Below, piece after piece: positions 1 to 64,000 of a DNA stretch of 64,000 bases. Where the stretch lies: the NCBI RefSeq assembly GCF_003991155.1, contig NZ_CP031293.1; one strand, written 5' to 3'. Made by a program: the position numbers and the translations under genes. Below the pieces are notes generated by a model, which saw nothing but the letters and a program-made list of their open reading frames with translations, searched no databases and was not told the DNA's origin. This DNA comes from Escherichia coli. Its GTDB lineage: Bacteria; Pseudomonadota; Gammaproteobacteria; Enterobacterales; Enterobacteriaceae. Positions within the stretch are counted from its first letter, which is position 1; the number at the start of each line of letters is the position of its first letter.

Positions 1-1393
<1,393 letters not shown>

Positions 1394-1399
1394 TGCTGT

Positions 1400-1530
1400 G
1401 AAATGCCGGATGCGGCGTGAACGCCTTGTCCGGCCTACAAAACCGAAACGTATGTAGGCCTGGTAAGGCGCGTCAGCGTCGCATCAGGCAGTTGTTGTCG
1501 GATAAGGCGTGAAAGCCTTATCCGTCCTGG
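1400..1530. repeat. REP/BIME palindromic units in the malE-malF intergenic region
   Basis: Repeated GCCGGATGCGGCG...GCCTTATCCGGCCTAC-like imperfect palindromes between malE stop and malF start. Confidence 0.8.
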
Positions 1531-1546
1531 AATGAGGAAGAACCCC

Positions 1547-3091
1547 ATGGATGTCATTAAAAAGAAACATTGGTGGCAAAGCGACGCGCTGAAATGGTCA
1601 GTGTTAGGTCTGCTCGGCCTGCTGGTGGGTTACCTTGTTGTTTTAATGTACGCACAAGGGGAATACCTGTTCGCCATTACCACGCTGATATTGAGTTCAG
1701 CGGGGCTGTATATTTTCGCCAATCGTAAAGCCTACGCCTGGCGCTATGTTTACCCGGGAATGGCTGGAATGGGATTATTCGTCCTCTTCCCTTTGGTCTG
1801 CACCATCGCCATTGCCTTTACCAACTACAGCAGCACTAACCAGCTGACTTTTGAACGTGCGCAGGAAGTGTTGTTAGATCGCTCCTGGCAAGCAGGCAAA
1901 ACCTATAATTTTGGTCTTTACCCGGCGGGCGATGAGTGGCAACTGGCGCTCAGCGACGGCGAAACCGGCAAAAATTACCTCTCCGACGCGTTTAAATTTG
2001 GCGGCGAGCAAAAACTGCAACTGAAAGAAACGACCGCCCAGCCCGAAGGCGAACGCGCGAATCTGCGCGTGATTACCCAGAATCGTCAGGCACTGAGTGA
2101 CATTACCGCCATTCTGCCGGATGGCAACAAAGTGATGATGAGCTCCCTGCGCCAGTTTTCTGGCACGCAGCCGCTCTACACACTCGACGGTGACGGCACG
2201 CTGACCAATAATCAGAGTGGCGTAAAATATCGTCCAAACGACCAGATTGGTTTTTACCAGTCCATCACTGCTGACGGCAACTGGGGTGATGAAAAGCTAA
2301 GCCCCGGTTACACCGTGACCACCGGCTGGAAAAACTTTACCCGCGTCTTTACCGACGAAGGCATTCAGAAACCGTTCCTCGCCATTTTCGTCTGGACCGT
2401 GGTGTTCTCGCTGATCACTGTCTTTTTAACGGTGGCGGTCGGCATGGTTCTGGCGTGTCTGGTGCAGTGGGAAGCGTTGCGCGGCAAAGCGGTCTATCGC
2501 GTCCTGCTTATTCTGCCCTACGCGGTGCCATCGTTCATTTCAATCTTGATTTTCAAAGGGTTGTTTAACCAGAGCTTCGGTGAGATCAACATGATGTTGA
2601 GCGCGCTGTTTGGCGTGAAGCCCGCCTGGTTCAGCGATCCGACCACCGCCCGAACGATGCTGATTATCGTCAATACCTGGCTGGGTTATCCGTACATGAT
2701 GATCCTCTGCATGGGCTTGCTGAAAGCGATTCCGGACGATTTGTATGAAGCCTCAGCAATGGATGGCGCAGGTCCGTTCCAGAACTTCTTTAAGATTACG
2801 CTGCCGCTGCTGATTAAACCGCTGACGCCGCTGATGATCGCCAGCTTCGCCTTTAACTTTAACAACTTCGTGCTGATTCAACTGTTAACCAACGGCGGCC
2901 CGGATCGTCTTGGCACGACCACGCCAGCCGGTTATACCGACCTGCTTGTTAACTACACCTACCGCATCGCTTTTGAAGGCGGCGGGGGTCAGGACTTCGG
3001 TCTGGCAGCAGCAATTGCCACGCTGATCTTCCTGCTGGTGGGTGCGCTGGCGATAGTGAACCTGAAAGCCACGCGAATGAAGTTTGATTAA
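1547..3091 (+). CDS. malF: Maltose ABC transporter permease MalF
   Basis: ORF translation from [17 protein letters not shown]; 514 aa from the internal ATG at 1547; adjacent to malE and malG. Confidence 0.95.
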
Positions 3092-3105
3092 GGGAGATAA
3101 CAAAA

Positions 3106-3996
3106 ATGGCAATGGTCCAACCGAAATCGCAAAAAGCACGTTTGTTTATTACTCACCTGCTACTGCTACTTTTTATCGCGGCGATTATGTTCCCGCTGCT
3201 GATGGTCGTCGCCATCTCGCTGCGTCAGGGGAACTTCGCGACTGGCAGCCTGATCCCGGAGCAAATCTCCTGGGATCACTGGAAACTGGCGTTAGGTTTT
3301 AGTGTGGAACAGGCTGATGGTCGCATTACGCCACCGCCATTCCCGGTACTGCTGTGGCTGTGGAACTCGGTAAAGGTCGCCGGGATTTCCGCGATTGGCA
3401 TTGTGGCGCTCTCCACCACCTGCGCCTACGCTTTCGCCCGTATGCGCTTTCCAGGCAAAGCGACGCTGCTGAAAGGAATGCTGATTTTCCAGATGTTCCC
3501 GGCAGTACTTTCACTGGTCGCGTTGTATGCGTTGTTTGATCGTCTGGGTGAGTACATTCCATTCATTGGCCTGAATACTCACGGCGGCGTAATTTTCGCG
3601 TATCTGGGCGGGATTGCGCTGCATGTCTGGACCATCAAAGGTTATTTCGAAACCATCGACAGTTCGCTGGAAGAAGCGGCGGCGCTGGATGGTGCGACAC
3701 CGTGGCAGGCCTTCCGCCTTGTCCTGTTGCCGCTGTCAGTACCGATTCTGGCGGTGGTGTTCATCCTGTCGTTTATCGCTGCCATTACTGAAGTTCCGGT
3801 CGCGTCGCTATTACTGCGTGACGTAAACAGCTACACCCTGGCTGTGGGGATGCAGCAATACCTCAACCCGCAAAACTACCTGTGGGGTGACTTTGCCGCC
3901 GCTGCCGTGATGTCTGCATTACCGATCACCATCGTCTTCTTGCTGGCTCAACGCTGGCTGGTCAACGGCCTGACGGCAGGTGGTGTGAAAGGTTAA
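3106..3996 (+). CDS. malG: Maltose ABC transporter permease MalG
   Basis: 296-aa [24 protein letters not shown]...; operon context. Confidence 0.97.
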
Positions 3997-4063
3997 AGAT
4001 GTTGTTCTGCCAATGTTATGCCGCTGCACCCTCAACTTACGTTATCCCAACTTGTGACTGTTA

Positions 4064-4092
4064 TTCGGCGCTCCACGGAGCGCCTTTTTTTA
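4064..4092 (+). terminator. Rho-independent terminator after malG (GC hairpin GGCGCTCCACGGAGCGCC plus T-run), overlapping the psiE stop
   Basis: Perfect inverted repeat followed by TTTTTTT at 4085-4091; between convergent malG and psiE. Confidence 0.6.
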
Positions 4093-4500
4093 CTCCCGCT
4101 TCAGCCGTTTCGAATTACACAGCCACAGGGTGATCACCAGTAACAGGATCGCTGCCGAGTAGATCAACACATCCAGTGGCGATTTATGATCGACGATGAT
4201 CAAGCGCACAATGGCGGTGATCCCAATATAGACAAAGTAACGTAGCGGGAAGTGAAAACCGGACTGAAAGTACTTCACAATCAGCGCGATAAATTCGAAA
4301 TAGAGAAAGTAAACCACCAGCCCTTCTACCAGCTCATATTTGCTGGTTTGTTCTGGCGCGAACAGCACATCAGCCAGATGCACCGTTTCTTTGCCGAGGA
4401 AGACAACCAAAATAAGGCCGAGGCACAGCAGGCCAAGATTGAGTACGGTCTGCAAAATGGTGGAGATAAACTCCACGCGCGGACGAGAGAGTGACGTCAT
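4090..4500 (-). CDS. psiE: Phosphate-starvation-inducible inner membrane protein PsiE
   Basis: Translation from internal start [25 protein letters not shown]... (136 aa); the longer ORF 4090..4635 has an N-terminal extension judged spurious. Confidence 0.9.
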
Positions 4501-4714
4501 AGCAGTACCTCCTTCACAGTGGCGAGCTTCCTGTATAACGCAAAAATGTGACGGAGATCTATATTTTTTGTGTATGTTTTGTTCAGCTAGATTAAGTGGG
4601 CATCCCCCATCAACGTCGCATCTGGCAAAACACACAGCCCAAAAAAATCACCCATTCAGGTGATTCCCAGCCACCAGCAATGCGAGAAAAATCGACAATG
4701 TTCCTCTGGAACAA

Positions 4715-4993
4715 ATGAAACGTAACCTGATAAAGGTGGTAAAAATGAAGCCTTATTTTGCTGCTTTGATGTTATCAGTCTCTGTTCTTCCTGCTTATGC
4801 TGGTCCGCTCGGTACTGCTGATAAAACCGACCTACCGCAAAGCAATGTCTCCAGCCCAATGATGGCCCAGTCGCTCAGGCAACCAGACCTGCAACCAATA
4901 TCGACGGACAGGAAGACAGAATGTTTTCGCCTTTACACACCAGATCGCAAACCGGGGGTGAACTGCGTTCCTGATGGCTCGACAGGCCATTAA
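4715..4993 (+). CDS. yjbT: Small secreted protein (92 aa, N-terminal signal peptide); probably YjbT
   Basis: 92-aa ORF with signal-peptide-like MKPYFAALMLSVSVLPAYA; position between psiE and yjbH; symbol recalled from memory, not verified. Confidence 0.5.
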   Translation: MKRNLIKVVKMKPYFAALMLSVSVLPAYAGPLGTADKTDLPQSNVSSPMMAQSLRQPDLQPISTDRKTECFRLYTPDRKPGVNCVPDGSTGH

Positions 4994-5039
4994 GAATAAA
5001 GGTGCCAGTGAGTGCGAAAACTGGCACCTTTCCCATGAC

Positions 5040-7136
5040 TTAGCGGAAATTGACGCTACGGTCGCTGGTCATGTCATACAACTGGAACTTACGCCCAAGT
5101 TGCTGACCACCGTCACGCGTCAGCGGCGTCCAGCCAATTGCCGCACGACTGCGTGTTGGGCCAGACGAGAAGAGATCCAGCGGTACAGAGACATATACGC
5201 CTTTGGTGAAGTCCCCTTCGCCGTACTCCTCTTTCGAAACATTCGTGATGGTGGCATAGCCCCCCACTACCACGCCGCTATCAAAGCGTTTGGCGATCTC
5301 CAGCGTGCCGCCTTTATCCCCAGCCAGATACTGCCCGACGCTCGCTTTCACTAACACATCCTGAGCGAAAGATGGCGTCCAGTAGGCGGTCAGATGTCCG
5401 GTTTTCACACTGTAGTCGGTGAATTTCATCATATCTTTTGCACTACGCCAGTCGCGCTGTTTAACGTAGTTGGCATCCACACCAAACGCCCAGTTGCTGT
5501 CCAGCGGGCGATACAACACTTCTGCCCCCGCACCGCCAAACATGGTTTCGAGATAACCTCCGTAGACCTGGCCGTAGAAGCCGTTGCCCAGATGCTGGAA
5601 GTAGTTGGCTTGCAGGTTATTCACATAGACATCATTCTGCACATACTCGCGCACATGGGTACGCACGCGCGGTAAGTGCGAGTCCTGCGGTGGATTGGTG
5701 TAGTTAAACTTGTCGTAGTTGTTGGCAAGGTTAGCAAACAGGCTGCCGGTGGTGAGCAGATGGTCCGTCAGCCACAAATCCGCCGTTCCCATCACGCCCA
5801 GCTGATACATGTAAAAGTTTTCCGGGCCACCGACCGACTGGTTCAGCACCGGATCGATATGAAAATCAAAGCGCGATTTGTCGATATACCAGCCCTGCTC
5901 GGTGGACTTCGGAACCACTGGCTCGACGCGTTTTTGCGCCAGCTTCGTTTCGTGGCCCAACGGCTCTCCGGCGAGATGATTTTTCAGGCTGGCGACATCG
6001 GTTTCCGTCGTCACCTGCGGCATGTTAAGGCGATTTTCCGTAATGCGGATCGTTTTGATCCCATCCGGCAGATCGTTCATCACGATCCGATTAGCACGGA
6101 TGATCCCTTCGCGCGAATCACGATATTTCACCTGCTCGCCCGTGACATACAGCGTATCGCCTTTCGCCTGGATCTGCGGATCGGCCAGTCCGGCGTTGTA
6201 TTTCAGCAACGTTAACTGATTCGCCACCACCGAATGCTGCAAAATGGCATCCTGTGGCTGCGGTTGATATTGCGGGCGGGCGTTATCGTTATACGAAGGA
6301 CGCAGATCGTTAAAGTTGGTGCGCAGCGTGACGCCAAACATAAAGGTGTTGCCACGTTCATAGCTAAGGTTAACGTCGGCCCAATCGGTAACGCGATAAA
6401 TCGCCCCGACGTTAAACTTACTTTTTTGCTCCAGCTTCCCGGCAAAATCCTGCTGATAATTATTGCCTTCATACTCCAGTTTCAGGCGCAGCGGCTGCCA
6501 GGGTGTCTGGTATTCCACGCCGCCAAACAGTGAGGCAGGACCGTGGAACATCTGGCTACCGTCGATAGCTCCCGCCTGTTTGTAGCTGTTATCGCGATAG
6601 CAATATTTATCACTGGCTGAACAGAGCGGATTTTTCACATTACCGCTGGTGCCCAGATATCCCCAGCCCAGGCCGAGCGTAAAATCGAACGGCCCCCAGG
6701 CTTTGCTGGCAACAAGATATTCCGCATCAAACAGCCCCGTACCGCCGATATCCCGCGCACCAACCGCCACTTGCGGCAGCCAGTAACTCTCTTCCCACAA
6801 ACGCAGTTTGAGATCGAAGGCTTTATCTTTATACGTTTGATCGCCAGAGAACGCTTCGACGCTGCTGTACTGCCGGGTGCGCACGTCGGTGTAGCGCAGC
6901 GTTGTTTCCAGCCACGGGAAGAGTTGCACTGAAGCTGAGTAATAACGGTACTGATCGTTATCGCGATAGTTCAGGCTCAGCTCCCCTTCCCGCGCCATGC
7001 GCGCGGTGGGCGTTTGTAATAATCCTACGCCACCGAAATCCGATTGCGACGGACCAATGGGCGCAGGATATGTTTCGCCGTAGCAAGCTGTGCTAATGCC
7101 CAGCGCCAGTAAGCTAAGCAGATGTCTTTTTTTCAT
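5040..7136 (-). CDS. yjbH: YjbH, outer-membrane/lipoprotein component of the yjbEFGH exopolysaccharide-associated operon
   Basis: 698-aa [31 protein letters not shown]...; last gene of a four-gene minus-strand operon. Confidence 0.9.
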
Positions 7137-7873
7137 TATTGGGGTATCCGCTGCGTCAGAGTCTGAAGAATGTCGGAGTTAAGGGCATCAGGTATCTCAC
7201 TCCAGACGGAGTCCGCGAGGCCAACATAAATAATGCTGCCGGGCATCGGCTCTACGTGACGCTTGTTCCAGTAAGCCACCGGCGCTTTTTGCGTGCGTCC
7301 GTCCGGGTAAACCACCCACGCGTAGCTGCGATCCGCACCGCTGAGCAGGCTCTGGTCAGAGAGATAGCTCGCCACGTCGCGACCTGGAGTGAATGACTGC
7401 TTGCCAGGACGACTGATAAGCCCGAACAACGTGACCGTGGACGGCGGCGGTCCGACCCACAGCGTGTAGTTGCCCTGCAACGGCGGGTTACCGCGTTCGG
7501 CAACGCGGACGATATCAGGATCAAGATTGATTTTTTGTCTGCCCGTCACCTTCAACGCCTGAATTTGCTGGCGTAAGGCGTTAATGGCGGCGGCATCGTC
7601 GGTGCTGGAGTCTGCGGTTAGTTCTGCCAGCCGTGTCAGCAACGCCTGCTGCTGACGCAATGCTGCCGCCGTTGCCAGCTCTTCGCTGATCACCGCACCA
7701 GGCCACCAGCTGTTTGCCAGCCGCGGTTGGCCTACCAGATCGATTAAATGCTCTGCGCCCGTCAGCGTTTTGGCCTCACTGCTGCCATTGCTGAACACCT
7801 TGACGGTTCCCGCCGCGAAGACTGATGACGCCCCCGCACTCAAAAGCAACGCGACAATAGTTTGTTTAATCAT
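7136..7873 (-). CDS. yjbG: YjbG (extracellular polysaccharide production, secreted protein)
   Basis: Internal start [20 protein letters not shown] (245 aa); ATGA overlap with the yjbF stop. Confidence 0.85.
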
Positions 7874-8538
7874 TGTTTTGCCGCCTTGATGAGAGTGGTT
7901 TTCACCGGGAAATAATCCGCGCCAATATACTGTTCCGACTGGCGAATTTGCCCTTCGCTGTCGATCCAATAGCGGTTATGCCAGCGCGCCTGGTCAGTGA
8001 AGACTTCTTCGTCCAGCACGCGAACCGGGGTTTCATCGCTGCCGACTTTGACGGTATCGGTGCCATTCCATTTGAAGACTGAGCGCGCGGTGGCGTAGCG
8101 TACCTGCTGGTACTCGGTCCAGCCCATCGTGCGCGTCCAGGTTGCACCATCAATGATTTGTGCGGGTTTAATCAGCGGGTCGGTGGCAAGGTTATTCACT
8201 TCAATCAGGTTGTCGCCGCCAAGCAAAGTCTTCACCAGACGACCATGTTGTGTGACAAGGGTGGCCTGATCCTGAGTGACCCATTTTTGTTGTCCGTCTT
8301 CAGCGAAGGCCAGCACCACAAATAACTGCGGCCCGCCATTAAGCTGCATGTACTGGCTGGCGTAGGGCATATTTTGAATATCATCGTCCGTCAGCTGTAC
8401 GCCTGGCGTACCGAACAGACTGTCCCACAGTGAATTGCCCAGCTCTTTAGTCGTGGCTGAACAGGCCTGTAAAAGCAGGCAGATAAGAATGAGTGCAGGT
8501 CGCTTCACGACTCTTCTCCAGAGGGGCAGAATAACCAC
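7870..8538 (-). CDS. yjbF: YjbF lipoprotein
   Basis: ORF with lipobox-like LLLQAC; operon context; exact start uncertain. Confidence 0.8.
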   Translation of the reverse strand: MVILPLWRRVVKRPALILICLLLQACSATTKELGNSLWDSLFGTPGVQLTDDDIQNMPYASQYMQLNGGPQLFVVLAFAEDGQQKWVTQDQATLVTQHGRLVKTLLGGDNLIEVNNLATDPLIKPAQIIDGATWTRTMGWTEYQQVRYATARSVFKWNGTDTVKVGSDETPVRVLDEEVFTDQARWHNRYWIDSEGQIRQSEQYIGADYFPVKTTLIKAAKQ

Positions 8539-8621
8539 ACCGGAGTGTGGTTATGGTAAATCCCTTCATACTTCAAGCCACAGATGCGATGACTCGAATT
8601 ATTTTGGGGATACATACTTTA

Positions 8622-8864
8622 TTACTGGGTACTGGTGGTCGTGGTTGTGGTGGTCCCGGTATTAGAACCATCACCGCCACCGGTTGCCGCGAGCGCGACA
8701 CCCACCGCCGAGCTTACGGTGCTGACGCTGGTCGCGGAGGAACTCCCCGCCGAAACCGACGTTGCTGCCGACCCTGCCGCTTCGCCCACCTGTACAGGTG
8801 CAGCCCACGCAGAAGTCGCCGCAAGCGCAGATATGGCAAAAATGCCATACAGAACTTTTTTCAT
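8622..8864 (-). CDS. yjbE: YjbE, small secreted Ser/Thr/Ala/Gly-rich protein
   Basis: 80-aa [24 protein letters not shown]... with low-complexity T-rich C-terminus. Confidence 0.85.
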
Positions 8865-9171
8865 AACAATTTCCCTTCATTGAATGAATGGAGATTTACC
8901 CAAAAACATTTCGGGCGGGATCGAGTATACACAACTAAAGCATGCGAATTACGGCGCGGGTAATTAGTGATGGGGTTTTAGGATAATTGGAATGAATATC
9001 AAATATAAGCTTCATCTTATATATAAATAAGATTAAAAATCAAAAAGTTAAAATAAAATCAGAAATAATTAACCTACGTATTTTCCGAAATAAACCGTGA
9101 TTAAAAATCTATTTTAGGATTAACCTCACGGTATGATTTCCGTTAAATCACAGACAAGAGGATTTATCTGA

Positions 9172-9204
9172 TAAAAAATGCCGACATAACGTCGGCATTT
9201 TTAT
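9172..9204 (-). terminator. Bidirectional hairpin terminator downstream of pgi
   Basis: ATGCCGACataacgTCGGCAT flanked by A-run and T-run. Confidence 0.6.
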
Positions 9205-9217
9205 TAAGGTTATTTAA

Positions 9218-10867
9218 TTAACCGCGCCACGCTTTATAGCGGTTAATCAGACCATTGGTCGAGCTATCGTGGCTGCTGATTTCTTTGTCATCTTTCAGCT
9301 CTGGCAGAATACGGTTCGCCAGCTGTTTACCCAGTTCCACGCCCCACTGGTCGAAGGTGAAGATGTTCAGGATCACGCCCTGAGTAAAGATTTTGTGCTC
9401 ATACAGCGCAATCAACGCACCCAGGCTGAACGGAGTGATTTCACGCAGCAGGATGGAGTTGGTCGGGCGGTTACCTTCGAACACTTTGAACGGCACCACG
9501 TAGTCAAGCGTTGCCGGATCTTTACCCTGATCGCGATATTCCTGCTCAACCACTTCGCGGGATTTACCAAACGCCAGCGCTTCGGTCTGAGCAAAGAAGT
9601 TAGACAGCAGTTTCTGGTGATGATCAGAGAGCGGGTTATGGGTGATAGCCGGAGCGATGAAATCGCACGGTACCATTTTGGTTCCCTGGTGGATCAGCTG
9701 ATAGAACGCGTGCTGACCGTTCGTACCTGGTTCACCCCAGATAATCGGGCCAGTCTGGTAATCCACAACCTTACCGTTACGGTCAACATACTTACCGTTG
9801 GACTCCATATTGCCCTGCTGGAAGTACGCCGCGAAACGGTGCATATACTGGTCATAAGGCAGAATCGCTTCAGTTTCCGCGCCAAAGAAATTGTTGTACC
9901 AGATGCCAATCAGCGCCAGCAGTACAGGCAGGTTTTTCTCGGCAGGCGTGGTGGAGAAATGCTTGTCCATCGCGTGTGCGCCAGAAAGCAGTTCAACGAA
10001 GTTATCAAAGCCGATGGAGAGAACAATCGACAGGCCAATCGCTGACCACAAAGAGTAACGACCGCCGACCCAGTCCCAGAATTCGAACATGTTGGCAGTA
10101 TCAATACCAAACTCGCCAACGGCTTTGGCGTTGGTGGAAAGCGCCGCAAAGTGTTTCGCAACGTGTTTCTCATCACCTGCCGCTTTCAGGAACCAGTCAC
10201 GCGCGCTATGGGCGTTGGTCATGGTTTCCTGAGTGGTGAAGGTTTTAGATGCTACCAGGAACAGCGTGGTTTCCGGGTTTACTTTTTTCAGCACTTCCGC
10301 GATGTGAGTCCCATCGACGTTAGAAACAAAGTGCATGTTCAGGTGGTTTTTGTATGGACGCAGTGCTTCAGTCACCATGTACGGGCCGAGGTCAGAACCG
10401 CCGATCCCGATGTTCACTACGTCAGTGATTGCTTTGCCGGTATAGCCTTTCCACTCACCGGAAATAATCGCTTCCGAGAAGGTTTTCATCTTCTCCAGCA
10501 CCGCGTTGACTTCCGGCATTACGTCTTTGCCATCAACCAGAATCGGGGTATTGCTACGGTTACGCAGCGCTACGTGCAGCACGGCGCGGTTTTCAGTGCG
10601 GTTGATCTTCTCGCCAGAGAACATCGACTTAATCGCGCCCGCCAGATCGCACTCTTTCGCCAGATCCTGTAATTTCGCCAGCGTCTCTTCAGTGATGCGG
10701 TTTTTGGAGTAATCCACCAGCATCTGATCGTCGAAGGTTGCGGAGAACTTAGAAAAACGATCGCCGTCTTTAGCAAAAAGATCGGCGATCGTAACGTCTT
10801 TCATTTCATCGAAGTGTTTCTGTAGTGCCTGCCAGGCAGCGGTCTGCGTTGGATTGATGTTTTTCAT
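9218..10867 (-). CDS. pgi: Glucose-6-phosphate isomerase
   Basis: Translation [31 protein letters not shown]... (549 aa from the third codon of the ORF). Confidence 0.97.
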
Positions 10868-11099
10868 TAGCAATACTCTTCTGATTTTGAGAATTGTGAC
10901 TTTGGAAGATTGTAGCGCCAGTCACAGAAAAATGTGATGGTTTTAGTGCCGTTAGCGTAATGTTGAGTGTAAACCCTTAGCGCAGTGAAGCATTTATTAG
11001 CTGAACTACTGACCGCCAGGAGTGGATGAAAAATCCGCATGACCCCATCGTTGACAACCGCCCCGCTCACCCTTTATTTATAAATGTACTACCTGCGCT

Positions 11100-11385
11100 A
11101 GCGCAGGCCAGAAGAGGCGCGTTGCCCAAGTAACGGTGTTGGAGGAGCCAGTCCTGTGATAACACCTGAGGGGGTGCATCGCCGAGGTGATTGAACGGCT
11201 GGCCACGTTCATCATCGGCTACAGGGGCTGAATCCCCTGGGTTGTCACCAGAAGCGTTCGCAGTCGGGCGTTTCGCAAGTGGTGGAGCACTTCTGGGTGA
11301 AAATAGTAGCGAAGTATCGCTCTGCGCCCACCCGTCTTCCGCTCTTCCCTTGTGCCAAGGCTGAAAATGGATCCCCTGACACGAG
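11100..11385 (+). promoter_or_regulatory. lysC 5' leader containing the lysine riboswitch (L box)
   Basis: About 290-nt untranslated leader immediately upstream of lysC with conserved GAAGAGGCGCGTTGCCCAAGTAACGGTGTTGGAGGAGCCAG-type sequence; the antisense ORF here (11067..11612) is spurious. Confidence 0.75.
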
Positions 11386-11391
11386 GTAGTT

Positions 11392-12741
11392 ATGTCTGAA
11401 ATTGTTGTCTCCAAATTTGGCGGTACCAGCGTAGCTGATTTTGACGCCATGAACCGCAGCGCTGATATTGTGCTTTCTGATGCCAACGTGCGTTTAGTTG
11501 TCCTCTCGGCTTCTGCTGGTATCACTAATCTGCTGGTCGCTTTAGCTGAAGGACTGGAACCTGGCGAGCGATTCGAAAAACTCGACGCAATCCGCAATAT
11601 CCAGTTTGCCATTCTGGAACGTCTGCGTTACCCGAACGTTATCCGTGAAGAGATTGAACGTCTGCTGGAGAACATTACTGTTCTGGCAGAAGCGGCGGCG
11701 CTGGCAACGTCTCCGGCGCTGACAGATGAACTGGTCAGCCACGGCGAGCTGATGTCGACCCTGCTGTTTGTCGAAATCCTGCGCGAACGCGATGTTCAGG
11801 CACAGTGGTTTGATGTACGTAAAGTGATGCGTACCAACGACCGATTTGGTCGTGCAGAGCCAGATGTAGCCGCGCTGGCGGAACTGGCCGCGCTGCAGCT
11901 GCTCCCACGCCTCAATGAAGGCTTAGTGATCACCCAGGGATTTATCGGTAGCGAAAATAAAGGTCGGACAACGACGCTTGGCCGTGGAGGCAGCGATTAT
12001 ACGGCAGCCTTGCTGGCGGAGGCTTTACACGCATCTCGTGTTGATATCTGGACCGACGTCCCGGGCATCTACACCACCGATCCACGCGTGGTTTCCGCAG
12101 CAAAACGCATTGATGAAATCGCGTTTGCCGAAGCGGCAGAGATGGCAACTTTTGGTGCAAAAGTACTGCATCCGGCAACGTTGCTACCCGCAGTACGCAG
12201 CGATATCCCGGTCTTTGTCGGCTCCAGCAAAGACCCACGCGCAGGTGGTACGCTGGTGTGCAATAAAACTGAAAATCCGCCGCTGTTTCGCGCGCTGGCG
12301 CTTCGTCGCAATCAGACTCTGCTCACTTTGCACAGCCTGAATATGCTGCATTCTCGCGGTTTCCTCGCGGAAGTTTTCGGCATCCTCGCGCGGCATAATA
12401 TTTCGGTAGACTTAATCACCACGTCAGAAGTGAGCGTGGCATTAACCCTTGATACCACCGGTTCAACCTCCACTGGCGATACCTTGCTGACGCAATCTCT
12501 GCTGATGGAGCTGTCTGCACTATGCCGGGTAGAAGTGGAGGAAGGTCTGGCGCTGGTCGCGTTGATTGGCAATGACCTGTCAAAAGCCTGCGGCGTAGGC
12601 AAAGAGGTATTCGGCGTACTGGAACCGTTCAACATTCGCATGATTTGTTACGGCGCATCCAGCCATAACCTGTGCTTCCTGGTGCCCGGCGAAGATGCCG
12701 AGCAGGTGGTGCAGAAGCTGCATTTTAATTTGTTTGAGTAA
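11392..12741 (+). CDS. lysC: Lysine-sensitive aspartokinase III
   Basis: 449-aa ORF MSEIVVSKFGGTSVADFDAMNRSADIVLSDANVRLVVLSASAG... Confidence 0.97.
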   Translation: MSEIVVSKFGGTSVADFDAMNRSADIVLSDANVRLVVLSASAGITNLLVALAEGLEPGERFEKLDAIRNIQFAILERLRYPNVIREEIERLLENITVLAEAAALATSPALTDELVSHGELMSTLLFVEILRERDVQAQWFDVRKVMRTNDRFGRAEPDVAALAELAALQLLPRLNEGLVITQGFIGSENKGRTTTLGRGGSDYTAALLAEALHASRVDIWTDVPGIYTTDPRVVSAAKRIDEIAFAEAAEMATFGAKVLHPATLLPAVRSDIPVFVGSSKDPRAGGTLVCNKTENPPLFRALALRRNQTLLTLHSLNMLHSRGFLAEVFGILARHNISVDLITTSEVSVALTLDTTGSTSTGDTLLTQSLLMELSALCRVEVEEGLALVALIGNDLSKACGVGKEVFGVLEPFNIRMICYGASSHNLCFLVPGEDAEQVVQKLHFNLFE

Positions 12742-12753
12742 ACGATCAGTAGA

Positions 12754-12783
12754 GGTGAATAGCGACCCACGACGCTATTCACC
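12754..12783. repeat. Perfect 11-bp inverted repeat (GGTGAATAGCG ... CGCTATTCACC) at the lysC 3' end / island junction
   Basis: Seen directly; no adjacent T-run; could be lysC terminator stem or junction element. Confidence 0.5.
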
Positions 12784-12795
12784 ATGCCGGTTCAA

Positions 12796-13143
12796 TTACG
12801 AATTACTGCGGCGCTGTTGCTTTTCCGCATGTACGCGTTTCACAATCTTATAAATCCATTGCAGCGTCAGATTATATTTCTTCGCTAATTCGGCGTAGTT
12901 GCGCCCATCGCACTCGCTATAGATTTGGTAGTCACGCTCCGATGCTCGTCCGGAGATCCCCTTAGGGAAATAAATGCTTTGTCCGCCCCAGTTACGCATC
13001 ATTCGGTCGGCAATGGCAAAGCCCACATTTTCTGCCGATGAACTGTCGAGATTGATGCTTTCAATCAGAACTTGCGATGCATGAAAAGCCAGGTCGTTAA
13101 TGATCTCCGGTGTCCGGGCCATCTCTTTTGATTTTCGTATCAT
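12796..13143 (-). CDS. Mor/C-family (phage Mu middle/late) transcriptional activator
   Basis: 115-aa ORF; C-terminus GGQSIYFPKG...RDYQIYSECDGRNYAELAKKYNLTLQWIYKIVKR matches the conserved Mor/C HTH region (Mu Mor GGGQVYIPRG...RIWNDFNGRNVSELTTRYGVTFNTVYKAIRR); GGAG RBS 7 nt upstream. Confidence 0.8.
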   Translation of the reverse strand: MIRKSKEMARTPEIINDLAFHASQVLIESINLDSSSAENVGFAIADRMMRNWGGQSIYFPKGISGRASERDYQIYSECDGRNYAELAKKYNLTLQWIYKIVKRVHAEKQQRRSNS

Positions 13144-13364
13144 TTTTCATCTCCATATATCTTGCATCCTGAATAAGACCCGATGCGTGTAAAACCACGG
13201 ATATACGCTAAGCAGTTGTCATTACTGCTACTCAATACATTCAACAAACAAATAAACAATTAACAAAAATATAAATTTTTAATATTAATGAACGCCATAA
13301 ATTCATGAAATAGATATATTGTTTGCGTTATGTTTCTTGTCAACAGGTGTATCATTTTACACGA

Positions 13365-13384
13365 TACTGTATACACATACAGTA
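13365..13384. promoter_or_regulatory. LexA operator (SOS box) TACTGTATACACATACAGTA
   Basis: Matches consensus TACTGTATATATATACAGTA at 18/20 with both CTG/CAG half-sites perfect; flanked by inverted TTTTACAC / GTGTAAAA; overlaps a candidate plus-strand sigma-70 promoter (TTTACA-16-TACAGT). Confidence 0.7.
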
Positions 13385-13680
13385 TTATTTTTACTTGTAG
13401 TGTAAAAAGATCGTTTCCCTCACAGTCGCTGACTTTCTTAAACAAACTTTAAAAATCAAATAACTACTGACTATTCCTACGATTCACCATCATCTTTTCC
13501 CTGCATAATGACGCGCTTATTCGCGAGGTCACCTTTTGCTCTTTAATTGCTGAGTGGATTTATTAGCGGGCATGTTCATTTATAGAGAATCTATTTTTTA
13601 AACTTATTTATTAAAGCTTTTTTCATTCTTCACTGGCGGGTTCTGGCGACACTAAACGCTCACTTATCAGGAGATACCGT

Positions 13681-13968
13681 ATGAAAAAAGTCACTCTTCC
13701 CCGGCTTTCCGGTTGGCTGGTCGCTTCCGTCGCGCTGTTTGTCGTGATCGGCTGGACCTCTTCAGCACAAATCCCGGTCGTCATTTATAAACTAAGCCTG
13801 GTTTCGCTTTCCGCGGTGCTGGGATACTGGCTCGATCGCAGTTTGTTCCCCTGGGCACGGCCTGACTCTTTTTGCCCCTGGAAGGAACCGCGTTGCTGCG
13901 CGGCGGCAATGATTCGCCGGGCTATCATCGTTGCTGCCGTCTGCCTTTCCGTCGCGTTAGGGCTATAG
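13681..13968 (+). CDS. Putative holin-like small membrane protein (three predicted hydrophobic segments)
   Basis: 95-aa ORF with hydrophobic helices, immediately upstream of the endolysin gene; function inferred from position. Confidence 0.45.
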   Translation: MKKVTLPRLSGWLVASVALFVVIGWTSSAQIPVVIYKLSLVSLSAVLGYWLDRSLFPWARPDSFCPWKEPRCCAAAMIRRAIIVAAVCLSVALGL

Positions 13969-13970
13969 TG

Positions 13971-14576
13971 ATGTGGCTGAAATATATCGCGTCTATGATT
14001 ATTTTCGTTCTTTTCCCACTCAACGCCTCTGAACCGCCGAGAGCCTCTCTGGCATGGCGAAACGAACTAATTCGTACAGCTCGAGAAGTCTGGGGGCTGA
14101 ATGCCCCAGTGGCCGACTTTGCCGGGCAATTACACCAGGAGTCCGCCTGGCAGCCAATGGTACGTTCCCCCGTTGGCGCACAAGGTATGGCGCAATTTAT
14201 GCCTGCTACAGCGACATGGATAAGCCAGTTGTATCCACAATTGCGTGAAAACAAACCGTATAACCCAACCTGGGCGATTCGCGCGCTGGTGCAATATGAC
14301 CAGCATTTGTGGAAAAACATCTCTGCGAAAAATGATTGTCAGCGTATGGCGTTTACCCTAAGCGCCTATAACGGCGGTCAGGGGTGGGTTAACCGGGATA
14401 AAAAACTGGCTGCATCCAAAGGGTTAGATGCCACTAGCTGGTTTGGTCATGTTGAGCAAGTCAACGCCGGGCGCAGCGCCACGAACTGGCGAGAAAATCG
14501 TCGCTATCCAAAGATGATCCTCTATCAACATGCCGCCCGCTATTTACTCTGGGGACAGGCAAGCTGTCTTCATTAA
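13971..14576 (+). CDS. Endolysin, lytic transglycosylase (SLT domain) with hydrophobic N-terminus (signal or SAR-like)
   Basis: Motifs HQESAW and GAQGMAQFMPATA typical of the SLT catalytic region; start taken at the internal ATG at 13971 just after the upstream ORF stop. Confidence 0.8.
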   Translation: MWLKYIASMIIFVLFPLNASEPPRASLAWRNELIRTAREVWGLNAPVADFAGQLHQESAWQPMVRSPVGAQGMAQFMPATATWISQLYPQLRENKPYNPTWAIRALVQYDQHLWKNISAKNDCQRMAFTLSAYNGGQGWVNRDKKLAASKGLDATSWFGHVEQVNAGRSATNWRENRRYPKMILYQHAARYLLWGQASCLH

Positions 14577-14588
14577 TCAGAGGGGCCG

Positions 14589-14903
14589 ATGAAACTCAGT
14601 ATCGATTTTTGGGAAGTGATCTCCCTTATGCTTTCCTTCGTTGGATTAATGTTTGCTGCCGGAAAACTGCTGTTAGCACAAATTGAAAAACGACTTAATG
14701 AGCGTTTTGAATCTCTGGAAAACGCGCGCCGGGAATCAGAAACAAGTTGGTCGAAACTGGAAAGAGAATTTCTCGAATTTCGTGCCGAGCTTCCGCTGCA
14801 TTATGTCCGCAGAGAAGATTATCTTCGTGGGCAAGCAGTATTAGAAGCGAAGCTGGATGCCTTATATAGCAAAATCGAGCTGTTACAACGTGGCAGTTAT
14901 TGA
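14589..14903 (+). CDS. Putative spanin-like lysis accessory protein (N-terminal TM helix plus coiled coil)
   Basis: 104-aa ORF, N-terminal hydrophobic segment followed by charged coiled-coil-like sequence; position after endolysin. Confidence 0.4.
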   Translation: MKLSIDFWEVISLMLSFVGLMFAAGKLLLAQIEKRLNERFESLENARRESETSWSKLEREFLEFRAELPLHYVRREDYLRGQAVLEAKLDALYSKIELLQRGSY

Positions 14904-14904
14904 A

Positions 14905-14941
14905 AAATCCCCACCCTTATGTAAGGGTGGGGATTTTTTTA
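14905..14941 (+). terminator. Strong rho-independent terminator (ATCCCCACCCTTatgtAAGGGTGGGGAT plus T7) between lysis cassette and tail genes
   Basis: 12-bp perfect stem followed by TTTTTTT; A-run on the other side makes it bidirectional. Confidence 0.7.
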
Positions 14942-15047
14942 ACCATTCAATTTTTTCTCTAAATCACATTAAAAGATTCTTCACCTTCGCTGCTTCAGAA
15001 TACATTTCAACGATAACGAAGTGAGCGGTAATTAAGGTACAGCCTAT

Positions 15048-15503
15048 ATGGAAATTTTATCTGTAATGAATTCTGTTGTGACCAGATTACGTGAACACAA
15101 CTCCGAAATGGATATATTTATTTCATCTAAGGATGCCCAGAAATATATTCCACAGACACAACGAGTTGCAGTGATTATTAATTATAGCGGTTCTGTCTTT
15201 GCTACGCCCGAAAGCAGTAATGCCATCGTGCAACAGCAAATACTCCGCTTAACCGCCACCGTTATTGTTGGCAAAAATTGTGATGCATTAAACGCACTTG
15301 ATCACATACGCAGCGCATTGGGTGGCCTTCAGCTTCCTGATTGCGATCGTCTTCTTTGGCTTGAAAAAGAAATTAATACGGGTGAGAGCGGCGGTTTCTG
15401 CCGCTACATCCTGGAAATGGCGACCAGCTCGCTATTTATCGCTGAACAGGAAAGCACGGATCTTCCCCTGCTTACGGAAGTTAACTACGAGGAAACTGAA
15501 TGA
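15048..15503 (+). CDS. Hypothetical tail-associated protein (first gene of tail operon; possibly tail completion/terminator)
   Basis: 151-aa ORF translationally coupled (ATGA) to the next ORF; role inferred only from position upstream of sheath. Confidence 0.5.
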   Translation: MEILSVMNSVVTRLREHNSEMDIFISSKDAQKYIPQTQRVAVIINYSGSVFATPESSNAIVQQQILRLTATVIVGKNCDALNALDHIRSALGGLQLPDCDRLLWLEKEINTGESGGFCRYILEMATSSLFIAEQESTDLPLLTEVNYEETE

Positions 15504-15697
15504 AATACATCTACAACGGCCCAGCAAGCGGCGTCACCCTTGCCGATGGACAAGAAATCTTATTGTGGCCGAACAGTGAAATTGATCTGCCAGAAGACAA
15601 CGAGTGGGTCATGACCATGATTGCCCGCAATCATCTGACTCCTGTCATCACTCAGGAAGAACAAAATAACGTAGAGGAAATTGTACATGGCAGCTAA
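15500..15697 (+). CDS. Small hypothetical protein (65 aa) preceding tail sheath
   Basis: ORF overlapping neighbours at both ends; typical of small conserved proteins upstream of Mu-like sheath genes. Confidence 0.4.
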   Translation: MKYIYNGPASGVTLADGQEILLWPNSEIDLPEDNEWVMTMIARNHLTPVITQEEQNNVEEIVHGS

Positions 15698-17111
15698 TTA
15701 TCTGCACGGTGTAGAAACTATTGAAATTGAAACCGGCCCGCGTCCGGTTAAAGCGGTAAAATCCGCCGTCATCGCTTTAATCGGTACAGCCCCCTGCGGT
15801 CCGGTAAATAAACCAACATTATGCCTTTCTGAAAGCGATGCTGCGCAGTTTGGCTCGACTCAGGCTAACTTTACGATCCCACAGGCACTGAAGGCAATTT
15901 ATGACCACGGTGCCGGTACGGTGGTGGTGATTAACGTGCTGGATCCGGCAAAACATGGCTCCAACATCAGCAATGAGAGTATCACTTTTGATGCTAACAA
16001 CCAGGCGAAGCTCGCTCACCGCAATGTGCGTAACGTGGTACTAAAGCCCTCTTCATCAAATTCATCAACCTTTAACACCGCAGCATTTAGCGTAGATGAA
16101 CAAACAGGCATAATTACCCGTAAAGGAGCCGACATTCCTCCTGGTGCGAAAGTTTGTGCCTATTATTCCTGGTGCGACCCTACAAAGGTCACCGCAGCCG
16201 ATATTATCGGTACCGTAAATACCGCAGGCGACCGCACGGGGATGAAACTGCTACAGGACACCTATAACCTGTATGGTTTCTACGCCAAAATCCTGCTTGC
16301 TCCCGTGTTCTGTACGCAAAAATCAGTAACTACAGAGCTGATTGCACAAGCGGAAAAACTTGGTGCGATTACCTACATTGATGCCCCGATTGGGACGACA
16401 TTCCAGCAGGTATTGGCAGGACGCGGTTCGCAAGGGGCTATCAACTTCAACACCAGCTCTGATCGTGCGCGTTTATGTTACCCACACGTCAAAGTTTACG
16501 ATGGCATCACTAACCAGGAAGTTCTCGAACCGCTCTCTTCGCGCGCTGCCGGGCTACGTGCCAAAGTAGACCTCGAAAAAGGTTTCTGGTGGAGCAACTC
16601 AAACCAAGAAATTCAGGGTATTACCGGTATTGAACGTTCGCTTTCCGCAATGATTGATGATCCACAAAGCGAAGTGAATCAGCTAAACGAAAACGGCATT
16701 ACCACTATTTTCAATAGTTACGGCTCTGGTCTGCGCTTGTGGGGCAACCGCACTGCAGCGTGGCCTACCGTGACCCATATGCGTAACTTTGAAAACGTCC
16801 GCCGGACAGGCGATGTAATTAATGAGTCAATCCGTTATTTCAGTCAGCAGTATATTGATATGCCGATTAATCAGGCGCTGATTGATGCCCTGACCGAATC
16901 GGTAAATACCTGGGGCCGTAAGCTGATTGCCGACGGCGCACTGCTTGGCTTTGAATGCTGGTACGATCCGGCGCGAAATTCACCGACTGAACTCAGCGCT
17001 GGGCATTTATTGCTGAGCTATAAATTCACCCCACCGCCGCCGCTGGAACGTCTGACGTTTGAAACTGAAATTACTTCTGAATATTTAGTCTCTCTGGAGA
17101 GCAATAGCTAA
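15687..17111 (+). CDS. Contractile phage tail sheath protein
   Basis: About 474-aa ORF starting MAANYLHGVETIEIETGPRPV...; size and N-terminal motif typical of Mu gpL / P2 FI-type sheath proteins; RBS GAGGAAA upstream of the ATG at 15687. Confidence 0.85.
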   Translation: MAANYLHGVETIEIETGPRPVKAVKSAVIALIGTAPCGPVNKPTLCLSESDAAQFGSTQANFTIPQALKAIYDHGAGTVVVINVLDPAKHGSNISNESITFDANNQAKLAHRNVRNVVLKPSSSNSSTFNTAAFSVDEQTGIITRKGADIPPGAKVCAYYSWCDPTKVTAADIIGTVNTAGDRTGMKLLQDTYNLYGFYAKILLAPVFCTQKSVTTELIAQAEKLGAITYIDAPIGTTFQQVLAGRGSQGAINFNTSSDRARLCYPHVKVYDGITNQEVLEPLSSRAAGLRAKVDLEKGFWWSNSNQEIQGITGIERSLSAMIDDPQSEVNQLNENGITTIFNSYGSGLRLWGNRTAAWPTVTHMRNFENVRRTGDVINESIRYFSQQYIDMPINQALIDALTESVNTWGRKLIADGALLGFECWYDPARNSPTELSAGHLLLSYKFTPPPPLERLTFETEITSEYLVSLESNS

Positions 17112-17635
17112 TGGCTGGAAAAATTCAAATTAACCGTATTACCAACGCCAATATTTATCTCGATGGTAATAACCTTTTAGGTCGTGCAACCGAAATTAAA
17201 TTGCCGGATGTCAGTTTAATTATGCAGGAGCATAAAGCACTGGGCATGGTGGGTAAAATCGAACTCCCGGCGGGTTTCGATAAACTGGAGGGCGAAATTA
17301 AATGGAACTCCTTCTATCAGGACGTAATGCGTAAAACGGCAAACCCGTGGCAGGCGGTTGCATTACAGTGCCGCTCCAGTATTGATTGCTATAACTCCCA
17401 GGGGAAAGCGAATCAATTAGCGCTAGTGACACATTTAACCGTGATGTTTAAAAAGAATCCACTGGGCACATTTAAACAGAATGAAAACCCGGAATTCAGC
17501 AGCGCCTTTGGTTGCACTTATATTAAACAAGTAGTTGATGGTGAAACGCTGCTTGAACTTGATTATATGGCCAATATTTTCCGGGTTAATGGTGTGGATC
17601 AATTAAGTACCTATCGCAATAACATCGGTGGCTAA
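17111..17635 (+). CDS. Phage tail tube protein
   Basis: 174-aa ORF directly following sheath (TAATG overlap); sheath-tube order conserved in contractile tails. Confidence 0.8.
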   Translation: MAGKIQINRITNANIYLDGNNLLGRATEIKLPDVSLIMQEHKALGMVGKIELPAGFDKLEGEIKWNSFYQDVMRKTANPWQAVALQCRSSIDCYNSQGKANQLALVTHLTVMFKKNPLGTFKQNENPEFSSAFGCTYIKQVVDGETLLELDYMANIFRVNGVDQLSTYRNNIGG

Positions 17636-17685
17636 GTTATTCGGGGCTACGGCCCCGAACTTTGCAAAATAAATAAGGACACAAA

Positions 17686-18003
17686 ATGAAAGAACATTAT
17701 ATCTTACAGTTCCCGTTTACTTCAGCGGCGGGAGACGTAATTAACACTCTGCAATTACGTCGCCTGAAAGTAAAAGATATGCGCAACGCGCGCCGGATCA
17801 GCGAAAAACCTGAAGAGTGGGATGAACCGCTAATGGCGGCAATGACCGGACTGGTGCCAGAAGATTTAGCTGAAATGGATTTGCTGGATTACCAGGCATT
17901 GCAGAAACGATTTCAATCCATGCTTAGCGTGGCTACAGAATCCGCCACTGTTATGGCAAGCGATGGCGTTACTGGCGAGATGGTTTCGCTTTCCACCCAG
18001 TGA
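17686..18003 (+). CDS. Putative tail assembly chaperone (gpE-like position)
   Basis: 105-aa acidic ORF between tube and tape measure genes. Confidence 0.5.
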   Translation: MKEHYILQFPFTSAAGDVINTLQLRRLKVKDMRNARRISEKPEEWDEPLMAAMTGLVPEDLAEMDLLDYQALQKRFQSMLSVATESATVMASDGVTGEMVSLSTQ

Positions 18004-18192
18004 GATAGACGCCCTTACCGTCGATGACTTTAGCAACTGGCTGGATGAAGCCAGCGCCCAAATAAAAATCGAATATGACTCGCAGACCTGATGTCTGCGA
18101 GTTTCCCAAGCCCGTCAGGTTTATTTCTTCCCTGCCCCTTTTTTTAGAAAAATAACCAGCGGGCCATTATCAATATTTAAAGAGAAACAATT

Positions 18193-20568
18193 TTGGCCAA
18201 CGATATTATTACCCAGCTTCAGGCGCGTAATGAGACGTTGACGCAGGCAATAGCCCGTTACGGCTCACTCAACGCCAGAACATTGTTAACTCTCTCTACT
18301 CAGCAGGCGACAGTTATCAAACTAACGCAGCAGCTTGCCGATTCCGCTCTCCGCCTGGAGGAAAATAGCCGCAGCCGCGCTAATCTGATGGAGAAAACCC
18401 AAACATTTGCCGGGCAATTTAGCAAAGTATTCAATGTTGAAGCCCCCGACTGGAAGTTGCCGTATGAGTTTCAGGACAACATGGTCAATATGGCGACCAA
18501 AGGTGGGATGAATGCTACAACCCGCGAGACGCTCAGCCTTAATCTGCGCGACTGGAGCATGGATTTTAACCAGCAGCAGACCACCTTACAGAACGCAGCC
18601 CAAACGCTGATCGAAGGCAATTTGTCGTCGATACAGGATCTCAACCGTTATATGCCGGAGATCGCCAAAGCTGCCACCGCCACGCGCGAAAGTGCTGAAA
18701 CATGGGCGAATGCCGCGCTCGCAACCCATGATCGACTGAATATTGCCCCGGAAAATTTCCACGCCGCGCAAAACATGATGTACGGCATTAGCAAAAGCGG
18801 TGGGCCTGCCATTGCTGAACAAACGCAGTGGATAGAGAAATTTGCAGGTAAAACCGGCGCTCAGGGTCTGGAAGGTATGGCTGAACTGACCGCCACCATG
18901 CAGATCGCCATGAAAAACGGGGCCAGCGCCAGTGCGGCGGCGGAGAATTTCGACCACTTTCTGCAAACCACCTTTTCGAAAAAAACCGATTACTGGTTCG
19001 TCAGCCAGGGCGTTGATCTGCAAGGCTCTCTGCTTGAGCATCAGCAAAACGGTATGGGTGTTAGCGAAGCCATGACTCATATCGTGCAAATGCAGCTTGA
19101 GAAGATGAATCCGGCGATCCTCGACACCTTCAAACGCACCATGCAGATCGAAGATTTATCTGCCCGCAGCAATGCGCTGCAATCGATGGTGACGCAGTTT
19201 AATCTGGGGGAAATGTTCGGCGATGCGCAAACAGTGGAATTCCTGGCCCCTATGCTGGCGAATATGGAGGAATATCGCCAGTTAAAAGCCTCTGCCATGC
19301 AAGCCACCAGCAAGAATCTGATTGATGCCGACTTTTCTGCGCAAATGGCCTCGCCCATTGAACAGACTAAAGCGTTACAGCTGGCGTTAAATGATTTATG
19401 GCTCAGCATTGGCTTGCAATTAATGCCGCTGATTGGCGAGCTGGCACAAAGCCTTACGCCGGTTATTCGTCAGTTCAGCGCCTGGCTACGTGAGCACCCG
19501 ACACTGGTGCAAAACATCGCGAAAATCGTCGGGGCGATTTGGCTGTTTAACGGTGCGCTGAATGTTTTAAAGCTGGGCGCGAACCTCATCACCTCGCCGT
19601 TTATTCGTCTGGTCGATATCTTCCTGAAAGTCAAGGCAAGTCTGGCGCTCACAGGCGGGGCAAGTAAGATGCTATCAGCGGTTAAGTCATTGGGTGGCGG
19701 CGCAAAATGGCTAACGCAACTGCTTGGTCGTGGCCTGATTGGAACATTGAAACTGGTTGGTCGGACCGTTCTCTCACTAGGCCGGGTGCTACTGATGAAT
19801 CCCATTGGTCTGGTCATCACTGCGATTGCGGGCGCTGCTTATCTGATTTATCGCAACTGGGAGCCTATCTCCAGGTTCTTTTCGACCATCTGGCAACGTA
19901 TCACCACGGCCTTTGACGGCGGCATTGCAGGAATTTGTCGGTTGATTCTCGACTGGTCACCGCTGGAGTTGTTCTATAGCGCCTTTTCCAGTGTGATGAA
20001 TTGGTTTGGTGTCGAGATGCCTGCAAGTTTTAGCGAGTTCGGCAGCAATCTTCTGGGCAGTCTGGTTGACGGCATAATGAATGCCTTCCCCGCTCTGAAA
20101 GGCATTATTGATCAGGTAAAAAACGCCATCCCAGACTGGCTAAAAACCACGATGGGTATTAGTACAGAAGGATCGGCTACAGCTATTACAAGCACGACTA
20201 ATACCGCATCCGTCTCCCCCGCGACCGTTGTTCCAGGCGTTGCCGGTGCGATTTTAACGCCGCCGGTGGGCAAACAACTCGCGCCATCCGGCAAAACGGC
20301 TACGCCGTCATCGGCGCCAGCGGCAAAAAATACAGCCGCCAAACCCGTATCTGCCTCTTTACCTGGTAAATCCGTAACCAAAGCGGCGACGCTACCTTCC
20401 CGTTCCTCAGGAAAAGTTCAGGTGAATTTTTCGCCACAAATTACCGTGCAGGGTAACGGACAAAACACCACTAAAGAGATTCAGAACGTGTTGACGATGA
20501 GTAAACGCGAACTGGAAAGAATGATTAACGATGTAATGGCGCAGCAGCAGCGCCGGGGGTATGCCTAA
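18193..20568 (+). CDS. Tail tape measure protein
   Basis: 791-aa ORF, alpha-helical and Ala/Gln-rich with central hydrophobic segments; position after chaperone; start codon uncertain (TTG at 18193 in track). Confidence 0.8.
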   Translation: MANDIITQLQARNETLTQAIARYGSLNARTLLTLSTQQATVIKLTQQLADSALRLEENSRSRANLMEKTQTFAGQFSKVFNVEAPDWKLPYEFQDNMVNMATKGGMNATTRETLSLNLRDWSMDFNQQQTTLQNAAQTLIEGNLSSIQDLNRYMPEIAKAATATRESAETWANAALATHDRLNIAPENFHAAQNMMYGISKSGGPAIAEQTQWIEKFAGKTGAQGLEGMAELTATMQIAMKNGASASAAAENFDHFLQTTFSKKTDYWFVSQGVDLQGSLLEHQQNGMGVSEAMTHIVQMQLEKMNPAILDTFKRTMQIEDLSARSNALQSMVTQFNLGEMFGDAQTVEFLAPMLANMEEYRQLKASAMQATSKNLIDADFSAQMASPIEQTKALQLALNDLWLSIGLQLMPLIGELAQSLTPVIRQFSAWLREHPTLVQNIAKIVGAIWLFNGALNVLKLGANLITSPFIRLVDIFLKVKASLALTGGASKMLSAVKSLGGGAKWLTQLLGRGLIGTLKLVGRTVLSLGRVLLMNPIGLVITAIAGAAYLIYRNWEPISRFFSTIWQRITTAFDGGIAGICRLILDWSPLELFYSAFSSVMNWFGVEMPASFSEFGSNLLGSLVDGIMNAFPALKGIIDQVKNAIPDWLKTTMGISTEGSATAITSTTNTASVSPATVVPGVAGAILTPPVGKQLAPSGKTATPSSAPAAKNTAAKPVSASLPGKSVTKAATLPSRSSGKVQVNFSPQITVQGNGQNTTKEIQNVLTMSKRELERMINDVMAQQQRRGYA

Positions 20569-21521
20569 TGTATGCCGTTTTAGGAGAGATTGAATTTAAG
20601 GTTGTCACATTCTGGGACGGCTTTAAAAGCACAATGGGCGTGGATTACGCCACACATGCCCGTATAGAAGGCAAACCCGGCGTGCAGTTTATTGGCGATA
20701 AGCTGGATATGCTGGCGCTGGAATTTTCCCTGCACAGCCAGTTTTGCCAGCCCACAACAGAGCTGAACCGACTGCGTGAAGCCATGCTTGCTCACAAGGC
20801 GATGGCACTGGTATTTGGCAATGGCGATTATCGCGGCTGGTTTGTGATTACGGAGCTAACCGCCACCCACCAGCACACCGATCCCTGGGGCAATGTGATT
20901 GCCCAAAACGGAACGATGTCGCTCCAGGAGTACACCGGCGATCCTAAAAATCCACTTTTACCTCCGGCGATTACCACCCAGGAGCCCAACATCGAGGAAA
21001 AGGCGAGCGATTTTCCCGACAAGGTGGAGTCCTGGTTTGATCAGATATTAAACGCCATTGAAGAAGGTATGCGTAAGGCCAAAGAGATGCTGGATGAACT
21101 GACACAATCCATTGAAGATATTAAAAAAACGGTGGCAAAAGTGAAAGCAATGATTAAAGAGGCCAAAGCGTTAAAAGAAAAGTGTGAAAAGATAATTACG
21201 TCATTGAAAAAGACAATCGACGCCATCGAAACCCTGTTTAAACAGCCAATGGATCTGCAAACGCTGGCAGGCCTACCAAAAGCGTTGTCGGCGCAGATTA
21301 AAGCTTTACTGGGTAACATGCCAGGTATCCGGGACTGCGCCAATGACGCCAGTACGCTGGTTGACCATGCTCAGGCGCTTTTCGACGACATTACCAGCGA
21401 CATCGCCGAAGCGACGTTCGATAAAGCCACGTCGTTGGTTGAGCAGGCACGTACAACGGTACAACAAACCACTCCCGCAGTGAGCCAGCTTGCTGCCGTA
21501 ACCATTACCAGGAGCTGGTAA
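20568..21521 (+). CDS. Tail protein, P2 gpU-like N-terminal domain with coiled-coil C-terminal extension
   Basis: N-terminal region (ARIEGKPGVQFIG...WFVITELTATHQHT) resembles the P2 gpU / Mu N N-terminal family; overlaps TMP stop. Confidence 0.7.
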   Translation: MYAVLGEIEFKVVTFWDGFKSTMGVDYATHARIEGKPGVQFIGDKLDMLALEFSLHSQFCQPTTELNRLREAMLAHKAMALVFGNGDYRGWFVITELTATHQHTDPWGNVIAQNGTMSLQEYTGDPKNPLLPPAITTQEPNIEEKASDFPDKVESWFDQILNAIEEGMRKAKEMLDELTQSIEDIKKTVAKVKAMIKEAKALKEKCEKIITSLKKTIDAIETLFKQPMDLQTLAGLPKALSAQIKALLGNMPGIRDCANDASTLVDHAQALFDDITSDIAEATFDKATSLVEQARTTVQQTTPAVSQLAAVTITRSW

Positions 21522-21730
21522 TGCGATACCTTGAACATATCACCACCGATGGCGAACGCTGGGATAACCTGGCATGGCATTACTACGGTGATGCGCTGGC
21601 TTATGAACGCATAATCGCCGCCAATCCACATGTAGCCATTTACCCGGTACTGCCTTCCGGTATTCAGCTCATTATTCCGGTCATTTCCGTTAATAAAACC
21701 TTATCGGAGATCCCACCATGGCTGAGATGA
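21521..21730 (+). CDS. Tail protein X-like (small LysM-like tail protein)
   Basis: 69-aa ORF with AANP...LP.G pattern as in P2 gpX; located between U-like and D-like genes as in R-type pyocin clusters. Confidence 0.7.
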   Translation: MRYLEHITTDGERWDNLAWHYYGDALAYERIIAANPHVAIYPVLPSGIQLIIPVISVNKTLSEIPPWLR

Positions 21731-22758
21731 GCGTAACTGGTGGCGTCTTTGCCACACTCACGCCCATTTTTACCCTCTGGTATGGGCATAAAGATATCAC
21801 TTATGACATCACACCCTATGTCACCAGCATCAGTTACCACGACAGCATCAAAAACGAGTCGGATACCATCGCAATTACACTGGATGACACAGATGGACGC
21901 TGGATAAAAGAGTGGTATCCCGGCAAAGGCGATACGCTGGCGCTGCATATAGGTTATCAGGGGGAAAAGCTGCTCGATTGTGGCCAGTATATTATTGATA
22001 AAATTGATATTTCAGCGCCACCTTCCACGGTAAATATTGATGGCATCGCCACTTCCGTCAATCAGGCGCTGCGCACCCGTAACAGCCAGGGCTTTGAAGA
22101 AACGACGCTTTCGGCGATCGCCAGCCGTATTGCCCAAACGCACGGTCTGAAACTGGTGGGCAAAATCGAGTCGCTCACCATCGACCGGGTAACGCAGTAT
22201 GGTGAAACCGATGTCGGATTTCTCAAACGTCTGGCCAGTGAATATGGTTATGCCGTAAAAGTGACGACAAAAGAGCTGATTTTTTCACATTTACCCACGC
22301 TGCGCTGCCTGACGCCTGTGAAAAAGATCGATCGCAAAGAGGTTTCTCATTTTACCTTCAAAGACACCATTAACCGGATCTACAAGAACGCCACCGTACA
22401 GCATCAAAATAGTAAGAAAAAAGAACTGGTTATCTACACTCACAACAGCCAGCAAAAACCATCTGTCCGTGGAGTCGGCACTAGTGCCGACACGCTAAAA
22501 CTGAACAGTCGGGCGACGGACGTTGGCGCAGCACAGGCAAAGGCTAACGCTGCACTCGACAGCCACAACGAATATCAGCAAACCGGAACGCTCACAATGA
22601 TGGGCTGCCCGGAACTGACGGCGGGCAATAAAATTGAACTGACCGATTTTGGCGTGATTTCCGGTCAGTGGCTGATTGATAAATCTACTCACAGTTTTGT
22701 GCGCAGCGGCTATACCACTGAAATCGACGTGTCACGCGGGCCAGCGACCAGCCAGTAA
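21718..22758 (+). CDS. Phage late control D-like / Mu gpP-like tail (baseplate hub) protein
   Basis: 346-aa ORF in the conserved U-X-D position. Confidence 0.75.
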   Translation: MAEMSVTGGVFATLTPIFTLWYGHKDITYDITPYVTSISYHDSIKNESDTIAITLDDTDGRWIKEWYPGKGDTLALHIGYQGEKLLDCGQYIIDKIDISAPPSTVNIDGIATSVNQALRTRNSQGFEETTLSAIASRIAQTHGLKLVGKIESLTIDRVTQYGETDVGFLKRLASEYGYAVKVTTKELIFSHLPTLRCLTPVKKIDRKEVSHFTFKDTINRIYKNATVQHQNSKKKELVIYTHNSQQKPSVRGVGTSADTLKLNSRATDVGAAQAKANAALDSHNEYQQTGTLTMMGCPELTAGNKIELTDFGVISGQWLIDKSTHSFVRSGYTTEIDVSRGPATSQ

Positions 22759-22767
22759 GGAGGAAAT

Positions 22768-23469
22768 ATGAAAGGAGTAACCCGTCAAACGGGGATTATC
22801 AGCGATATTGACGAAACCAGTGTTCGGGTACGGGTCACTCTACCAGAGTGTGACAATCTGAAGAGCAACTGGCTTGCGGTACTTCAACGCAATTCCCAGG
22901 ACAATAAAGACTACTGGCTACCGGATATGGGCGAGCAAGTGGAAGTTCTGCTGGACGATAACGGTGAAGATGGCGTGGTGCTGGGTGCCGTTTATTCTAC
23001 GGTTGACACCGCGCCTGTAGCCTCGCGCGACAAACGTTACGTCCAGTTTTCTGATGGCGCAGCGTTTGAATATGACCGCAGCACGCACCAGCTGACGATT
23101 AACGGCGGTATCGAGAAAATCGTGATTGAGGTTATCGACAGCACCCGCCTGACATCGCCCAACGTTGAGATTAAAGCCCAACACGTCACCGTGACTTCCG
23201 ATACCGTCGATGTTAAAGCGACCGATGTCAGCATCGACGCCACTAAGGTCGAGGTTAAAGCAGCAGCAGTGACGGTAGATGCGCCCATGAGCACCTTTAC
23301 TGGCAACGTCACGGTAATGAAAAAACTCACCTGGCTTGGCGGGATGGCAGGAAGTGGAGGCATCGGTAACGCAGCCACGATAACCGGCAATGTCAACGTG
23401 ATCGGCAACGTTCAGGCCAGCGGCGCATTGCAGGACAGCGGTGGCAACTCCAACCACCATTCACACTGA
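22768..23469 (+). CDS. Baseplate assembly protein V-like (central spike)
   Basis: 233-aa ORF; N-terminal OB-fold-like region and C-terminal repetitive beta region (VTVTSDTVDVKATDVSIDATKVEVKAAAVTVDA) typical of gpV spikes. Confidence 0.8.
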   Translation: MKGVTRQTGIISDIDETSVRVRVTLPECDNLKSNWLAVLQRNSQDNKDYWLPDMGEQVEVLLDDNGEDGVVLGAVYSTVDTAPVASRDKRYVQFSDGAAFEYDRSTHQLTINGGIEKIVIEVIDSTRLTSPNVEIKAQHVTVTSDTVDVKATDVSIDATKVEVKAAAVTVDAPMSTFTGNVTVMKKLTWLGGMAGSGGIGNAATITGNVNVIGNVQASGALQDSGGNSNHHSH

Positions 23470-23472
23470 CTT

Positions 23473-23505
23473 TTAACCCGCCTGATGGCGGGTTTTCTCT
23501 TTTTA
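23473..23505 (+). terminator. Hairpin (AACCCGCCtgatGGCGGGTT) plus T-rich tract after the spike gene; possible partial intra-operon terminator
   Basis: Perfect 8-bp stem followed by TTCTCTTTTT. Confidence 0.5.
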
Positions 23506-23567
23506 ATCAATCAGTTTTCTAAATCGCTTTAATATCTCCACAGCCCGTTCAGGGCGAAAATACCCTC

Positions 23568-23927
23568 ATGAACACAAAAACACGCCCCTCAACGCTGCAC
23601 TGGCAACCGGCCTTGCAGCGGCCTGAAGAATACGTCTGCGGGCTGGATGATATTCACCAGGCAATACACATCATTCTGCGTACACCGCGCGGCAGTGATC
23701 CCCACAGACCGCTGTTTGGCAGCAACTTGTGGCACTACATCGATTACCCCATCGAGCGGGCTATCCCGCATGTGGTACGGGAGTCGGTGGAAGCCATCCG
23801 CCAGTGGGAACCGCGCTGTCGGTTGCTGAAGGTGACACCAGTAATCGACGGCGAACATCTGACGTTACGTGTGCAATGGCGCGCCGCTGACGGCGTTATC
23901 AACTCAACGGAGGTGTTATGGCGATAG
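23568..23927 (+). CDS. Baseplate wedge protein gpW / gp25-like
   Basis: 119-aa ORF; PRGSDPHRPLFGSNLWHYIDYP resembles the GPW_gp25 family core. Confidence 0.75.
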   Translation: MNTKTRPSTLHWQPALQRPEEYVCGLDDIHQAIHIILRTPRGSDPHRPLFGSNLWHYIDYPIERAIPHVVRESVEAIRQWEPRCRLLKVTPVIDGEHLTLRVQWRAADGVINSTEVLWR

Positions 23928-25033
23928 CCGAACCCAATTTTATTGACCGCGATCCTGCGCAAATTACCAGTGAGATGATTGCGCAATACGAAGATGCCAG
24001 TGGTAAAAAACTCTATCCGGCACAGGCTGAGCGGTTGCTCATCGACCTGTTTGCCTATCGTGAAAACCTTGTACGCATCGCCATTCAGGAAGCGGCGAAA
24101 CAAAACCTGGTCGCGTATTCCCGCGCGCCAATGCTGGATTATTTAGGGGAGTTGGTGGGAGTTCACCGTTTGCCTGCGCAGCCTGCAAAAACGACGTTGC
24201 AGTTTTCGGTCGTTAGTGCGTATCCCGGCAATATCCTGATTCCCCAGGGGACGCGGGCCAGTGCCTCTGATAGCGTGATGTTCGCCACCGATGAAGATGT
24301 TCTGCTTCCGGCCAGGAGTTTGCATATCGCCGTTCCTGCCACCAGCCTCGCAGCAGGTGAACAGGGTAACGGCTGGCAGCCTGCACAAATTAGCGCACTG
24401 GTCGACAGGATTGGTCATTATGACATCAACGTAACCAACCTGACTGCGTCAACGGGCGGCTGCGGTGAAGAGAGCGATGACGCATTGCGCCAGCGTATCC
24501 AACTGGCACCAGAAAGCTTTAGTAATGCGGGCAGCTATGGTGCCTACCGCTTTCATACGCTTTCTGTTAGCCAGTCGATTATTGACGTTGCAGTACTGGG
24601 GCCGGACGAGGGATTGCCAGAAGGCTGCGTGGAGATCTACCCGCTAACCCTGAATGGTCTACCCGGCACGGAGTTGCTGGCGCAGATTGAACAAGAAGTC
24701 AGCAAGGAGAAAAAACGACCGCTGACCGACAAAGTGAGTGCGAAATGCGCTCTTCGAGTGCCGTATGAGATCCGTGCGCAGCTAATGCTGTTTACCACCG
24801 CCGATCAGGAGACAACGCTGGCTGCGGCGCGTAAAGCGATTAGCCTCTGGACGCAACAGCGGCAGAAACATCTGGGGCAGGACATTGTGCCAAACCAGAT
24901 AATCAAAGTGTTACAGGTCGATGGCGTCTATGACGTTGCGCTGAATATGCCTACAAAACGTATTTTGCAGGCGCATGAATGGGCGGAATGCACTGCAATA
25001 GACGTCACGATTGCCGGAGTCAGCGATGGATAA
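23918..25033 (+). CDS. Baseplate protein J-like
   Basis: 371-aa ORF after gpW with GGAGG RBS; W-J-I order. Confidence 0.8.
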   Translation: MAIAEPNFIDRDPAQITSEMIAQYEDASGKKLYPAQAERLLIDLFAYRENLVRIAIQEAAKQNLVAYSRAPMLDYLGELVGVHRLPAQPAKTTLQFSVVSAYPGNILIPQGTRASASDSVMFATDEDVLLPARSLHIAVPATSLAAGEQGNGWQPAQISALVDRIGHYDINVTNLTASTGGCGEESDDALRQRIQLAPESFSNAGSYGAYRFHTLSVSQSIIDVAVLGPDEGLPEGCVEIYPLTLNGLPGTELLAQIEQEVSKEKKRPLTDKVSAKCALRVPYEIRAQLMLFTTADQETTLAAARKAISLWTQQRQKHLGQDIVPNQIIKVLQVDGVYDVALNMPTKRILQAHEWAECTAIDVTIAGVSDG

Positions 25034-25742
25034 ATTGCTGCCACCGCCGCCGCTTGCCAGCGATGAGCGTTTTTCGATTCTGGCAAACATCGCCGCCGAG
25101 CGTTTTGCCCAACTCGATCTGACGGCGTTGATGGTTTATCTGGTCGACCTGGTTGATGCTTCGGCATTACCAGCCCTTGCAGAACAATTTCACGTTCAGG
25201 GGCTGGAAGGTTGGTTATTTACCACCGATGAGCGGGAGAAACGCGAGTTAATTAAACAAGCCATTGAACTGCATAAATATAAAGGAACAATTTGGGCGGT
25301 ACGGCGAGTGCTGGAAATACTTTCCTTACCCGGAACTATTTCAGAATGGTTTGAATATGGGGGAAGGGCTTATTTTTTTAAGGTAAATATTACACTAGAG
25401 GAAAAAGGATTAAATGAAGATGAATTCAATGCACTTATCACATTAATTCATGAATATAAAAATGTTCGTTCAAAGCTGGAAAGCATTGTTATTTGGCTTA
25501 TTAATCGAAGCCCAATACCAGTTATTGGCAGCGCCATGCAAGGAGGGGAAGTCATTACAGTATTGCCTCCTGTTGCAGAAAGCCTCAGCCAGTCATCAGG
25601 AATATTTTTAGCGACGGGTTATTGTGTGGAGGAATATATCCAACTACTACCTTATCAACCCGATCGCCTTACACAATCCCAACCGATGAAGGTCGGCACA
25701 GGATACTGGAGCACCGAAATTATGTCTGTATATCCGGAGTAA
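25026..25742 (+). CDS. Tail protein I-like (baseplate)
   Basis: About 238-aa ORF from ATG 25026 overlapping J stop; position before tail fiber. Confidence 0.7.
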
Positions 25743-25744
25743 TA

Positions 25745-27325
25745 ATGGCAAGTGAATTTTTTACAATATTAACTGCTGCAGGCAAAGCCAAAATTGCCTC
25801 AGCACTGGCCGAGCAAAAACAGATCCGTCTGCAAACTATGGTAGTTGGCGACGGTAATGGTAAATATATCGAACCGACAGAAAGTCAGACCAAAGTAGTC
25901 CATGAGGTCTGGCGTGGTCAGCTCAATACATTAAAAATTGCGCCAGATAATCCGGCCTGGGTTATCGCAGAAGCGATTATTCCCGAACAAGTCGGAGGCT
26001 GGTATGTACGCGAAGTTGGGTTACTGGATACCGACGGCACGCTGGTCGCTATTGGTAAATTCCCGGAAACCTATAAGCCACGATTACCTGCGGGGGCCAG
26101 TAAGCAAATCGTTATACGCGCGGTCATGGAAGTCACCAATGCAGACGCGGTGACGCTTTTGATCGACCCTTCAGTCGTTGTGGCAACCAGGGAATATGTC
26201 GATGACGCGTTGAAAACACATCAGCAATCACGAAATCATCCTGATGCGACGCTGACACAAAAAGGTTTTACGCAGCTCAGTAATGCAACTAATAGCGATG
26301 ATGAGACTAAAGCAGCCACGCCAAAAGCGGTAAAAACGGCATATGACCTGGCAAATAGCAAAGCCGCAACCAGTCATACTCATGCCTGGAATCAGATTAC
26401 TGGTATCCCTGACGGTACACTGACGCAGAAAGGAGTCGTTAAACTTAACAACACAACAAATAGCACCAGTACAACGGAAGCTGCAACGCCAAGTGCGGTT
26501 AAAGCAGCGATGGACAAGGCTATTGCTGCGGCGCCGTCCAGCCATACCCATGCCTGGGGGCAAATAACAGGTATCCCCGACGGTACGCTGACACAAAAAG
26601 GGGTCGTGAAACTTAATAATGCGACCAACAGCACCAGTACGACGGAAGCTGCGACGCCGAACGCGGTTAAGGCAGCGATGGATAAGGCTATTGCTGCGGA
26701 AAGCTGTCCTGTTGGGATGCCTATTCCCTGGCCATCTGATTCTGTACCTTCAGGCTACGCTCTGATGACAGGTCAGACATTTAATAAAACCTCCTATCCC
26801 AAACTGGCAATTGCATATCCATCTGGTGTTATTCCTGATATGCGCGGATGGATAATTAAAGGAAAACCATCCAGTGGGCGCGCTATATTATCTACTGAAC
26901 TGGATGGAGTTAAATCACATAACCATACGGGCAGTATTTCGAGTACTGATTTAGGGACGAAAACCACACCCCTCACAGACTTGGGGACTAAAACTGCATC
27001 ATCATTTAACCATGGAAATAAAACAACAAGTTCATCTGGCTCAGGCTCGGCAACTGCAACAGTAAGAACAGGGACATCTTCACCAGAGGGCCAAGGCGAC
27101 TGGACATCATATGGCCCTGGTACCGGATCATCTTTGGCAATTAATGTTCCATCACACGTTCATAGTGTTACAATTGGTTCCCATTCGCACACTGTTGCGC
27201 TCGGCACCCATTCGCATTCAATTGCACTTGGTTCCCATAACCACTCCCTAACCATTAATAATACCGGCAGCACCGAAAACACCGTCAAAAATATCGCATT
27301 CAACTATATTGTGAGGCTAGCATGA
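25745..27325 (+). CDS. Tail fiber protein (P2 gpH-like N-terminal anchor, repeat region, His-x-His tip)
   Basis: N-terminus [23 protein letters not shown]...HEVWRGQLN...[12 protein letters not shown] resembles the conserved P2 H N-terminal domain; three tandem ~45-aa repeats; C-terminal [22 protein letters not shown]. Confidence 0.85.
26244..26700 (+). repeat. Intragenic tandem repeats (three ~135-bp units) within the tail fiber gene
   Basis: Repeated [12 protein letters not shown](A/T)[12 protein letters not shown](S/N)[12 protein letters not shown]...HTHAW(N/G)QITGIPDG seen at DNA and protein level. Confidence 0.7.
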
Positions 27326-28029
27326 ATACTTTTACCTTTTCTGATGAAGCTCAAATACTAACTGTATATAATTTTTCACAAGACTCCCAAGAATATATCG
27401 GTGAGTCTGATGCATACATTGCACCTAATACAGGCTTGCCAAATTATTGCACATTAATTTCACCTCCCGAAAAGGCTCCTGGTTTTACTCCAGTGTGGGA
27501 GAATGAAACATGGAGACTTATTGAAGATCATCGAGGCCAAACTGTTTATAACAAAGTTGATGGTAGCCAGCTTATTATTCAAGAATTGGGCCAATTACCT
27601 GAAAATGTAACAGTCATTTCCCCGACAGGTTCTTTTGAACGTTGGGATGGTGAAAAATGGCAACCATCTATAACCGATGCTAAAGAGGCGAAATACTCTG
27701 CAATCAAAAATCAACGCGATGCCATCACAACCGATTACATCATCATCAACAACCATCACTTCCACAGTGATACAAATAGCCGTATCCAACAGCTTTCACT
27801 CACAAAAATGGGAGCGGAGAAAAAAATTCCGCCAGGGTTAATGTGGAAAACTAAAAATAATGGTCTGATTGAGTTAACCAACGAAATCGCTGCCCAGTTT
27901 GAATCGGTCACCATGGATCACGATATGCGCTTGTTCGCAAACGCCCAGCGTCATATCGCGGCGGTGGAAGCACTGGACGATATTCAGGCGGTGCTCGACT
28001 ACGATTATTCAACAGGCTGGCAACCATGA
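27322..28029 (+). CDS. Tail fiber assembly (chaperone) protein
   Basis: 235-aa ORF overlapping the fiber stop (ATGA); lower GC than surrounding genes, typical of host-range modules. Confidence 0.75.
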
Positions 28030-28481
28030 GTAAAACCACTGTCTGGCTCGCTTGTTATAAGGGCCGAACAGAGCACCGTGGTATTGCCCGACTGGCTGAC
28101 TGGCTTACCCGTAAAATCACACGCGGTAGTTATTCCCACTGTGAATTAGCCGTTAAGCATGGTGAAAAGAGATACCTTTGTTACTCCGCATCACTGCGCG
28201 ATCGCGGTGTACGCGGAAAAATAATGCCATTGCCAGCGGATAAGTGGGATATGCTGCCGCTCCAGGCCAGCCTTCAGGATGTGGAAACTTTTTTCCGTAA
28301 ACATGATGGCAAAAAATATGACTGGCGCGGAGCATTAGGAATTATTATCGGTAATAAAGAACAGCGCGATCGCCTGTTTTGCAGTGAATTTTGTGCTGAA
28401 TTTCTGCAACTGAAGGAAAGCTGGCGCTATTCTCCAAACCACTTGTACGCTTTAGTCAGTAGCTGGCAATATCAGCCGTAA
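28026..28481 (+). CDS. Hypothetical protein (151 aa), Cys/His-containing, translationally coupled to tail fiber assembly gene
   Basis: Intact ORF with ATGA overlap to upstream gene; no confident family assignment. Confidence 0.5.
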   Translation: MSKTTVWLACYKGRTEHRGIARLADWLTRKITRGSYSHCELAVKHGEKRYLCYSASLRDRGVRGKIMPLPADKWDMLPLQASLQDVETFFRKHDGKKYDWRGALGIIIGNKEQRDRLFCSEFCAEFLQLKESWRYSPNHLYALVSSWQYQP

Positions 28482-28495
28482 AATAACGCCGGGCA

Positions 28496-29296
28496 TCACG
28501 CCCGGCGCATTACCGTCTGGTACAGTAAACTATCCAGTTCCTTAACGTCCCCTTCTCTGCTATCCGGTAACACTGGTGGAGTTTCCCCGCGCGCCAGCTC
28601 CGCGCGAATAAACGCATGTAACAAAGGACGACGCGGACCATATTCCGCCTCCCCCGCTCGCTGTTTACGCTCCAGCAGTTCGTCTATTTCTACGCGTAAC
28701 GGCGCATCAAGCTCGCTTCCCGCCAGTAACTCGGAAAAGCGCATTGGCGGCACGCCTTTTCCCGCTTCAACCCAGCGTACGGCCAGCAGCGGACGCAGCA
28801 CGTAAAAGTATTTTTTCAGTCGAACTTCATCGCCCTGCAAATAGCCGCGGAAGTTTTTCTGCGCCATCGAATAGTAATGCCAGCGTGCACGCAACGAAGA
28901 AAACCACATTGGGACCATTGCCTTAAGCGCCGTTATCGTTTCTTCATCTTGTTGATAGACCACCGGAGAATCCAGCCATTCTATCAGCGTCGGATTCGCG
29001 CCTTTCAATAATCCCAGCGCCTTACGCCACTCCCAACCGGAAACATCTAATTCGTCGTCGATGGGCAGCTCGATAACATCGCGCGGTGACTCTACACGCA
29101 GATACCATTCCAGCGGATGGACATACAAAAACCGTACATCGTAGTCGCTATCGGGCGAGGCAAATCCCCAGCCGCGGCTGCCTGATTCGCAGGCGTACAG
29201 CACTTTCACGCCATAGAGACGTTCTATTTCTTTTAACTGCTGCGATACCCGTTCGCGCATCGCAGCACTGACTCCATTTAATGGCATGTTACTCAC
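28496..29296 (-). CDS. Pol-beta-superfamily nucleotidyltransferase-domain protein
   Basis: 266-aa ORF with N-terminal motif ESGSRGWGFASPDSDYDVRF (GS-x9-12-D-x-D nucleotidyltransferase signature); C-terminal ~200 aa unassigned. Confidence 0.7.
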   Translation of the reverse strand: MSNMPLNGVSAAMRERVSQQLKEIERLYGVKVLYACESGSRGWGFASPDSDYDVRFLYVHPLEWYLRVESPRDVIELPIDDELDVSGWEWRKALGLLKGANPTLIEWLDSPVVYQQDEETITALKAMVPMWFSSLRARWHYYSMAQKNFRGYLQGDEVRLKKYFYVLRPLLAVRWVEAGKGVPPMRFSELLAGSELDAPLRVEIDELLERKQRAGEAEYGPRRPLLHAFIRAELARGETPPVLPDSREGDVKELDSLLYQTVMRRA

Positions 29297-30420
29297 CCTT
29301 TGATATTAACCAACCCATGCAGAACCTGATCCAGACCGCCAAATACAGAGATGTTATCGATCCGCTCAGCCACTCTCTCCAGCGTTTCCAGTTCTTTTAA
29401 GCGTAACGCCACCGGGTTGTTTTCCATGACTTTAGCGGTATTGAGTAACGAACGTGTCGCTGCCGTTTCTTCACGCCGACGAATCACATTCGCCTGCGCA
29501 GATTTCTCTGCCTCAACCAGCTGCGCGAGGATATTTTTCATATCACCAGGCAGGACGATATCTTTCACCCCTAATGAGGCAATCTCCATACCAAATGGCA
29601 ACATACGCGATTTAACCTGTTCGCTGACAACGTCATCAATGACCTGTTTATCTTCCAGCAACTCATCCAGCGTACGCGTACCTACCGCTTCACGCAGTGC
29701 AAATTGCAATTCCCGATACAAATGATCAATCGGCTTCGTTAACTGACTAAATGCCAATAACACGTCGCTGTAGCGCCAGTTGGCGGCGAGGTTAATCCGC
29801 AGATTGACCTTATCTTTCGTTAAGATTTCTTGCCCGCTGACTTCCAGTACCTGCAAGCGGGTGTCAACCACTTCAGCTTCAACCAGATGGTTAATTTTCC
29901 AGTACGCAGTCAGCCCCGGCGGTAACAGCGCCTGCGTTTCACCATCGATTTTCAGTACACCTACGTGCCAGGCCGGAACCTGCACCGTCAGTATCGCATC
30001 GCGGCCTTTAACTGCCCCTTTGCGCCGTGGCTGCAATACCGCATTCATCACCTCCGTTTGAACCTGGACTTGCTGCGTATTCATCCGCACCAGCGTCAAA
30101 TCATCCTCTACACGCCAGTACAAACGACGCGTTGATGGCGGCAGGATCTCCAGCAAAATACCGTCCATATACAACGCCCCGGCTTCAGTCTCCGACAAGT
30201 CGGCCACCACGCAATATCTTTCCACCCAATCAGGCTGAAAGCGGCGCAAATAATCCGCCAGCACGTCGGGAACTTCGCTGCCATCGAACGTAATCAGCAA
30301 GACTTCTGGCGTATTTAACCAGGGTAAAAGATGCTCGCCTGCATGCAGCACTTTGTAGTAATCGCCATTTCTGGAGAGTAATGCCAGCTGATCTTTTCTT
30401 ACGCTTATTTTCTTAATCAT
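29293..30420 (-). CDS. SPFH (band-7/stomatin-prohibitin-flotillin) domain protein with ~170-aa N-terminal extension
   Basis: 375-aa ORF; C-terminal half shows SPFH-like region followed by coiled coil (EAEKSAQANVIRRREETAATR...); 4-nt overlap with downstream NTase gene; AGGAA RBS. Confidence 0.75.
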   Translation of the reverse strand: MIKKISVRKDQLALLSRNGDYYKVLHAGEHLLPWLNTPEVLLITFDGSEVPDVLADYLRRFQPDWVERYCVVADLSETEAGALYMDGILLEILPPSTRRLYWRVEDDLTLVRMNTQQVQVQTEVMNAVLQPRRKGAVKGRDAILTVQVPAWHVGVLKIDGETQALLPPGLTAYWKINHLVEAEVVDTRLQVLEVSGQEILTKDKVNLRINLAANWRYSDVLLAFSQLTKPIDHLYRELQFALREAVGTRTLDELLEDKQVIDDVVSEQVKSRMLPFGMEIASLGVKDIVLPGDMKNILAQLVEAEKSAQANVIRRREETAATRSLLNTAKVMENNPVALRLKELETLERVAERIDNISVFGGLDQVLHGLVNIKG

Positions 30421-30948
30421 TATCTATTCCTTGCTTAACAGCCGTCGCGGAAGCAGATACGAAGCGACAGGGGAATTCCCTTTTGCCTGTTACCCGGCGT
30501 CTTTATCGGCGACGTTATCGGGGATCGCTGACTGTGCAATCCCTCATTTTTTATTTAATAAGTTACAACCAGTATTCATTTCAGGAATGAATTCGGGAAT
30601 CGAACCCATAATTGGCGTCAAAGGCTGACGGAACACGCCCGGAAAACAGCCTGGCCGTTCCTGGTGTGCCGACGGGGTTTAATCCCCTTTGAAATTCAGT
30701 ATCAACGCAAAAGTGTTATTGCGAGAAGCGTGCCAGAATTGAGAAAAACCATTAACAAAATGAAAAATAAAGAGTTAATAAATTACTGTTGTTTGTAGGG
30801 GGAAAACTTTTTGCTAAATTTTTATCTGTATTTATCGTCAATTATCAAGAAAGATAGATATTTAAGAAGGGAACAAAGGAATATTATCAGTTCTGCTCGC
30901 AAACGAATTCCCGTACACTGAACTCTCTGGCTCACTGAGGGCACCATC

Positions 30949-31221
30949 ATGGCACTCCCCCGTATTACCCAAAAAGAGATGACTGAACGCGAGCAGCGTG
31001 AACTTAAAACATTGCTGGATCGGGCGCGGATTGCGCATGGTCGCGTACTGACCAACTCCGAAACCAACAGCATTAAGAAAGAGTACATCGATAAATTAAT
31101 GGTCGAGCGTGAGGCTGAAGCGAAAAAAGCCCGCCAATTGAAGAAAAAGCAGGCTTATAAACCGGATCCTGAGGCGTCATTTAGCTGGTCAGCAAATACG
31201 TCGACGCGCGGCAGGCGCTGA
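30949..31221 (+). CDS. yjbD: YjbD (DUF3811 family small protein)
   Basis: 90-aa ORF MALPRITQKEMTEREQRELKTLLDRARIAHGRVLTNSE... Confidence 0.85.
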   Translation: MALPRITQKEMTEREQRELKTLLDRARIAHGRVLTNSETNSIKKEYIDKLMVEREAEAKKARQLKKKQAYKPDPEASFSWSANTSTRGRR

Positions 31222-32094
31222 TTAACGCCCCTTCTTTTTGCGCCCCGGCGAGGTAAAACGCTTACCGTTGGACGCCGGGCGACCGCCTTTTTCCGCCGTT
31301 TTTTCCATCTTAACGACTGGACGTTTGATGCCTACCGTTTTCGGTTTGGCCTTCGCTTTAGGTTTTGCCTCGGAAGAGGAATTTTCGATGAGCCTAAAGA
31401 GGTCGATTAACTCATCGTCGGTTAAATCGCGCCACTCCCCCAGCGGAATGCCGCTTAAGCTGACGTTCATAATGCGCGTACGTTCCAGCTTTTTCACTTC
31501 GTAACCAAAGTGCTCGCACATGCGACGGATCTGACGGTTCAGCCCCTGCACCAGGGTAATGCGGAAGACAAACGGCGCTTCTTTTTTGACTTTGCACTTT
31601 TTCGTCACCGTCCCGAGGATCGGCACTCCCGCCCCCATACCACGAATAAATTCATCGGTAATCGGTTTATCAACCGTCACCAGATACTCTTTCTCATGAT
31701 CGTTACCCGCACGGAGGATCTTATTCACCAGATCGCCGTGATTGGTGAGGAAAATCAGCCCCTGGGAGTCTTTATCCAGGCGGCCAATCGGGAACACGCG
31801 TTTGCTGTGGTTAACGAAATCGACAATGTTATCGCGCTCGCCATCTTCGGTGGTGCTGACAATACCGACGGGCTTGTTCAGGGCGATAAGTACCAAATCT
31901 TCGGCTTCCCGAGGCTCAATCAACTGACCATTTACTTTCACAACGTCGCCGGGTTTCACCTGATCGCCAATGGTGGCTCGCTTGCCATTAAGGAACACAT
32001 TGCCTTGCTCGATATAGCGATCCGCTTCGCGGCGTGAGCAAATTCCGCTTTCGCTGATGTATTTATTTAAACGGACTGATGAGTCGGGCAGCAT
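31222..32094 (-). CDS. rluF: 23S rRNA pseudouridine synthase F
   Basis: 290-aa ORF with S4 domain N-terminus ([26 protein letters not shown]) and RluA/RsuA-type catalytic core; basic C-terminal tail. Confidence 0.93.
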
Positions 32095-32441
32095 AAATTC
32101 TCCTGTAAAACGCGGAATATACCGTACCTCTTAGCGGGGAAAAACAGGGTTATGCGGCAACGTCGAAATTAAATGTGATCTGCCACGCCTTTTATCACAA
32201 AAGTGTCTCCGGAAGTACGATGCAAATTTGCCTGGCAAAATAAGGATAATCAACATATTACGAATCGCTGCACACCTGTGCTGATGACTACTACGCAGAG
32301 AAACAAATGTGCAAGAGAAAGCGCTATTTCTCCCCATGCAAAGAGTGAAAAATCGCTTTGAAAGGCCATCATGATGGGGTTATATCAGATCAAGCGGTGA
32401 GAAAGCGTATTTGCACAAATGTGCAGAACCAGGAGGCGGCA

Positions 32442-33389
32442 ATGGAAAACAGTGACGATATCCGTTTGATTGTGAAGATTGCCCAACTCTATTACGAACA
32501 GGATATGACGCAGGCGCAAATCGCGTGCGAACTGGGTATTTACCGCACCACCATCAGCCGCTTGCTTAAACGAGGCCGCGATCAGGGAATTGTCACCATC
32601 GCCATCAACTATGACTACAACGAAAATCTCTGGCTGGAGCAGCAACTGAAGCAAAAGTTTGGCCTGAAAGACGTTGTGGTGGTGTCGGGAAATGATGAGG
32701 ATGAAGAGACTCAACTGGCGATGATGGGGTTACACGGCGCGCAACTGCTGGATCGCTTGCTGGAGCCTGGCGATATTGTCGGTTTTTCCTGGGGTCGCGC
32801 GGTGAGCGCACTGGTTGAAAACTTGCCGCAGGCGGGGCAATCGCGGCAGTTAATCTGCATACCAATTATTGGCGGCCCGTCCGGTAAACTCGAAAGCCGC
32901 TATCATGTAAACACATTAACCTACAGCGCGGCAGCGAAGTTGAAAGGGGAATCGCATCTCGCGGATTTTCCGGCTCTACTGGATAACCCCTTAATTCGTA
33001 ATGGGATCATGCAGTCTCAGCACTTTAAAACCATCTCTGCCTACTGGGATAATCTGGATGTCGCCCTGGTGGGAATTGGCTCACCGGCCATTCGCGACGG
33101 CGCTAACTGGCATGCGTTTTATGGTGGTGAAGAGAGTGACGACCTGAATGCCCGCCAGGTTGCTGGCGATATTTGCTCGCGCTTTTTTGATATTCACGGC
33201 GCAATGGTTGAAACGAATATGAGCGAAAAAACACTCTCTATCGAAATGAATAAATTAAAGCAGGCACGATATTCCATTGGCATTGCCATGAGTGAAGAAA
33301 AATACAGCGGAATTGTTGGTGCACTGCGTGGAAAATATATTAATTGTCTGGTAACGAATAGCAGCACAGCTGAACTATTACTGAAATAA
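32442..33389 (+). CDS. sorC: SorC-family transcriptional regulator of the L-sorbose operon
   Basis: Translation from internal start MENSDDIRLIVKIAQLYYEQDMTQAQIACELGIYRTTISRLLKRG (HTH) followed by sugar-binding domain; first gene of sor cluster. Confidence 0.85.
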   Translation: MENSDDIRLIVKIAQLYYEQDMTQAQIACELGIYRTTISRLLKRGRDQGIVTIAINYDYNENLWLEQQLKQKFGLKDVVVVSGNDEDEETQLAMMGLHGAQLLDRLLEPGDIVGFSWGRAVSALVENLPQAGQSRQLICIPIIGGPSGKLESRYHVNTLTYSAAAKLKGESHLADFPALLDNPLIRNGIMQSQHFKTISAYWDNLDVALVGIGSPAIRDGANWHAFYGGEESDDLNARQVAGDICSRFFDIHGAMVETNMSEKTLSIEMNKLKQARYSIGIAMSEEKYSGIVGALRGKYINCLVTNSSTAELLLK

Positions 33390-33458
33390 AAATCTTCCCG
33401 ATGTTTACCGTAATAAAAATTACGGCGGGTCCCTATTATCTAAAATCAGGAGTCTGTT

Positions 33459-34265
33459 ATGCAAACGTGGTTAAATTTGCAGAATAAAATCATTATTGTC
33501 ACCGGTGGCGCATCCGGCATTGGTCTGGCGATTGTGGATGAATTATTAGCACAAGGCGCGAATGTACAGATGGTCGATATTCACGGTGGCGATGGACAAT
33601 ATGAAGGTCATAAAGGCTATCAGTTTTGGCCGACCGATATTTCCAGCGCCAAAGAGGTAAATCATACGGTAGCAGAAATTATCCAGCGTTTTGGTCGCAT
33701 CGACGGTCTGGTCAATAACGCCGGGGTCAATTTTCCGCGTCTGCTGGTCGATGAGAAAGCGCCTGCCGGGCAGTATGAACTCAACGAAGCGGCATTCGAA
33801 AAAATGGTCAATATCAACCAGAAAGGCGTTTTTCTGATGTCGCAGGCGGTGGCGCGACAGATGGTCAAACAACATGATGGCGTGATTGTGAATGTTTCCT
33901 CAGAAAGTGGGCTGGAAGGCTCAGAAGGCCAAAGCTGTTACGCCGCGACCAAAGCCGCGCTCAATAGCTTCACGCGCTCCTGGTCGAAAGAGCTGGGTAA
34001 GCACGGTATCCGTGTGGTCGGTATCGCGCCGGGGATTCTGGAAAAAACAGGACTGCGCACGCCGGAATATGAAGAAGCGCTGGCTTGGACGCGCAATATC
34101 ACCGTCGAGCAGCTGCGTGAAGGCTATACCAAAAACGCCATTCCTATTGGGCGCGCCGGAAGATTAGCAGAAGTGGCTGATTTTGTTTGTTATCTGCTGT
34201 CTGAACGCGCCAGCTATATCACCGGAGTAACCACTAACATTGCGGGCGGCAAAACGCGCGGCTAA
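33459..34265 (+). CDS. sorD: Short-chain dehydrogenase (D-glucitol-6-phosphate dehydrogenase SorD-like)
   Basis: 268-aa SDR with TGGASGIG Rossmann motif; operon position. Confidence 0.8.
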   Translation: MQTWLNLQNKIIIVTGGASGIGLAIVDELLAQGANVQMVDIHGGDGQYEGHKGYQFWPTDISSAKEVNHTVAEIIQRFGRIDGLVNNAGVNFPRLLVDEKAPAGQYELNEAAFEKMVNINQKGVFLMSQAVARQMVKQHDGVIVNVSSESGLEGSEGQSCYAATKAALNSFTRSWSKELGKHGIRVVGIAPGILEKTGLRTPEYEEALAWTRNITVEQLREGYTKNAIPIGRAGRLAEVADFVCYLLSERASYITGVTTNIAGGKTRG

Positions 34266-34274
34266 GGAGGCTTT

Positions 34275-34682
34275 ATGGTCAATGCCATTTTTTGCGCCCA
34301 CGGCAAATTAGCCTGCGCCATGCTGGAATCGGTTCAGATGGTGTACGGCGATGCCAGGGTCGAGGCAGTTGAATTTGTGCCCGGCGAGAACGCCGGAGAC
34401 ATTGTGGCAAAGCTGGAGAAGTTAGTGAGCATTCACAATCATGACGAGTGGCTAATCGCCGTGGATTTACAGTGCGGCAGCCCGTGGAATGCGGCAGCGG
34501 TGCTTGCGATGCGCAATCCTCGTCTGCGGGTAATCAGCGGCCTTTCACTGCCGCTGGCGCTCGAACTGGTTGATAACCAGGACAGCATGAATGTTGATGA
34601 ACTGTGTGAACACCTGACGCAAATCGCAAAGCAATCCTGCGTCGTCTGGAGACAGGTGGCAACGGCAGAGGAGGATTTCTGA
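34275..34682 (+). CDS. sorF: PTS sorbose-family EIIA component
   Basis: 135-aa ORF with mannose-family EIIA N-terminus (AIFCAHGKLA); operon position. Confidence 0.8.
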   Translation: MVNAIFCAHGKLACAMLESVQMVYGDARVEAVEFVPGENAGDIVAKLEKLVSIHNHDEWLIAVDLQCGSPWNAAAVLAMRNPRLRVISGLSLPLALELVDNQDSMNVDELCEHLTQIAKQSCVVWRQVATAEEDF

Positions 34683-35176
34683 TGAACATTACGCTCGCCC
34701 GCATTGATGACCGCCTGATCCACGGTCAGGTCACTACCGTCTGGTCGAAAGTGGCTAACGCCCAGCGCATTATTATCTGCAATGACGAAGTTTATAACGA
34801 TGAAGTTCGCCGGACATTATTGCGTCAGGCTGCGCCACCGGGAATGAAGGTTAACGTGGTCAATATTGAAAAAGCCGTCGCGGTTTATCACAACCCGCAA
34901 TATCAGGACGAAACCGTTTTTTATCTTTTCACTCGCCCACAGGATGCCTTAGCGATGGTTCGCCAGGGGGTAAAAATAGGTACCCTGAATATTGGCGGTA
35001 TGGCCTGGCGTCCTGGTAAAAAACAGTTAACCAAAGCAGTTTCATTAGATGACGATGATATTAACGCATTTCATGAGTTAAATAATCTTGGCGTCATACT
35101 GGATTTACGCGTCGTAGCGTCAGATCCCTCAATCAATATTATCGACAAAATAAACGAACAGTTAATCGCAAATTAA
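34682..35176 (+). CDS. sorB: PTS sorbose-family EIIB component
   Basis: 164-aa ORF MNITLARIDDRLIHGQVTTVWSK (mannose-family EIIB motif). Confidence 0.85.
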   Translation: MNITLARIDDRLIHGQVTTVWSKVANAQRIIICNDEVYNDEVRRTLLRQAAPPGMKVNVVNIEKAVAVYHNPQYQDETVFYLFTRPQDALAMVRQGVKIGTLNIGGMAWRPGKKQLTKAVSLDDDDINAFHELNNLGVILDLRVVASDPSINIIDKINEQLIAN

Positions 35177-35241
35177 ATAATAGCGCCTGTGTACATATGC
35201 TTTAACAGGCAGGGATGACGACACTTAAAAGGTGACAAATC

Positions 35242-36039
35242 ATGGAAATAAGTACCCTACAAATTATTGCTATATTTCTTTTTTCCTGTATTGCCGGAAT
35301 GGGCAGCGTGCTGGATGAATTTCAGACTCATCGTCCGTTAATTGCCTGTACGGTGATTGGTTTAATTCTCGGTGATTTAAAAACCGGAATTATGCTCGGT
35401 GGTACGCTGGAATTGATAGCTCTCGGCTGGATGAACGTCGGCGCGGCGCAATCTCCGGATTCTGCACTCGCCAGCATAATCTCCGCCATTCTGGTTATCG
35501 TTGGTCAGCAAAGCATCGCCACCGGAATCGCCATCGCGTTGCCTGTGGCTGCGGCAGGCCAGGTGCTAACGGTGTTTGCCCGTACCATCACCGTAGTGTT
35601 CCAGCACGCGGCGGATAAAGCAGCGGAAGAAGCACGGTTTCGCACTCTCGATATTCTGCATGTCTCCGCGCTTGGCGTGCAGGCACTGCGCGTTGCTATT
35701 CCGGCACTGATTGTCTCGCTGTTCGTCAGCGCCGATATGGTGAGCAATATGCTGAGCGCCATTCCCGAATTTGTGACCCGTGGACTGCAGATTGCTGGCG
35801 GTTTTATCGTGGTGGTCGGTTACGCCATGGTGCTTCGCATGATGGGCGTGAAATATTTGATGCCTTTCTTTTTCCTCGGTTTCCTCGCAGGTGGCTACCT
35901 CGATCTCAGTCTGCTGGCGTTCGGTGGCGTCGGCGTGATCATGGCCCTGCTCTACATCCAGTTAAATCCACAGTGGCGTAAAGCTGAACCACATCCCCAG
36001 ACCACCACTATCACCGCCCTTGACCAACTTGATGATTAA
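35242..36039 (+). CDS. sorA: PTS sorbose-family EIIC component
   Basis: 265-aa polytopic membrane ORF. Confidence 0.85.
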   Translation: MEISTLQIIAIFLFSCIAGMGSVLDEFQTHRPLIACTVIGLILGDLKTGIMLGGTLELIALGWMNVGAAQSPDSALASIISAILVIVGQQSIATGIAIALPVAAAGQVLTVFARTITVVFQHAADKAAEEARFRTLDILHVSALGVQALRVAIPALIVSLFVSADMVSNMLSAIPEFVTRGLQIAGGFIVVVGYAMVLRMMGVKYLMPFFFLGFLAGGYLDLSLLAFGGVGVIMALLYIQLNPQWRKAEPHPQTTTITALDQLDD

Positions 36040-36049
36040 CGGAGCCATC

Positions 36050-36874
36050 ATGGAACAGAGAAAAATTACACGCAGCGATCTGGTGAGCATGTTTCTGCGC
36101 TCCAACCTGCAACAGGCATCCTTTAACTTTGAACGTATTCACGGGCTGGGTTTTTGCTACGACATGATCCCCGCCATCAAACGACTTTACCCATTAAAAG
36201 AGGATCAGGTTGCGGCGCTCAGGCGACACCTGGTGTTCTTCAATACCACGCCAGCCGTATGTGGCCCGGTCATCGGCGTCACTGCCGCCATGGAAGAGGC
36301 GCGAGCCAACGGCGCGGAAATTGATGACGGTACCATTAACGGCATCAAAGTAGGTCTGATGGGACCATTGGCAGGAGTTGGCGATCCACTGGTCTGGGGA
36401 ACGCTGCGCCCGATTACCGCCGCGCTCGGCGCATCTCTGGCACTTTCGGGCAACATTCTCGGCCCCCTGCTGTTCTTCTTTATTTTCAATGCAGTACGTC
36501 TGGCAATGAAATGGTATGGGCTGCAACTGGGCTTTCGTAAAGGGGTGAATATCGTCAGCGATATGGGCGGTAATTTGCTGCAAAAACTGACCGAAGGCGC
36601 GTCGATTCTCGGGCTGTTTGTAATGGGCGTACTGGTGACCAAATGGACATCGATCAACGTGCCGTTAGTGGTTTCACAAACGCCTGCCGCCGATGGTGCC
36701 ACCGTCACTATGACCGTACAGAACATTCTCGACCAGCTTTGCCCTGGATTGCTGGCGCTCGGTTTGACGCTGCTGATGGTACGTCTGCTCAACAAAAAAA
36801 TTAACCCGGTATGGCTGATTTTCGCCCTGTTTGGTTTAGGGATTATCGGTAATGCGCTGGGCTTCCTGTCCTGA
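36050..36874 (+). CDS. sorM: PTS sorbose-family EIID component
   Basis: Membrane ORF from ATG 36050 (GGAG RBS), 274 aa; typical EIID. Confidence 0.85.
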   Translation: MEQRKITRSDLVSMFLRSNLQQASFNFERIHGLGFCYDMIPAIKRLYPLKEDQVAALRRHLVFFNTTPAVCGPVIGVTAAMEEARANGAEIDDGTINGIKVGLMGPLAGVGDPLVWGTLRPITAALGASLALSGNILGPLLFFFIFNAVRLAMKWYGLQLGFRKGVNIVSDMGGNLLQKLTEGASILGLFVMGVLVTKWTSINVPLVVSQTPAADGATVTMTVQNILDQLCPGLLALGLTLLMVRLLNKKINPVWLIFALFGLGIIGNALGFLS

Positions 36875-36925
36875 TTCTTCGCCCCGGCGCAACCGTCGGG
36901 GCCATCGTTCAACATGAGGTGGTTT

Positions 36926-38155
36926 ATGAAAACAACAGCTCTGCGTCTTTATGGTAAACGTGATTTACGCCTGGAAACCTTTGACCTTCCTGAAATGCAG
37001 GAGGATGAAATCCTCGCAACGGTGGTCACTGACAGCCTGTGCCTCTCTTCCTGGAAAGAGGCCAATCTGGGGGAAAACCATAAAAAAGTACCCGACGATG
37101 TGGCGACCAATCCCATCATCATCGGCCACGAATTTTGCGGCGATATTCTGGCCGTGGGTAAAAAGTGGCAGCACAAATTCCAGCCGGGTCAGCGTTATGT
37201 GATTCAGGCCAACCTGCAACTCCCCGACCGCCCGGACTGCCCCGGCTACTCCTTCCCGTGGGTAGGCGGCGAAGCGACGCATGTGGTTATTCCCAACGAG
37301 GTCATGGAACAAGATTGCCTGCTGGCATACGACGGCGAAACCTATTTTGAAGGCTCGCTGGTTGAACCGCTTTCCTGCGTGATTGGCGCGTTCAACGCCA
37401 ACTATCATCTTCAGGAAGGTAGTTATAACCACACGATGGGGATTCGCCCGCAAGGGCGCACGCTGATCCTCGGCGGCACCGGACCAATGGGACTGTTGGC
37501 GATTGATTATGCGCTACATGGACCCGTTAACCCTTCGCTGCTCGTCATTACCGATACCGACAACGACAAATTGAGTTATGCGCGCAAGCACTATCCATCA
37601 GAACCGCAAACACTGATTCATTATCTCAATGCCACCGATGCAGCATTTGATACGTTAATGGCGCTGAGTGGCGGTCACGGCTTCGATGATATTTTCGTCT
37701 TTGTGCCTAATGAAGGACTGGTGACTCTCGCCTCTTCCTTGCTGGCGACAGATGGTTGCCTGAATTTCTTCGCCGGACCGCAGGATAAGCACTTCAGCGC
37801 GCCAATTAATTTCTACGATGTGCATTATGCATTTACCCACTACGTAGGCACGTCAGGCGGCAATACCGACGACATGCGCGCAGCGGTCAAATTGATTGAA
37901 GAGAAAAAAGTGCAGGCCGCAAAAGTGGTAACACATATTCTTGGGCTGAATGCCGCGGGCGAAACCACGCTTGAATTGCCTGCCGTCGGCGGCGGGAAAA
38001 AACTGGTGTATACCGGGAAATATCTGCCGCTGACATCACTCACGCAGATTCAGGATGAAGAACTGGCGGCGATTCTGGCGCGTCATCAGGGAGTCTGGTC
38101 CGGCGAGGCGGAGCAGTACCTGCTCGCCCATGCAGAGGCGATTTCCCATGATTAA
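36926..38155 (+). CDS. sorE: Zinc-type alcohol dehydrogenase family, L-sorbose-1-phosphate reductase-like
   Basis: 409-aa ORF from MKTTALRLYGKRDLRLETFDLPE...; MDR/ADH family features; operon position. Confidence 0.8.
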   Translation: MKTTALRLYGKRDLRLETFDLPEMQEDEILATVVTDSLCLSSWKEANLGENHKKVPDDVATNPIIIGHEFCGDILAVGKKWQHKFQPGQRYVIQANLQLPDRPDCPGYSFPWVGGEATHVVIPNEVMEQDCLLAYDGETYFEGSLVEPLSCVIGAFNANYHLQEGSYNHTMGIRPQGRTLILGGTGPMGLLAIDYALHGPVNPSLLVITDTDNDKLSYARKHYPSEPQTLIHYLNATDAAFDTLMALSGGHGFDDIFVFVPNEGLVTLASSLLATDGCLNFFAGPQDKHFSAPINFYDVHYAFTHYVGTSGGNTDDMRAAVKLIEEKKVQAAKVVTHILGLNAAGETTLELPAVGGGKKLVYTGKYLPLTSLTQIQDEELAAILARHQGVWSGEAEQYLLAHAEAISHD

Positions 38156-38960
38156 TCGCGATACTCAACTCTGCATGTCGCTGGCCGGCTGCCCCGGTAA
38201 CTTCGGCACGCGTTTTCACAATTATCTTTATGAAAAGCTGGGGCTGAATTTCATCTATAAAGCGTTCACCACCCAGGATATTGCAGCGGCGGTGAAAGGG
38301 GTTCGCGCGTTGGGTATTCGCGGTTGCGCTGTGTCGATGCCGTTTAAAGAAAGCTGCATGCCTTTTCTCGACGCGATCGATCCGTCGGCGAAGGTCATTG
38401 ATTCCGTGAATACCATCGTGAATGACGACGGCAGGCTGACCGGGTTTAACACCGACTATATCGCGGTGAAAAGCCTGATTACCCACCACCAGCTCAATAC
38501 CACCACGCGAGTGATGATTCGCGGCAGTGGCGGCATGGGCAAAGCGGTGATTGCCGCCTTTCGCGACGCGGGGTTTACGGATGTTATCATTGCCGCCCGC
38601 AACCGCGAGAGCGGCCCGGCGCTGGCGAAGCAGTATGGGTTTCAGTGGCAACCGCAGCCGGAAGGCATCGCCTGCGACATTCTGGTCAACGTGACGCCCG
38701 TTGGCATGAGCGGCGGTAAAGAGAGCCATGAGCTGGCCTTCAGCGAAGCGATGGTCTCAACGGCAAGCGTCGTTTTTGATGTCGTGGCCTTGCCGCCGGA
38801 AACGCCGCTCATTCGCCTGGCGCAACGGCTTGATAAGCAGACGATTAGCGGTGCGGAGGTGATTGCTTTACAGGCCGTCGAGCAGTTCGCAATGTATACC
38901 GGCGTACGGCCTGATGCGCAACTGATTGCTGAGGCGGCACAATTTGCACGAGAAGGATAA
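38148..38960 (+). CDS. Shikimate 5-dehydrogenase-like protein (AroE/YdiB family paralog)
   Basis: About 270-aa ORF from MINRDTQLCMSLAG...; motifs VSMPFKES and NTDY match the AroE family (VTVPFKEE, NTDG); start overlaps sorE stop by 8 nt. Confidence 0.75.
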   Translation: MINRDTQLCMSLAGCPGNFGTRFHNYLYEKLGLNFIYKAFTTQDIAAAVKGVRALGIRGCAVSMPFKESCMPFLDAIDPSAKVIDSVNTIVNDDGRLTGFNTDYIAVKSLITHHQLNTTTRVMIRGSGGMGKAVIAAFRDAGFTDVIIAARNRESGPALAKQYGFQWQPQPEGIACDILVNVTPVGMSGGKESHELAFSEAMVSTASVVFDVVALPPETPLIRLAQRLDKQTISGAEVIALQAVEQFAMYTGVRPDAQLIAEAAQFAREG

Positions 38961-39082
38961 GAAACATCAGCGCCTTGTTTGCCACGCCAGAAGCAATGCG
39001 CAACATCGTGAGCCATGTCAGTAAGCGGTTAAAATCACAGTGGTAGCATGGCTCCCGTGATTTCTTACTAACCGGAGAAGTA

Positions 39083-39772
39083 ATGGAACTGCTTTTATTG
39101 AGTAACTCGACGCTGCCGGGTAAAGCCTGGCTGGAACACGCGCTGCCGCTGATTGCTGAACAGTTGCAGGGTCGCCGTTCAGCGGTATTTATTCCTTTCG
39201 CTGGCGTAACGCAGACCTGGGATGATTACACAGCGAAAACGGCTGCGGTTCTCGCTCCGCTGGGTGTTTCTGTCACCGGTATTCATAGCGTTGTCGATCC
39301 CGTTGCCGCGATTGAAAATGCTGAGATCGTGATTGTCGGCGGCGGGAATACTTTCCAGTTGCTGAAACAGTGCCGCGAGCGCGGGCTGCTGGCACCAATT
39401 ACTGACGTGGTGAAACGTGGCGCGCTGTATATTGGCTGGAGCGCAGGCGCTAACCTTGCTTGCCCAACCATTCGTACCACCAACGATATGCCGATTGTCG
39501 ATCCGCAAGGTTTCGATGCGCTGAATCTGTTCCCGTTGCAAATCAACCCGCACTTCACCAACGCGCTGCCGGAAGGCCATAAAGGTGAAACGCGTGAGCA
39601 GCGTATTCGCGAACTGCTGGTCGTCGCGCCAGAACTCACAATTATTGGTCTACCGGAAGGTAACTGGATCACGGTGAGTAAAGGTCACGCTACGCTGGGT
39701 GGCCCGAACACCACTTATGTGTTTAAGGCTGGTGAAGAAGCGGTGCCGCTGGAAGCGGGTCACCGTTTTTAA
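39083..39772 (+). CDS. pepE: Peptidase E (alpha-aspartyl dipeptidase)
   Basis: 229-aa [33 protein letters not shown]... Confidence 0.95.
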
Positions 39773-39779
39773 GTGAATT

Positions 39780-39860
39780 GCCGGATGCATAATCCGGCAT
39801 CTTGTTCATCGTGCCTGATGCGACGCTTTACGCGTCTTATCAGGCCTACAGGGTCACGGT
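39780..39860. repeat. REP-like palindromic elements between convergent pepE and yjbB
   Basis: GCCGGATGCATAATCCGGC and CTGATGCGACGC...GCGTCTTATCAGGCCTAC motifs. Confidence 0.6.
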
Positions 39861-39861
39861 A

Positions 39862-41493
39862 TTAATACTCGTCCCGTCCTTCGTCTTCATCCGGCTGTTC
39901 CAGCACACTGTAAGCCACCGAACAAAACAGCGAGTTCAGACGCTGCATATCTCCCAGTAAGCCTAAATGTAGCGAACTGGTTTCAATGCTTTGCACGTTT
40001 TGCTGATGCAGGCGATCGACGTGAGCATGGGAATAACGGCGATTAAGAATGCGAAAGCGATGCTTGCTGCGGCGCAAACGACGGGCGCTGGTAACATCGC
40101 CAGAGAAGAAAACCGACATTGCCAGTTTTAAATTACTGAGCAATTGCTCATAGAGCGCATCCAGTTCCTTCAAGCCATCAAGCGAAAATGCCCGCCGTGC
40201 TGCCAGCGATTTATCGGCAATTTCGCTCCCCATGCGCTCGACGATATCGGAGGCCTGTTCAAGGTTGAGCGACATTTCGATGATCTCCGCCCAGCGGCGC
40301 GACTCTTCCTCCGCCAGCTCTTCTTTTGGCATCCGCGCCAGATACAGCTTAATGGCGGTATAGAGAACGTTGATATCATCTGCCAGCTTACGCAGCTCTT
40401 TCTCCTGCCGTGGCTCGCCGTGCATCACTTTATTCAGCCCTTCCATCATCTGTTCCATGGCGTCGCCAATGCGCAGGGTTTCGCGCGCGGCGTTCGCCAG
40501 AGCAAGCGTGGGCGTATCCAGCGCGCTGACATCCAGATGTTTGGGTCGTAGCTGGGTATCCAGTTCCGGTTCATCGCGAATAATCGTTTTGCAAAACCGT
40601 GCCATCGGGTCAACAAATGGCAGCATGACCAGGCAGCGTACAAGGTTGTAGAAGACGTGGAAATAGATCACCAGTTCCGCTTTTGGCAGTGGCAACTTCC
40701 CCATTGTCTCTGCCAGCAAATGGACAAACGGCAGGATAATCAGGCTACCCACCAGCTTAAACAGCAGGCTACCCAGCGCGACACGGCGGGCTGCGGCATT
40801 GGCGGCACTGTTGTTGAGCATCGCCAGCAGACCGGAACCGAGGTTAGCACCAATCACCAGACAGAGCGCCACGGGGAAGGAGATAATGCCTGCGGCGGTC
40901 AGAGTCGCGGTCAGCAGTACAGCAGCAAGGCTGGAGTAGCTGATAATGGCGAACATCGCGCCAATCAGCGCATCCAGCAGAATATCGCCGGTCAGCGAGG
41001 CAAAGATCACCTGAACGCCGTTTGCCTGGGTGATCGGCGTTACGGCCTGCACAATCAACTCCAGCGCCAGCAAAATCAGCCCAAGACCAATACCGACGCG
41101 GCCCAGTTGCCCGGCGCGTGACTGTTTGCGTCCGAGGAAAAAAATCACGCCGATAAAAATAAGTAACGGTGACAGCCAGGATAAGTCGAAGGTGAGAATA
41201 CGCGCCATTAGCGCCGTCCCGACATCTGCACCCAGCACAATCACCAGAGCCGGTGCGAGGGCTACCAGATCCTGAGCGACAAACGAGGTCACCAGCATGG
41301 TGGTGGCATTACTGCTCTGCACCAGTGCGGTAACGCCTATCCCCGCGCAAAAGGCGAGCGGCTTCTTTTCGACGCTTCGGCTAAGAACAGTACGCAGACG
41401 CGCGCCGAAGACGCGCATTACGCCGGTTCGAACAATATGAGTCCCCCAGACCAGCAGGGCGACGGCAGAAAGCAGGTGAAGCAAAGTTAGCAC
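39862..41493 (-). CDS. yjbB: Na+/phosphate symporter family protein YjbB
   Basis: 543-aa polytopic ORF MLTLLHLLSAVALLVWGTHIVRTGVMRVFG... with C-terminal PhoU-like region. Confidence 0.93.
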   Translation of the reverse strand: MLTLLHLLSAVALLVWGTHIVRTGVMRVFGARLRTVLSRSVEKKPLAFCAGIGVTALVQSSNATTMLVTSFVAQDLVALAPALVIVLGADVGTALMARILTFDLSWLSPLLIFIGVIFFLGRKQSRAGQLGRVGIGLGLILLALELIVQAVTPITQANGVQVIFASLTGDILLDALIGAMFAIISYSSLAAVLLTATLTAAGIISFPVALCLVIGANLGSGLLAMLNNSAANAAARRVALGSLLFKLVGSLIILPFVHLLAETMGKLPLPKAELVIYFHVFYNLVRCLVMLPFVDPMARFCKTIIRDEPELDTQLRPKHLDVSALDTPTLALANAARETLRIGDAMEQMMEGLNKVMHGEPRQEKELRKLADDINVLYTAIKLYLARMPKEELAEEESRRWAEIIEMSLNLEQASDIVERMGSEIADKSLAARRAFSLDGLKELDALYEQLLSNLKLAMSVFFSGDVTSARRLRRSKHRFRILNRRYSHAHVDRLHQQNVQSIETSSLHLGLLGDMQRLNSLFCSVAYSVLEQPDEDEGRDEY

Positions 41494-41663
41494 GGAATCA
41501 GGTTCTCCTTTTTGTTATGCATTTTCCTGTTAAGATTTTTCTAATCACGTTATTTTTATCCAGGCATTTCTCTTGTATGTACTTTCAGTATAAGAGATTT
41601 ATACAAGAAAGCATTTAAAAAGGCATTTATATAAAAATCCACCTGTATCTGTTGCTATTTCTG

Positions 41664-42113
41664 TCACACTTTCCCCTGTCGTTTACACCAGATAATCGTT
41701 GTCACTTTTGTGACCTCTGAGAAGATAAACAACGAAATATTTAAGACCAGATCCTGTGAATGAAAATAATTAAGTAACAACGGTATTACGGAGATTGAAC
41801 AGCTTACGGTAGCAAAACGCATAAACTCCTGAATCGCCAAAAAAGAGAAACTAAATAATTCTTGTCTTAAAAAACATTGCGCAGAAAAGAATAAAGAGAA
41901 CAATAATACTATTTGTAGCGTAACAGTGGCGACTGCATAAGCGTAAAAACCGCCTTCAACACCGATATCCTTAAGTAAAGAAAGTGAATGAACGATATCG
42001 GAATAAAAAGGGATACGACCATTACCAAGCGAGTAGAACAAATATGTGGCTATCGCGATAACATCCATGACACCCCAAAAAAGAAGAATGTATTTTTTAT
42101 ATTGACGTTGCAT
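41664..42113 (-). CDS. Hypothetical small membrane protein (about 4 predicted TM helices), AT-rich
   Basis: 149-aa ORF in a ~30% GC islet; hydrophobic segments; no family recognised. Confidence 0.5.
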   Translation of the reverse strand: MQRQYKKYILLFWGVMDVIAIATYLFYSLGNGRIPFYSDIVHSLSLLKDIGVEGGFYAYAVATVTLQIVLLFSLFFSAQCFLRQELFSFSFLAIQEFMRFATVSCSISVIPLLLNYFHSQDLVLNISLFIFSEVTKVTTIIWCKRQGKV

Positions 42114-42155
42114 AAAGTAAATCCTTTTTACGAAAACAAATATTACCAGGAATTA

Positions 42156-42482
42156 TTATAATTGCGGGCGTTTTTGGATTAACACTCCACCCGTATTTTT
42201 AAAAATCCTGTCAGCCATACCTTCACTAAACAAGACATCGATACGCCCTTTACTTTTATCGTGATACAGAATACTGCATGAGATACACCTTATACCCTCT
42301 TTGGATTTACGAAAATCTAACCAAAAACGACCATCATAAAAGACCCACTCCACACCTGTTTTTATATTAATTATCCAATCATTATAACCTGTTGGTTTTT
42401 TTCCTAATAGTTCAGTAACTTCGGACTCTGAACATCCTTCGAAAGCAAAAAAATCTATTTCATCGATTTTTATCATGTTCAA
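42156..42482 (-). CDS. Hypothetical small soluble protein (108 aa), AT-rich
   Basis: 108-aa ORF immediately upstream (same strand) of the membrane ORF; atypical codon usage. Confidence 0.5.
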   Translation of the reverse strand: MNMIKIDEIDFFAFEGCSESEVTELLGKKPTGYNDWIINIKTGVEWVFYDGRFWLDFRKSKEGIRCISCSILYHDKSKGRIDVLFSEGMADRIFKNTGGVLIQKRPQL

Positions 42483-42535
42483 TAATCCATTATTTATGAC
42501 ATTAAAAACCGGGGCAAATACCCCGGTGTTATCAC

Positions 42536-46219
<3,684 letters not shown>

Positions 46220-46418
46220 ACTTGCTCCCGACACGCTCAACCCAGATTTAATAAAAATTCAACAAACCATACTGGCATAAACGCATCTGTGGTAAAAGCA
46301 ACCACTACCCAACATGAGATTTGTTCAACATTAACTCATCGGATCAGTTCAGCAACTATTGCATTAGCTAACAATAAAAATGAAAATGATTTCCACGATA
46401 CAGAAAAAGGAGACTGTC

Positions 46419-47243
46419 ATGGTCGCACCCATTCCCGCGAAACGCGGCAGAAAACCCGCCGTTGCCACCGCACCAGCGACTGGGCAGGTTCAGTCTTTAA
46501 CGCGTGGCCTGAAATTACTGGAGTGGATTGCCGAATCCAATGGCAGTGTGGCACTCACGGAGCTGGCGCAACAAGCTGGGTTACCCAATTCCACGACCCA
46601 CCGCCTGCTAACCACGATGCAACAGCAGGGTTTCGTGCGTCAGGTTGGCGAACTGGGACACTGGGCAATCGGCGCACATGCCTTTATGGTCGGCAGCAGC
46701 TTTCTCCAGAGCCGTAATTTGTTAGCAATTGTTCACCCTATCCTGCGCAATCTAATGGAAGAGTCTGGCGAAACGGTCAATATGGCGGTGCTTGATCAAA
46801 GCGATCATGAAGCGATTATTATCGACCAGGTACAGTGTACCCACCTGATGCGAATGTCCGCGCCTATCGGCGGTAAATTACCTATGCACGCTTCCGGTGC
46901 GGGTAAAGCCTTTTTAGCCCAACTGAGCGAAGAACAGGTGACGAAGCTGCTGCACCGCAAAGGGTTACATGCCTATACCCACGCAACGCTGGTGTCTCCT
47001 GTGCATTTAAAAGAAGATCTCGCCCAAACGCGCAAACGGGGTTATTCATTTGACGATGAGGAACATGCGCTGGGGCTACGTTGCCTTGCAGCGTGTATTT
47101 TCGATGAGCACCGTGAACCGTTTGCCGCAATTTCTATTTCCGGACCGATTTCACGTATTACCGATGACCGCGTGACCGAGTTTGGCGCGATGGTGATTAA
47201 AGCGGCGAAGGAAGTGACGCTGGCGTACGGTGGAATGCGCTGA
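46419..47243 (+). CDS. iclR: Glyoxylate shunt repressor IclR
   Basis: Translation from MVAPIPAKRGRKPAVATAPATGQVQSLTRGLKLLEWIAES (274 aa). Confidence 0.95.
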   Translation: MVAPIPAKRGRKPAVATAPATGQVQSLTRGLKLLEWIAESNGSVALTELAQQAGLPNSTTHRLLTTMQQQGFVRQVGELGHWAIGAHAFMVGSSFLQSRNLLAIVHPILRNLMEESGETVNMAVLDQSDHEAIIIDQVQCTHLMRMSAPIGGKLPMHASGAGKAFLAQLSEEQVTKLLHRKGLHAYTHATLVSPVHLKEDLAQTRKRGYSFDDEEHALGLRCLAACIFDEHREPFAAISISGPISRITDDRVTEFGAMVIKAAKEVTLAYGGMR

Positions 47244-47259
47244 CTTTTTCGCCTCTGAT

Positions 47260-48984
<1,725 letters not shown>

Positions 48985-48989
48985 TTAGC

Positions 48990-49165
48990 GCCCTCATCAG
49001 GAGCAGAGAATTGCCGGATGCGGCGTAAACGCCTTATCCAGCCTACGTTCGGCAACGGTTGTAGGCATGATAAGACGCGCAAGCGTCGCATCAGGCATCG
49101 TGCACCGATTGCCGGATGCGGCGTAAATGCCTTATCCGGCCTACAGTCAGCAACGTTTGTAGGTT
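48990..49165. repeat. REP/BIME cluster between aceK and aceA
   Basis: Two copies of TTGCCGGATGCGGCGTAAA(C/T)GCCTTATCC(A/G)GCCTAC-like units. Confidence 0.75.
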
Positions 49166-49167
49166 GC

Positions 49168-50472
49168 TTAGAACTGCGATTCTTCAGTGGAGCCAGTCAG
49201 TGCGGTAACCGACGACGTGCCGCCCTGAATAATGGTCGTCACTTTATCGAAGTAACCTGTACCCACTTCCTGCTGGTGAGATACGAAGGTATAGCCATCT
49301 TTCGCGGCGGCAAATTCCGGCTGCTGCACTTTCTCAACATAGTGCTTCATACCCTCGCCCTGGGCATAGGCGTTTGCCAGGTCAAACATGTTGAACCACA
49401 TGCTGTGGATACCTGCCAGGGTGATGAACTGGAACTTGTAGCCCATATCCGACAGCTGCTGCTGGAAGCTGGCAATAGTTTTGTCGTCGAGGTTTTTCTG
49501 CCAGTTGAACGACGGCGAGCAGTTATAAGCCAGCAGTTTGCCCGGATATTTCGCGTGGATGGCTTGTGCAAAGCGACGTGCCAGTTCCAGATCCGGCGTG
49601 GAGGTTTCACACCATACCAGGTCAGCATATGGCGCATACGCCAGGCCACGGCTGATTGCTTGTTCAATACCTGCATGAGTACGGAAGAAGCCTTCGCTGG
49701 TACGCTCGCCGGTAATAAATTCGCTGTCATATGGGTCGCAATCGGAGGTAATCAGATCCGCCGCATCGGCATCGGTACGAGCAACCAGCAGGGTTGGAAC
49801 GCCCGTCACGTCAGCTGCCAGACGCGCCGCGACCAGTTTCTGAATAGCTTCCTGAGTTGGCACTAAAACTTTGCCGCCCATGTGACCGCATTTCTTCACT
49901 GATGCCAGCTGATCTTCGAAGTGAACTGCCGCTGCACCGGCTTCAATCATCGCTTTCATCAGTTCAAAGGCATTCAGGACACCGCCAAAACCGGCTTCCG
50001 CATCGGCAACGATCGGCAGGAAGTAATCGACATAGCGCGGATCGCCCGGCTCAATGCCTGCGGACCATTGGATCTGATCCGCACGGCGGAAGGTGTTGTT
50101 GATCCGCTCCACCACAGCTGGCACCGAGTTTGCCGGATAGAGCGACTGATCCGGATACATGCTGGCCGCCAGGTTAGCGTCCGCCGCTACCTGCCATCCC
50201 GACAGATAGACTGCTTCAATACCCGCTTTCGCCTGTTGCAGCGCCTGACCGCCAGTCAGTGCACCGAGGCTGTTGATGTAGCCTTTTTTCGACTCGCCGT
50301 GCAGCAGACGCCACATTTTCGCCGCACCCAGTTGCGCCAGCGTGCATTCAGGATTGACTGAACCGCGTAATTTCACCACATCTTCCGCGTTGTACGGGCG
50401 AGTAATGCCTTCCCAACGCGGTTGAGTCCACTCTTTCTGTAATTCTTCAATTTGTTGTGTACGGGTTTTCAT
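49168..50472 (-). CDS. aceA: Isocitrate lyase
   Basis: Translation from [27 protein letters not shown] (434 aa). Confidence 0.97.
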
Positions 50473-50501
50473 GTGCAGATGCTCCATAGTTATGTGGTGG
50501 T

Positions 50502-52103
50502 TTACGCTAACAGGCGGTAGCCTGGCAGGGTCAGGAAATCAATTAACTCATCGGAAGTGGTGATCTGTTCCATCAAACGTGCGGCATCGTCAAAACGCCC
50601 CTGGGAGAAACGTTCTTCGCCCAGTTCGCTGGCAATGACTTTCATCTCTTCGCCCAGCATCTGGCGGAACAAGGCTTTGGTCACCGGTTTGCCATTGCTC
50701 AACGTTTTTTGATGATGGATCCACTGCCAGATTGAGGTACGGGAAATTTCAGCCGTCGCCGCATCTTCCATCAGGCCATAAATCGGCACACAGCCGTTGC
50801 CAGAGATCCACGCTTCGATGTACTGCACAGCCACGCGAATGTTGGCGCGCATACCTTCTTCGGTGCGTTCACCATCACAAGGTGCCAGCAGCTGATCGGC
50901 AGTAATCGGCGCGTCTTGTTCGCGCATCACTTCAAGCTGATTTTTACGGGAGCCGAGAATGTCGTTGAATACCGCCATTGCCGTATCCGCAAGGCCTGGG
51001 TGGGCAATCCATGTGCCATCGTGACCGTTATTAGCTTCCAGCGATTTATCCGCTTTTACTTTGTTGAGCACCTGGTTATTGCGCTCTTCATCTTTGCTCG
51101 GAATAAATGCCGCCATACCGCCCATCGCAAAAGCACCGCGTTTATGGCAGGTTTTAATCAACAGGCGTGAGTAAGCATTCAGGAAGGGTTTATCCATCTT
51201 CACTGCCTGTCTATCTGGCAGGACGCGATCGGGATAGTTTTTCAACGTTTTGATATAACTGAAGATGTAATCCCAACGACCGCAGTTCAGACCAACAATA
51301 TGGTCACGCAGCGCGTGAAGGATTTCGTCCATCTGGAACACGGCGGGCAGCGTTTCAATCAGCAACGTCGCCTTGATGGTGCCGCGCGGCAGATTAAAGC
51401 GATCTTCTGCATAGCTGAAGACTTCGCTCCACCAGGCCGCTTCCTGCCAGGACTGGGTTTTCGGCAGATAGAAATAGGGACCGCTGCCCTTTGCCAACAG
51501 TGCCTGATAGTTGTGGAAGAAATAGAGCGCAAAATCAAACAGGCTACCGGGGATTGCCTCACCACGCCAGGTGACATGTTTTTCCGGCAAGTGCAGACCA
51601 CGTACCCGACAAATCAACACCGCTGGATTGGGCTTGAGCTGATAAATTTTGCCTGCTTCATTGGTATAGCTGATGGTGCCGTTAACCGCATCGCGCAGGT
51701 TAATTTGCCCGTCGATCACTTTGTTCCAGTCCGGGGCCAGTGAATCTTCGAAATCGGCCATAAAGACTTTCACATTGGCGTTGAGCGCGTTGATCACCAT
51801 CTTGCGCTCAACCGGGCCAGTTATCTCGACTCGACGATCTTGTAAGTCCGCGGGAATACCACGAATTTTCCAGTCAGCATCACGAATGGAAGCTGTTTCC
51901 GAAATAAAATCAGGCAACGTTCCGTTATCGATATCCTGCTGCTGCTGAATGCGCGCTGCCAGAAGTTTATTGCGTTGTGGCGTAAAATGCGTCACCAGCT
52001 CAGTCAGAAATTCTACCGCTTCGGCAGTAAGAATTTGCTTCTCCTGCTCGCCATACGGCCTTATGAAAGCCAGTTCATCGGTTGTTGTTGCCTGTTCAGT
52101 CAT
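50502..52103 (-). CDS. aceB: Malate synthase A
   Basis: Translation from [13 protein letters not shown]... (533 aa). Confidence 0.97.
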
Positions 52104-52199
52104 CGTGCAGCTCCTCGTCATGGATCCGAAAACTTCCCCACTGTGAACGAAGGATCGTTGTGCGCTTTTCGTTCAGCACAACTAAGACTACTCATTTAA

Positions 52200-52235
52200 A
52201 ATGCAAAATCAAAAACAATTTCCATTTTAATTAAA
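52200..52235 (-). promoter_or_regulatory. aceBAK promoter region with IclR-operator-like TGGAAAT half-site
   Basis: AAAATGGAAATTGTTTTTGATTTTGCATTT on the minus strand upstream of aceB; recalled as the IclR-bound region; not scored. Confidence 0.45.
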
Positions 52236-52301
52236 AATACTTGATAACTTATTGATAACAATATGAATAAATTTTATTCACCTACTGAGGTGCGTTTCGG
52301 A

Positions 52302-52328
52302 AATAAAAAAGGCACCCGAAGGTGCCTG
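52302..52328 (-). terminator. Rho-independent terminator downstream of metA
   Basis: On minus strand GGCACCttcGGGTGCC followed by TTTTTTATTT. Confidence 0.6.
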
Positions 52329-52371
52329 AGGTAAGGTGCTGAATCGCTTAACGATCGACTATCACAGAAGA

Positions 52372-53301
52372 TTAATCCAGCGTTGGATTCATGTGCCGTA
52401 GATCGTATGGCGTGATCTGGTAGACGTAATAGTTGAGCCAGTTGGTAAACAGCAAATTACCGTGACTACGCCAGCTCGCTCGCGGTTTGTTTTGCGGATC
52501 ATTGTGCGGGAAATAGTTATACGGTACTTCCGGGTCTAGTCCGGCTTCCACATCGCGGAAATATTCCTGCGCCAGCGTTTGCGCATCATATTCGGGATGG
52601 CCCGTCACAAAGGCAATGCGCTTATCTTTGCTGGCAAACAGATATGCATCCCCTTCTTCCGTCTCTGCCAGAATTTCCAGATCGGTGTAATCACGAATCA
52701 ACGCTGCCGGAAAGTCAGCATAGCGCGAATGCGGTGCCAGGAATGAATCATCAAAGCCACGCGTCAGAAGCGCATGAGGATGGAGAATATGATGCTCGTA
52801 AACGCCAGAGAGTTTGTCGGTGCGAGTTTGCTTAGGAATGCCGTAGAGGATATTTAGCGCGGCCTGTACCGCCCAGCAGACAAACAGCGTCGAGGTGACG
52901 TGATCTTTCGACCACTCCAGCACCTGTTTGATCTGCGGCCAGTAAGCGACATCATTAAACTCCACCAGGCCCAGCGGCGCGCCGGTAACTATCAGACCGT
53001 CAAAGTTTTGTTCCTGAATATCTTCAAAGTTACAGTAGAAGTTATTCAGATGCTCTGCGGGCGTGTTGCGCGATTCACGGGAATCAATGCGCAACAGCTG
53101 AATATCGACCTGCAAAGGTGAGTTTGAAAGCAGGCGCAGAAACTGATTTTCAGTTTCGATCTTCTTCGGCATCAGGTTAAGGATAAGTACCTTTAGCGGA
53201 CGAATTTCCTGACCAGACGCACGAGAAGTTGTCATCACAAAGACGTTTTCTTCACGCAAGAAATTGACGGCGGGTAGCTCGTCCGGCACACGAATCGGCA
53301 T
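52372..53301 (-). CDS. metA: Homoserine O-succinyltransferase
   Basis: 309-aa [48 protein letters not shown]... Confidence 0.97.
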
Positions 53302-53457
53302 AACCTGATTACCTCACTACATACGCTTATACGTTTAGACATCCAGATAGCTGAAGATAACCAGAAAATTTGCCAATGTCGAGTCTGCATGTTGAAGGTG
53401 AGAAAGTTTCAAGGAAAAGGCTACGTTAGAATATAAGAATGACGAAAAGGAGAGAAA

Positions 53458-53901
53458 ATGGTTATTAGTATTCGCCGCTCACGGCATGAGGAAGGGGAGG
53501 AACTCGTTGCGATTTGGTGTCGTTCTGTCGATGCCACTCACGATTTTTTATCAGCAGAGTATCGGGCCGAGCTGGAGGAGCTAGTTCGTTCCTTCTTGCC
53601 GGAAGCGCCGTTGTGGGTCGCGGTTAATGAGCGGGATCGGCTGGTTGGGTTTATGTTGTTAAGTGGGCAGCATATGGATGCGCTTTTTGTCGATCCTGAT
53701 GCGCGCGGTTGTGGCGTGGGCCGGATGCTGGTGGAACATGCGCTCTCGATGGCACCGGAACTGACAACCAATGTTAATGAGCAAAATAAGCAGGCTGTTG
53801 GGTTCTATAAGAAGATGGGTTTTAAGGTTACGGGACGCTCTGAGGTGGACGATTTGGGGAAACCGTATCCATTGCTGAATCTGGCATATGTGGGGGAATA
53901 A
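53458..53901 (+). CDS. yjaB: GNAT-family N-acetyltransferase YjaB
   Basis: 147-aa ORF with GNAT motif (RGCGVGRMLVEHAL...GFYKKMGF). Confidence 0.9.
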   Translation: MVISIRRSRHEEGEELVAIWCRSVDATHDFLSAEYRAELEELVRSFLPEAPLWVAVNERDRLVGFMLLSGQHMDALFVDPDARGCGVGRMLVEHALSMAPELTTNVNEQNKQAVGFYKKMGFKVTGRSEVDDLGKPYPLLNLAYVGE

Positions 53902-53981
53902 GCTGCCCCCTATCGTGCTATCGTGCCTGCGTAAGCTGGAGCAGACGCGCCAGCGTCGCAGCCGGCCGTTTTCTGCACCAG

Positions 53982-54012
53982 CGCAAAAAGGCCATCCTGA
54001 CGGATGGCCTTC
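53982..54012 (-). terminator. rrnE operon terminator hairpin
   Basis: On minus strand AGGCCATCCGTCAGGATGGCC followed by TTTTTGCGC, immediately 3' of 5S rRNA. Confidence 0.6.
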
Positions 54013-54023
54013 TGCTAAATTTG

Positions 54024-54143
54024 ATGCCTGGCAGTTCCCTACTCTCGCATGGGGAGACCCCACACTACCATCGGCGCTACGGCGTTTCACTTCTGAGTTC
54101 GGCATGGGGTCAGGTGGGACCACCGCGCTAAGGCCGCCAGGCA
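54024..54143 (-). rRNA. rrfE: 5S ribosomal RNA
   Basis: Reverse complement matches E. coli 5S rRNA (TGCCTGGCGGC...AACTGCCAGGCAT), 120 nt. Confidence 0.97.
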
Positions 54144-54235
54144 AATTCTGTTTATCAGACCGCTTCTGCGTTCTGATTTAATCTGTATCAGGCTGAAAAT
54201 CTTCTCTCAATCCGCCAAAACACCTTCGGCGTTGT

Positions 54236-57141
<2,906 letters not shown>

Positions 57142-57325
57142 TCACAACCCGAAGATGTTTCACTTCAGAGTTGCGAAAATTTGAGAGACTCACGAACAAC
57201 TTTCGTTGTTCAGTGTTTCAATTTTCAGCTTGATCCAGATTTTTAAAGAGCAAATATCTCAAACATCACCCGAAGATGAGTTTTGAGATATTAAGGCAGG
57301 TGACTTTCACTCACAAACCAGCAAG

Positions 57326-57401
57326 TGGCGTCCCCTAGGGGATTCGAACCCCTGTTACCGCCGTGAAAGGGCGGTGTCCTGGGCCTCTAGACGAAGGGGA
57401 C
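57326..57401 (-). tRNA. gltV: tRNA-Glu in the 16S-23S spacer
   Basis: Reverse complement GTCCCCTTCGTCTAGAGGCCCAGGACACCGCCCTTTCACGGCGGTAACAGGGGTTCGAATCCCCTAGGGGACGCCA (76 nt). Confidence 0.97.
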
Positions 57402-57486
57402 GTATCAGTCTGCTTCGCAAGACGCCTTGCTTTTCACTTTCTATCAGACAATCTGTGTGAGCACTGCAAAGTACGCTTCTTTAAGG

Positions 57487-59028
<1,542 letters not shown>

Positions 59029-59199
59029 AAAAGTTTGATGCTCAAAGAATTAAACTTCGTAATGAATTACGTGTTCACTCTTGAGACTTGGTATTCATTT
59101 TTCGTCTTGCGACGTTAAGAATCCGTATCTTCGAGTGCCCACACAGATTGTCTGATAAATTGTTAAAGAGCAGTTGCGACGCGGCTTTCAGCTCACTGT

Positions 59200-59420
59200 C
59201 GCGAGGTGGCGTATATTACGCTTTCCTCTTTCAGAGTCAACCCTGAATTTCAGGATTTTTCTCTTCAACCGAACCGGCTGTTTGTGTGAAGTGATTCACA
59301 TCCGCCGTGTCGATGGAGGCGCATTATAGGGAGTTCTCCGCAGGCCGCAATAGAAAAATTGCAGAAAAATGACTGACTGCTGCATTCCCCAGCAAAACCC
59401 CGCTTTATACCTTTTTACGC
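59200..59420 (-). promoter_or_regulatory. rrn operon tandem promoters P2 (TTGACT-16-TAATAT, 59213-59240) and P1 (TTGCGG-16-TATAAT, 59323-59350) with upstream AT-rich UP/FIS region
   Basis: Hexamers read on the minus strand; spacing 16 bp; GC-rich discriminator after the P1 -10. Confidence 0.7.
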
Positions 59421-59521
59421 ACAGAGTTATCCACAATCATCAATGTAATTTCTGTATTTTTCCCACGGTAAACACTGTCAAAATTGTGATCACCATTGAA
59501 AGAGAAAAATTCGCGAGCGTT

Positions 59522-59537
59522 GCGCAAACGTTTTCGT
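59522..59537. promoter_or_regulatory. PurR operator (PUR box) upstream of purHD
   Basis: GCGCAAACGTTTTCGT matches the PurR consensus aCGCAAACGTTTtCgT; about 110 bp upstream of the purH ATG. Confidence 0.7.
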
Positions 59538-59644
59538 TACAATGCGGGCGAAAAATAAGGATGCCCCGTTAGGGGCGTTAGCTGAGTTTTTCGCGAAAAA
59601 TTCAGCTAACGCTCTCTGTAATAGTCAAATCCAGGGGATTTACC

Positions 59645-61234
59645 ATGCAACAACGTCGTCCAGTCCGCCGCGCTCTGCTCAGTGTTTCTGACAAAGCCGG
59701 TATCGTCGAATTCGCCCAGGCACTTTCCGCACGCGGTGTGGAGCTGCTGTCTACAGGGGGCACAGCCCGTCTGTTAGCAGAAAAAGGTCTGCCGGTAACC
59801 GAAGTTTCCGATTACACCGGTTTCCCGGAGATGATGGATGGACGCGTGAAGACCCTGCATCCGAAAGTACATGGTGGCATTCTGGGCCGTCGCGGCCAGG
59901 ACGATGCCATTATGGAAGAACATCAGATCCAGCCTATCGATATGGTGGTTGTTAATCTGTATCCGTTCGCCCAGACCGTTGCTCGTGAAGGCTGCTCGCT
60001 GGAAGATGCGGTTGAGAACATCGATATCGGCGGCCCGACGATGGTGCGCTCTGCCGCCAAGAACCATAAAGATGTCGCCATCGTGGTGAAGAGCAGCGAC
60101 TACGACGCCATTATTAAAGAGATAGATGCCAATGAAGGCTCCCTGACTCTGGAAACTCGCTTTGACCTTGCCATCAAAGCCTTCGAACACACCGCCGCCT
60201 ACGACAGCATGATTGCCAACTACTTCGGCAGCATGGTTCCGGCTTACCACGGTGAAAGCAAAGAAGCCGCCGGTCGCTTCCCACGCACGCTGAACCTGAA
60301 CTTCATTAAGAGGCAGGATATGCGTTACGGCGAGAACAGCCACCAGCAGGCTGCCTTCTATATAGAAGAGAATGTCAAAGAAGCCTCCGTTGCTACCGCA
60401 ACCCAGGTTCAGGGTAAAGCCCTCTCTTATAACAACATCGCCGATACCGATGCGGCGCTGGAGTGCGTGAAAGAGTTCGCCGAGCCGGCATGTGTGATTG
60501 TGAAGCACGCCAACCCTTGCGGCGTGGCTATCGGCAATTCCATTCTTGATGCTTACGATCGCGCGTACAAAACCGACCCGACCTCCGCATTCGGCGGCAT
60601 TATCGCCTTTAACCGCGAGCTGGATGCGGAAACCGCGCAGGCCATCATTTCTCGTCAGTTTGTTGAAGTGATTATTGCGCCGTCCGCCAGCGAAGAAGCC
60701 CTGAAAATCACCGCCGCCAAACAGAACGTACGCGTCCTGACCTGCGGTCAGTGGGGCGAGCGTGTTCCGGGTCTTGATTTCAAACGCGTGAACGGCGGTC
60801 TGCTGGTTCAGGATCGCGATCTGGGAATGGTCGGTGCGGAAGAACTGCGCGTCGTCACCAAACGCCAGCCGAGCGAACAGGAACTGCGTGATGCGCTGTT
60901 CTGCTGGAAGGTGGCGAAGTTCGTGAAATCCAACGCCATCGTCTATGCCAAAAACAATATGACCATCGGCATTGGCGCGGGCCAGATGAGCCGCGTGTAC
61001 TCCGCGAAAATCGCCGGTATTAAAGCGGCCGATGAAGGTCTGGAAGTGAAAGGTTCCTCGATGGCTTCTGACGCGTTCTTCCCGTTCCGCGACGGTATTG
61101 ATGCCGCCGCCGCTGCGGGCGTGACCTGCGTAATCCAGCCTGGCGGTTCTATCCGTGATGACGAAGTGATTGCCGCCGCCGACGAGCACGGTATTGCAAT
61201 GCTCTTCACCGACATGCGCCACTTCCGCCATTAA
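59645..61234 (+). CDS. purH: Bifunctional AICAR transformylase / IMP cyclohydrolase
   Basis: 529-aa [44 protein letters not shown]... Confidence 0.97.
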
Positions 61235-61245
61235 TGGAGCAATAG

Positions 61246-62535
61246 ATGAAAGTATTAGTGATCGGTAATGGCGGGCGCGAGCACGCGCTGGCCTGGAAAG
61301 CGGCGCAGTCGCCGCTGGTTGAAACTGTTTTTGTTGCTCCGGGTAACGCAGGCACTGCGCTGGAACCTGCACTGCAAAACGTCGATATCGGCGTAACCGA
61401 TATCCCGGCGCTGCTGGATTTCGCACAAAACGAAAAGGTAGATCTAACCATCGTCGGCCCGGAAGCGCCGCTGGTGAAAGGCGTGGTTGACACCTTCCGC
61501 GCCGCCGGGCTGAAAATCTTCGGCCCAACCGCAGGTGCGGCCCAACTGGAAGGCTCAAAAGCGTTTACCAAAGATTTCCTGGCCCGCCATAAGATCCCTA
61601 CGGCGGAATACCAGAACTTCACCGAGGTAGAACCTGCGCTGGCGTATCTGCGTGAGAAAGGCGCGCCAATCGTCATTAAAGCTGACGGTCTGGCTGCCGG
61701 GAAAGGCGTTATCGTGGCGATGACGCAGGAAGAAGCGGAAGCGGCTGTTCACGATATGCTGGCGGGCAACGCTTTTGGCGACGCGGGGCATCGCATCGTT
61801 ATCGAAGAGTTCCTCGACGGCGAAGAAGCGAGCTTTATCGTGATGGTGGACGGTGAGCATGTGCTGCCGATGGCCACCAGCCAGGATCACAAACGCGTAG
61901 GCGATAAAGATACCGGGCCGAACACCGGCGGGATGGGCGCTTACTCCCCTGCGCCAGTAGTGACCGATGAGGTTCATCAGCGCACGATGGAACGAATCAT
62001 CTGGCCAACCGTGAAAGGCATGGCGGCAGAAGGCAACACCTACACTGGTTTTCTCTACGCGGGCCTGATGATCGACAAACAGGGCAATCCGAAGGTTATT
62101 GAATTTAACTGCCGCTTTGGCGATCCAGAAACCCAACCGATTATGCTGCGCATGAAGTCCGATCTGGTTGAACTCTGCCTGGCAGCCTGTGAAGGCAAGC
62201 TGGACGAGAAAACGTCCGAGTGGGATGAACGCGCTTCTCTCGGCGTGGTGATGGCTGCGGGTGGATATCCGGGCGATTACCGCACCGGCGATGTGATCCA
62301 CGGCCTGCCGCTGGAAGAAGTGTCTGACGGCAAAGTGTTCCACGCGGGCACGAAACTGGCGGATGACGAGCAGGTAGTGACCAGCGGCGGGCGCGTACTG
62401 TGCGTCACCGCGCTGGGTCATACCGTGGCAGAAGCGCAGAAACGCGCTTATGCCTTAATGACCGATATCCATTGGGACGACTGCTTCTGCCGGAAAGATA
62501 TCGGCTGGCGCGCTATCGAACGCGAGCAGAACTAA
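61246..62535 (+). CDS. purD: Phosphoribosylamine-glycine ligase
   Basis: 429-aa ORF MKVLVIGNGGREHALAWKAAQSPLVETVFVAPGNAGTA... Confidence 0.97.
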   Translation: MKVLVIGNGGREHALAWKAAQSPLVETVFVAPGNAGTALEPALQNVDIGVTDIPALLDFAQNEKVDLTIVGPEAPLVKGVVDTFRAAGLKIFGPTAGAAQLEGSKAFTKDFLARHKIPTAEYQNFTEVEPALAYLREKGAPIVIKADGLAAGKGVIVAMTQEEAEAAVHDMLAGNAFGDAGHRIVIEEFLDGEEASFIVMVDGEHVLPMATSQDHKRVGDKDTGPNTGGMGAYSPAPVVTDEVHQRTMERIIWPTVKGMAAEGNTYTGFLYAGLMIDKQGNPKVIEFNCRFGDPETQPIMLRMKSDLVELCLAACEGKLDEKTSEWDERASLGVVMAAGGYPGDYRTGDVIHGLPLEEVSDGKVFHAGTKLADDEQVVTSGGRVLCVTALGHTVAEAQKRAYALMTDIHWDDCFCRKDIGWRAIEREQN

Positions 62536-63857
62536 CGCGACAGTTTTGCCAAGAGCGTTTTGCGCGTGATCCCTAACTGACGGGCGGCTTCGGTTTTGTT
62601 GCCGCCCGTTTTCTCCAGTGCCGCAAGAATCACCTCTTTTTCGACTTCCACCAGCGGCTGAATATCCTGACTTTGTACCAGCGGGATCGGCGTACTCGCA
62701 ATCGCCAGCGGCAGCTCGCGTTCGGAAATATATTCCCCGGTCAGCAGCACCACCGCCCGTTCCACCGCGTTTTCCAGTTCACGAATATTTCCCGGCCAGT
62801 CGTAGTGAATCAGCAGATCCATCGCCTGGGGCGTAAAACCTTTTACCGCCTTGCGATTACGCTCGGCAAAGCGCTGAAGAAAATGGTTTGCCAGCAGAGG
62901 AATATCTTCCCGCCGCTGACGCAGCGACGGAACTTCAATCGCCACCACGTTCAGGCGATAGTAGAGATCCTGGCGAAAACGCCCGGCATTCACCTCTGCG
63001 GCAAGATCGCGATGAGTCGCCGCAATCAGCCGGACATCAACCGAGATGGTCTGGTTGCTGCCGACACGCTGAACTTCGCGCTCCTGAATCGCACGCAGCA
63101 GACGAACCTGCATCATCGGCGAGATATCGCCAATTTCATCGAGAAACAGCGTGCCGCCGTCCGCCTCAACAAAGCGCCCTTCCCGCCGTTTGTCGGCTCC
63201 GGTAAACGCCCCTTTTTCGTGACCGAACAATTCAGATTCCAGCAAGGATTCGTTGAGTGCCGCACAGTTGAGCGTTACCAGTGGTTTTTCACTCCGTGCG
63301 CTACTGGCGTGAATCGCCCTGGCGACCAGCTCTTTACCGGTGCCGGAATCGCCGTGGATCAGCACTGTGGCTTCCGATGGCGCGACGAGGGCGATTTCAC
63401 TGAGCAGGTGTTGCATCGCCGGGCTTTTACCGACCATACCGAACTGGCTGGCAGACACCGCAGGCGTTTCAGCGTCAATACTGTGCGTATGCGCGAGCGC
63501 CTTTTCCAGCGTCGCCTGCAGGTTATCGAAATCCAGCGGCTTGATGAGATAATCCAGCGCCCCGGTTTTCAACGCCTCTACCGCCGTCTCGACGCTGGAG
63601 TACGCGGTCATAATCAGTACCGGAATTGCCGGATTTAACGCTTTGATCTCTTTGAGCGTGGCGATGCCGTCCATCTCTGCCATTCGCACATCGCAAAGCA
63701 CAAGATCAAAAACCTGTTCCCGCACCTGCTCCAGCGCCTGTCGCCCGCTGTTCGCCAGCGCGACGTTATAGCCCCAGCCGCGCAGCAAAGCCTGCAAAAT
63801 AGTGCAGTGGCTAATGTCATCATCCACCACCAGAATATCGATATTATCGTGCGTCAT
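62532..63857 (-). CDS. zraR: Sigma-54-dependent two-component response regulator ZraR (HydG)
   Basis: 441-aa ORF with receiver domain (DILVVDDD...), AAA+ sigma-54 activator core ([14 protein letters not shown]) and C-terminal HTH. Confidence 0.93.
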
Positions 63858-64000
63858 CCTTGTGGGTCCTTACGCGTAATATTGACCGGAAGCCAGAGGG
63901 TGAACGTTGCGCCTTTTCCCTCCTGGCTTGCGACCTGAATTGTACCACCGTGTTGTTCAACAATATTATGCACGACCGCCAGCCCCAGTCCGGTGCCTTC
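63854..64000 (-). CDS. zraS: Sensor histidine kinase ZraS (HydH), 3' end only (partial, runs off window)
   Basis: Open frame on minus strand ending in a TGA that overlaps the zraR ATG (ATGA); assignment from conserved zraSR synteny. Confidence 0.7.

What the first reader, a model, noticed from the sequence alone, without database searches (positions are those of the whole stretch)
14905..23505. Strong terminator separating lysis cassette from tail genes, and a second hairpin after the spike gene
A perfect 12-bp GC-rich hairpin with T7 tract lies between the spanin-like gene and the first tail gene, implying lysis and structural genes are separate transcription units (or coupled by antitermination). 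A weaker hairpin plus T-tract follows the spike gene (23473-23505) inside the tail operon. This partitioning could set lysis timing or tail-protein stoichiometry.
Basis: seen in the sequence. Interest (0 to 1): 0.25.

Follow-up and report, generated by a model that had tools for sequence, protein, structure and literature searches.

The report
Terminators bounding three tail-cluster operons
Two RNA hairpins in a head-less phage-tail gene cluster of E. coli look like ordinary transcription stop signals, and each is followed by its own activator-type promoter, so the cluster is probably read as three separate units, much as in phage Mu.

Summary
T1 (14903-14940) is the best compact terminator-like structure on either strand of the window. 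T2 (23475-23504) ranks sixth of 42.

Both are conserved in orthologous clusters of E. coli, Salmonella, Phytobacter and Superficieibacter. T1 shows compensatory base changes. T2 has an invariant stem and variable loops.

It is a TAAAnn-N3-TTAAWA site with a -10-like hexamer 21 nt further on. The same module stands at equivalent gene boundaries in complete BcepMu-like phages. A scoring matrix (PWM) trained only on distant phages ranks these two sites first and second in the window.

The locus also encodes a Mor/C-family activator next to a conserved LexA box.

So the cluster most likely has three activator-dependent late units:
- lysis genes;
- tail terminator through spike;
- baseplate wedge through fibres.

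T1 and T2 end the first two. Antitermination is not supported. T2 marks a boundary between two tail operons rather than sitting inside one. The "spanin-like" gene is a homologue of BcepMu gp25, not Rz.

This is ordinary phage-type operon architecture. No transcript data were available.

The parts
12796..13143 (-). Mor/C-family late transcriptional activator, divergent from the lysis and tail genes and adjacent to lysC
   Evidence: Pfam PF08765 Mor, E = 7e-38. phrog_532 'late transcriptional activator'. RefSeq calls it a 'Mor transcription activator family protein'.
13365..13384 (.). Near-consensus LexA (SOS) box TACTGTATACACATACAGTA with the flanking block CATTTTACAC
   Evidence: CTG-N10-CAG plus its flank is conserved in the window and in L001-L004 and L038, within an otherwise diverged spacer. 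It overlaps a + strand TTTACA-16-TACAGT promoter-like site. Which direction it controls is unresolved.
13597..13653 (+). Promoter-like module upstream of the holin gene: TTAAAC-TTATTTA-TTAAAG (13597-13618) and the -10-like GACACT (13648-13653)
   Evidence: The block is conserved in five genera. Its spacing differs from the other two modules, with the site centre near -53.
13681..14903 (+). Late unit 1 (lysis): holin 13681-13968, SLT transglycosylase 13971-14576, and a 104-aa membrane/coiled-coil protein of the BcepMu gp25 family 14589-14903
   Evidence: Pfam Holin_2-3 and SLT. tblastn to BcepMu gp25. phrog_462. No Rz/Rz1 and no embedded lipobox ORF.
14903..14940 (+). T1: intrinsic-terminator-like hairpin. 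12-bp perfect stem 14907-14918 / 14923-14934, loop ATGT, T7 run 14934-14940, with an A5/T5 extension
   Evidence: -28.5 kcal/mol, z = -5.9. (rank 1 of 42). (present in 14 of 18 distinct orthologous spacers). (compensatory changes at 3 pairs).
14960..15001 (+). P_tail1 promoter-like module: TAAATC-ACA-TTAAAA (14960-14974) and the -10-like CAGAAT (14996-15001). Inferred transcription start near 15008.
   Evidence: the composite pattern occurs only here and at 23520; 0 in 100 shuffles. (rank 2 of 127,918 positions with a PWM trained on distant phages). Homologous to the site upstream of the capsid-protease gene in Klebsiella phage KP12 and BcepMu.
15048..23469 (+). Late unit 2 (tail): Gp37-family protein, 65-aa ORF, sheath, tube, assembly chaperone, tape measure, gpU-like, X, D-like hub, V-like spike
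   Evidence: Pfam hits. RefSeq annotation of the identical locus in strain 1517k.
23475..23504 (+). T2: intrinsic-terminator-like hairpin. AACCCGCC / TGAT / GGCGGGTT followed by TTCTCTTTTT.
   Evidence: -16.8 kcal/mol, z = -4.4. (rank 6 of 42). (present in all 16 distinct orthologous spacers that lack an insertion; invariant stem, variable loop).
23520..23570 (+). P_W promoter-like module: TAAATC-GCT-TTAATA (23520-23534) and the -10-like GAAAAT (23556-23561). The W start codon at 23568 lies exactly 6 nt after the hexamer, which predicts a leaderless mRNA.
   Evidence: site-to-ATG distance of 42-43 in nearly all of 31 diverse loci. (rank 1). (no Shine-Dalgarno match before W).
23568..28481 (+). 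Late unit 3 (baseplate and fibres): W/gp25-like, J, I, tail fibre, fibre-assembly protein, 151-aa ORF
   Evidence: Pfam hits. RefSeq annotation.
28486..28508 (-). T3: GC-rich hairpin at the convergent end of the cluster. It has a T-tract only on the - strand, where it serves the RlaP-like gene 28496-29296.
   Evidence: (rank 4). On the + strand it is followed by ATTACC, so termination of the tail transcript here is uncertain.

Best explanation
**Context.** The window is E. coli chromosome. Between lysC and a nucleotidyltransferase/slipin gene pair it carries a 15.7-kb head-less derivative of a BcepMu-like (Mu-type head, P2-type tail) phage. The cluster holds:
- a Mor/C-family activator;
- a small lysis cassette;
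- a complete contractile-tail gene set.

**What the hairpins do.** T1 and T2 are Rho-independent terminators. They end the first and second of three late transcription units.

**What follows each hairpin.** About 20 nt downstream lies a promoter of the Mu late type:
- a two-half-site element TAAAnn-N3-TTAAWA centred near -43;
- no -35 hexamer;
- a -10-like nAnnAT hexamer.

I infer that the cluster's own Mor/C-family protein activates it.

**The three units.**
1. Holin, SLT and gp25-like gene, ended by T1.
2. Gp37 through the spike gene, started from P_tail1 and ended by T2.
3. W through the fibre genes, started from P_W, probably as a leaderless mRNA beginning at the AUG.

**Shown here:** the hairpins, their conservation and covariation, the promoter modules with their fixed geometry and cross-phage conservation, and the activator gene.

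**Inferred:** that termination actually occurs, that the Mor-like protein binds the element, the start sites, and that a conserved LexA box places the system under SOS control.

**Likely role of the terminators.** They insulate the three units. Each is then expressed at the level set by its own promoter, and RNA polymerase arriving from upstream does not run across the next promoter.
For: **Hairpins**
- Anatomy and energies.
- Rank 1 and rank 6 among 42 compact terminator candidates in 128 kb of both strands.

**T1 conservation**
- A GC hairpin plus T-tract is present in 14 of 18 distinct orthologous spacers.
- 82.7% of cells pair, against 41-55% when the partner column is slid.
- Double-sided changes occur at three pairs: CG/UA, GC/AU and GC/UG/CG.
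- 0 of 500 shuffles reach the covariation score.

**T2 conservation**
- It is present in all 16 distinct spacers that lack an insertion.
- The stem is invariant and eight different loop sequences occur.
- The junction is uninterrupted in all 194 E. coli genomes that carry it.

**Promoter modules**
- The same motif and the same 21-nt gap to an nAnnAT hexamer occur upstream of W in about 30 diverse loci. They also occur upstream of the holin and capsid-protease genes of BcepMu and Klebsiella phage KP12.
- The composite pattern occurs only at 14960 and 23520 in the window, with 0 in 100 shuffles.
- A PWM trained only on nine distant-phage W promoters ranks 23520 first (20.7 bits) and 14960 second (17.7 bits) of 127,918 positions. 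The next best scores 13.4.

**Activator and geometry**
- Activator gene: Pfam Mor, E = 7e-38.
- Mu C binds a 16-bp imperfect dyad centred at -43.5 at promoters that have -10 but no -35 hexamers (PMC2582627).
- The Mu record itself annotates predicted terminators directly before Plys and PI.

**Other support**
- In complete phages gp37 overlaps the preceding head gene, with no spacer. The T1 plus P_tail1 junction therefore appears only in the head-less clusters examined.
- The head-less cluster of Samsonia also has two strong terminators before the same motif.
Against: - No transcript 5' or 3' ends were available for any carrier of the cluster. Searches for Salmonella data found nothing.
- T1 is missing or reduced to a weak AT-rich hairpin in 4 of 18 lineages that keep the promoter module.
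- Complete BcepMu-like phages have the W promoter module but no T2. The terminators are therefore dispensable for the promoter system.
- The motif does not resemble the Mu C or Mor sites. Binding by the Mor-like protein is an inference from family membership and geometry.
- The -10-like hexamers are weak (4 of 6 matches).
- The holin promoter module has a different spacing.
- The composite pattern was derived partly from these same sites, so its statistic is inflated. One search is the independent test.
- The simple consensus scan shows no overall excess of terminator-like sites.
Confidence: 0.68

Rival explanations
1. One long operon with attenuation or antitermination. A single upstream promoter (for example the LexA-controlled one) drives lysis and tail genes. 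T1 and T2 are partial terminators that step expression down, or a factor lets polymerase read through them.
For: - A conserved LexA box overlaps a + strand promoter-like site (TTTACA-16-TACAGT) that points toward the holin gene.
- All genes lie on one strand with small gaps.
- Lineages without T1 and phages without T2 must allow read-through.
Against: - No Q-, N- or put-like antitermination element was found. The only regulator is a Mor/C-family activator.
- Each hairpin is followed by a promoter module conserved out to Burkholderia phages.
- T1 (12-17 bp perfect stem plus U7) is built like a near-complete terminator. Tail genes need far more product than lysis genes, which is the wrong direction for a step-down.
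- W lacks a Shine-Dalgarno sequence, so it would be poorly translated from a read-through transcript.
Confidence: 0.12
2. The hairpins act mainly as 3'-end stabilisers or processing barriers for the upstream mRNAs, or as scars or cargo of small mobile elements at insertion-prone junctions. They would have little role in termination.
For: - Both junctions attract insertions.
- Next to T1, what look like ERIC-type repeats are inserted in L031 and L002.
- At T2, REP-like repeats sit in the loop in Phytobacter, and a 3.3-kb gtrABC operon flanked by REP-like repeats replaces T2 in S. enterica.
- T2 is absent from complete phages.
Against: - T1 keeps pairing through compensatory changes in three clades.
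- T2 keeps an invariant stem and T-tract with free loops across at least four genera. This argues for selection on a hairpin-plus-U-tract, which is the terminator signature.
- Neither hairpin matches an Rfam family.
- A stabiliser role is compatible with termination and does not exclude it.
Confidence: 0.12
3. The palindromes act on DNA as protein-binding or recombination sites, for example an operator for the activator or the junction left by the head-gene deletion.
For: - T1 is a perfect DNA palindrome lying exactly at the junction created by loss of the head genes.
- Mor/C proteins bind dyad-symmetric DNA (PMC2582627).
Against: - The sequence of the T1 stem differs between clades while pairing is kept, which is not expected for a specific operator.
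- The centre of T1 lies about 85 bp upstream of the inferred start, outside the usual activator position.
- The element conserved between distant phages is the TAAAnn-N3-TTAAWA site, not the hairpins.
Confidence: 0.05

Closest known systems
Phage Mu late transcription (Plys, PI, PP and Pmom, activated by C; Pm activated by Mor)
   Same: - A Mor/C-family activator gene is present.
- There are several late units on one strand.
- The promoters have a -10 hexamer, no -35 hexamer, and a two-half-site element centred about 43 bp upstream (PMC2582627; geometry here).
- In the Mu record, predicted terminators sit directly before Plys and PI, and tail genes are split between two promoters, PI and PP.
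   Different: - The site sequence (TAAAnn-N3-TTAAWA) is unlike Mu's ATAACCCC-type C sites.
- Only one Mor/C gene is present, not a Mor-then-C cascade.
- The second tail promoter lies between spike and wedge genes with a terminator before it. In Mu, PP lies inside gene N with none.
- There are no head, transposition or replication genes.
BcepMu-like phages (Burkholderia phage BcepMu, Klebsiella phage KP12)
   Same: - Homologous holin, SLT, gp25, Gp37 and P2-type tail genes occur in the same order.
- The same promoter-like module stands before the holin gene and before W.
- The window's P_tail1 module matches the one before their capsid-protease gene.
   Different: - They are complete phages with transposase, terminase, portal and capsid genes and with Rz/Rz1.
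- Their lysis genes run straight into the packaging genes.
- Gp37 overlaps the preceding head gene.
- No T2-type hairpin separates spike and W.
Phage P2 late operons (PF: FI-FII-E-T-U-D; PV: V-W-J-I-H-G; activator Ogr)
   Same: - Homologous tail genes are split into a sheath/tube/tape-measure unit and a baseplate/fibre unit.
- Each unit has its own activator-dependent promoter.
- From memory, not checked here: the P2 gene V transcript is a classic leaderless mRNA. That would parallel the prediction for W.
   Different: - The break falls after V rather than before it.
- The activator family differs (zinc-finger Ogr against Mor/C), as does the site (TGT-N12-ACA, from memory).
- None of this was tested here.
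R-type tailocins (for example R-pyocin of P. aeruginosa) and the Salmonella 'Def4' prophage remnant
   Same: - The cluster is a chromosomal tail-only gene set with a lysis cassette and a DNA-damage-type control element.
- The Salmonella orthologue (STM4200-STM4219) is catalogued as the remnant Def4, which carries gtrAb/gtrBb.
   Different: - No particle production or killing has been shown for this cluster in any paper I could find.
- Regulation here would run through LexA and a Mor-type activator, not PrtR/PrtN.
- Spanin genes are missing.

Membership tests
Rho-independent (intrinsic) terminator | GC-rich stem of about 5-14 bp with a short loop of 3-8 nt | tested here: met
   T1: 12-bp perfect stem (7 GC pairs), loop of 4. 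T2: 8-bp stem (6 GC pairs), loop of 4.
Rho-independent (intrinsic) terminator | U-rich tract immediately 3' of the stem | tested here: met
   T1 has a T7 run. T2 has TTTTCTCTTTTT, counting the two stem T's. The tract is conserved in orthologues.
Rho-independent (intrinsic) terminator | Position just downstream of a stop codon, in the sense orientation, in an intergenic gap | tested here: met
   T1 starts at the stop codon at 14901-14903. T2 starts 6 nt after the stop at 23467-23469.
Rho-independent (intrinsic) terminator | Structure maintained by selection (covariation or conserved stem with a free loop) | tested here: met
   T1: three pairs with double-sided changes, and 0 of 500 shuffles reach the covariation score. 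T2: invariant stem with eight loop variants. The sample covers few independent clades.
Rho-independent (intrinsic) terminator | RNA 3' ends generated at the U-tract in vivo or in vitro | not testable with these tools
   No Term-seq or RNA-seq data for a carrier strain could be found.
Mu-type Mor/C-dependent promoter | A Mor/C-family activator encoded by the element | tested here: met
   Pfam PF08765, E = 7e-38. phrog_532.
Mu-type Mor/C-dependent promoter | Recognisable -10 hexamer, no -35 hexamer, and a roughly 16-bp two-half-site element centred near -43.5 | tested here: met
   The site centre lies 31 nt before an nAnnAT hexamer at P_tail1 and P_W and in about 40 homologous sites. The Mu reference geometry is from PMC2582627. 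The start sites are inferred, not measured.
Mu-type Mor/C-dependent promoter | Sequence similarity of the site to the Mu C or Mor binding sites | tested here: not met
   The annotated Mu Plys, PI, PP, Pmom and Pm sequences share no evident similarity with TAAAnn-N3-TTAAWA. This was judged by eye only.
Mu-type Mor/C-dependent promoter | Activator-dependent transcription and a footprint on the site | not testable with these tools
   This needs reporter fusions and DNase I footprinting.
R-type tailocin | Complete contractile-tail gene set without capsid, packaging or replication genes | tested here: met
   Pfam hits and RefSeq annotation from lysC to the convergent host genes.
R-type tailocin | Dedicated lysis cassette for release | tested here: inconclusive
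   Holin and an SLT transglycosylase are present. Rz/Rz1 spanins are absent, and no embedded lipoprotein ORF exists.
R-type tailocin | Particles produced on induction that kill related strains | not testable with these tools
   No report was found. The ST131 'tailocin' paper describes a different, P2-like element.

The most novel reading that the evidence does not exclude
The lysC-linked cluster would be a domesticated tailocin derived from a BcepMu-type phage and controlled by SOS and the Mor-family activator. It would have been kept at one chromosomal site across several genera of Enterobacteriaceae.

- Both terminators would have been added after the head genes were lost, to insulate three activator-dependent units.
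- The last unit would start as a leaderless mRNA. This feature would be conserved from E. coli to Burkholderia phages, because the -10 hexamer always sits 6 nt before the W start codon.
- The gap between T2 and the promoter would then have served as the landing site for the Salmonella gtrABC O-antigen-modification operon. That operon could protect the producer from its own particles.
Probability: 0.2. Interest if true: 0.55.

Novelty: new member of a known kind. Interest (0 to 1): 0.3.

Why it matters
**The two hairpins themselves are routine.** Terminators at operon boundaries of phage-derived clusters are expected, and Mu shows the same terminator-then-activated-promoter layout.

**The context is worth more than the hairpins.**
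- The work gives a testable regulatory map for an uncharacterised tail-only cluster. It is present in 196 of 5,426 complete E. coli genomes and, as 'Def4', in Salmonella.
- The map comprises one LexA box, one Mor-type activator, three promoter modules and their terminators.
- It predicts a conserved leaderless start for the baseplate operon across a whole phage lineage.
- It shows that the Salmonella gtr O-antigen-modification operon occupies exactly the terminator-promoter gap after the spike gene.

If the cluster makes killing particles, this map says which single gene and which short DNA elements to manipulate.

Tried and rejected
1. **Mu site similarity.** I looked by eye for similarity between the motif and the annotated Mu late and middle promoters and found none. 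Only the geometry matches.
2. **Mu releasin.** I tested whether the 104-aa 'spanin-like' protein resembles Mu gp25 releasin. BLASTP gave no alignment and Pfam gave no hit. It matches BcepMu gp25 and phrog_462.
3. **Antisense RNA ending at T1.** T1 also looks like a terminator on the - strand, and a - strand promoter-like site lies at 15082-15054. I considered a short antisense RNA over the Gp37 leader. I dropped it because that promoter-like sequence and the A-tract are not conserved in Salmonella or in other E. coli variants.
4. **Rfam.** No family matches inside the cluster.
5. **Homology of T1 with phage hairpins.** BcepMu and KP12 have a hairpin in the spacer before their capsid-protease gene (the counterpart of Mu's G-I spacer). 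I saw no sequence similarity to T1, so the origin of T1 is unresolved.
6. **Literature.**
   - Searches on STM locus tags returned only unrelated screens.
   - The tailocin searches returned nothing on this cluster.
   - The E. coli ST131 'tailocin' is a different P2-like prophage.
   - Salmonella transcriptome papers and supplements gave nothing for Def4.
7. **Built-in consensus scan.** It is not enriched for terminators (26 against 21.4 expected) and missed T1 on the + strand. I replaced it with an energy-ranked scan.

Full report
**Observation**

Both hairpins exist at the stated places.

T1:
- It begins at the stop codon (14901-14903) of the 104-aa ORF.
- The stem ATCCCCACCCTT (14907-14918) pairs perfectly with AAGGGTGGGGAT (14923-14934) around the loop ATGT.
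- Seven T follow. An upstream A5 run can extend the stem to about 17 bp.
- It folds at -28.5 kcal/mol, z = -5.9, with none of 200 shuffles as good.

T2:
- It lies 6 nt after the spike-gene stop: AACCCGCC / TGAT / GGCGGGTT followed by TTCTCTTTTT (23475-23504).
- It folds at -16.8 kcal/mol, z = -4.4.

The built-in consensus scan is not enriched for terminator-like sites (26 found, 21.4 expected) and did not list T1 on the + strand. I therefore ranked all compact hairpins followed by a T-rich tail on both strands of the window.
- T1 is first, and second on the opposite strand.
- The hairpin at the convergent end of the cluster (28486-28508) is fourth.
- T2 is sixth of 42.
- T2 is the only strong + strand candidate inside the 13.5-kb tail region.

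**What the locus is**

Gene content:
- The genes from 12796 to 28481 are a Mor-family activator on the minus strand, a holin, an SLT transglycosylase and a 104-aa membrane protein.
- A full contractile-tail set follows: Gp37-family protein, sheath, tube, chaperone, tape measure, gpU-like, X, D-like hub, V-like spike, W/gp25-like, J, I, fibre and fibre-assembly protein.
- There are no capsid, packaging, transposition or integration genes.
- The flanks are host genes: yjbEFGH, pgi and lysC with its lysine riboswitch on one side, and a nucleotidyltransferase, a slipin and rluF-like genes on the other.

Distribution:
- The window is E. coli. The W protein is encoded identically in strain IAI39, and the region is 100% identical to strain 1517k.
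- The cluster is in 196 of 5,426 complete E. coli genomes, always chromosomal.
- Orthologous clusters lie next to lysC in Salmonella (STM4200-STM4219), Phytobacter and Superficieibacter.
- In Salmonella it is catalogued as the prophage remnant Def4 (PMC5322425).

Relatives:
- The nearest complete phages are BcepMu-like (BcepMu, Klebsiella phage KP12).
- The 'spanin-like' ORF is the homologue of BcepMu gp25, which follows the true Rz/Rz1 pair.
- Rz/Rz1 are absent here, and no lipobox ORF is embedded.

**Conservation of the hairpins**

I used loci from one scan of genome contigs and one scan of viral contigs and extracted both junctions from every orthologue.

T1:
- It is present as a GC hairpin plus T-tract in 14 of 18 distinct spacers.
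- It is absent, or reduced to a weak AT-rich hairpin, in four.
- Its upper stem differs between clades while pairing is kept: CCCCACCCTT/AAGGGTGGGG, CCCCGtCG/CGcCGGGG and CCCTGC/GCAGGG.
- On a 12-sequence alignment, 82.7% of cells pair, against 41-55% with slid partners.
- Three pairs change on both sides, and no shuffle of 500 reaches the covariation score.
- The window carries the strongest version.

T2:
- It is present in all 16 distinct spacers without an insertion, with an invariant stem and T-tract and eight different loops.
- It is uninterrupted in all 194 E. coli carriers.

In this sample T2 is thus better conserved than T1, although it is thermodynamically weaker.

**What follows each hairpin**

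- About 20 nt after each T-tract lies a conserved element: TAAATC-ACA-TTAAAA at 14960 and TAAATC-GCT-TTAATA at 23520.
- Exactly 21 nt further on lies an nAnnAT hexamer: CAGAAT at 14996-15001 and GAAAAT at 23556-23561.
- The same module, with the same spacing, precedes W in about 30 diverse loci, from Enterobacterales to Burkholderia, Pandoraea, Iodobacter and Chromobacterium prophages.
- It also precedes the holin and capsid-protease genes of BcepMu and KP12.
- Acidovorax loci carry their own sequence variant at the same three positions.
- The composite pattern occurs only at these two sites in the window. That test is partly circular.
- A PWM trained only on nine W promoters from distant phages ranks 23520 first and 14960 second among 127,918 positions: 20.7 and 17.7 bits, with the next at 13.4.

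The element centre lies 31 nt before the hexamer, which places it near -43. This is the geometry described for Mu late promoters. They have a -10 hexamer, no -35 hexamer, and a 16-bp imperfect dyad bound by C centred at -43.5 (PMC2582627). The sequence of the site is unlike Mu's.

**Origin of the T1 junction**

- In complete relatives, Gp37 overlaps the preceding head gene with no spacer.
- The lysis genes there run directly into the packaging genes.
- The window's P_tail1 module is nearly identical to the module before the KP12 capsid-protease gene. Compare TTTTTTCTAAAGCAGATTAAAAGC there with TTTTTTCTCTAAATCACATTAAAAGA here.
- The simplest reading is that loss of the head genes brought the head-operon promoter next to Gp37. 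A terminator now separates it from the lysis cassette.
- The head-less cluster of Samsonia has two strong terminators before the same motif.
- Mu shows the same layout: its record annotates predicted terminators directly before Plys and before PI.

**The W boundary**

- In every relative, the W start codon lies exactly 6 nt after the -10-like hexamer, although the intervening bases differ freely.
- W lacks a Shine-Dalgarno match, whereas most other genes of the cluster have one.
- I infer that the W operon starts as a leaderless mRNA at its AUG.
- From memory, P2 gene V, which heads the homologous P2 baseplate operon, is a textbook leaderless mRNA. I could not verify this here.
- Complete phages have this promoter directly after the spike stop codon, without T2. 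T2 is therefore specific to the lysC-linked cluster.

**Model**

- The cluster has three late units, each with a Mor/C-type promoter: lysis, Gp37 through spike, and W through fibres. T1 and T2 end the first two.
- The hairpin at 28486-28508 has a T-tract only on the minus strand, so how the third unit ends is unclear.
- A near-consensus LexA box (13365-13384) with a flanking block is conserved across five genera in the Mor-holin spacer.
- That box suggests SOS control. Sequence alone does not say whether it governs a rightward promoter (TTTACA-16-TACAGT) or a leftward one toward Mor (-10 TAAAAT).
- The terminators probably insulate the units and keep polymerase from running across the next promoter. 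This part is inference.

**Rivals**

- A single operon with attenuation or antitermination is unlikely. No antiterminator is present, each hairpin is followed by a conserved promoter module, and W would be poorly translated from read-through RNA.
- A pure role as stabiliser or insertion scar does not explain the conserved U-tracts and the covariation. Both junctions are nonetheless insertion-prone.
- A DNA-operator role does not fit the clade-specific stem sequences.

**Limits**

- No transcript-end data could be found.
- The number of independent clades is small.
- Binding of the Mor-like protein to the motif is inferred.
- The holin promoter module has a different spacing.

**Verdict**

The feature is an ordinary member of a known kind, set in a locus that deserves experimental attention for other reasons.

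Noticed in passing
window 12796-28481: The whole region is a head-less BcepMu-type tail cluster inserted between lysC and a nucleotidyltransferase/slipin gene pair. It occurs in 196 of 5,426 complete E. coli genomes. It sits at the same site in Salmonella (Def4, STM4200-4219), Phytobacter and Superficieibacter. I found no report that it makes particles.
   Followed up: partly
window 13365-13384: A near-consensus LexA box with the flanking block CATTTTACAC is conserved in five genera within an otherwise diverged 537-nt spacer between the Mor-family gene and the holin gene. Whether it controls a promoter toward Mor or toward holin is unresolved.
   Followed up: partly
L001 15900-19226 (also L042-L045, L050; L041; L002 16340-16450): In S. 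enterica a 3.3-kb gtrABC O-antigen-modification operon sits exactly where T2 lies in E. coli, and T2 is lost. The operon is flanked by direct copies of a REP-like repeat. One Salmonella locus (L041) has only the repeat, and Phytobacter has REP-like sequence inside the T2 loop. I identified the repeats as REP-like by eye only.
   Followed up: partly
L031 1205-1335; L002 7700-7770: What looks like a full ERIC-type repeat (about 127 bp) is inserted between the stop codon and T1 in one E. coli-like locus. A shortened copy sits at T1 in Phytobacter, with a partial duplication of the hairpin arm. I identified these from memory of the consensus and did not test them.
   Followed up: no
window 14576-14903: The lysis cassette has a holin and an SLT transglycosylase but no Rz/Rz1 spanin pair. 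The 104-aa ORF has an N-terminal membrane helix plus a coiled coil and is the BcepMu gp25 homologue. It has no embedded lipoprotein ORF. How the outer membrane would be breached is unclear.
   Followed up: partly
window 23556-23570 and about 30 loci: The W (gp25-like) start codon always lies 6 nt after a -10-like hexamer, and W has no Shine-Dalgarno match. This predicts a leaderless mRNA, conserved from E. coli to Burkholderia phages.
   Followed up: partly
window 13440-13462: A further copy of the motif family, TTAAACAAACTTTAAAAATCAA, lies about 160 nt upstream of the holin promoter module. It is conserved in E. coli, Salmonella and Phytobacter but not in Superficieibacter.
   Followed up: no
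window 23535-23555 and homologous sites: The spacer between the activator-type site and the -10-like hexamer of the W promoter is GC-rich. It often contains a short dyad (GCCCgttcaGGGC here) whose sequence changes between lineages.
   Followed up: no
L098 958-2178 and 4562-4875 (E. coli CREC-544): In some strains an ISL3-family element (ISKox3 or ISEc53) is inserted in the Mor-holin spacer. In CREC-544 the sheath gene is also annotated as frameshifted, so the cluster is decaying in part of the population.
   Followed up: no
window 28026-28481: The last gene of the cluster encodes a 151-aa protein. It has no Pfam hit and matches phrog_1128, which is labelled as a moron or auxiliary gene. Its function is unknown.
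   Followed up: no
window 12796-13143: A 2026 paper reports that Mu C needs the beta sliding clamp and that Mor/C-family proteins carry clamp-binding motifs (PMC12867686). Here a Mor-family gene survives in a non-replicating element. I did not analyse whether it keeps such a motif (for example GQSIYF).
   Followed up: no
window 9061-9209, 11104-11300, 49064-49141, 54026-59028: Rfam hits outside the cluster are STnc430 sRNA, the lysC lysine riboswitch, naRNA4, and a complete rRNA operon with a tRNA and StyR-44.
   Followed up: no

What the first reader, a model, noticed from the sequence alone, without database searches (positions are those of the whole stretch)
17686..18192. Chaperone-tape measure junction: 190-bp gap with a 30-codon open frame running past the chaperone stop (possible programmed frameshift product)
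Contractile-tail chaperone genes commonly produce a C-terminally extended form by programmed frameshifting. Here a +1-frame ORF is open from about 17870 through 18088 and continues 30 codons beyond the chaperone stop, but the -1 frame closes immediately and I see no canonical slippery heptamer, so this is only a weak candidate.
Basis: inference. Interest (0 to 1): 0.2.

Follow-up and report, generated by a model that had tools for sequence, protein, structure and literature searches.

The report
Conserved +1 frameshift in tail chaperone
The small tail-assembly chaperone gene of an E. coli phage-tail cluster almost certainly makes a second, longer protein when ribosomes slip forward one base at a strictly conserved CGA-UUU-C site. 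This is the usual two-protein trick of phage tails, done with an unusual and currently unannotated shift signal.

Summary
The chaperone gene (17686-18003, Pfam PF10109) is followed by a 189-nt apparent gap. A +1-frame ORF is open from 17870 to 18088, the -1 frame closes at 18006, and there is no X_XXY_YYZ heptamer.

- In 93 related loci (E. coli, Salmonella/Enterobacter-type, Pectobacterium, PhiKM, BcepMu, several Betaproteobacteria), the same +1 frame encodes a conserved peptide related to P2 gpE' (PF06528).
- The phase of nucleotide variation switches from frame 0 to frame +1 at codons 75-77.
- The only sequence common to all loci in the permitted interval is in-frame TTT_C. It is preceded by invariant CGA in 48 of 53 distinct junctions, although CGA is a rare Arg codon. 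The other five read TCC/TCT/GTG_TTT_CGN, which resembles influenza PA-X.
- Relatives whose extension lies in the -1 frame carry classical heptamers about three codons downstream.

Best explanation: +1 slippage of tRNA-Phe from UUU to UUC (17911-17914). It yields a 134-aa, 15.6-kDa gpE+E'-like fusion alongside the 105-aa chaperone. AlphaFold models the fusion confidently, with one helix running through the junction.

This is not shown experimentally, and the efficiency is unknown. It is a new variant of a known kind, of moderate interest.

The parts
17686..18003 (+). Tail assembly chaperone, short form (gpE/gpG analogue), 105 aa, 11.8 kDa, read in frame 0.
   Evidence: ORF listed. PF10109 Phage_TAC_7 E=4e-18, 65.7 bits, residues 6-80. 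PGAP names it 'phage tail assembly protein'. AlphaFold: residues 1-84 folded, tail 85-105 at pLDDT below 50.
17908..17916 (+). Proposed shift-site context CGA_UUU_CAA: the codons in the E, P and A sites at the moment of the shift.
   Evidence: CGA_TTT_C is invariant in 48 of 53 distinct junction sequences while neighbouring codons vary synonymously. Nucleotide entropy is zero at 17908-17913. CGA makes up 5 of 102 Arg codons in the window's tail genes.
17911..17914 (+). Slippery tetranucleotide UUU_C, where tRNA-Phe re-pairs from UUU to UUC (+1).
   Evidence: It is the only element shared by all 93 loci that carry the +1-frame extension. It is the only codon between 17870 and 17962 with same-tRNA +1 re-pairing potential. 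In 15 loci a +1-frame stop lies three codons upstream, which sets the 5' bound. An invariant Trp six residues downstream sets the 3' bound.
17915..18091 (+). +1-frame extension (gpE'-like), 58 codons plus the TGA stop at 18089-18091. Joined to residues 1-76 it gives a 134-aa, 15.6-kDa fusion protein.
   Evidence: Conserved peptide F..(C/Y)L.W...P..LW....LLARWFRF(P/Q)PSEID.L..DF..W..EA..QIK.E in 49 distinct variants. PF06528 Phage_P2_GpE is hit by 14 of 19 variants, best E=2e-5; the window's own sequence scores 18.5 bits against a cut-off of 23. hhalign to P2 E+E' residues 102-135 gives E=1e-4. AlphaFold pLDDT 84-94.
17915..18003 (+). Dual-coding overlap: the frame-0 tail of the short form and the +1-frame start of the extension.
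   Evidence: Variable sites move from frame-0 position 3 to frame-0 position 1, which is +1-frame position 3. Counts are 24:64 upstream against 17:11 in the overlap (Fisher p=0.0027). In Pectobacterium-type loci they are 7:25 against 12:3 (p=0.0003).
18077..18103 (+). Stable 11-bp hairpin (GACTCGCAGAC ctgat GTCTGCGAGTT) enclosing the stop codon of the extension. Its function is unknown.
   Evidence: In the 18060-18200 fold the hairpin is the first of two predicted stems; that 141-nt stretch scores z=-3.25. In 13 enterobacterial variants 97.9% of cells are paired, with one A-U to G-C compensatory pair. A different hairpin sits at the same place in the betaproteobacterial loci.
18092..18192 (+). 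Non-coding spacer that remains between the extension stop and the tape measure start.
   Evidence: No Rfam match. No terminator-like or promoter-like site on the + strand.
18193..20568 (+). Tape measure protein gene, the presumed client of the chaperone pair.
   Evidence: 791-aa ORF. PF10145. PGAP names it 'phage tail tape measure protein'.
17111..17635 (+). Tail tube gene immediately upstream, which supplies the synteny context (tube - chaperone - tape measure).
   Evidence: PF04985 E=3.7e-56. PGAP annotation.

Best explanation
The chaperone gene is decoded in two ways. Most ribosomes read frame 0 to the TGA at 18001-18003 and make the 105-aa chaperone. A minority shift +1 at CGA_UUU_C (17908-17914). 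With tRNA-Phe (anticodon GAA) on UUU in the P site, the tRNA re-pairs with the overlapping UUC, and decoding continues at AAU (17915) to the TGA at 18089. The result is a 134-aa fusion, ...ALQKRF|NPCLAWLQNPPLLWQAMALLARWFRFPPSEIDALTVDDFSNWLDEASAQIKIEYDSQT.

This is the counterpart of P2 gpE+E' and lambda gpGT. The shared N-terminal domain would bind the tape measure protein, and the extension would recruit tube subunits. A fixed low ratio of long to short form would be set by the shift efficiency.

The strictly conserved rare CGA is read by tRNA-Arg(ICG) through a weak I:A wobble. It probably stimulates the shift in one of two ways: as a weakly held E-site codon, or, as in Ty3, by distorting the P site so that tRNA-Phe binds UUC directly. 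Both routes give the same protein.

Shown here: conservation of the +1 frame, the point where +1-frame constraint begins, the invariant motif, and homology to gpE'. Inferred: that the shift happens, its direction (+1 rather than -2), its efficiency, the role of CGA, and the assembly function.
For: (1) Synteny is sheath-tube-chaperone-tape measure, and the chaperone hits PF10109.
(2) The +1-frame peptide is conserved in all loci of this family that were recovered: 14 of 15 genome loci, about 75 viral-contig loci, and phages PhiKM, BcepMu, Ralstonia YO107_2 and Komp_PAO1_1. It matches PF06528 and P2 E+E' residues 102-135.
(3) Codon-phase switch at codons 75-78: upstream variation sits at frame-0 third positions and downstream variation at +1-frame third positions. 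Fisher p=0.0027 and 0.0003 in two independent clades.
(4) The shift interval is tightly bounded. A +1-frame stop lies three codons upstream of TTC in 15 loci, and an invariant Trp lies 4-6 residues downstream.
(5) Within that interval TTT_C is universal and CGA_TTT_C is invariant in 48 of 53 distinct junctions. Flanking codons vary synonymously, and CGA is only 5 of 102 Arg codons locally.
(6) Family members with the extension in the -1 frame carry T_TTT_TTA, T_TTT_TTG or G_GGA_AAG about three codons downstream of the equivalent Phe. P2's mapped site aligns there too.
(7) AlphaFold gives the fusion a mean pLDDT of 89.4 with helix 66-84 continuous across residue 76. The frame-0 tail 85-105 scores below 50.
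(8) Literature: tail genes use -1, -2 or +1 shifts (PMC5009743). UUU_C is the proven +1 site of influenza PA-X, and a class of UUU_C sites with restricted E- and A-site codons was predicted (PMC3498833). CGA can substitute for the P-site codon in Ty3 +1 shifting (PMC5009743).
Against: There is no protein-level evidence of any kind.
- The A-site codon (CAA, CAG, CUG) is not rare and is not a stop, unlike classical bacterial +1 sites such as prfB.
- No conserved Shine-Dalgarno-like stimulator and no significant local RNA structure was found (z=-0.48). The efficiency may therefore be low and is unknown.
- The heptamer CGATTTC is not rare in the window (13 found, 12.7 expected), so the motif alone proves nothing.
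- The window's own extension scores below the PF06528 gathering threshold (18.5 against 23 bits).
- Dual coding confounds any separate test of nucleotide-level constraint.
- The two AlphaFold runs used alignments of different depth (26 and 12 sequences).
Confidence: 0.8

Rival explanations
1. The gpE'-like peptide is made on its own by internal initiation at the +1-frame ATG at 17963, giving the 42-aa ORF 17963-18091. No frameshift is involved.
For: The ORF with an ATG exists. The Met is conserved in the Enterobacteriaceae-type loci as 'WQAMALL'. The Pfam PF06528 match starts exactly there.
Against: - There is no Shine-Dalgarno sequence upstream.
- The Met is absent in Pectobacterium ('WKAQALL') and in most betaproteobacterial loci.
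- +1-frame constraint starts about 45 nt further upstream, at 17917, and includes an invariant Trp at fusion residue 82.
- The homologous P2 product is a fusion.
- AlphaFold models a continuous helix through the junction.
Confidence: 0.05
2. The long form is made by a -2 frameshift, as in phage Mu gp41, which reaches the same frame with one extra residue.
For: Mu is the precedent in a contractile-tail chaperone (PMC5009743). Its site, CGG_GGG_CGA, is visible in L017. A -2 shift and a +1 shift enter the same frame.
Against: There is no G or U run like those in Mu or the arteriviruses. The conserved feature is UUU followed by C, which favours forward re-pairing.
Confidence: 0.03
3. A frameshift does occur, but at another position in the overlap, for example CUU_A at 17923-17926 or further downstream towards 17960.
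For: CTT_A is the only other same-amino-acid +1 re-pairing candidate. Accidental fusions at about 17944 give an ORF of the same length.
Against: CTT is not conserved: it is CTC in some loci and GTG, CTG or TTG in the betaproteobacterial loci. +1-frame residues upstream of it (P-C-L, and the Trp) are already conserved. The phase switch sits at codons 75-78. The fused ORFs are contractions of a C run, in assemblies two of which (L104, L106) also have split tube genes.
Confidence: 0.07
4. The shift to the +1 frame is made at the RNA level, by transcriptional slippage that deletes a base, rather than by the ribosome.
For: Some bacterial genes reach alternative frames this way (PMC5009743).
Against: Known slippage needs homopolymer runs of roughly six or more bases. 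The longest run here is T3.
Confidence: 0.02

Closest known systems
Phage P2 gpE / gpE+E' (essential tail proteins; -1 frameshift at T_TTT_TTG)
   Same: The position between tube and tape measure genes is the same. The N-terminal family is the same (PF10109). The extension is homologous: PF06528, and hhalign E=1e-4 to P2 residues 102-135. The geometry is alike, with 17 residues from the shift to the conserved motif here against 19 in P2.
   Different: The direction of the shift is +1, not -1. The signal is CGA_UUU_C, not a heptamer. The site lies three codons earlier. The overlap with the short form is 29 codons, against about 6 in P2.
Phage Mu gp41 tail chaperone, -2 frameshift at CGG_GGG_CGA
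   Same: It is a contractile-tail chaperone whose extension lies in the +1/-2 frame. Gene order from the tape measure protein through the baseplate genes is Mu-like.
   Different: Mu re-pairs tRNA-Gly two bases back on a G run. No such run exists here. The Mu extension shows no evident similarity to the GpE' motif.
Influenza A PA-X +1 frameshift site UCC_UUU_CGU
   Same: Both have UUU_C as the P-site slippery tetranucleotide and a strictly conserved E-site codon. The minority variants in this family (TCC_TTT_CGC, TCT_TTT_CGT) are nearly identical to the PA-X site (PMC3498833).
   Different: This is a bacterial system. In the window the conserved flanking codon is the 5' CGA, and the A-site codon is a common one. 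The resemblance is convergent, not due to homology.
Phage lambda gpG / gpGT (-1 at G_GGA_AAG)
   Same: The functional logic is the same: a chaperone and a frameshift-extended chaperone encoded just before the tape measure gene. One relative in this family, Pasteurella phage AFS-2018a, even carries G_GGA_AAG.
   Different: There is no sequence similarity to gpG or gpT. Lambda has a non-contractile tail and shifts in the -1 direction.
E. coli prfB (RF2) +1 frameshift, CUU_UGA with an upstream Shine-Dalgarno sequence
   Same: [quoted passage not shown]
   Different: Here there is no stop or slow codon in the A site, no conserved Shine-Dalgarno-like stimulator, and no autoregulatory logic.

Membership tests
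Frameshift-extended tail assembly chaperone pair (lambda G/GT, P2 E/E+E' paradigm) | The gene lies between the tail tube (major tail) gene and the tape measure gene. | tested here: met
   Tube 17111-17635, chaperone 17686-18003, tape measure 18193-20568.
Frameshift-extended tail assembly chaperone pair (lambda G/GT, P2 E/E+E' paradigm) | A second ORF in another frame overlaps the 3' part of the chaperone gene, lacks its own conserved start, and is conserved in relatives. | tested here: met
   The +1 ORF is open 17870-18088. It is conserved as protein in 93 loci. There is no conserved start codon.
Frameshift-extended tail assembly chaperone pair (lambda G/GT, P2 E/E+E' paradigm) | A conserved shift-prone sequence lies inside the overlap. 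| tested here: met
   TTT_C is universal and CGA_TTT_C is found in 48 of 53 distinct junctions. It sits at the point where the codon phase switches.
Frameshift-extended tail assembly chaperone pair (lambda G/GT, P2 E/E+E' paradigm) | Two proteins with a common N-terminus are made in a fixed ratio, both are needed for tail assembly, and neither is in the finished tail. | not testable with these tools
   This needs expression, mass spectrometry and genetics.
Pfam PF10109 Phage_TAC_7 | Score above the gathering threshold. | tested here: met
   65.7 bits against a cut-off of 25.
Pfam PF06528 Phage_P2_GpE (the E' extension) | Score above the gathering threshold. | tested here: inconclusive
   The window sequence scores 17.8-18.5 bits against a cut-off of 23. 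14 of 19 relatives hit at E<=0.01, best 2e-5. Profile against P2 E+E' gives E=1e-4, probability 58%. BLASTP gives E=7e-4.
P2-type -1 frameshift | An X_XXY_YYZ heptamer and an open -1 frame. | tested here: not met
   No heptamer in any frame, and a -1-frame stop at 18006.
Mu-type -2 frameshift | The P-site tRNA can re-pair two bases upstream (G run followed by a rare codon). | tested here: not met
   There is no run, and UUU would land on GAU and CGA on AAC.
UUU_C class of +1 frameshift sites (PA-X type) | An in-frame UUU followed by C, with a conserved E-site codon. | tested here: met
   CGA_UUU_C, with relatives carrying UCC_ or UCU_UUU_CGN.
UUU_C class of +1 frameshift sites (PA-X type) | [quoted passage not shown] | tested here: not met
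   The A-site codon is CAA, CAG, CUG, CUC or CUU in the CGA class.
UUU_C class of +1 frameshift sites (PA-X type) | Direction and site proven by sequencing the trans-frame peptide. | not testable with these tools
   Requires mass spectrometry.
R-type tailocin (headless contractile tail bacteriocin) | A contractile-tail and lysis gene cluster without capsid, packaging, replication or integration genes. | tested here: met
   PGAP annotation of the identical IAI39 locus between lysC and yjbD. The IMG/VR relatives are 13-18-kb tail-only contigs.
R-type tailocin (headless contractile tail bacteriocin) | Particles are produced and kill related strains. | not testable with these tools
   Requires induction, electron microscopy and killing assays.

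The most novel reading that the evidence does not exclude
CGA_UUU_C may be a previously unrecognised, evolutionarily conserved bacterial +1 programmed-frameshift signal that needs neither a stop or hungry A-site codon, nor a Shine-Dalgarno stimulator, nor RNA structure. The stimulation would come instead from the I:A-wobble codon CGA immediately 5' of the slippery UUU_C. It would be interchangeable in evolution with the PA-X-like UCY_UUU_CGN, and with classical -1 heptamers at the same place in the same protein family. This would be the bacterial realisation of the UUU_C class predicted by Firth et al. (2012).
Probability: 0.45. Interest if true: 0.6.

Novelty: new variant of a known kind. Interest (0 to 1): 0.45.

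Why it matters
- **Annotation.** The long form is missing from RefSeq/PGAP annotation of this locus, which is present in 194 of 5,426 complete E. coli genomes. It is also missing or mis-joined in related phage records such as BcepMu gp41-43. A simple rule fixes a whole family: PF10109 gene, in-frame TTT_C at the end of the domain, and a +1 ORF with the PSEID motif.
- **Recoding biology.** One protein family solves the same problem with -1 heptamers, with CGA_UUU_C, or with UCY_UUU_CGN at the same position. That is a natural experiment on what makes a +1 site work in bacteria, and it points to a testable role for the I:A-wobble codon CGA.
- **Tailocin engineering.** Anyone re-coding or codon-optimising these clusters (carotovoricin-type or E. 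coli tailocins) would destroy the site, because CGA and TTT are exactly what optimisation removes. That would probably abolish tail assembly.

Tried and rejected
- **Canonical -1 heptamer search.** None found in any frame.
- **RNA stimulator near the site.** The fold of 17890-18010 is no better than shuffled sequence, z=-0.48. There are no Rfam hits at 17500-18400.
- **Shine-Dalgarno-like stimulator.** AAGGAG lies 3 nt upstream in one betaproteobacterial lineage (L014), but it is not conserved.
- **NCBIfam.** No model matches the extension.
- **PDB.** Sequence search and Foldseek with the AlphaFold model found nothing meaningful, so no solved relative exists.
- **Naturally fused 134-aa ORFs (P0023, P0025).** I hoped these would mark the junction. 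They turned out to be CCCC-to-CCC contractions downstream of the site, and two of the three assemblies (L104, L106) also have broken tube genes, so they are uninformative.
- **Frequency of CGATTTC in the window.** Equal to chance. The in-frame census is too small to test avoidance.
- **Phase-switch test in the betaproteobacterial clade.** Saturated, p=0.19.
- **Codon usage from the betaproteobacterial flanks.** Unreliable, because long spurious ORFs in GC-rich DNA were included.
- **Literature.** Searches for carotovoricin or tailocin plus frameshift returned nothing relevant. Xu et al. 2004 and the BcepMu paper are not in the library. I therefore cannot exclude that the +1 arrangement of BcepMu-like chaperones was discussed there.

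Full report
**What is at the coordinates**

The window is E. coli DNA, 100% identical to IAI39, CE10 and other genomes over 17600-18300. The finding sits in a contractile-tail gene cluster ordered as follows:
- sheath, 15681-17111
- tube, 17111-17635
- a 105-aa ORF, 17686-18003
- a 189-nt apparent gap
- tape measure protein, 18193-20568
- homologues of gpU, X, D, V, W, J and I, then fibre genes

The 105-aa ORF is a PF10109 tail assembly chaperone (65.7 bits). The +1 frame has stops only at 17867 and 18089. The -1 frame stops at 18006. No X_XXY_YYZ heptamer exists in any frame. The +1 ORF runs about 28 codons past the chaperone stop rather than 30. With the extension counted, the real spacer is 101 nt (18092-18192).

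**Is the +1 ORF real coding sequence?**

Its C-terminal half weakly matches PF06528, the Pfam family built on the frameshift-encoded E' part of P2 gpE+E' (17.8 bits, below the cut-off of 23). I therefore collected relatives:
- 15 loci from one-genome-per-species contigs
- 79 loci from IMG/VR
- several phage records: BcepMu, PhiKM, Ralstonia YO107_2, Komp_PAO1_1 and Pasteurella AFS-2018a, with Mu and P2 as references

In every locus of this family the frame +1 relative to the chaperone encodes a conserved peptide. This holds for Escherichia, Superficieibacter, Phytobacter, Salmonella/Enterobacter-type contigs, Samsonia, Pectobacterium, Undibacterium, Pandoraea, Ralstonia, Burkholderia and Pseudomonas phage. 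The consensus is F..CL.W...P..LW....LLARWFRF(Q/P)PSEID.L..DF..W..EA..QIK.E, in 49 distinct variants.

Homology to gpE' is supported three ways. Fourteen of 19 variants hit PF06528, best E=2e-5. The profile aligns to residues 102-135 of P2 gpE+E' at E=1e-4. The predicted fusion aligns to the same P2 stretch by BLASTP at E=7e-4.

**Where does the +1 reading begin?**

Four independent lines converge on codons 75-77.

(a) *Phase of variation.* In 23 distinct enterobacterial sequences with the window's geometry, variable sites in codons 2-74 lie mostly at frame-0 third positions (24, 14 and 64 sites at positions 1, 2 and 3). Codons 75-76 (CGA TTT, 17908-17913) show no variation at all. From codon 78 onward variation moves to frame-0 first positions, which are +1-frame third positions (17, 9, 11; Fisher p=0.0027). 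Thirty-one Pectobacterium-type sequences show the same switch (7:25 against 12:3, p=0.0003). The betaproteobacterial set is too saturated to test.

(b) *5' bound.* In 15 loci the +1 frame carries a stop only three sense codons upstream of the TTC.

(c) *3' bound.* A Trp four to six residues after the Phe is invariant in all aligned extensions, BcepMu included.

(d) *Invariant motif.* Inside this interval of about eight codons, the only feature common to all 93 loci is an in-frame TTT followed by C. Among 53 distinct junctions the sites are:

| Site | Count |
|---|---|
| CGA_TTT_CAG | 18 |
| CGA_TTT_CAA | 16 |
| CGA_TTT_CTG | 12 |
| CGA_TTT_CTC | 1 |
| CGA_TTT_CTT | 1 |
| TCC_TTT_CGC | 2 |
| TCT_TTT_CGT | 2 |
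| GTG_TTT_CGG | 1 |

. The flanking codons vary synonymously (TAT/TAC, GCA/GCG/GCC, TTG/CTG/CTA, CAG/CAA, AAA/AAG). CGA never varies, yet it accounts for only 5 of 102 Arg codons in the window's tail genes.

**Independent support from relatives that shift the other way**

Some family members have the extension in the -1 frame. They carry classical heptamers about three codons downstream of the equivalent Phe:
- GAT_TTT_TTA (L016)
- GGT_TTT_TTA (L093)
- GGT_TTT_TTG (L097)
- G_GGA_AAG (Pasteurella phage)

P2's mapped -1 site, GGT_TTT_TTG, aligns to the same place. The end of the chaperone's last helix is thus the family's shift point, and the direction of the shift has changed during evolution.

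**Mechanism**

tRNA-Phe (anticodon GAA) pairs better with UUC than with UUU. UUU_C is the experimentally proven +1 site of influenza PA-X, UCC_UUU_CGU, and its authors predicted a wider class of UUU_C sites with restricted E- and A-site codons (PMC3498833).

I therefore propose +1 P-site slippage at 17911-17914. CGA is read by tRNA-Arg(ICG) through an I:A wobble. It could stimulate the shift as a weakly held E-site codon. Alternatively it could act as in Ty3, where CGA can replace the P-site codon (PMC5009743), by promoting out-of-frame binding of tRNA-Phe to UUC. Both routes give the same 134-aa, 15.6-kDa protein, compared with 11.8 kDa for the short form.

Transcriptional slippage is unlikely on a T3 run. 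Internal initiation at ATG 17963 does not fit either: the Met is not conserved outside the Enterobacteriaceae type, there is no Shine-Dalgarno sequence, and +1 constraint begins 45 nt upstream.

No RNA structure or Shine-Dalgarno-like stimulator is evident, and the A-site codon is ordinary. I expect low efficiency, consistent with the low long-to-short ratios known for lambda and Mu (PMC5009743, PMC3498833). This expectation is inference.

**Structure predictions**

AlphaFold models the fusion with a mean pLDDT of 89.4 and pTM of 0.76. Helix 66-84 runs straight through the junction at residue 76, and the extension scores 84-94. In the short form, residues 1-84 are confident and the frame-0 tail 85-105 scores below 50. 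This matches the weak constraint on that tail. The two alignments differ in depth (26 and 12 sequences). No solved structure resembles the model.

**The rest of the 'gap'**

An 11-bp hairpin at 18077-18103 encloses the stop codon of the extension. The fold of 18060-18200 that contains it, together with a second predicted stem, scores z=-3.25. The hairpin is kept in 13 enterobacterial variants, with 97.9% of cells paired and one A-U to G-C compensatory change. Betaproteobacterial loci have a different hairpin at the same place. It has no U tract, and I cannot assign it a function.

**Context**

PGAP annotation of the identical IAI39 locus shows, between lysC and yjbD:
- a Mor-family activator
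- a holin and a lytic transglycosylase
- tail genes only, with no capsid, terminase, replication or integrase genes

The IMG/VR relatives are 13-18-kb tail-only contigs. The cluster therefore looks like an R-type tailocin. Its Pectobacterium relatives are probably the carotovoricin locus; that link rests on my memory and was not tested here. PGAP annotates only the short chaperone.

**Novelty and caveats**

Frameshift-extended tail chaperones are textbook, and +1 and -2 variants are known. What appears new is the specific, deeply conserved CGA_UUU_C signal in this PF10109/PF06528 lineage and its interchange with PA-X-like and -1 sites. Searches of the open literature found no description of it. 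Two key subscription papers, Xu et al. 2004 and the BcepMu genome paper, were not available, and the BcepMu record itself already hints at slippage. Everything here is comparative. No protein evidence exists.

Noticed in passing
window ~10,900-28,500: The whole cluster between lysC and yjbD is tail-only. It holds a Mor activator, ClbS/DfsB, an ISEc53 insertion (about 12,120-13,340), a holin, a lytic transglycosylase, and genes from sheath through fibre. There are no head, packaging, replication or integrase genes, so it looks like an R-type tailocin. The chaperone/tape-measure junction is present in 194 of 5,426 complete E. coli genomes. The closest non-enterobacterial relatives are in Pectobacterium and may be carotovoricin-type, which is from memory.
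   Followed up: partly
window 18077-18103: An 11-bp hairpin (GACTCGCAGAC ctgat GTCTGCGAGTT) encloses the stop codon of the +1 extension. It is conserved in enterobacterial relatives with one compensatory A-U to G-C pair. Betaproteobacterial loci have an unrelated hairpin at the same spot. It has no U tract and its function is unknown.
   Followed up: partly
window 18001-18003: The frame-0 stop TGA is embedded in the +1-frame codons AGT GAG, the Ser-Glu of the invariant PSEID motif. Ser is therefore always AGT, and the short form ends at the same place in nearly all loci. In three loci (L042, L043, L074) frame 0 stops about 20 codons earlier while the +1 frame stays intact.
   Followed up: partly
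window 20568-21521: The gpU homologue is 317 aa. PF06995 covers residues 6-123, followed by about 190 residues that hit many coiled-coil families weakly. That is about twice the length of P2 gpU.
   Followed up: no
L104-L106 (equivalent to window ~17944-17947); proteins P0023, P0025: Some public assemblies encode a single 134-aa 'fused' chaperone. The cause is a CCCC-to-CCC contraction downstream of the shift site. In two of the three assemblies the tube gene is also split, which suggests assembly errors or decay rather than a natural constitutive fusion.
   Followed up: yes
L018 (BcepMu NC_005882, 24602-25363): The record annotates gp42 (+1 frame) and gp43 as the slippage pair. The sequence instead fits gp41 shifting +1 at TCC_TTT_CGC into the gp42 frame, which carries the PSEI motif. 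The GenBank annotation is probably mis-joined.
   Followed up: partly
window ~28,496-30,420, minus strand: A nucleotidyltransferase-domain gene and a slipin-family gene sit directly after the last tail-fibre-region gene, on the opposite strand. They may be cargo or defence genes of the element.
   Followed up: no
L005-L015, L044-L047, L080-L092 (downstream of the extension stop): The spacer between the extension stop and the first start codon opening an ORF longer than 250 aa is about 100 nt in E. coli and Salmonella-type loci. It is about 215 nt in Pectobacterium and 240-300 nt in betaproteobacterial and L044-type loci. I did not check whether a small gene or a mis-called tape measure start explains the difference.
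   Followed up: no

Follow-up and report, generated by a model that had tools for sequence, protein, structure and literature searches.

The window, a stretch of 64,000 nucleotides from Escherichia coli (contig NZ_CP031293.1), contains, between the genes lysC and yjbD, a tail cluster flanked by housekeeping genes. RefSeq has annotated a strain that differs by only 2 mismatches in 42.7 kb, and there the cluster encodes a Mor activator, a holin, a transglycosylase, a membrane protein and a Gp37-family protein, together with sheath, tube, assembly chaperone, tape measure, gpU, X, D, V, W, J, I, fibre and helper proteins. Capsid, replication and integrase genes are absent from the RefSeq annotation of the cluster in this strain and in three others. 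Annotation and Pfam families together describe a full contractile-tail and lysis gene set at a fixed chromosomal site. The end of the cluster is organised as follows.

25026-25742, + strand: gpI-type baseplate wedge gene (238 aa), the 3' part of which forms the upstream end of an exchanged cassette
25745-27325, + strand: tail fibre gene (526 aa; ATG at 25745, stop at 27325, from the open reading frame and its translation)
27322-28029, + strand: assembly gene (235 aa), directly downstream of the fibre gene
28026-28481, + strand: conserved 151-aa ORF, last gene of the operon, overlapping the assembly gene by ATGA and translationally coupled with it
28486-28508, no strand assigned: GC-rich hairpin (10-pair stem with 8 GC pairs, from a terminator scan) between the convergent 151-aa ORF and RlaP gene

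The position of the fibre gene downstream of the gpJ and gpI genes follows the P2 order, and an ATGA overlap joins it to the assembly gene. Its product matches the tail fiber family phrog_295 with an E value of 3e-213, and gpI matches PF09684 (Tail_P2_I) at aa 14-153. The hairpin is likely the end of the tail operon. The 151-aa ORF that precedes it is 97-99% identical (2-5 differences in 151 aa) in the four E. coli alleles compared, matches phrog_1128 (E 8e-59) and has a diverged homologue in Salmonella (STM4198, L006; dN 0.17). Searches of Pfam, NCBIfam and PADLOC returned no match for this ORF, and nothing informative came from scanning the three downstream genes for defence systems and NCBIfam families.

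A survey of 5426 complete E. coli genomes found the cluster in 194 of them, each time as a single chromosomal copy at the same lysC-yjbD site, a carriage of about 3.6%. An orthologous cluster in Salmonella occupies the same site with the same gene order. Nine tail genes show dN/dS values of 0-0.2 within E. coli, and comparison with the Salmonella cluster yields 0.04-0.12, with most genes at a dS of about 1.1-1.9 and W at 0.59. These ratios point to strong purifying selection on the tail genes and lend no more than indirect support to the production of killing particles. They also bear on the idea that the cluster is a decaying prophage remnant without present function, its fibre cassettes being leftovers of independent prophages. 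Head, replication and integration genes are indeed missing, and some strains carry pseudogenes and IS insertions: in 2016C-3878 the tape measure gene has an internal stop, the helper gene of another strain carries an IS element, and the fibre gene of ws5-3 is broken. Moreover, no functional study turned up in literature searches on the cluster's gene names, protein accessions and STM locus tags or on the term tailocin. However, none of the approximately 17 tail and lysis genes is disrupted in the window, and site and gene order are retained between E. coli and Salmonella at low dN/dS despite the large synonymous divergence. Together with the allele comparison below, this makes a functionless remnant quite improbable.

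Architecture of the tail fibre

The segments of the fibre gene have separate relatives, and the motifs of its distal part can be placed individually.

25745-26191, + strand: N-terminal baseplate anchor of the P2 gpH / R-pyocin Prf15 type (aa 1-149)
26237-26698, + strand: three Phage_fiber_2 shaft repeats (aa 165-220, 221-276 and 277-318)
26693-27322, + strand: receptor-binding tip of the T4 gp37 type, with collar and His-x-His needle (aa 317-526, 210 aa)
26918-26926, + strand: fifth needle His-x-His motif (aa 392)
27040-27174, + strand: apical hypervariable needle segment (about aa 432-477, 135 bp)
27155-27244, + strand: four descending-strand His-x-His motifs with 9-aa spacing (aa 471, 480, 489 and 498)

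Judged from its sequence, the fibre is a three-part chimera in which a gpH-type anchor is followed by a shaft of three 56-aa Phage_fiber_2 repeats and a T4 gp37-type tip, the needle of which bears His-x-His motifs along its ascending and descending strands. The P2 gpH-like N-terminus proposed in a preliminary description of this DNA is borne out by PF12571 (formerly DUF3751), which covers aa 1-149 with E 1.6e-59 over its full profile (1-149/150). The same description had counted three tandem repeats of about 45 aa. Three matches to PF03406 (E 8e-52) agree with the number but not with the length, since the motif TLTQKG recurs at aa 169, 225 and 281 and gives a period of 56 aa (168 nt); TRF likewise reports a 168-nt period with 2.0 copies at 83%. 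Between copies 2 and 3 the identity is 95% for protein and 83% for DNA, while copy 1 is 60-63% identical to either of them, and SHTHAW linkers bearing a His-x-His motif follow copies 1 and 2 (aa 211 and 267). The first repeat aligns with Mu gpS residues 99-155 in PDB 5YVQ. Comparison among strains revealed different repeat numbers, with three copies in the window, four in other alleles and two in Salmonella Infantis.

The C-terminal His-x-His segment, formerly described as resembling T4-type tips, reflects true homology to the solved T4 gp37 tip. Fibre residues 317-526 align with residues 25-242 of PDB 2XGF (T4 gp37 residues 809-1026) at a phmmer E value of 1.8e-63 and 54.3% identity (tblastn), and identity to fibres of lambdoid, P2-like and T4-like phages is 53-63%. 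The collar matches PF07484 at aa 324-370 (42.2 bits, cut-off 24), and T4 shares the final 17 residues, [17 protein letters not shown]. Seven His-x-His motifs were observed, five in the needle and two in the shaft linkers, against 0.59 +/- 0.74 expected by chance (20000 shuffles, none reaching 7). The segment quoted in the preliminary description, [22 protein letters not shown], corresponds to aa 480-501 (nt 27182-27247) and forms part of the descending-strand array, which has a 27-nt periodicity. The four motifs of this array and the one at aa 392 correspond one-to-one with T4 gp37 H966, H980, H989, H998 and H883, respectively.

In T4 gp37 (PMC6957217) and in R-pyocin fibres, His-x-His motifs from the three chains of a trimer form octahedral Fe sites. 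By extension from these structures, the fibre would be a trimer with one iron buried on its three-fold axis at each His-x-His triplet; five such sites are predicted for the needle, and the shaft may add two. His-x-His motifs occupy five of the seven T4 needle positions in the window allele, and six or seven in sister alleles. Aligned to T4 gp37, the window needle is without equivalents of H915/H917 and of the apical pair H929/H931, the latter reported as essential in T4 (PMC6957217), so that its apex may fold differently from the T4 model. The apex also contains 27040-27174, the sole segment that does not align between the window and strain MS6198, the rest being about 97% identical. In T4 gp37 its counterpart is the part of the tip around residues 929-966, a subdomain to which receptor-contact residues map (PMC6957217). 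Here, the distal needle loop (about aa 432-477) would contact the receptor, an enterobacterial outer-membrane protein or the LPS core.

The assembly protein

The 235-aa product of the assembly gene is divided into two domains.

27322-27705, + strand: fibre-specific N-terminal domain of the T4 gp38 / lambda Tfa type (aa 1-128)
27706-28029, + strand: constant C-terminal DUF4376 domain (aa about 129-235)

Profile matches identify the protein as a hybrid, with a gp38/lambda-Tfa-like N-half and DUF4376 replacing the canonical Tfa C-terminus. It scores 31 bits against Caudo_TAP (PF02413, cut-off 22.1) over profile positions 1-74 only, and Caudo_TAP_N is found in its precomputed Pfam annotation. The N-domain is 44% identical to Tfa of the lambdoid phage Chlobot (BLASTP E 4e-40), 38% to a P2-like Tfa and 25% to T4 gp38 (E 1e-11). 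The helical C-terminal part of Caudo_TAP (positions about 75-131) has no match in the protein, which instead carries PF14301 (DUF4376) at aa 119-227 with 54.5 bits (cut-off 25); Mu gpU and Chlobot Tfa match Caudo_TAP from position 1 or 2 to 131. A Pfam scan of Mu gpU returned no DUF4376, contrary to a statement in PMC7882524, and the BLASTP E value between the 235-aa protein and Mu gpU is 0.058. The AF2 model of the DUF4376 domain (pLDDT 93.6) consists of helices 117-136, 151-165, 187-216 and 221-226 and two beta-hairpins. Foldseek matched it to phage DUF4376 proteins (up to E 7.7e-11), and the fold recurs in BFVD among many DUF4376 proteins of phages. P0007, tried as a hybrid of the N-domain with a canonical Tfa, was rejected and is this same assembly gene truncated by an IS element.

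Across the aligned alleles, the two halves of the helper behave differently: the N-half changes together with the fibre tip and is not alignable with the helpers of glycine-rich fibre alleles, whereas the DUF4376 half stays constant in all of them (94-96% DNA identity, near-identical protein). Tip and helper N-domain also travel together in phages, where the DNA match crosses the fibre/helper junction (Chlobot, P2_4A7b, Ro157c2YLVW and JL22). PMC7882524 quotes a model by North et al. 2019 in which Tfa is modular, with a variable N-domain and a conserved C-domain; following the model in that form, the variable half of the helper would grip the fibre C-terminus. A chaperone role that the fibre requires has been shown by experiment only for two DUF4376 proteins whose genes follow a fibre gene, gp27 of Alteromonas phage V22 (PMC10579305) and the protein of the Campylobacter CJIE1 prophage (PMC7882524). 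Since DUF4376 gave no significant match to solved structures, including Mu Tfa and the T5 and K1F intramolecular chaperones, it is by analogy only that the constant half would drive trimer nucleation.

Alternatively, the 235-aa protein could remain bound to the fibre tip, either capping it or acting as the adhesin proper, in the manner of T2-type gp38 and Mu Tfa, in which case the gp37-like apex would not be the sole specificity determinant. Mu Tfa and the DUF4376 protein V22 gp27 do stay associated with their fibres, a capping role having been proposed (PMC10579305), and the DUF4376 half is well folded in the AF2 model and, at 110 aa, exceeds the canonical Tfa C-terminal helix in size. An adhesin is nevertheless expected to vary, and this half is constant across alleles with unrelated tips. 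In addition, the N-half is homologous to T4 gp38, a catalyst absent from virions, and the hypervariable segment is located in the fibre apex, where the T4 receptor contacts map. A cap or adhesin is therefore unlikely, and we favour a folding chaperone.

Cassette exchange among strains

At least four cassette alleles occur at the same chromosomal cluster, with counts of 59 for the window tip, 83 for the MS6198 tip, and 38 and 9 for glycine-rich fibres. Alignment of these alleles delimits the exchanged unit, which by this comparison consists of the gpI C-terminus, the whole fibre and the helper N-half (about 25217/25530-27705). Identity of gpI between alleles starts at 94-98%, is 80-82% over 25217-25516 and only 46% beyond 25517, with divergence complete from about 25530; gpI of the window allele carries a 28-aa insertion. 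The fibre anchor co-varies with the gpI C-terminus and is homologous but diverged between alleles, at about 71% DNA identity. The downstream breakpoint is the junction of the two helper domains, and the alignments place the DUF4376 half outside the cassette, in the conserved backbone. Strain ws5-3 combines an L003-type backbone (99-100% identity), matching a strain that bears another cassette, with a window-type cassette (92-98%). Further, the alignment with MS6198 indicates that the 135-bp apical segment was swapped independently of the rest of the cassette. Both cassette ends lie within conserved flanking sequence, and homologous recombination in these flanks would be the mechanism of exchange. 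The horizontally exchanged host-range cassette of the preliminary description thus holds as far as exchange is concerned, given the alleles at one cluster and the case of ws5-3, but its extent has to be redrawn, having been given as the 3' part of the fibre gene plus the whole assembly gene.

Around the different cassettes the backbone is 94-100% identical, and the breakpoints are in-frame at domain junctions inside genes. This argues for replacement within a maintained unit and against independent insertions, as would be expected of leftovers from separate prophages.

Concerning the origin of the cassette, a near-identity search of 50,697 phage records gave no match, and no recent phage donor can be named. 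The closest phage tips in distant and protein searches are 54-63% identical, and no phage or other E. coli locus was found with the cassette at more than about 85% DNA identity. A second prophage copy in E. coli was rejected as donor, the tip segment being present once per genome and only in the tail cluster. Site-specific inversion or shufflon-type switching was likewise rejected, as the cluster has no invertase and only weak inverted repeats of 14-19 nt.

Base composition changes along the same module. In a windowed calculation, GC is 0.508 for the sheath-to-gpI backbone, 0.403 for the gpI 3' part (25217-25744), 0.49 for anchor and repeats, 0.456 for collar and needle, 0.385 for the helper 5' half and 0.460 for its 3' half, confirming that it is not uniform (0.385-0.508). 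Tip and helper 5' half together reach 0.43 against 0.51 for the backbone, and across the 64 kb an AT content as high as that of 26693-27705 is reached by only 2.7% of 1013-nt windows. The AT-richness reported earlier for the 3' part of the fibre gene and the assembly gene is real, but it also includes the gpI 3' part and stops in the middle of the assembly gene. The dip might have arisen by accident from amino-acid content or local codon bias, with no bearing on horizontal exchange: the tail tube gene is AT-rich as well (GC 0.42) though its protein is fully conserved, and a needle rich in Ser, Thr, Asn and His favours AT-rich codons. However, GC3 falls too, with 0.41 for the fibre, 0.38 for the helper and 0.39 for gpI compared with 0.50-0.67 from TMP through gpJ, and the dips in GC and GC3 coincide with the cassette ends. 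As exchange is shown by the allele comparison independently of composition, accident is refuted as a sufficient explanation, and we consider it very improbable that the dip has nothing to do with exchange.

Relation to known systems and significance

The mechanism itself is ordinary and represents textbook tail-fibre mosaicism. Haggard-Ljungquist et al. 1992, as cited in PMC6629978, described the mosaic fibres of lambda Stf/Tfa, P2 H/G, Mu S/U and P1, and the principle conveyed by that citation is shared here, namely a conserved anchor, a variable receptor-binding C-part and a co-transferred chaperone gene. Those fibres are phage-borne, whereas the copy described here is part of a head-less chromosomal cluster. 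With T4, the likeness to the gp37 D10-D11 tip (2XGF) is homology over the whole collar and needle, down to the C-terminal end, and the gp37/gp38 arrangement is paralleled by an adjacent downstream gene with a gp38-homologous N-domain. In contrast to T4, the roughly 800-aa gp37 shaft is replaced by a P2-type anchor and a Phage_fiber_2 shaft, the needle has neither the His-x-His motif at 915 nor the apical one at 929 and differs by an unrelated apex loop, DUF4376 stands where gp38 has its own C-terminus, and a gp57A-like gene was not seen in the cluster. TfaMu, in the model of North et al. 2019 quoted in PMC7882524, likewise has a fibre-matched variable N-domain and then a conserved C-domain; the conserved module here is DUF4376 in place of the Caudo_TAP C-terminal half. 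V22 gp27 and A5 gp9 (PMC10579305) and the Campylobacter CJIE1 protein (PMC7882524) share the C-terminal DUF4376 and the gene position just downstream of the fibre, and the predicted fold of these chaperones similarly combines a helical body with beta-hairpins.

At the level of the cluster, two P2-derived R-type tailocins, the R-pyocins and the kosakonicin of Kosakonia (PMC6629978), offer the parallel of a head-less P2-type tail cluster with a lysis cassette, in which about 150 aa of the fibre N-terminus are conserved, the C-terminus is variable and strains differ mainly in the fibre locus. Particles and killing have been demonstrated in those systems, while the cluster described here is a candidate by its gene content. 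The T4-type needle differs from the tips of R-pyocins, which are of a lectin-like kind and have a single iron site; kosakonicin loci have up to three fibre genes compared with the one found here (PMC6629978).

Overall, we assign a probability of about 0.75 to the reading that these genes encode the fibre and folding chaperone of a P2-type head-less contractile-tail cluster, a candidate R-type tailocin, with a cassette exchanged between strains. We infer that the cassette sets the target spectrum of the particle, and each allele would confer a different killing spectrum. A broader proposal is tentative and, in our estimate, falls somewhat short of even odds: the cassette could be the specificity module of an anciently domesticated candidate R-type tailocin of E. 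coli, Salmonella and other Enterobacteriaceae, the alleles representing intraspecific killing groups (in about 3.6% of E. coli) and one constant DUF4376 trimerisation module serving all of them via interchangeable adaptor domains. Under this proposal, the alleles may comprise two T4-needle apex types and two glycine-rich types.

The cluster resembles a native E. coli/Salmonella tailocin, of which we found no description in the available literature. It provides a well-resolved natural case of a principle known since 1992, that tip and chaperone move as a unit between unrelated tails, with breakpoints placed within a few hundred bases, at domain junctions. The four alleles constitute a natural experiment for the receptor specificity of T4-type needles and for tailocin retargeting. 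Because the constant DUF4376 module serves unrelated fibre tips, it also suggests an engineering rule for such particles, namely to swap the stretch from mid-gpI to the chaperone domain junction and to retain the DUF4376 half.

Domain structure of the fibre and its tip

Two overlapping genes encoding the fibre and its assembly protein, the helper, form the end of a P2-type tail gene block.

25745-27325, + strand: fibre gene, 526 aa, overlapping the helper gene
27322-28029, + strand: helper (assembly) gene, 235 aa, overlapping the fibre gene

Pfam places a tail-collar fibre domain (PF12571) at aa 1-149 of the fibre, in agreement with the P2 gpH-like N-terminal anchor proposed in a preliminary description, with three Phage_fiber_2 repeats behind it and a Collar domain at aa 324-370. 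Given repeat starts at aa 165, 221 and 277, the three tandem copies of that description stand, and the unit is 56 aa (168 nt) in place of ~45 aa. Identity is 95% between copies 2 and 3 and ~60% between copy 1 and either of them, and the count varies among strains, with three repeats in the window, four in the glycine-rich alleles discussed below and two in Salmonella Infantis.

The suspected resemblance of the C-terminus to T4-type His-x-His (H-x-H) tips proved to be homology. Fibre residues 317-526 match the crystallised receptor-binding tip of T4 gp37 (2XGF, E=1.8e-63), and identity amounts to 54% with T4 and 53-63% with fibres of lambdoid, P2-like and T4-like phages. Judged by its sequence, this is a true T4 gp37 tip; the His-rich string originally quoted lies at aa 480-501. 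T4 gp37 carries seven iron-binding H-x-H motifs, starting at residues 883, 915, 929, 966, 980, 989 and 998 (T4 numbering), five of which are retained in the window fibre (aa 392, 471, 480, 489 and 498). Equivalents of motif 915 and of the apical 929/931 are missing, and the loss of the latter sets the window allele apart from T4, in which this apical pair is essential and adjoins the receptor-contact residues 933-949 (PMC6957217). Two more motifs (SHTHAW, aa 211 and 267) lie between the shaft repeats; a similar H-x-H motif binds iron in the R-pyocin fibre shaft. Against this total of seven, shuffling predicts 0.6 motifs, and seven never occurred in 20,000 shuffles. By analogy, the H-x-H motifs of the window fibre may bind metal. 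Solved relatives suggest that the fibre would be a trimer whose needle, the H-x-H part of the tip, buries about five metal sites, and that the apical loop (aa ~432-477) would contact the receptor.

Exchange of the fibre cassette among strains

The tail backbone (21718-25200) occurs in 194 of 5426 complete E. coli genomes, as a single chromosomal copy with 95-100% identity, and the cluster site is identical in all strains examined. The window differs from strain 2016C-3878 at 2 of 42,737 positions, and segment 25745-28481 is matched at 100% in many other strains. In strain MS6198 only the needle apex (27040-27174) fails to align with the window; all the rest is ~97% identical. G3X16-2 and CH4796 match the window backbone up to ~25529 and again from ~27705. 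Between these points the C-terminus of gpI, the fibre anchor and the repeats are just ~71% identical, a glycine-rich domain (PF21722) takes the place of the tip, and the helper joins an unrelated N-half to an essentially identical DUF4376 half.

Alternative fibre alleles at the same locus (coordinates of the respective locus)
10944-12770, G3X16-2 (L003): four Phage_fiber_2 repeats and Gly_rich_2 end, no H-x-H needle
10944-12713, CH4796 (L004): four Phage_fiber_2 repeats and Gly_rich_2 end, no H-x-H needle

Each of these alleles fuses a short helper N-domain of its own to the common DUF4376 half. The window apex is found in 59 genomes, the MS6198 apex in 83 and the glycine-rich form in 38, with a further 9 partial or variant forms. 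Strain ws5-3 joins a window-type cassette (92-98% identity) to a backbone 99-100% identical to that of G3X16-2, and the cassette has therefore moved between backbones. The horizontal exchange proposed earlier is borne out by ws5-3 and the allele comparison; its limits, drawn around the 3' part of the fibre gene and the assembly gene, need correcting, since the cassette reaches from the gpI C-terminus to the N-half of the helper.

The proposed AT-richness relative to the upstream tail genes also holds. GC is 0.508 in the backbone, 0.403 in the 3' part of gpI, 0.456 in collar and needle, and 0.385 and 0.460 in the 5' and 3' halves of the helper gene, and GC3 follows the same pattern. Low GC alone is no marker of exchange in this cluster, because the AT-rich tail tube gene (17111-17635, GC 0.42) shows 0 amino-acid differences between the window and G3X16-2 (dN 0, dS 0.20).

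A hybrid assembly protein

Over its first ~145 residues the helper shares 44% identity with the Tfa of lambdoid phage Chlobot, 38% with a P2-like Tfa and 25% with T4 gp38 (E 1e-11). All three have the canonical Caudo_TAP helix at their C-terminus, whereas the helper covers only positions 1-74 of that profile before continuing into DUF4376. At the sequence level it is a hybrid of a gp38/Tfa-like N-part and DUF4376. An AlphaFold2 model (pLDDT 93.6) has a β-rich N-domain (aa 11-115) and a helical C-domain with two β-hairpins (aa 117-226). The fold of the latter is shared by many phage DUF4376 proteins, with no significant match to any solved structure. Full-length homologues occur in E. albertii, Enterobacter, Citrobacter, Lelliottia, Superficieibacter and Serratia.

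Experiments have shown that fibre-adjacent DUF4376 proteins are needed as chaperones in Alteromonas phage V22 (PMC10579305) and a Campylobacter prophage (PMC7882524). The latter study places DUF4376 in Mu U, at odds with our Pfam scan, in which Mu gpU (gene U, 3976-4503 of locus L013) covers all of the Caudo_TAP profile and has no DUF4376 match in the Pfam copy used. In phages, DNA similarity extends over the fibre/helper junction, so that tip and helper N-domain travel together. From solved relatives, the helper N-half would bind the fibre C-terminus and the constant DUF4376 half would nucleate the trimer. The helper fits the modular Tfa scheme credited to North et al. (2019, as quoted in PMC7882524).

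Setting, maintenance and likely function of the tail cluster

The block lies in the E. coli chromosome between lysC and yjbD/rluF. RefSeq annotation and Pfam list a Mor-family activator, holin, lytic transglycosylase, membrane protein, Gp37-family protein, sheath, tube, assembly chaperone, tape measure, gpU, X, D, V, W, J and I, and no capsid, replication or integrase genes. An AT-rich patch at the lysC-proximal island end (12550-14500, GC ~0.40) spans the activator gene (- strand, ~12796-13143), a divergent intergenic region and the holin gene, and is likely the regulatory region of the cluster. Within 17686-18190, the tail assembly chaperone gene (105 aa) precedes an open stretch in a different frame, ending ...IEYDSQT*, as would fit the programmed frameshift product (P2 E/E') usual ahead of the tape measure gene. 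Elsewhere, the AT-richest patch of the window (~41150-42900, GC 0.34 over 1 kb) overlaps two small hypothetical genes (- strand, ~41664-42476) between yjbB and metH.

Genes downstream of the helper
28026-28481, + strand: 151-aa ORF, last tail-operon gene, translationally coupled to the helper gene
28496-30420, - strand: RlaP-family nucleotidyltransferase and SPFH/slipin protein gene pair, convergent, between tail cluster and yjbD

The 151-aa ORF is conserved across all E. coli alleles and also in Salmonella (STM4198). Its family match is phrog_1128 ('enoyl-CoA hydratase-like' moron), with none in Pfam, NCBIfam or PADLOC; its sole solved-structure match, the NlpC/P60-like cysteine peptidase 3KW0, is non-significant (E 0.4), and it has the His/Cys-containing stretches SHCE and FCSEF. 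The gene pair, without a PADLOC match, is present in every E. coli strain examined, and Salmonella has other genes there.

Salmonella carries an orthologous cluster at the lysC-yjbD site (LT2 genes STM4198-STM4212 and beyond), whose fibre gene STM4200 serves as a Typhimurium-specific PCR marker. In this cluster V and W are separated by an inserted gtrABC O-antigen glucosylation operon (6187-9022 of the Infantis SARB27 cluster, L006; LT2 STM4204-4206), which might protect the producer by altering its own surface.

Tail-gene dN/dS is 0-0.2 within E. coli and 0.04-0.12 between E. coli and Salmonella (dS ~1.1-1.9 for most genes, 0.59 for W). These low values show purifying selection and argue for long maintenance of the cluster. 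Decay is seen in individual strains: in 2016C-3878 an internal stop interrupts the tape measure gene (L001 12449-14824; intact in the window, 18193-20568), an IS (DDE_Tnp_1) truncating the helper gene of GCA_030294225 (L014 9001-10660), and a fragmented fibre gene in ws5-3 (L010 9528-10775).

The exchange pattern is the classical tail-fibre mosaicism of lambda, P2, Mu, P1 and T4, reportedly described in phages by Haggard-Ljungquist in 1992. Departures from known mosaic fibres are modest: the head-less chromosomal P2-type tail bears a T4-type needle, DUF4376 replaces the canonical Tfa C-terminus in the helper, the window allele has lost the apical H-x-H, and there is a nested swap of the apex alone. 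We found no paper on particles or killing from the lysC-yjbD cluster, whose setting resembles R-pyocins and kosakonicin (PMC6629978). With repeat length and cassette boundaries corrected, the preliminary interpretation is supported, and from the context we infer that the particle would be an R-type tailocin with a spectrum set by the cassette.

What the first reader, a model, noticed from the sequence alone, without database searches (positions are those of the whole stretch)
28026..28481. Uncharacterised 151-aa Cys/His-containing ORF coupled to the fiber assembly gene
Intact ORF overlapping the fiber assembly stop by ATGA, so it is probably co-translated with the tail genes, yet it has no recognisable tail-protein features. 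The slot after the fiber assembly gene is where Mu-like and P2-like elements carry cargo; conserved Cys and His residues hint at an enzymatic (possibly peptidase/amidase-like) role, which is speculative.
Basis: inference. Interest (0 to 1): 0.3.

Follow-up and report, generated by a model that had tools for sequence, protein, structure and literature searches.

The report
Phage tail-fibre-linked YiiX-like cysteine enzyme
The 151-residue ORF is a real, strongly conserved phage gene for a small cysteine enzyme with the "scrambled-order" papain fold of lipid-acting YiiX-type hydrolases; across many phages it sits directly behind the tail-fibre chaperone gene, and its substrate is still unknown.

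Summary
ORF 28026-28481 (+) is intact, overlaps the stop of the fibre-assembly gene by ATGA, and is under strong purifying selection (dN/dS 0.04-0.07).

The window is E. coli. The ORF is the last gene of a tail-only, Mu/P2-like island between lysC and yjbD, syntenic with Salmonella LT2 "Def4" (ortholog STM4198).

Pfam, NCBIfam and PADLOC find nothing. [quoted passage not shown] Three lines of evidence place it in the circularly permuted NlpC/P60 superfamily:
- A 63-sequence profile hits PDB 3kw0 (E 3.8e-5).
- hhalign against a YiiX alignment gives 86% probability, E 5e-6.

His38, Tyr98 and Cys119 are invariant and align with the YiiX catalytic residues. The YiiX triad glutamate is absent.

The family has about 4,400 clusters and nearly always follows a fibre plus a roughly 200-residue chaperone gene. 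Among the enterobacterial copies compared, it is inherited as one block with the chaperone's DUF4376 domain, while the fibre is swapped.

Best reading: a late-expressed thiol acyl-hydrolase or acyl-transferase, probably acting on lipid-type acyl bonds. The substrate is inferred, not shown. It is a new variant of a known enzyme kind, of moderate interest.

The parts
28026..28481 (+). 151-aa ORF: stand-alone circularly permuted NlpC/P60 (YiiX-like) cysteine enzyme. Putative catalytic residues are His38 (YSHCE), Tyr98 (KYDW) and Cys119 (FCSE).
27322..28029 (+). Tail-fibre assembly/chaperone gene (235 aa). Its stop overlaps the target's start by ATGA. The N-terminal half is Caudo_TAP-like.
   Evidence: Pfam Caudo_TAP and DUF4376; phrog_1807, phrog_105, phrog_2837. 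PGAP name 'DUF4376 domain-containing protein'.
27676..28026 (+). DUF4376 domain of the chaperone (residues 119-235). It is co-inherited with the target ORF as one conserved block.
   Evidence: Backbone homology among E. coli/Salmonella copies resumes at about 27702-27712 and runs through the ORF. Identity of the target tracks DUF4376 identity (Spearman 0.70) but not the chaperone N-terminus (0.22). All 15 phage records with a relative of this domain carry a permuted-papain gene just downstream.
25745..27325 (+). Tail fibre gene (P2 H-like N-terminus, fibre repeats, collar domain). Together with the chaperone N-terminal half it forms the exchangeable host-range cassette (about 25530-27702).
   Evidence: Pfam Phage_tail_fib, Phage_fiber_2 and Collar. 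PGAP coordinates. Only 67-72% or no nucleotide similarity between otherwise 90-95% identical islands.
12796..13143 (-). Mor-family transcription activator at the left end of the island. It is the presumed activator of the late (lysis plus tail) genes that end with the target ORF.
   Evidence: PGAP annotation. Same arrangement in Salmonella, with STM4219 noted in the record. The regulatory link is inferred, not tested.
28486..28508 (-). GC-rich hairpin plus T-run: minus-strand terminator of the convergent nucleotidyltransferase/slipin pair. It marks the right edge of the tail cluster (junction at about 28477) and is not part of the target gene.
   Evidence: Terminator scan. Genomes without the tail cluster share homology starting at window 28477.

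Best explanation
Shown or well supported. The ORF encodes a small (17.8 kDa, pI 9.5), soluble enzyme without a signal peptide. It has the circularly permuted NlpC/P60 papain-like fold and is a divergent sister of the YaeF/YiiX (MEROPS C92) family.

Inferred expression. It is made only when the tail genes are made (phage late phase or island induction). The reasons are that it has no promoter of its own and that its start codon overlaps the stop of the fibre-chaperone gene.

Inferred chemistry, by homology. His38 deprotonates Cys119, which sits at the N-terminus of a helix. The thiolate attacks an acyl carbonyl whose oxyanion is stabilised by Tyr98, forming an acyl-thioester. This is resolved by water (hydrolase) or by an acceptor (acyltransferase).

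Inferred substrate. Its nearest relatives bind or cleave fatty-acyl groups, so the most likely substrate is a lipid-type acyl ester or amide of the host cell: phospholipid, lipoprotein or a lipid A precursor. On this reading it is an accessory envelope-remodelling enzyme that belongs to the constant part of the fibre module (DUF4376 domain plus this gene). It would not be a fibre-folding factor and not lysogenic-conversion cargo.
For: Fold and class:
- A 63-sequence profile hits 3kw0 'cysteine peptidase' (BcPPNE) at E 3.8e-5 and YiiX at E 0.62.
- hhalign against a YiiX alignment gives prob 86%, E 5e-6. It aligns YSH38 to YSH49, Y98-D99 to Y115-D116 and FC119SE to YC128SE.
- These residues are invariant in 63 homologs. 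They match the catalytic Cys/His/Tyr described for BcPPNE and YiiX (PMC3142127).

Lipid direction of relatives:
- YiiX crystallised with a fatty acid in a hydrophobic S1 pocket (PMC3142127).
- LnsA is required for lipoprotein N-acylation (PMC7387801).
- Tox-Act1 is a phospholipase (PMC12994826).

Late, coupled expression:
- ATGA overlap.
- No sigma-70-like site in 27000-29000.
- A 4-nt overlap in 44 of 79 related loci.

Fixed partner of fibre chaperones:
- 52 of 63 upstream neighbours match phrog_2837, 35 of 63 have DUF4376 and 12 have Caudo_TAP.
- The same holds for distant members and for Alteromonas phage V22 ORF26-27-28.
- Downstream neighbours vary.

Backbone, not cassette.

Not needed for fibre folding: V22 gp26 plus gp27 alone give a functional RBP (PMC7289586).

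Cytoplasmic: maximum 19-residue hydropathy is 0.14, so there is no signal peptide or TM segment.
Against: - No activity or substrate has been measured for any member.
- The acidic third triad residue of YiiX/BcPPNE (Glu64) aligns to Ser54 or Ala55 here, so catalytic competence is not guaranteed.
- PF05708 does not detect the protein. Only 2 of 63 members reach E 0.005.
- A cytoplasmic location limits access to envelope substrates until lysis.
- The tight co-inheritance with DUF4376 hints at a protein partner or substrate rather than a lipid one.
Confidence: 0.45

Rival explanations
1. Peptidase or isopeptidase acting on a protein of the fibre module. It could trim or release the DUF4376 chaperone or the fibre tip. 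Alternatively it could strip a host-attached modifier from tail proteins, for example a ubiquitin-like tag, as a counter-defence.
For: - Papain-like Cys/His/Tyr site.
- The gene is inherited as a block with the DUF4376 domain.
- 15 of 15 phage records with this DUF4376 type carry it downstream.
- Translational coupling.
Against: - V22 fibre matures with its chaperone alone (PMC7289586).
- 26 of 63 upstream partners belong to an unrelated chaperone family with no DUF4376 similarity.
- An AF2 fusion of the DUF4376 domain and the enzyme with paired rows gave pTM 0.49, meaning no confident docking.
- The anti-defence idea rests on my own recollection of ubiquitin-like conjugation to tail fibres and was not tested here.
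Confidence: 0.17
2. Cell-wall (peptidoglycan) amidase or endopeptidase, either helping lysis or carried on the particle to breach the wall.
For: - It belongs to the NlpC/P60 superfamily, whose canonical members cut peptidoglycan (PMC3142127 introduction).
- In Acidovorax phage AP1 and Pseudomonas phage pAN it lies just upstream of lysis genes.
- A minority of downstream neighbours are M15 endolysins.
Against: - The permuted branch has a hydrophobic S1 site and no demonstrated peptidoglycan activity (PMC3142127, PMC12994826).
- The island already has its own holin and lytic transglycosylase at the opposite end.
- There is no signal, SAR or cell-wall-binding domain.
- Proximity to lysis genes is not general.
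Confidence: 0.1
3. Ordinary moron or lysogenic-conversion cargo sitting in the variable slot after the fibre-assembly gene, benefiting the host rather than the particle.
For: - The slot between the fibre chaperone and the next module does hold variable genes: methylases, glycosyltransferase and acetyltransferase nearby.
- It is the last gene of the island.
- A H. parasuis GWAS listed the homolog among accessory genes associated with clinical isolates (PMC4532294).
Against: - No own promoter or terminator.
- 4-nt overlap with the late gene in most loci.
- GC content is like its neighbours: 0.477 for the ORF vs 0.45-0.49 in flanking windows.
- It is present in a virulent marine myovirus.
- It belongs to the conserved backbone, not the exchanged part.
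Confidence: 0.1
4. Catalytically dead scaffold (pseudoenzyme) retained for binding only.
For: - Loss of the triad glutamate.
- The protein is smaller than YiiX.
Against: - His38, Cys119, Tyr98, Ser120 and Glu40 are invariant across sequences down to about 33% identity. This is unusual for a dead site.
- The third residue is dispensable in LRAT and replaced by water in PPPDE1 (PMC3142127).
Confidence: 0.06
5. Enoyl-CoA hydratase/carnitine racemase, as labelled in PHROG 1128 and many GenBank records.
For: Only the label itself.
Against: - No crotonase-family Pfam hit even at E 0.1.
- The fold is papain-like, not crotonase.
- Another group's HHpred on a phage homolog also gave cysteine peptidase/phospholipase (bioRxiv 10.1101/2025.06.28.662109).
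Confidence: 0.01

Closest known systems
YaeF/YiiX family, MEROPS C92, Pfam PF05708 (E. coli YiiX, PDB 2if6; B. cereus BcPPNE, PDB 3kw0)
   Same: - Circularly permuted NlpC/P60 fold with His before Cys.
- Shared motifs: YSH, YD and [FY]CSE.
- The catalytic Cys starts a helix.
   Different: - No signal peptide or lipobox.
- About 30-50 residues shorter.
- The triad Glu64 is replaced by Ser/Ala.
- It has extra invariant residues: Glu40, Asp59, the G61-V62-R63 motif and Lys65.
- It falls below the Pfam model's detection.
- It is phage-encoded, next to fibre chaperones.
Alteromonas phage V22 ORF28 'permuted papain-like amidase', and MW202455 UOF76987.1 with the same name
   Same: - Same family by hhalign (prob 96% and 97.9%).
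- Same position directly after a DUF4376 fibre chaperone.
   Different: - Only 20-30% identical over the aligned region.
- V22 is a virulent marine myovirus, whereas the E. coli copy sits in a tail-only chromosomal island.
- Neither protein has been studied experimentally.
Lipid-acting permuted NlpC/P60 enzymes: LRAT/PLAAT (H-REV107), S. aureus LnsA, T6SS effectors Tox-Act1 and TseH, MARTX RID
   Same: - Permuted papain core with a Cys/His dyad.
- An acyl-thioester mechanism is expected.
   Different: - Much weaker similarity than to YiiX.
- Those proteins are secreted, membrane-anchored or toxin-borne, and some come with immunity proteins.
- No immunity-like conserved partner is seen downstream here.
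Morons in the slot after the fibre-assembly gene in Mu-like and P2-like phages (from general knowledge: Mu gin/mom, P2 Z/fun)
   Same: - Same map position.
- In SuMu the com/methylase genes follow it.
- In a P2-like contig it lies between the fibre genes and the sheath gene.
   Different: - Translationally coupled and promoter-less.
- Conserved across unrelated phage backbones.
- Co-inherited with the chaperone's constant domain.

Membership tests
Circularly permuted NlpC/P60 (PPNE) superfamily | Papain-like alpha+beta core in which the catalytic His (strand) precedes the catalytic Cys (N-terminus of a helix) in sequence | tested here: met
Circularly permuted NlpC/P60 (PPNE) superfamily | Invariant Cys/His dyad plus the signature oxyanion Tyr | tested here: met
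   H38, C119 and Y98 are invariant in 63 homologs. They align to YiiX H49, C128 and Y115. The residue roles are taken from PMC3142127.
YaeF/YiiX family (C92, PF05708) | Recognised by the family model at its curated threshold | tested here: not met
   No PF05708 hit for the protein at E<=0.1. Only 2 of 63 relatives reach E 0.005. The relationship appears only with profiles.
YaeF/YiiX family (C92, PF05708) | Acidic third triad residue (Glu64 of YiiX/BcPPNE) on the strand after the His strand | tested here: not met
   Glu64 aligns to Ala55 (HMMER) or Ser54 (hhalign). No acidic residue is conserved at that position. Invariant Glu40 or Asp59 might substitute; this was not testable without coordinates.
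YaeF/YiiX family (C92, PF05708) | Hydrophobic S1 pocket or tunnel that binds a fatty acyl chain | not testable with these tools
YaeF/YiiX family (C92, PF05708) | Export signal or lipoprotein anchor (typical of the family, not strictly defining) | tested here: not met
   The N-terminus [13 protein letters not shown] enters the first strand at residue 6. Maximum 19-residue hydropathy is 0.14.
Tail-fibre assembly / structural tail protein | Similarity to Caudo_TAP, DUF4376 or any tail family | tested here: not met
   Pfam and NCBIfam give nothing. The only PHROGs hits are phrog_1128 and phrog_22304, neither a tail family.
Enoyl-CoA hydratase/crotonase (database label) | Crotonase fold or an ECH Pfam match | tested here: not met
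   No such Pfam hit. The fold is papain-like.
Known anti-phage defence proteins (PADLOC) | Match to a PADLOC model | tested here: not met
   0 families at E<=0.01.

The most novel reading that the evidence does not exclude
The enzyme and the constant DUF4376 domain of the fibre chaperone form a two-part device that modifies an acylated target at the moment tail fibres are made or used. One version is a lipid- or lipoprotein-directed hydrolase or acyltransferase brought to the host outer membrane by chaperone-capped fibre tips. Another is a deconjugase that protects tail proteins from host tagging. Either would be a previously unrecognised enzymatic layer of phage and tailocin host-recognition modules, present in thousands of phage lineages.
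Probability: 0.12. Interest if true: 0.7.

Novelty: new variant of a known kind. Interest (0 to 1): 0.4.

Why it matters
- A family of about 4,400 sequence clusters has no Pfam or NCBIfam model. It is named 'hypothetical protein' in E. coli RefSeq and wrongly 'enoyl-CoA hydratase' in PHROGs and many GenBank records. A correct label (permuted NlpC/P60, YiiX-like cysteine hydrolase/acyltransferase) would improve the annotation of many phage and prophage genomes.
- The near-obligatory position behind tail-fibre chaperones, and the block inheritance with DUF4376, identify an unstudied enzymatic accessory of receptor-binding modules. These modules are now routinely swapped to retarget phages and tailocins.
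- If the enzyme affects particle yield, host range or producer-cell survival, engineered fibre cassettes that omit or include it would behave differently.
- It is also a tractable entry point to the still unknown biochemistry of bacterial YiiX-type enzymes.

Tried and rejected
- Direct family scans. Pfam, NCBIfam and PADLOC on the protein gave no hits. A single-sequence search of PDB sequences gave only a marginal 3kw0 hit, E 0.4.
- afdb50 fold library. Unavailable.
- Domain fusions as function hints. Longer family members are N- or C-terminal extensions without recognisable domains, probably start-codon miscalls or low-complexity tails.
- A conserved downstream partner (immunity or membrane protein). 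None found. The neighbours are methylases, sheath genes, endolysins or host genes.
- Remote DUF4376 similarity in the second class of upstream chaperones. None, hhalign prob 0.5%.
- AF2 on a DUF4376-linker-enzyme fusion with 23 paired rows, testing for a predicted complex. Both domains were confident but pTM was 0.49, so no docking was supported. This is inconclusive because of the shallow alignment and the monomer model.
- Literature. I found no experimental study of the phage family. The SuMu proteomics paper does not mention gp51 (PMC3447690), and the AP1, Moraxella prophage and Pm86 papers were uninformative. The E. coli ST131 'tailocin' paper describes P2-like prophage regions compared with R2 pyocin; I found nothing linking them to this island and did not pursue it.
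- Lysogenic-conversion and peptidoglycan-hydrolase readings. Considered and down-weighted for the reasons given under the rival explanations.

Full report
**1.

The window carries an intact ORF at 28026..28481 on the + strand (ATG start, 151 codons). The sequence around the start reads caaccATGAgtaaa. The ATG (28026-28028) therefore overlaps the TGA stop (28027-28029) of the upstream gene 27322..28029.

The upstream product is a tail-fibre assembly type protein. It has a Caudo_TAP match at residues 71-134 and a DUF4376 domain at residues 119-227, and it matches phrog_105 'tail fiber assembly'.

The ORF is not a chance reading frame:
- Against Salmonella and other enterobacterial orthologs (75-93% amino-acid identity), dN/dS is 0.04-0.07.
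- It has 89 relatives in the 90%-clustered protein database.
- A profile of 63 of them finds 4,402 50%-identity clusters at E<=1e-3, nearly all stand-alone proteins of 135-170 residues.
- In complete E. coli genomes it is single-copy in 202 of 5,426. In every listed row where the gene is largely covered, it is named 'hypothetical protein' and lies beside a DUF4376 gene.

**2. Where it sits**

The window is E. coli chromosome, 100% identical to strain 2016C-3878 over the tested stretch. K-12 has nothing between lysC and yjbD; window 12743-30818 is extra.

The extra DNA has two parts.

(a) A tail-only phage-derived cluster. It contains a divergent Mor-family activator, holin, lytic transglycosylase, sheath, tube, tape measure, baseplate genes, fibre, fibre chaperone and finally the target ORF. 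It has no head, packaging, replication or integration genes.

(b) A convergent nucleotidyltransferase (RlaP) plus slipin gene pair.

Genomes that have (b) but not (a) share homology with the window from position 28477 onward, which is the target's stop codon. The ORF is therefore the terminal gene of the tail cluster. The hairpin at 28486-28508 is the minus-strand terminator of the neighbouring pair, not of the target.

The same cluster lies at the same chromosomal site in Salmonella. There the ortholog (77-78% identical) is STM4198 of the defective prophage called Def4, STM4196-4219 (PMC3591323, PMC2137926).

**3. What the protein is**

Direct family scans fail: Pfam, NCBIfam and PADLOC give nothing. 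[quoted passage not shown] The label recurs in GenBank but has no support. There is no crotonase hit, and the fold is different.

Three independent lines converge on the circularly permuted NlpC/P60 papain-like superfamily, closest to the YaeF/YiiX family:
- **Profile vs PDB sequences.** A profile of alignment A1 hits 3kw0 (B. cereus 'cysteine peptidase', BcPPNE) at E 3.8e-5 and E. coli YiiX at E 0.62.
- **Profile vs profile.** hhalign of A1 against a 22-sequence YiiX alignment gives probability 86%, E 5e-6. It superposes YSH38 on YSH49, Y98-D99 on Y115-D116, and FC119SE on YC128SE.

His38, Cys119 and Tyr98 are invariant in 63 homologs that go down to about 33% identity. So are Ser37, Glu40, Ser56, Asp59, Gly61-Val62-Arg63, Lys65, Trp74, Ser120 and Pro137. 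In the model His38 opens a β-strand and Cys119 opens a helix, as in the solved relatives. The catalytic roles of the equivalent Cys/His/Tyr are described in PMC3142127.

**4. Where it departs from YiiX proper**

- The family model PF05708 does not see it.
- The acidic third triad residue (Glu64) aligns to Ser54 or Ala55.
- It has no signal peptide or membrane segment.
- It is shorter than YiiX.
- Foldseek against the PDB did not recover the relationship, best E 0.19. Foldseek against viral models did return phage proteins, one of them named as YaeF/YiiX C92 family.

I therefore file it as a separate, phage-borne sister family inside the permuted NlpC/P60 superfamily, not as a C92 member.

**5. 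Neighbourhood: a fixed accessory of fibre modules, not random cargo**

I examined 79 related loci from viral contigs.
- A same-strand ORF of about 200-260 residues ends at the target's start, with exactly a 4-nt overlap in 44 loci. In 65 loci the junction lies between a 5-nt gap and a 19-nt overlap.
- The gene before that is fibre-sized.
- Of 63 upstream proteins, 52 match phrog_2837 ('tail protein'), 35 carry DUF4376 and 12 carry Caudo_TAP.
- Another 26 form a second, unrelated family annotated as tail-fibre assembly, with no DUF4376 similarity.
- Distant members (35-44% identity) sit in the same place. One lies in a P2-like gene order between the fibre genes and the sheath gene.

Named phages show the same pattern: SuMu gp51, Pasteurella Pm86 ORF70, the Moraxella Mcat prophages, Pseudomonas pAN_21 and Acidovorax AP1. 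Only the Ralstonia jumbo phages carry it isolated.

Downstream genes are not conserved. They include D12 methylases, sheath genes, M15 endolysins and host genes.

Conversely, all 15 phage records with a detectable relative of this DUF4376 domain have a member of the family immediately downstream.

**6. Block inheritance**

Among E. coli and Salmonella copies of the island, the backbone is 75-96% identical up to about window 25530. Similarity then collapses across the end of gpI, the fibre and the first half of the chaperone. It resumes at about 27702-27712, which is the start of the DUF4376 domain, and continues through the target ORF.

Over 35 loci, pairwise identity of the enzyme tracks that of the DUF4376 domain (Spearman 0.70) but hardly that of the chaperone's N-terminal half (0.22). 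For pairs with >=90% identical enzymes, the DUF4376 median is 88% and the N-terminal median is 33%. The pairs are not independent, so the p-values are not meaningful, but the effect size is clear.

The exchangeable host-range cassette is thus the fibre plus the chaperone N-terminus. The DUF4376 domain plus the enzyme form the constant part.

**7. Link to experiments**

Alteromonas myovirus V22 has ORF26 (fibre/RBP), ORF27 (DUF4376 chaperone) and ORF28. ORF28 was annotated by its authors as 'permuted papain-like amidase' and starts on the last base of ORF27. It is a distant member of this family (hhalign prob 96%, E 3e-9).

In that system, co-expression of the fibre with the chaperone alone yields a functional receptor-binding protein (PMC7289586). 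The enzyme is therefore not required for fibre folding or binding. The podovirus A5, which shares the fibre-chaperone module, has no listed homolog of ORF28 (PMC10579305).

I tested for a predicted DUF4376-enzyme complex by folding a linker fusion with 23 paired rows. Both domains were confident (pLDDT about 90) but pTM was 0.49, so no docking was supported. This is weak negative evidence.

**8. Mechanism**

- **Shown:** fold class, invariant Cys/His/Tyr, coupling to late tail genes, absence of export signals, block inheritance.
- **Inferred from homology:** a Cys119 thiolate/His38 dyad with a Tyr98 oxyanion forms an acyl-thioester, resolved by water or an acceptor.
- **Inferred from relatives:** the substrate is probably a fatty-acyl ester or amide. 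YiiX crystallised with a fatty acid and BcPPNE has a hydrophobic S1 site (PMC3142127). LnsA is needed for lipoprotein N-acylation (PMC7387801). Tox-Act1 is a phospholipase and TseH showed phospholipase activity (PMC12994826).

My best reading is a late accessory enzyme that remodels acylated components of the host cell. The rivals are a protein-directed peptidase or isopeptidase acting on chaperone, fibre or host-attached tags; a peptidoglycan hydrolase; ordinary conversion cargo; and a pseudoenzyme. Their evidence is given in the structured fields. The 'enoyl-CoA hydratase' label is rejected.

**9. Novelty and verdict**

The kind of enzyme is known. Two relatives already carry the name 'permuted papain-like amidase' in GenBank, and another group's HHpred on a phage homolog pointed the same way (bioRxiv 10.1101/2025.06.28.662109).

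New here:
- The recognition that the E. coli/Salmonella 'hypothetical protein' belongs to a very large, model-less family.
- Its altered triad.
- Its near-obligatory coupling to fibre-chaperone genes across phage types.
- Its co-inheritance with the DUF4376 constant domain.

I found no experimental work on it within the searchable library. I rate it a new variant of a known kind, with interest 0.4.

Noticed in passing
window 12743-30818: The lysC-yjbD gap is a variable hotspot. It is empty in K-12. This strain has a tail-only cluster plus a nucleotidyltransferase/slipin pair. Strain 537-20 has a 'zeta toxin family' gene plus the same pair.
   Followed up: partly
window 28496-30420 (-): A convergent two-gene unit: an RlaP-type nucleotidyltransferase (PF10127, E 4e-96) and an SPFH/slipin protein. 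Homology covering this pair was found in about 1,631 of 5,426 complete E. coli genomes. It has no PADLOC match and could be an unrecognised conflict or repair module.
   Followed up: no
window 12796-28481: The cluster has a Mor activator, holin, lytic transglycosylase and a complete contractile-tail gene set, but no head, packaging, replication or integration genes. It is syntenic with Salmonella LT2 Def4 (STM4196-4219). It looks like a candidate R-type tailocin; production and activity were not tested.
   Followed up: partly
window 18193-20568: The tape-measure ORF is uninterrupted in the window (791 codons, TTG start). PGAP nevertheless marks the identical stretch in strain 2016C-3878 as a pseudogene with an 'internal stop'.
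   Followed up: partly
L009 10748-13583 (Salmonella Infantis copy of the island): The Salmonella version carries a gtrA/gtrB/gtrC-like O-antigen glucosylation operon inserted between baseplate V and W genes, and a hexapeptide acetyltransferase just after the ortholog of the target. The E. coli copy lacks both.
   Followed up: no
window 25530-27702: Among otherwise 90-96% identical E. coli islands, the fibre and the N-terminal half of its chaperone are replaced as a cassette (67-72% or no similarity). The right-hand breakpoint is inside the chaperone gene, at the DUF4376 domain boundary.
   Followed up: yes
window 41664-42482 (-): Two small ORFs (149 and 108 aa), annotated 'hypothetical protein', lie between yjbB and metH. 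K-12 has only a short intergenic gap there.
   Followed up: no
PHROG phrog_1128; GenBank records for SuMu gp51, Pm86 ORF70, RP12 ORF176: [quoted passage not shown] It has even been discussed as a fatty-acid-degradation gene in a recent preprint. The fold and profile evidence contradict it.
   Followed up: yes

Follow-up and report, generated by a model that had tools for sequence, protein, structure and literature searches.

Bacterial Band-7 (SPFH) proteins, the tRNA-like RNAs named b7a-tRNA, RlaP nucleotidyltransferases and RNA ligases were predicted by Burroughs and Aravind in 2016 to form an RNA-repair system, as the proposal is reported in later papers (10.1101/312249, PMC12776372), and b7a-tRNA still awaited validation as of 2018 (10.1101/312249). 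An SPFH gene of this kind, PaFlo8, sits in the rtc locus of Pseudomonas aeruginosa, and its deletion gave no phenotype in standard assays (PMC13086221). The 3′-end activity of RlaP was first published in a December 2025 preprint, in which the Pseudomonas enzymes PfRlaP and PaRlaP added one or two NMP to RNA 3′-OH ends in vitro and made no cyclic nucleotides; the products end in 3′-OH and are not directly joinable by RtcB, a point flagged by the authors as unresolved (PMC12776372). In Salmonella, the operon rsr-yrlBA-rtcBA encodes Ro60, Y RNAs, RtcB and RtcA (PMC7790460, 10.1101/312249), and tRNA halves with 2′,3′-cyclic phosphate ends activate RtcR (PMC7790460).

Here we describe a related locus in Escherichia coli, found in a 64,000-nucleotide stretch of contig NZ_CP031293.1 (hereafter, the window). 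Sequence comparison indicates that positions 28477–30860 on the minus strand are a two-gene unit with its own sigma-54 promoter and structured leader, and that the pair is a reduced variant of this known but largely uncharacterised predicted system, lacking an RNA ligase and a regulator of its own. The original prediction, made from the sequence of the window, had assigned the two genes to no named system and had suggested a possible role in phage defence; their homologous operons match the predicted Band-7/b7a-tRNA/RlaP system instead. The unit also reaches about 400 bp past the genes first described, through the promoter and leader at 30421–30860.

Both minus-strand reading frames are real and were found as described: 29293–30420, encoding a 375-amino-acid (aa) SPFH protein and preceded by the Shine–Dalgarno sequence AAGGAA at 30427–30432, and 28496–29296, encoding a 266-aa nucleotidyltransferase with a GTG start. 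Taken in this form the frames do overlap by 4 nt, as had been claimed. However, an ATG at 29287 (28496–29287, 263 aa) is the more likely start; it has AAGGGTGAG 5–7 nt upstream, agrees with the PGAP call and aligns with the Citrobacter N terminus. The genes would then be separated by a 5-nt gap, which makes the overlap doubtful. A predicted intrinsic terminator hairpin on the minus strand, GCGCCGGGC-GUGAU-GCCCGGCGU followed by UAUUUU (28486–28508; also visible in Rfam alignments), stands between the RlaP stop codon and the stop codon of a convergent 151-aa reading frame. The neighbouring phage-tail genes lie on the plus strand, and the pair is thus convergent with them, as first reported.

Pfam searches, one of the checks originally suggested, gave Band_7 in one protein and RlaP in the other. 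The Band_7/SPFH domain (PF01145, 1.2e-23) spans aa 147–318 of the first protein and follows an N-terminal extension of about 146 aa, which a structural model predicts to consist of beta-repeats. The description of this protein as an SPFH domain with a long extension and no obvious transmembrane anchor was borne out: a hydropathy scan found neither a transmembrane helix nor a hydrophobic hairpin, and the highest 19-residue Kyte–Doolittle mean was 1.13. The accompanying label of ‘membrane-organising scaffold’ is doubtful for a protein that lacks any such anchor. Searches against the PDB returned stomatin matches (1e-18 to 4e-22), and none of 50,697 phage records contained a match. A homologue search with this protein was saturated by near-identical E. 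coli sequences.

The nucleotidyltransferase is a full-length member of the RlaP family, with aa 13–259 aligned to positions 1–248 of the 249-position model (Pfam PF10127, i-E 5e-96); it also matches PHROG 14344 (9e-121). The protein has two domains, a nucleotidyltransferase and a helical domain, and since the family model includes the C-terminal domain, this part is no longer unassigned, as it had been at first. The GS...D-x-D motif noted earlier corresponds to G39-S40 and D51-x-D53, which, together with D84 (and also D49 and D73), are invariant in 12 homologues from rtc operons. Identity to the RlaPs of Pseudomonas rtc operons is 57–59%, and this identity, with the intact catalytic residues, suggests that the E. 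coli protein adds nucleotides to RNA 3′ ends. A sequence search of the PDB gave no match to RlaP. No gene for RtcB or another ligase adjoins rlaP between 26 and 33 kb of the window, and the rtcB of the same strain lies about 840 kb away.

Searches by tblastn for RtcR, RtcB, RtcA and RlaP at 84 slipin loci revealed a recurrent arrangement in Enterobacterales, Pseudomonas, Burkholderiales, Rhodocyclales and Neisseriales: rtcR on the minus strand, a gap of 450–700 bp, and then slipin-rtcB-rlaP with or without rtcA. SPFH homologues open operons of this type, with one or more tRNA-like RNAs after rtcR, at more than 60 proteobacterial loci, and they are 56–84% identical over their full length to the E. 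coli protein, whose own operon lacks the ligase. In Citrobacter, Superficieibacter, Mangrovibacter, Hafnia and Pseudocitrobacter, rtcR is followed by slipin-rlaP without rtcB, and in C. freundii this arrangement occupies the same lysC–yjbD site as the E. coli pair. Read from these gene orders, rtcB has been lost in some enterobacteria, and rtcR as well in E. coli. A neighbourhood check for co-occurrence of the homologues in defence islands had been suggested; they have instead a fixed place in RtcR-controlled RtcB/RtcA operons of Gamma- and Betaproteobacteria. In cyanobacteria, tRNA-like RNAs are kept beside slipin and rtc genes are not nearby; slipin in Nostoc has a Dam methylase and PPK2 as neighbours and no repair gene beside it, and a 247-aa Nostoc neighbour considered as a candidate RlaP was ruled out.

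Upstream of the SPFH gene, a predicted minus-strand sigma-54 (−24/−12) promoter at 30720–30735 (TGGCACGCTTCTCGCA) has the form TGGCAC-N5-TCGCA. It is the sole match to TGGCAC-N5-TNGCW in the window, although at least one match occurred in 33 of 100 shuffles, so that the motif is not significant alone. About 45 of the 84 loci have this motif at the equivalent site ahead of slipin, and it is kept in the alignment with C. freundii; for comparison, the K-12 rtcBA promoter is TGGCACGACGGTTGCA. Further upstream on the minus strand, a GATA-rich block at 30819–30860, TATCTATC-N6-GATAAT-N3-CGATA-N5-AGATAAAAA, aligns with TTATCC-N5-GATAAA-N3-CGATA-N5-AGATAAAA, a block conserved at 13 enterobacterial loci in the interval that separates rtcR from the sigma-54 promoter. 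The E. coli block has GACGATA in common with the K-12 rtcBA promoter and is a putative RtcR binding site and upstream activating sequence. The RtcR of K-12 is 61% identical to slipin-linked RtcR, and the segment NDADRLRKYLARFGL in the C-terminal DNA-binding (helix-turn-helix, HTH) region is identical in the two. The source strain has an intact rtcR-rtcB-rtcA at another locus, and the rtc locus was matched in 5,424 of 5,426 E. coli genomes, 4,837 of them at 80% coverage or more. We infer that RtcR encoded at this chromosomal locus, together with sigma-54, would induce the pair.

The interval between promoter and SPFH gene would be transcribed as a leader RNA of about 290 nt, in which comparison across genera points to a strongly covarying structure and to a tRNA-like element reduced to its T-arm. 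An RNAalifold consensus of 12 enterobacterial leaders defines two domains. Domain A (30624–30700, minus strand) comprises a closing helix, P1 (30700–30696 with 30628–30624), a hairpin, P2 (30690–30672), and a long hairpin, P3/P4 (30671–30629); its helices 1–4 are 96–99% paired, and ten pairs change on both sides. Domain B (30443–30514, minus strand) is a set of nested long-range helices, P6–P9, around the conserved segments GCCGAUAAAGACGCCGGG, CAGGCAAAA and UUCCCCUGUCGCUUCG; helices 6–9 are 92–100% paired and 12 pairs change on both sides. Over the whole leader structure, 96.2% of cells are paired, compared with 37–47% when partners are slid, and 24 pairs are compensatory, compared with 3–7 in the slid controls; none of 500 shuffles reached the observed values. 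The structure is visible only by comparison, as the single-sequence fold is indistinguishable from shuffles (z = −0.97). Rfam at E ≤ 10 gave nothing relevant for the leader, and matches to Hrs12 and SorX correspond to the terminator hairpin alone.

Between the two domains, on the same strand, lies the T-arm (UGGGUUCGAUUCCCG, 30594–30608), whose stem covaries as helix 5 and which we interpret as the probable remnant of a b7a-tRNA-like element. A covariance model, R1, built on 36 canonical tRNA-like units from other loci, matched only this arm in the leader (13 nt, model positions 51–63, 12.5 bits, E = 0.003), and no full tRNA cloverleaf was found with ARAGORN (including a relaxed threshold), with Rfam tRNA at E ≤ 10 or with the full R1 model. 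The sequence GGTTCGAnTCC is present upstream of slipin in almost every proteobacterial locus, and non-enteric loci have one or two tRNA-like units there, in tandem where there are two, with R1 scores of 31–77 bits. Just after the T-arm, a hairpin judged by eye from the alignments (AUUCAUU-CCUGA-AAUGAAU, 30574–30592, minus strand) shows compensatory changes in Phytobacter (UUCACU/AGUGAA) and C. freundii (UUUCAU/AUGAAA); in a second enterobacterial clade its 3′ strand instead pairs upstream (GCGAA...UUCGC), again by eye, forming a candidate acceptor-T minihelix. Another hairpin, GGGAUUGC-ACAGUCA-GCGAUCCC (30521–30543, minus strand), has a wholly replaced stem in Enterobacter (GGUCAUCG...CGAUGACC) with pairing preserved by eye; it stands outside the counted structure because MAFFT placed it out of register. 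A full acceptor stem for the E. coli T-arm, formed by UGAAUU (30698–30693) and AAUUCA after the arm, fits E. coli and C. freundii, and was rejected as a family feature because it fails in Kosakonia and Enterobacter and competes with P1 and the post-T hairpin. A common structure for the 230–300-nt non-enteric leaders was also abandoned, their alignment being too poor; a lone long-range helix of 20 pairs (88% paired, 14 compensatory by our own count) is a hint only.

The pair is accessory, as first proposed: it is carried by 1,631 of 5,426 complete E. coli genomes (30%), including the O26, O111 and O104:H4 lineages. K-12 lacks both genes at this position, as first suggested, and there lysC and yjbD are 252 bp apart, with a deletion scar. 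The genes had been placed at the right, cargo end of a tail island, yet the junction with the island is found in only 195 of 1,630 pair-bearing genomes (12%), and strain ECC-1470 has the shared module (28477–30818) without the island; the pair therefore does not depend on it. Its neighbours vary by strain, being the tail island, a zeta toxin or a RelE/XRE pair, as in a variable hotspot. Within E. coli, dN/dS is 0.05–0.06 (0.060 for RlaP) at dS of 0.15–0.28, and dN/dS against Citrobacter is 0.04–0.06, values that indicate purifying selection; the module at the lysC–yjbD site appears to be ancestral in enterobacteria.

Compared with the Band-7/b7a-tRNA/RtcB/RlaP operons, as far as these are described (for example, rtcR-PaFlo8-rtcB-rlaP-rtcA of P. 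aeruginosa), the E. coli unit has orthologues of SPFH (56–84% identical) and RlaP (55–87%), the same gene order with the SPFH gene first, the same sigma-54 promoter, and an RNA with a T-arm between promoter and SPFH gene. It differs in lacking RtcB, RtcA and RtcR, in a rearranged leader in which the T-arm alone is recognisable rather than one or two cloverleaf units, and in a leader 3′ domain of about 120 nt rather than 230–300 nt. In Pseudomonas, rlaP lies between rtcB and rtcA, whereas in E. coli it lies beside the SPFH gene; the proteins belong over their full length to one Pfam family and share the invariant GS, DxD and third Asp and the nucleotidyltransferase-plus-helical layout (PMC12776372). 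The Salmonella rsr-yrlBA-rtcBA operon is similar as an RNA-repair system under RtcR and sigma-54 control in which a putative scaffold protein is encoded with a structured non-coding RNA bearing a tRNA-like module, and a comparable cofactor role has been proposed for both. The scaffold there is the TROVE protein Ro60 rather than an SPFH protein, the RNA lies between genes rather than upstream of the first, and the E. coli pair has RlaP and no ligase in its operon (PMC7790460, 10.1101/312249). The SPFH protein is also unlike the stomatin, HflK and QmcA cages, having neither membrane anchor nor NfeD partner, and is far smaller than the eukaryotic major vault protein, with two or three repeats compared with nine.

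Taken together, we favour, at a probability of roughly 65%, the reading that the locus is a reduced descendant of an RtcR-controlled Band-7/tRNA-like RNA/RtcB/RlaP/RtcA operon, serving RtcR-inducible RNA end-healing with chromosomal RtcB; accessory end-healing of this kind is the most likely function. Ribotoxins or stress would produce tRNA halves with 2′,3′-cyclic phosphate ends that activate chromosomal RtcR, as in Salmonella (PMC7790460), and RtcR with sigma-54 would switch on the orphan operon alongside rtcBA, as the promoter, the upstream block and the identical RtcR HTH segment suggest. RlaP, if it acts like its Pseudomonas counterparts in vitro (PMC12776372), would add 1–2 nt to the 3′-OH of broken RNAs, replacing residues cut by ‘smart’ anticodon nucleases before ligation, which RtcB of the rtcBA locus would carry out in trans. 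The SPFH protein may assemble as a soluble oligomeric ring or cage that, together with the T-arm leader RNA, serves as scaffold or cofactor for the repair enzymes, along the lines of the Burroughs and Aravind proposal as later reported and by analogy with Ro60 and Y RNA in rsr-yrlBA-rtcBA. As the operon has no ligase or regulator in cis, both the partnership with rtcBA and regulation by RtcR are assumed. The tRNA-like element, the supposed partner of the SPFH protein, is degenerate in E. coli, which counts against the overall reading, as do the 3′-OH ends of RlaP products and the normal behaviour of the P. aeruginosa PaFlo8 deletion in standard assays. A more tentative extension, to which we give rather long odds, is that the soluble SPFH protein closes into a vault-like cage and binds the ~290-nt leader RNA, with its T-arm and covarying 3′ domain, making a ribonucleoprotein compartment that captures broken tRNAs and hands them to RlaP and RtcB.

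Several other readings share parts of this evidence. RlaP, the SPFH protein and the leader could have a function that needs no ligase, such as the tagging or repair of RNA 3′ ends (for instance tRNA CCA ends) or the sequestration of damaged RNA; such a function would account for the retention of the pair after loss of rtcB in several enterobacteria, as seen in five genera and E. coli under purifying selection, and would suit both the RlaP products, whose 3′-OH ends are unsuited to RtcB, and the cyanobacterial loci with tRNA-like RNAs and slipin away from rtc genes. We nevertheless consider it unlikely: the dominant proteobacterial architecture joins the pair to RtcB, short 3′ extension is the sole RlaP activity known, and E. 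coli keeps rtcBA at another locus, so that loss of rtcB in cis need not mean independence. The opposite view, that after loss of rtcR and rtcB the genes are unexpressed or useless and heading for deletion as in K-12, would account for their absence from 70% of E. coli genomes, the K-12 scar, the degenerate tRNA-like RNA and a truncated copy, at 37% coverage, in at least one strain. Decay of this kind is very improbable given the low dN/dS at appreciable dS, the intact catalytic residues, the promoter, upstream block and leader structure kept with compensatory changes, and the retention of at least 80% of the query region in 1,623 of the 1,631 carriers.

The anti-phage or abortive-infection module originally proposed, with the nucleotidyltransferase making a signal or modifying a target and the SPFH protein as effector or sensor, fared only partly well. 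A setting of biological conflict stands: the pair is an accessory trait of 30% of genomes and sits in the hotspot of varying neighbours described above, RlaP has relatives in phages (PHROG 14344; T4 NrdC.11 according to PMC12776372), and phage–host conflict includes tRNA cleavage and repair. But PADLOC-DB v2, searched as had been suggested, contained no family at E ≤ 0.01 for either protein or for two neighbouring reading frames, the SPFH protein is absent from the phage records, and the pair is not cargo of the tail element. Its homologues are fixed in RtcR/RtcB/RtcA operons rather than shuffled among defence islands, RlaP adds 1–2 NMP to RNA 3′ ends and makes no cyclic nucleotides (PMC12776372), and at this site the module looks ancestral in enterobacteria, with a deletion scar left in K-12. 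We therefore regard a dedicated defence module as quite improbable, and expect a role in mending toxin-damaged RNA rather than in abortive infection. Least probable, with only a slight chance, is a membrane-microdomain or protease-regulating scaffold like HflK/C or QmcA–YbbJ with an unrelated nucleotidyltransferase next to it. The SPFH domain and long C-terminal helix do resemble stomatin, HflK and QmcA, and PGAP names the gene product ‘slipin family protein’; yet the membrane segment is missing, no NfeD-like gene adjoins the locus, NCBIfam HflK/HflC models score 19–30 bits, far under their cut-offs of 134–660, and gene order with RlaP and RtcB is kept across phyla.

The RNA-repair reading bears on the Band-7/tRNA-like-RNA branch of bacterial RNA repair, which, by later accounts, was predicted ten years ago. 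The default annotations, ‘slipin family protein’ and ‘nucleotidyltransferase domain-containing protein’, conceal this tie to RNA repair and are corrected by it; the reading also warns that an accessory pair beside a prophage remnant is not automatically a phage-defence system. If the vault-like cage is real, the leader would count not as a 5′ untranslated region but as a processed non-coding RNA of a new class, and the orphan operon of E. coli would provide a vault- or Ro-like RNA quality-control particle in minimal, genetically tractable form. About 30% of E. coli strains hold this minimal form, two genes together with their promoter and structured leader, and have rtcR-rtcBA at a separate locus; this may offer, in a bacterium better understood than any other, a natural genetic system for studying the function of the SPFH protein and its RNA, the possible extension of RtcR control beyond rtcBA, and any protection that RlaP gives against nucleotide-trimming anticodon nucleases.

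Two minus-strand genes had been predicted at the right end of the phage-tail gene cluster, and both open reading frames are present, at 29293..30420 (375 amino acids (aa)) and 28496..29296 (266 aa when read from a GTG). The first protein carries a Band_7/SPFH domain at residues 147–318, and its confident structural model (pLDDT 87.4) consists of three short beta-repeats, then the SPFH domain, then a long helix. SPFH proteins of ~510–520 aa in Providencia DSM 17385, Gilliamella, Snodgrassella and a Thiomargarita MAG (loci L024, L036–L039, L044, L051 and L068) have an additional copy of the N-terminal beta-repeat region, seen as two tblastn segments; representatives of 500–550 aa were also found. 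The second protein covers the entire Pfam RlaP model (PF10127, 5e-96, residues 13–259), so the C-terminal half of this nucleotidyltransferase, originally called unassigned, belongs to a defined family. At the gene junction, AAAGGGTGAGTAACATG, a Shine–Dalgarno-like AAGGGTGAG lies a few bases 5′ of an ATG at 29287, which is the PGAP start of the RlaP gene and the equivalent of the Citrobacter start. These features together suggest that the RlaP gene probably encodes 263 aa and follows the SPFH gene after a 5-nt gap, not with the 4-nt overlap first described. A strong hairpin terminator (28486–28508) lies 3′ of it.

A representative search yielded 547 families of full-length SPFH relatives, 31 of which were aligned; the alignment was used to fetch 80 species-genome loci, which were probed by tblastn with K-12 RtcR, RtcB and RtcA and the RlaP of the window. 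The dominant neighbourhood of the homologues is not a defence island but an RNA-repair operon: rtcR, divergent, then 450–700 bp, then SPFH–rtcB–rlaP, often followed by rtcA. This architecture spans Enterobacterales, Pseudomonas, Burkholderiales, Rhodocyclales, Neisseriales, Gilliamella and Snodgrassella, with the SPFH–rtcB–rlaP order found in Phytobacter, Kosakonia, Enterobacter, Siccibacter, Pluralibacter and Providencia. In Citrobacter, Superficieibacter, Mangrovibacter, Hafnia and Pseudocitrobacter, rtcB is missing and rtcR faces SPFH–rlaP; by this comparison E. coli represents the next reduction step, with rtcR lost as well as rtcB.

The architecture matches the system attributed to Burroughs & Aravind (2016), in which RlaP stands for ‘RNA ligase-associating Pol-beta’ (PMC12776372). 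[quoted passage not shown] PaFlo8 of Pseudomonas aeruginosa PA14 is embedded in an rtc locus (PMC13086221), and we infer that it is the orthologue of the E. coli SPFH protein. According to the same 2026 survey of P. aeruginosa SPFH proteins, Enterobacterales lack PaFlo8-type proteins; contrary to this, full-length relatives occur in E. coli, Citrobacter, Enterobacter, Kosakonia, Hafnia, Providencia and others, and the Enterobacterales relatives are 56–57% identical to P. nitroreducens-group proteins.

Almost all proteobacterial loci have one or two GGTTCGAnTCC T-arm motifs 5′ of the SPFH gene. In non-enteric loci, these belong to tRNA-like units, single or in pairs that directly adjoin each other (ARAGORN, relaxed threshold). 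The D-arm and T-arm of these units are canonical and the acceptor stem has 6 bp, but the anticodon loops are arbitrary or malformed and CCA is mostly missing. A covariance model built from 36 such units (R1) detects units at 31–77 bits in further loci. In the window, R1 matches a 13-nt T-arm only (E = 0.003), so the E. coli RNA is not, strictly speaking, a b7a-tRNA. Cyanobacterial SPFH homologues (44% identity; Nostoc, Calothrix, Acaryochloris and relatives, loci L082–L087, L076 and L079) have tandem units 1–1.4 kb 5′ on the same strand that score 66–77 bits, and these could be genuine tRNA genes instead. By tblastn, rtcR, rtcB, rtcA and rlaP were all absent within 6 kb of the cyanobacterial SPFH genes; one Nostoc locus has a Dam methylase and PPK2 as neighbours. 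The tRNA-like RNA and the SPFH protein may form an ancient core, with the repair enzymes as variable partners.

The structured leader RNA between promoter and SPFH gene is well supported in enterobacteria. In the consensus fold of 12 aligned leaders, 9 helices hold 49 pairs; the paired fraction of cells is 96.2%, compared with 37–47% when partners are slid by 1–3 columns, 24 pairs have changed on both sides (3–7 in the slid controls), and none of 500 shuffles reaches any of the five measures of structure. The fold comprises a 5′ three-way junction (domain A, 30624–30700), the T-arm (30594–30608) and a 3′ domain (domain B, 30443–30514) of nested long-range helices around the most conserved sequence blocks. 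Two more hairpins (30574–30592 and 30521–30543) are out of alignment register and show compensatory replacement by eye. In non-enteric loci, a GC-rich stretch of 230–360 nt separates the tRNA-like units from the start of the SPFH gene (for example, L005 5740–6000 and L016 5710–6000). It contains a long-range helix (for example, CCGCCGG...CCGGCGG in Burkholderia and GCCGGUG...CACCGGC in Pseudomonas) as well as the conserved motif CAGUACCCGCCGG, and may be a larger version of domain B. Of the RNA, 10.1101/312249 describes the tRNA-like part alone. Rfam contains no family matching any part of the leader structure. Known SPFH proteins form rings or cages, and a soluble SPFH protein encoded beside a structured RNA invites an analogy with vault and Ro.

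Upstream of the leader, the sole match in the window to TGGCAC-N5-TNGCW lies at 30720–30735, a single match that is not significant alone; the same sigma-54 motif occupies the equivalent place in about half of the loci (strict pattern) and is kept in the E. coli/Citrobacter alignment. The corresponding K-12 rtcBA promoter is TGGCACGACGGTTGCA. About 85–125 nt upstream of the promoter, between it and the rtcR start codon, 13 enterobacterial loci have a GATA-type repeat block in common, and the window has a good copy at 30819–30860; the GACGATA core of the block recurs in the K-12 rtcBA promoter. The RtcR of K-12 is 61% identical to the SPFH-linked RtcR of Citrobacter, the two agreeing fully over NDADRLRKYLARFGL in their C-terminal DNA-binding region, and an rtc locus is present in nearly all E. 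coli, including an intact rtcR–rtcB–rtcA at 4.08 Mb in the source strain. Together, these observations make it plausible that the chromosomal RtcR controls the orphan operon.

The gene order in the source strain, 2016C-3878, is pgi, lysC, a Mor/holin/contractile-tail cluster, a 151-aa ORF, RlaP and SPFH (both leftward), yjbD, rluF and the sor operon. Comparison with K-12 and ECC-1470 defines the unit common to strains as 28477–30818, that is, both genes and ~400 bp upstream. The pair is accessory, as originally supposed: it occurs in 1631 of 5426 complete E. coli genomes, chromosomally in every case, and K-12 has only a 252-bp lysC–yjbD spacer. Its assignment as cargo of the tail island fails, because the ECC-1470 unit is flanked by a zeta-toxin gene and yjbD, without tail genes, and the junction with the island is present in only 195 of 1630 pair-bearing genomes; pair and tail element are independent occupants of one variable site. 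The island itself (12743–28481, inserted after lysC) encodes a Mor-family activator, holin, lytic transglycosylase, contractile sheath, tube, tape measure (an annotated pseudogene with an internal stop), baseplate, tail fibre and fibre-assembly proteins; its annotated gene content includes no head or replication genes, and it represents a tailocin-like cluster or else the remnant of a defective prophage. Its true cargo-end gene is the 151-aa ORF (28026–28481, plus strand), ‘hypothetical’ in PGAP, which matches PHROG 1128 (8e-59; labelled ‘moron/auxiliary’, annotated enoyl-CoA hydratase-like). The lysC–yjbD site is a hotspot for accessory genes, holding the zeta-toxin gene in ECC-1470 (L002 7058–7984) and a RelE/XRE toxin–antitoxin in C. 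freundii (L004 3254–3945). Nearby, a sorbose utilization operon (sorC-like regulator, SDR, PTS IIA–IID, sorE and shikimate dehydrogenase-like genes) lies between rluF and pepE (window ~32358–39000; L001 24043–30561) and is missing at that place in K-12 and ECC-1470.

The K-12 spacer (L003 3633–3884) retains a diverged GATA block and a 23-nt fragment of leader domain B, 91% identical to window 30487–30509, remnants that look like a deletion scar of the module. With the SPFH gene also in E. fergusonii and Shigella, and a fuller version with rtcR at the identical site in C. freundii, the module seems to be ancestral here and to have been lost repeatedly, and not to be a recent import.

The best-supported reading is that the pair is an RtcR/sigma-54-inducible accessory RNA-repair operon working with RtcB and RtcA encoded elsewhere. 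Cyclic-phosphate tRNA halves signal through RtcR (PMC7790460), which would induce the orphan operon in trans with sigma-54. RlaPs from Pseudomonas extend RNA 3′-OH ends by one or two NMPs, preferring damaged RNAs, and are proposed to restore, before ligation, nucleotides taken by ‘smart’ ribotoxins such as RloC (PMC12776372); the E. coli RlaP would heal RNA ends in this way, the SPFH protein and leader RNA may act as scaffold or cofactor, and RtcB from its separate locus would cooperate. Several points count against this reading: the ligase is missing, the tRNA-like element is degenerate, and the end chemistry does not match, the 3′-OH product being, according to the authors, not directly suited to RtcB (PMC12776372); in addition, the PaFlo8 deletion gave no phenotype in standard assays.

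A ligase-independent function is one alternative and decay another. RlaP retains all residues invariant among 12 operon-linked homologues, including G39–S40, D51, D53 and D84, and dN/dS for the two genes is 0.047 and 0.060 relative to ECC-1470 (dS 0.15–0.28) and 0.04–0.06 for both relative to Citrobacter, which indicates purifying selection on SPFH gene and rlaP alike. As for a membrane scaffold, a further alternative, the SPFH protein has, as first described, no transmembrane anchor, no segment being hydrophobic enough to span a membrane. The defence role initially hypothesized, also among the alternatives, survives in its broader part, a conflict-related function; the pair is not phage cargo, abortive infection is probably not its role, and PADLOC has no model matching the SPFH protein or RlaP.

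The two genes represent a reduced form of a known RNA-repair system, one that was predicted and is still for the most part uncharacterized. For the Band-7/RNA branch of RNA repair, the pair offers a minimal model in E. coli, and its well-supported structured leader RNA outside Rfam adds further value to the locus.
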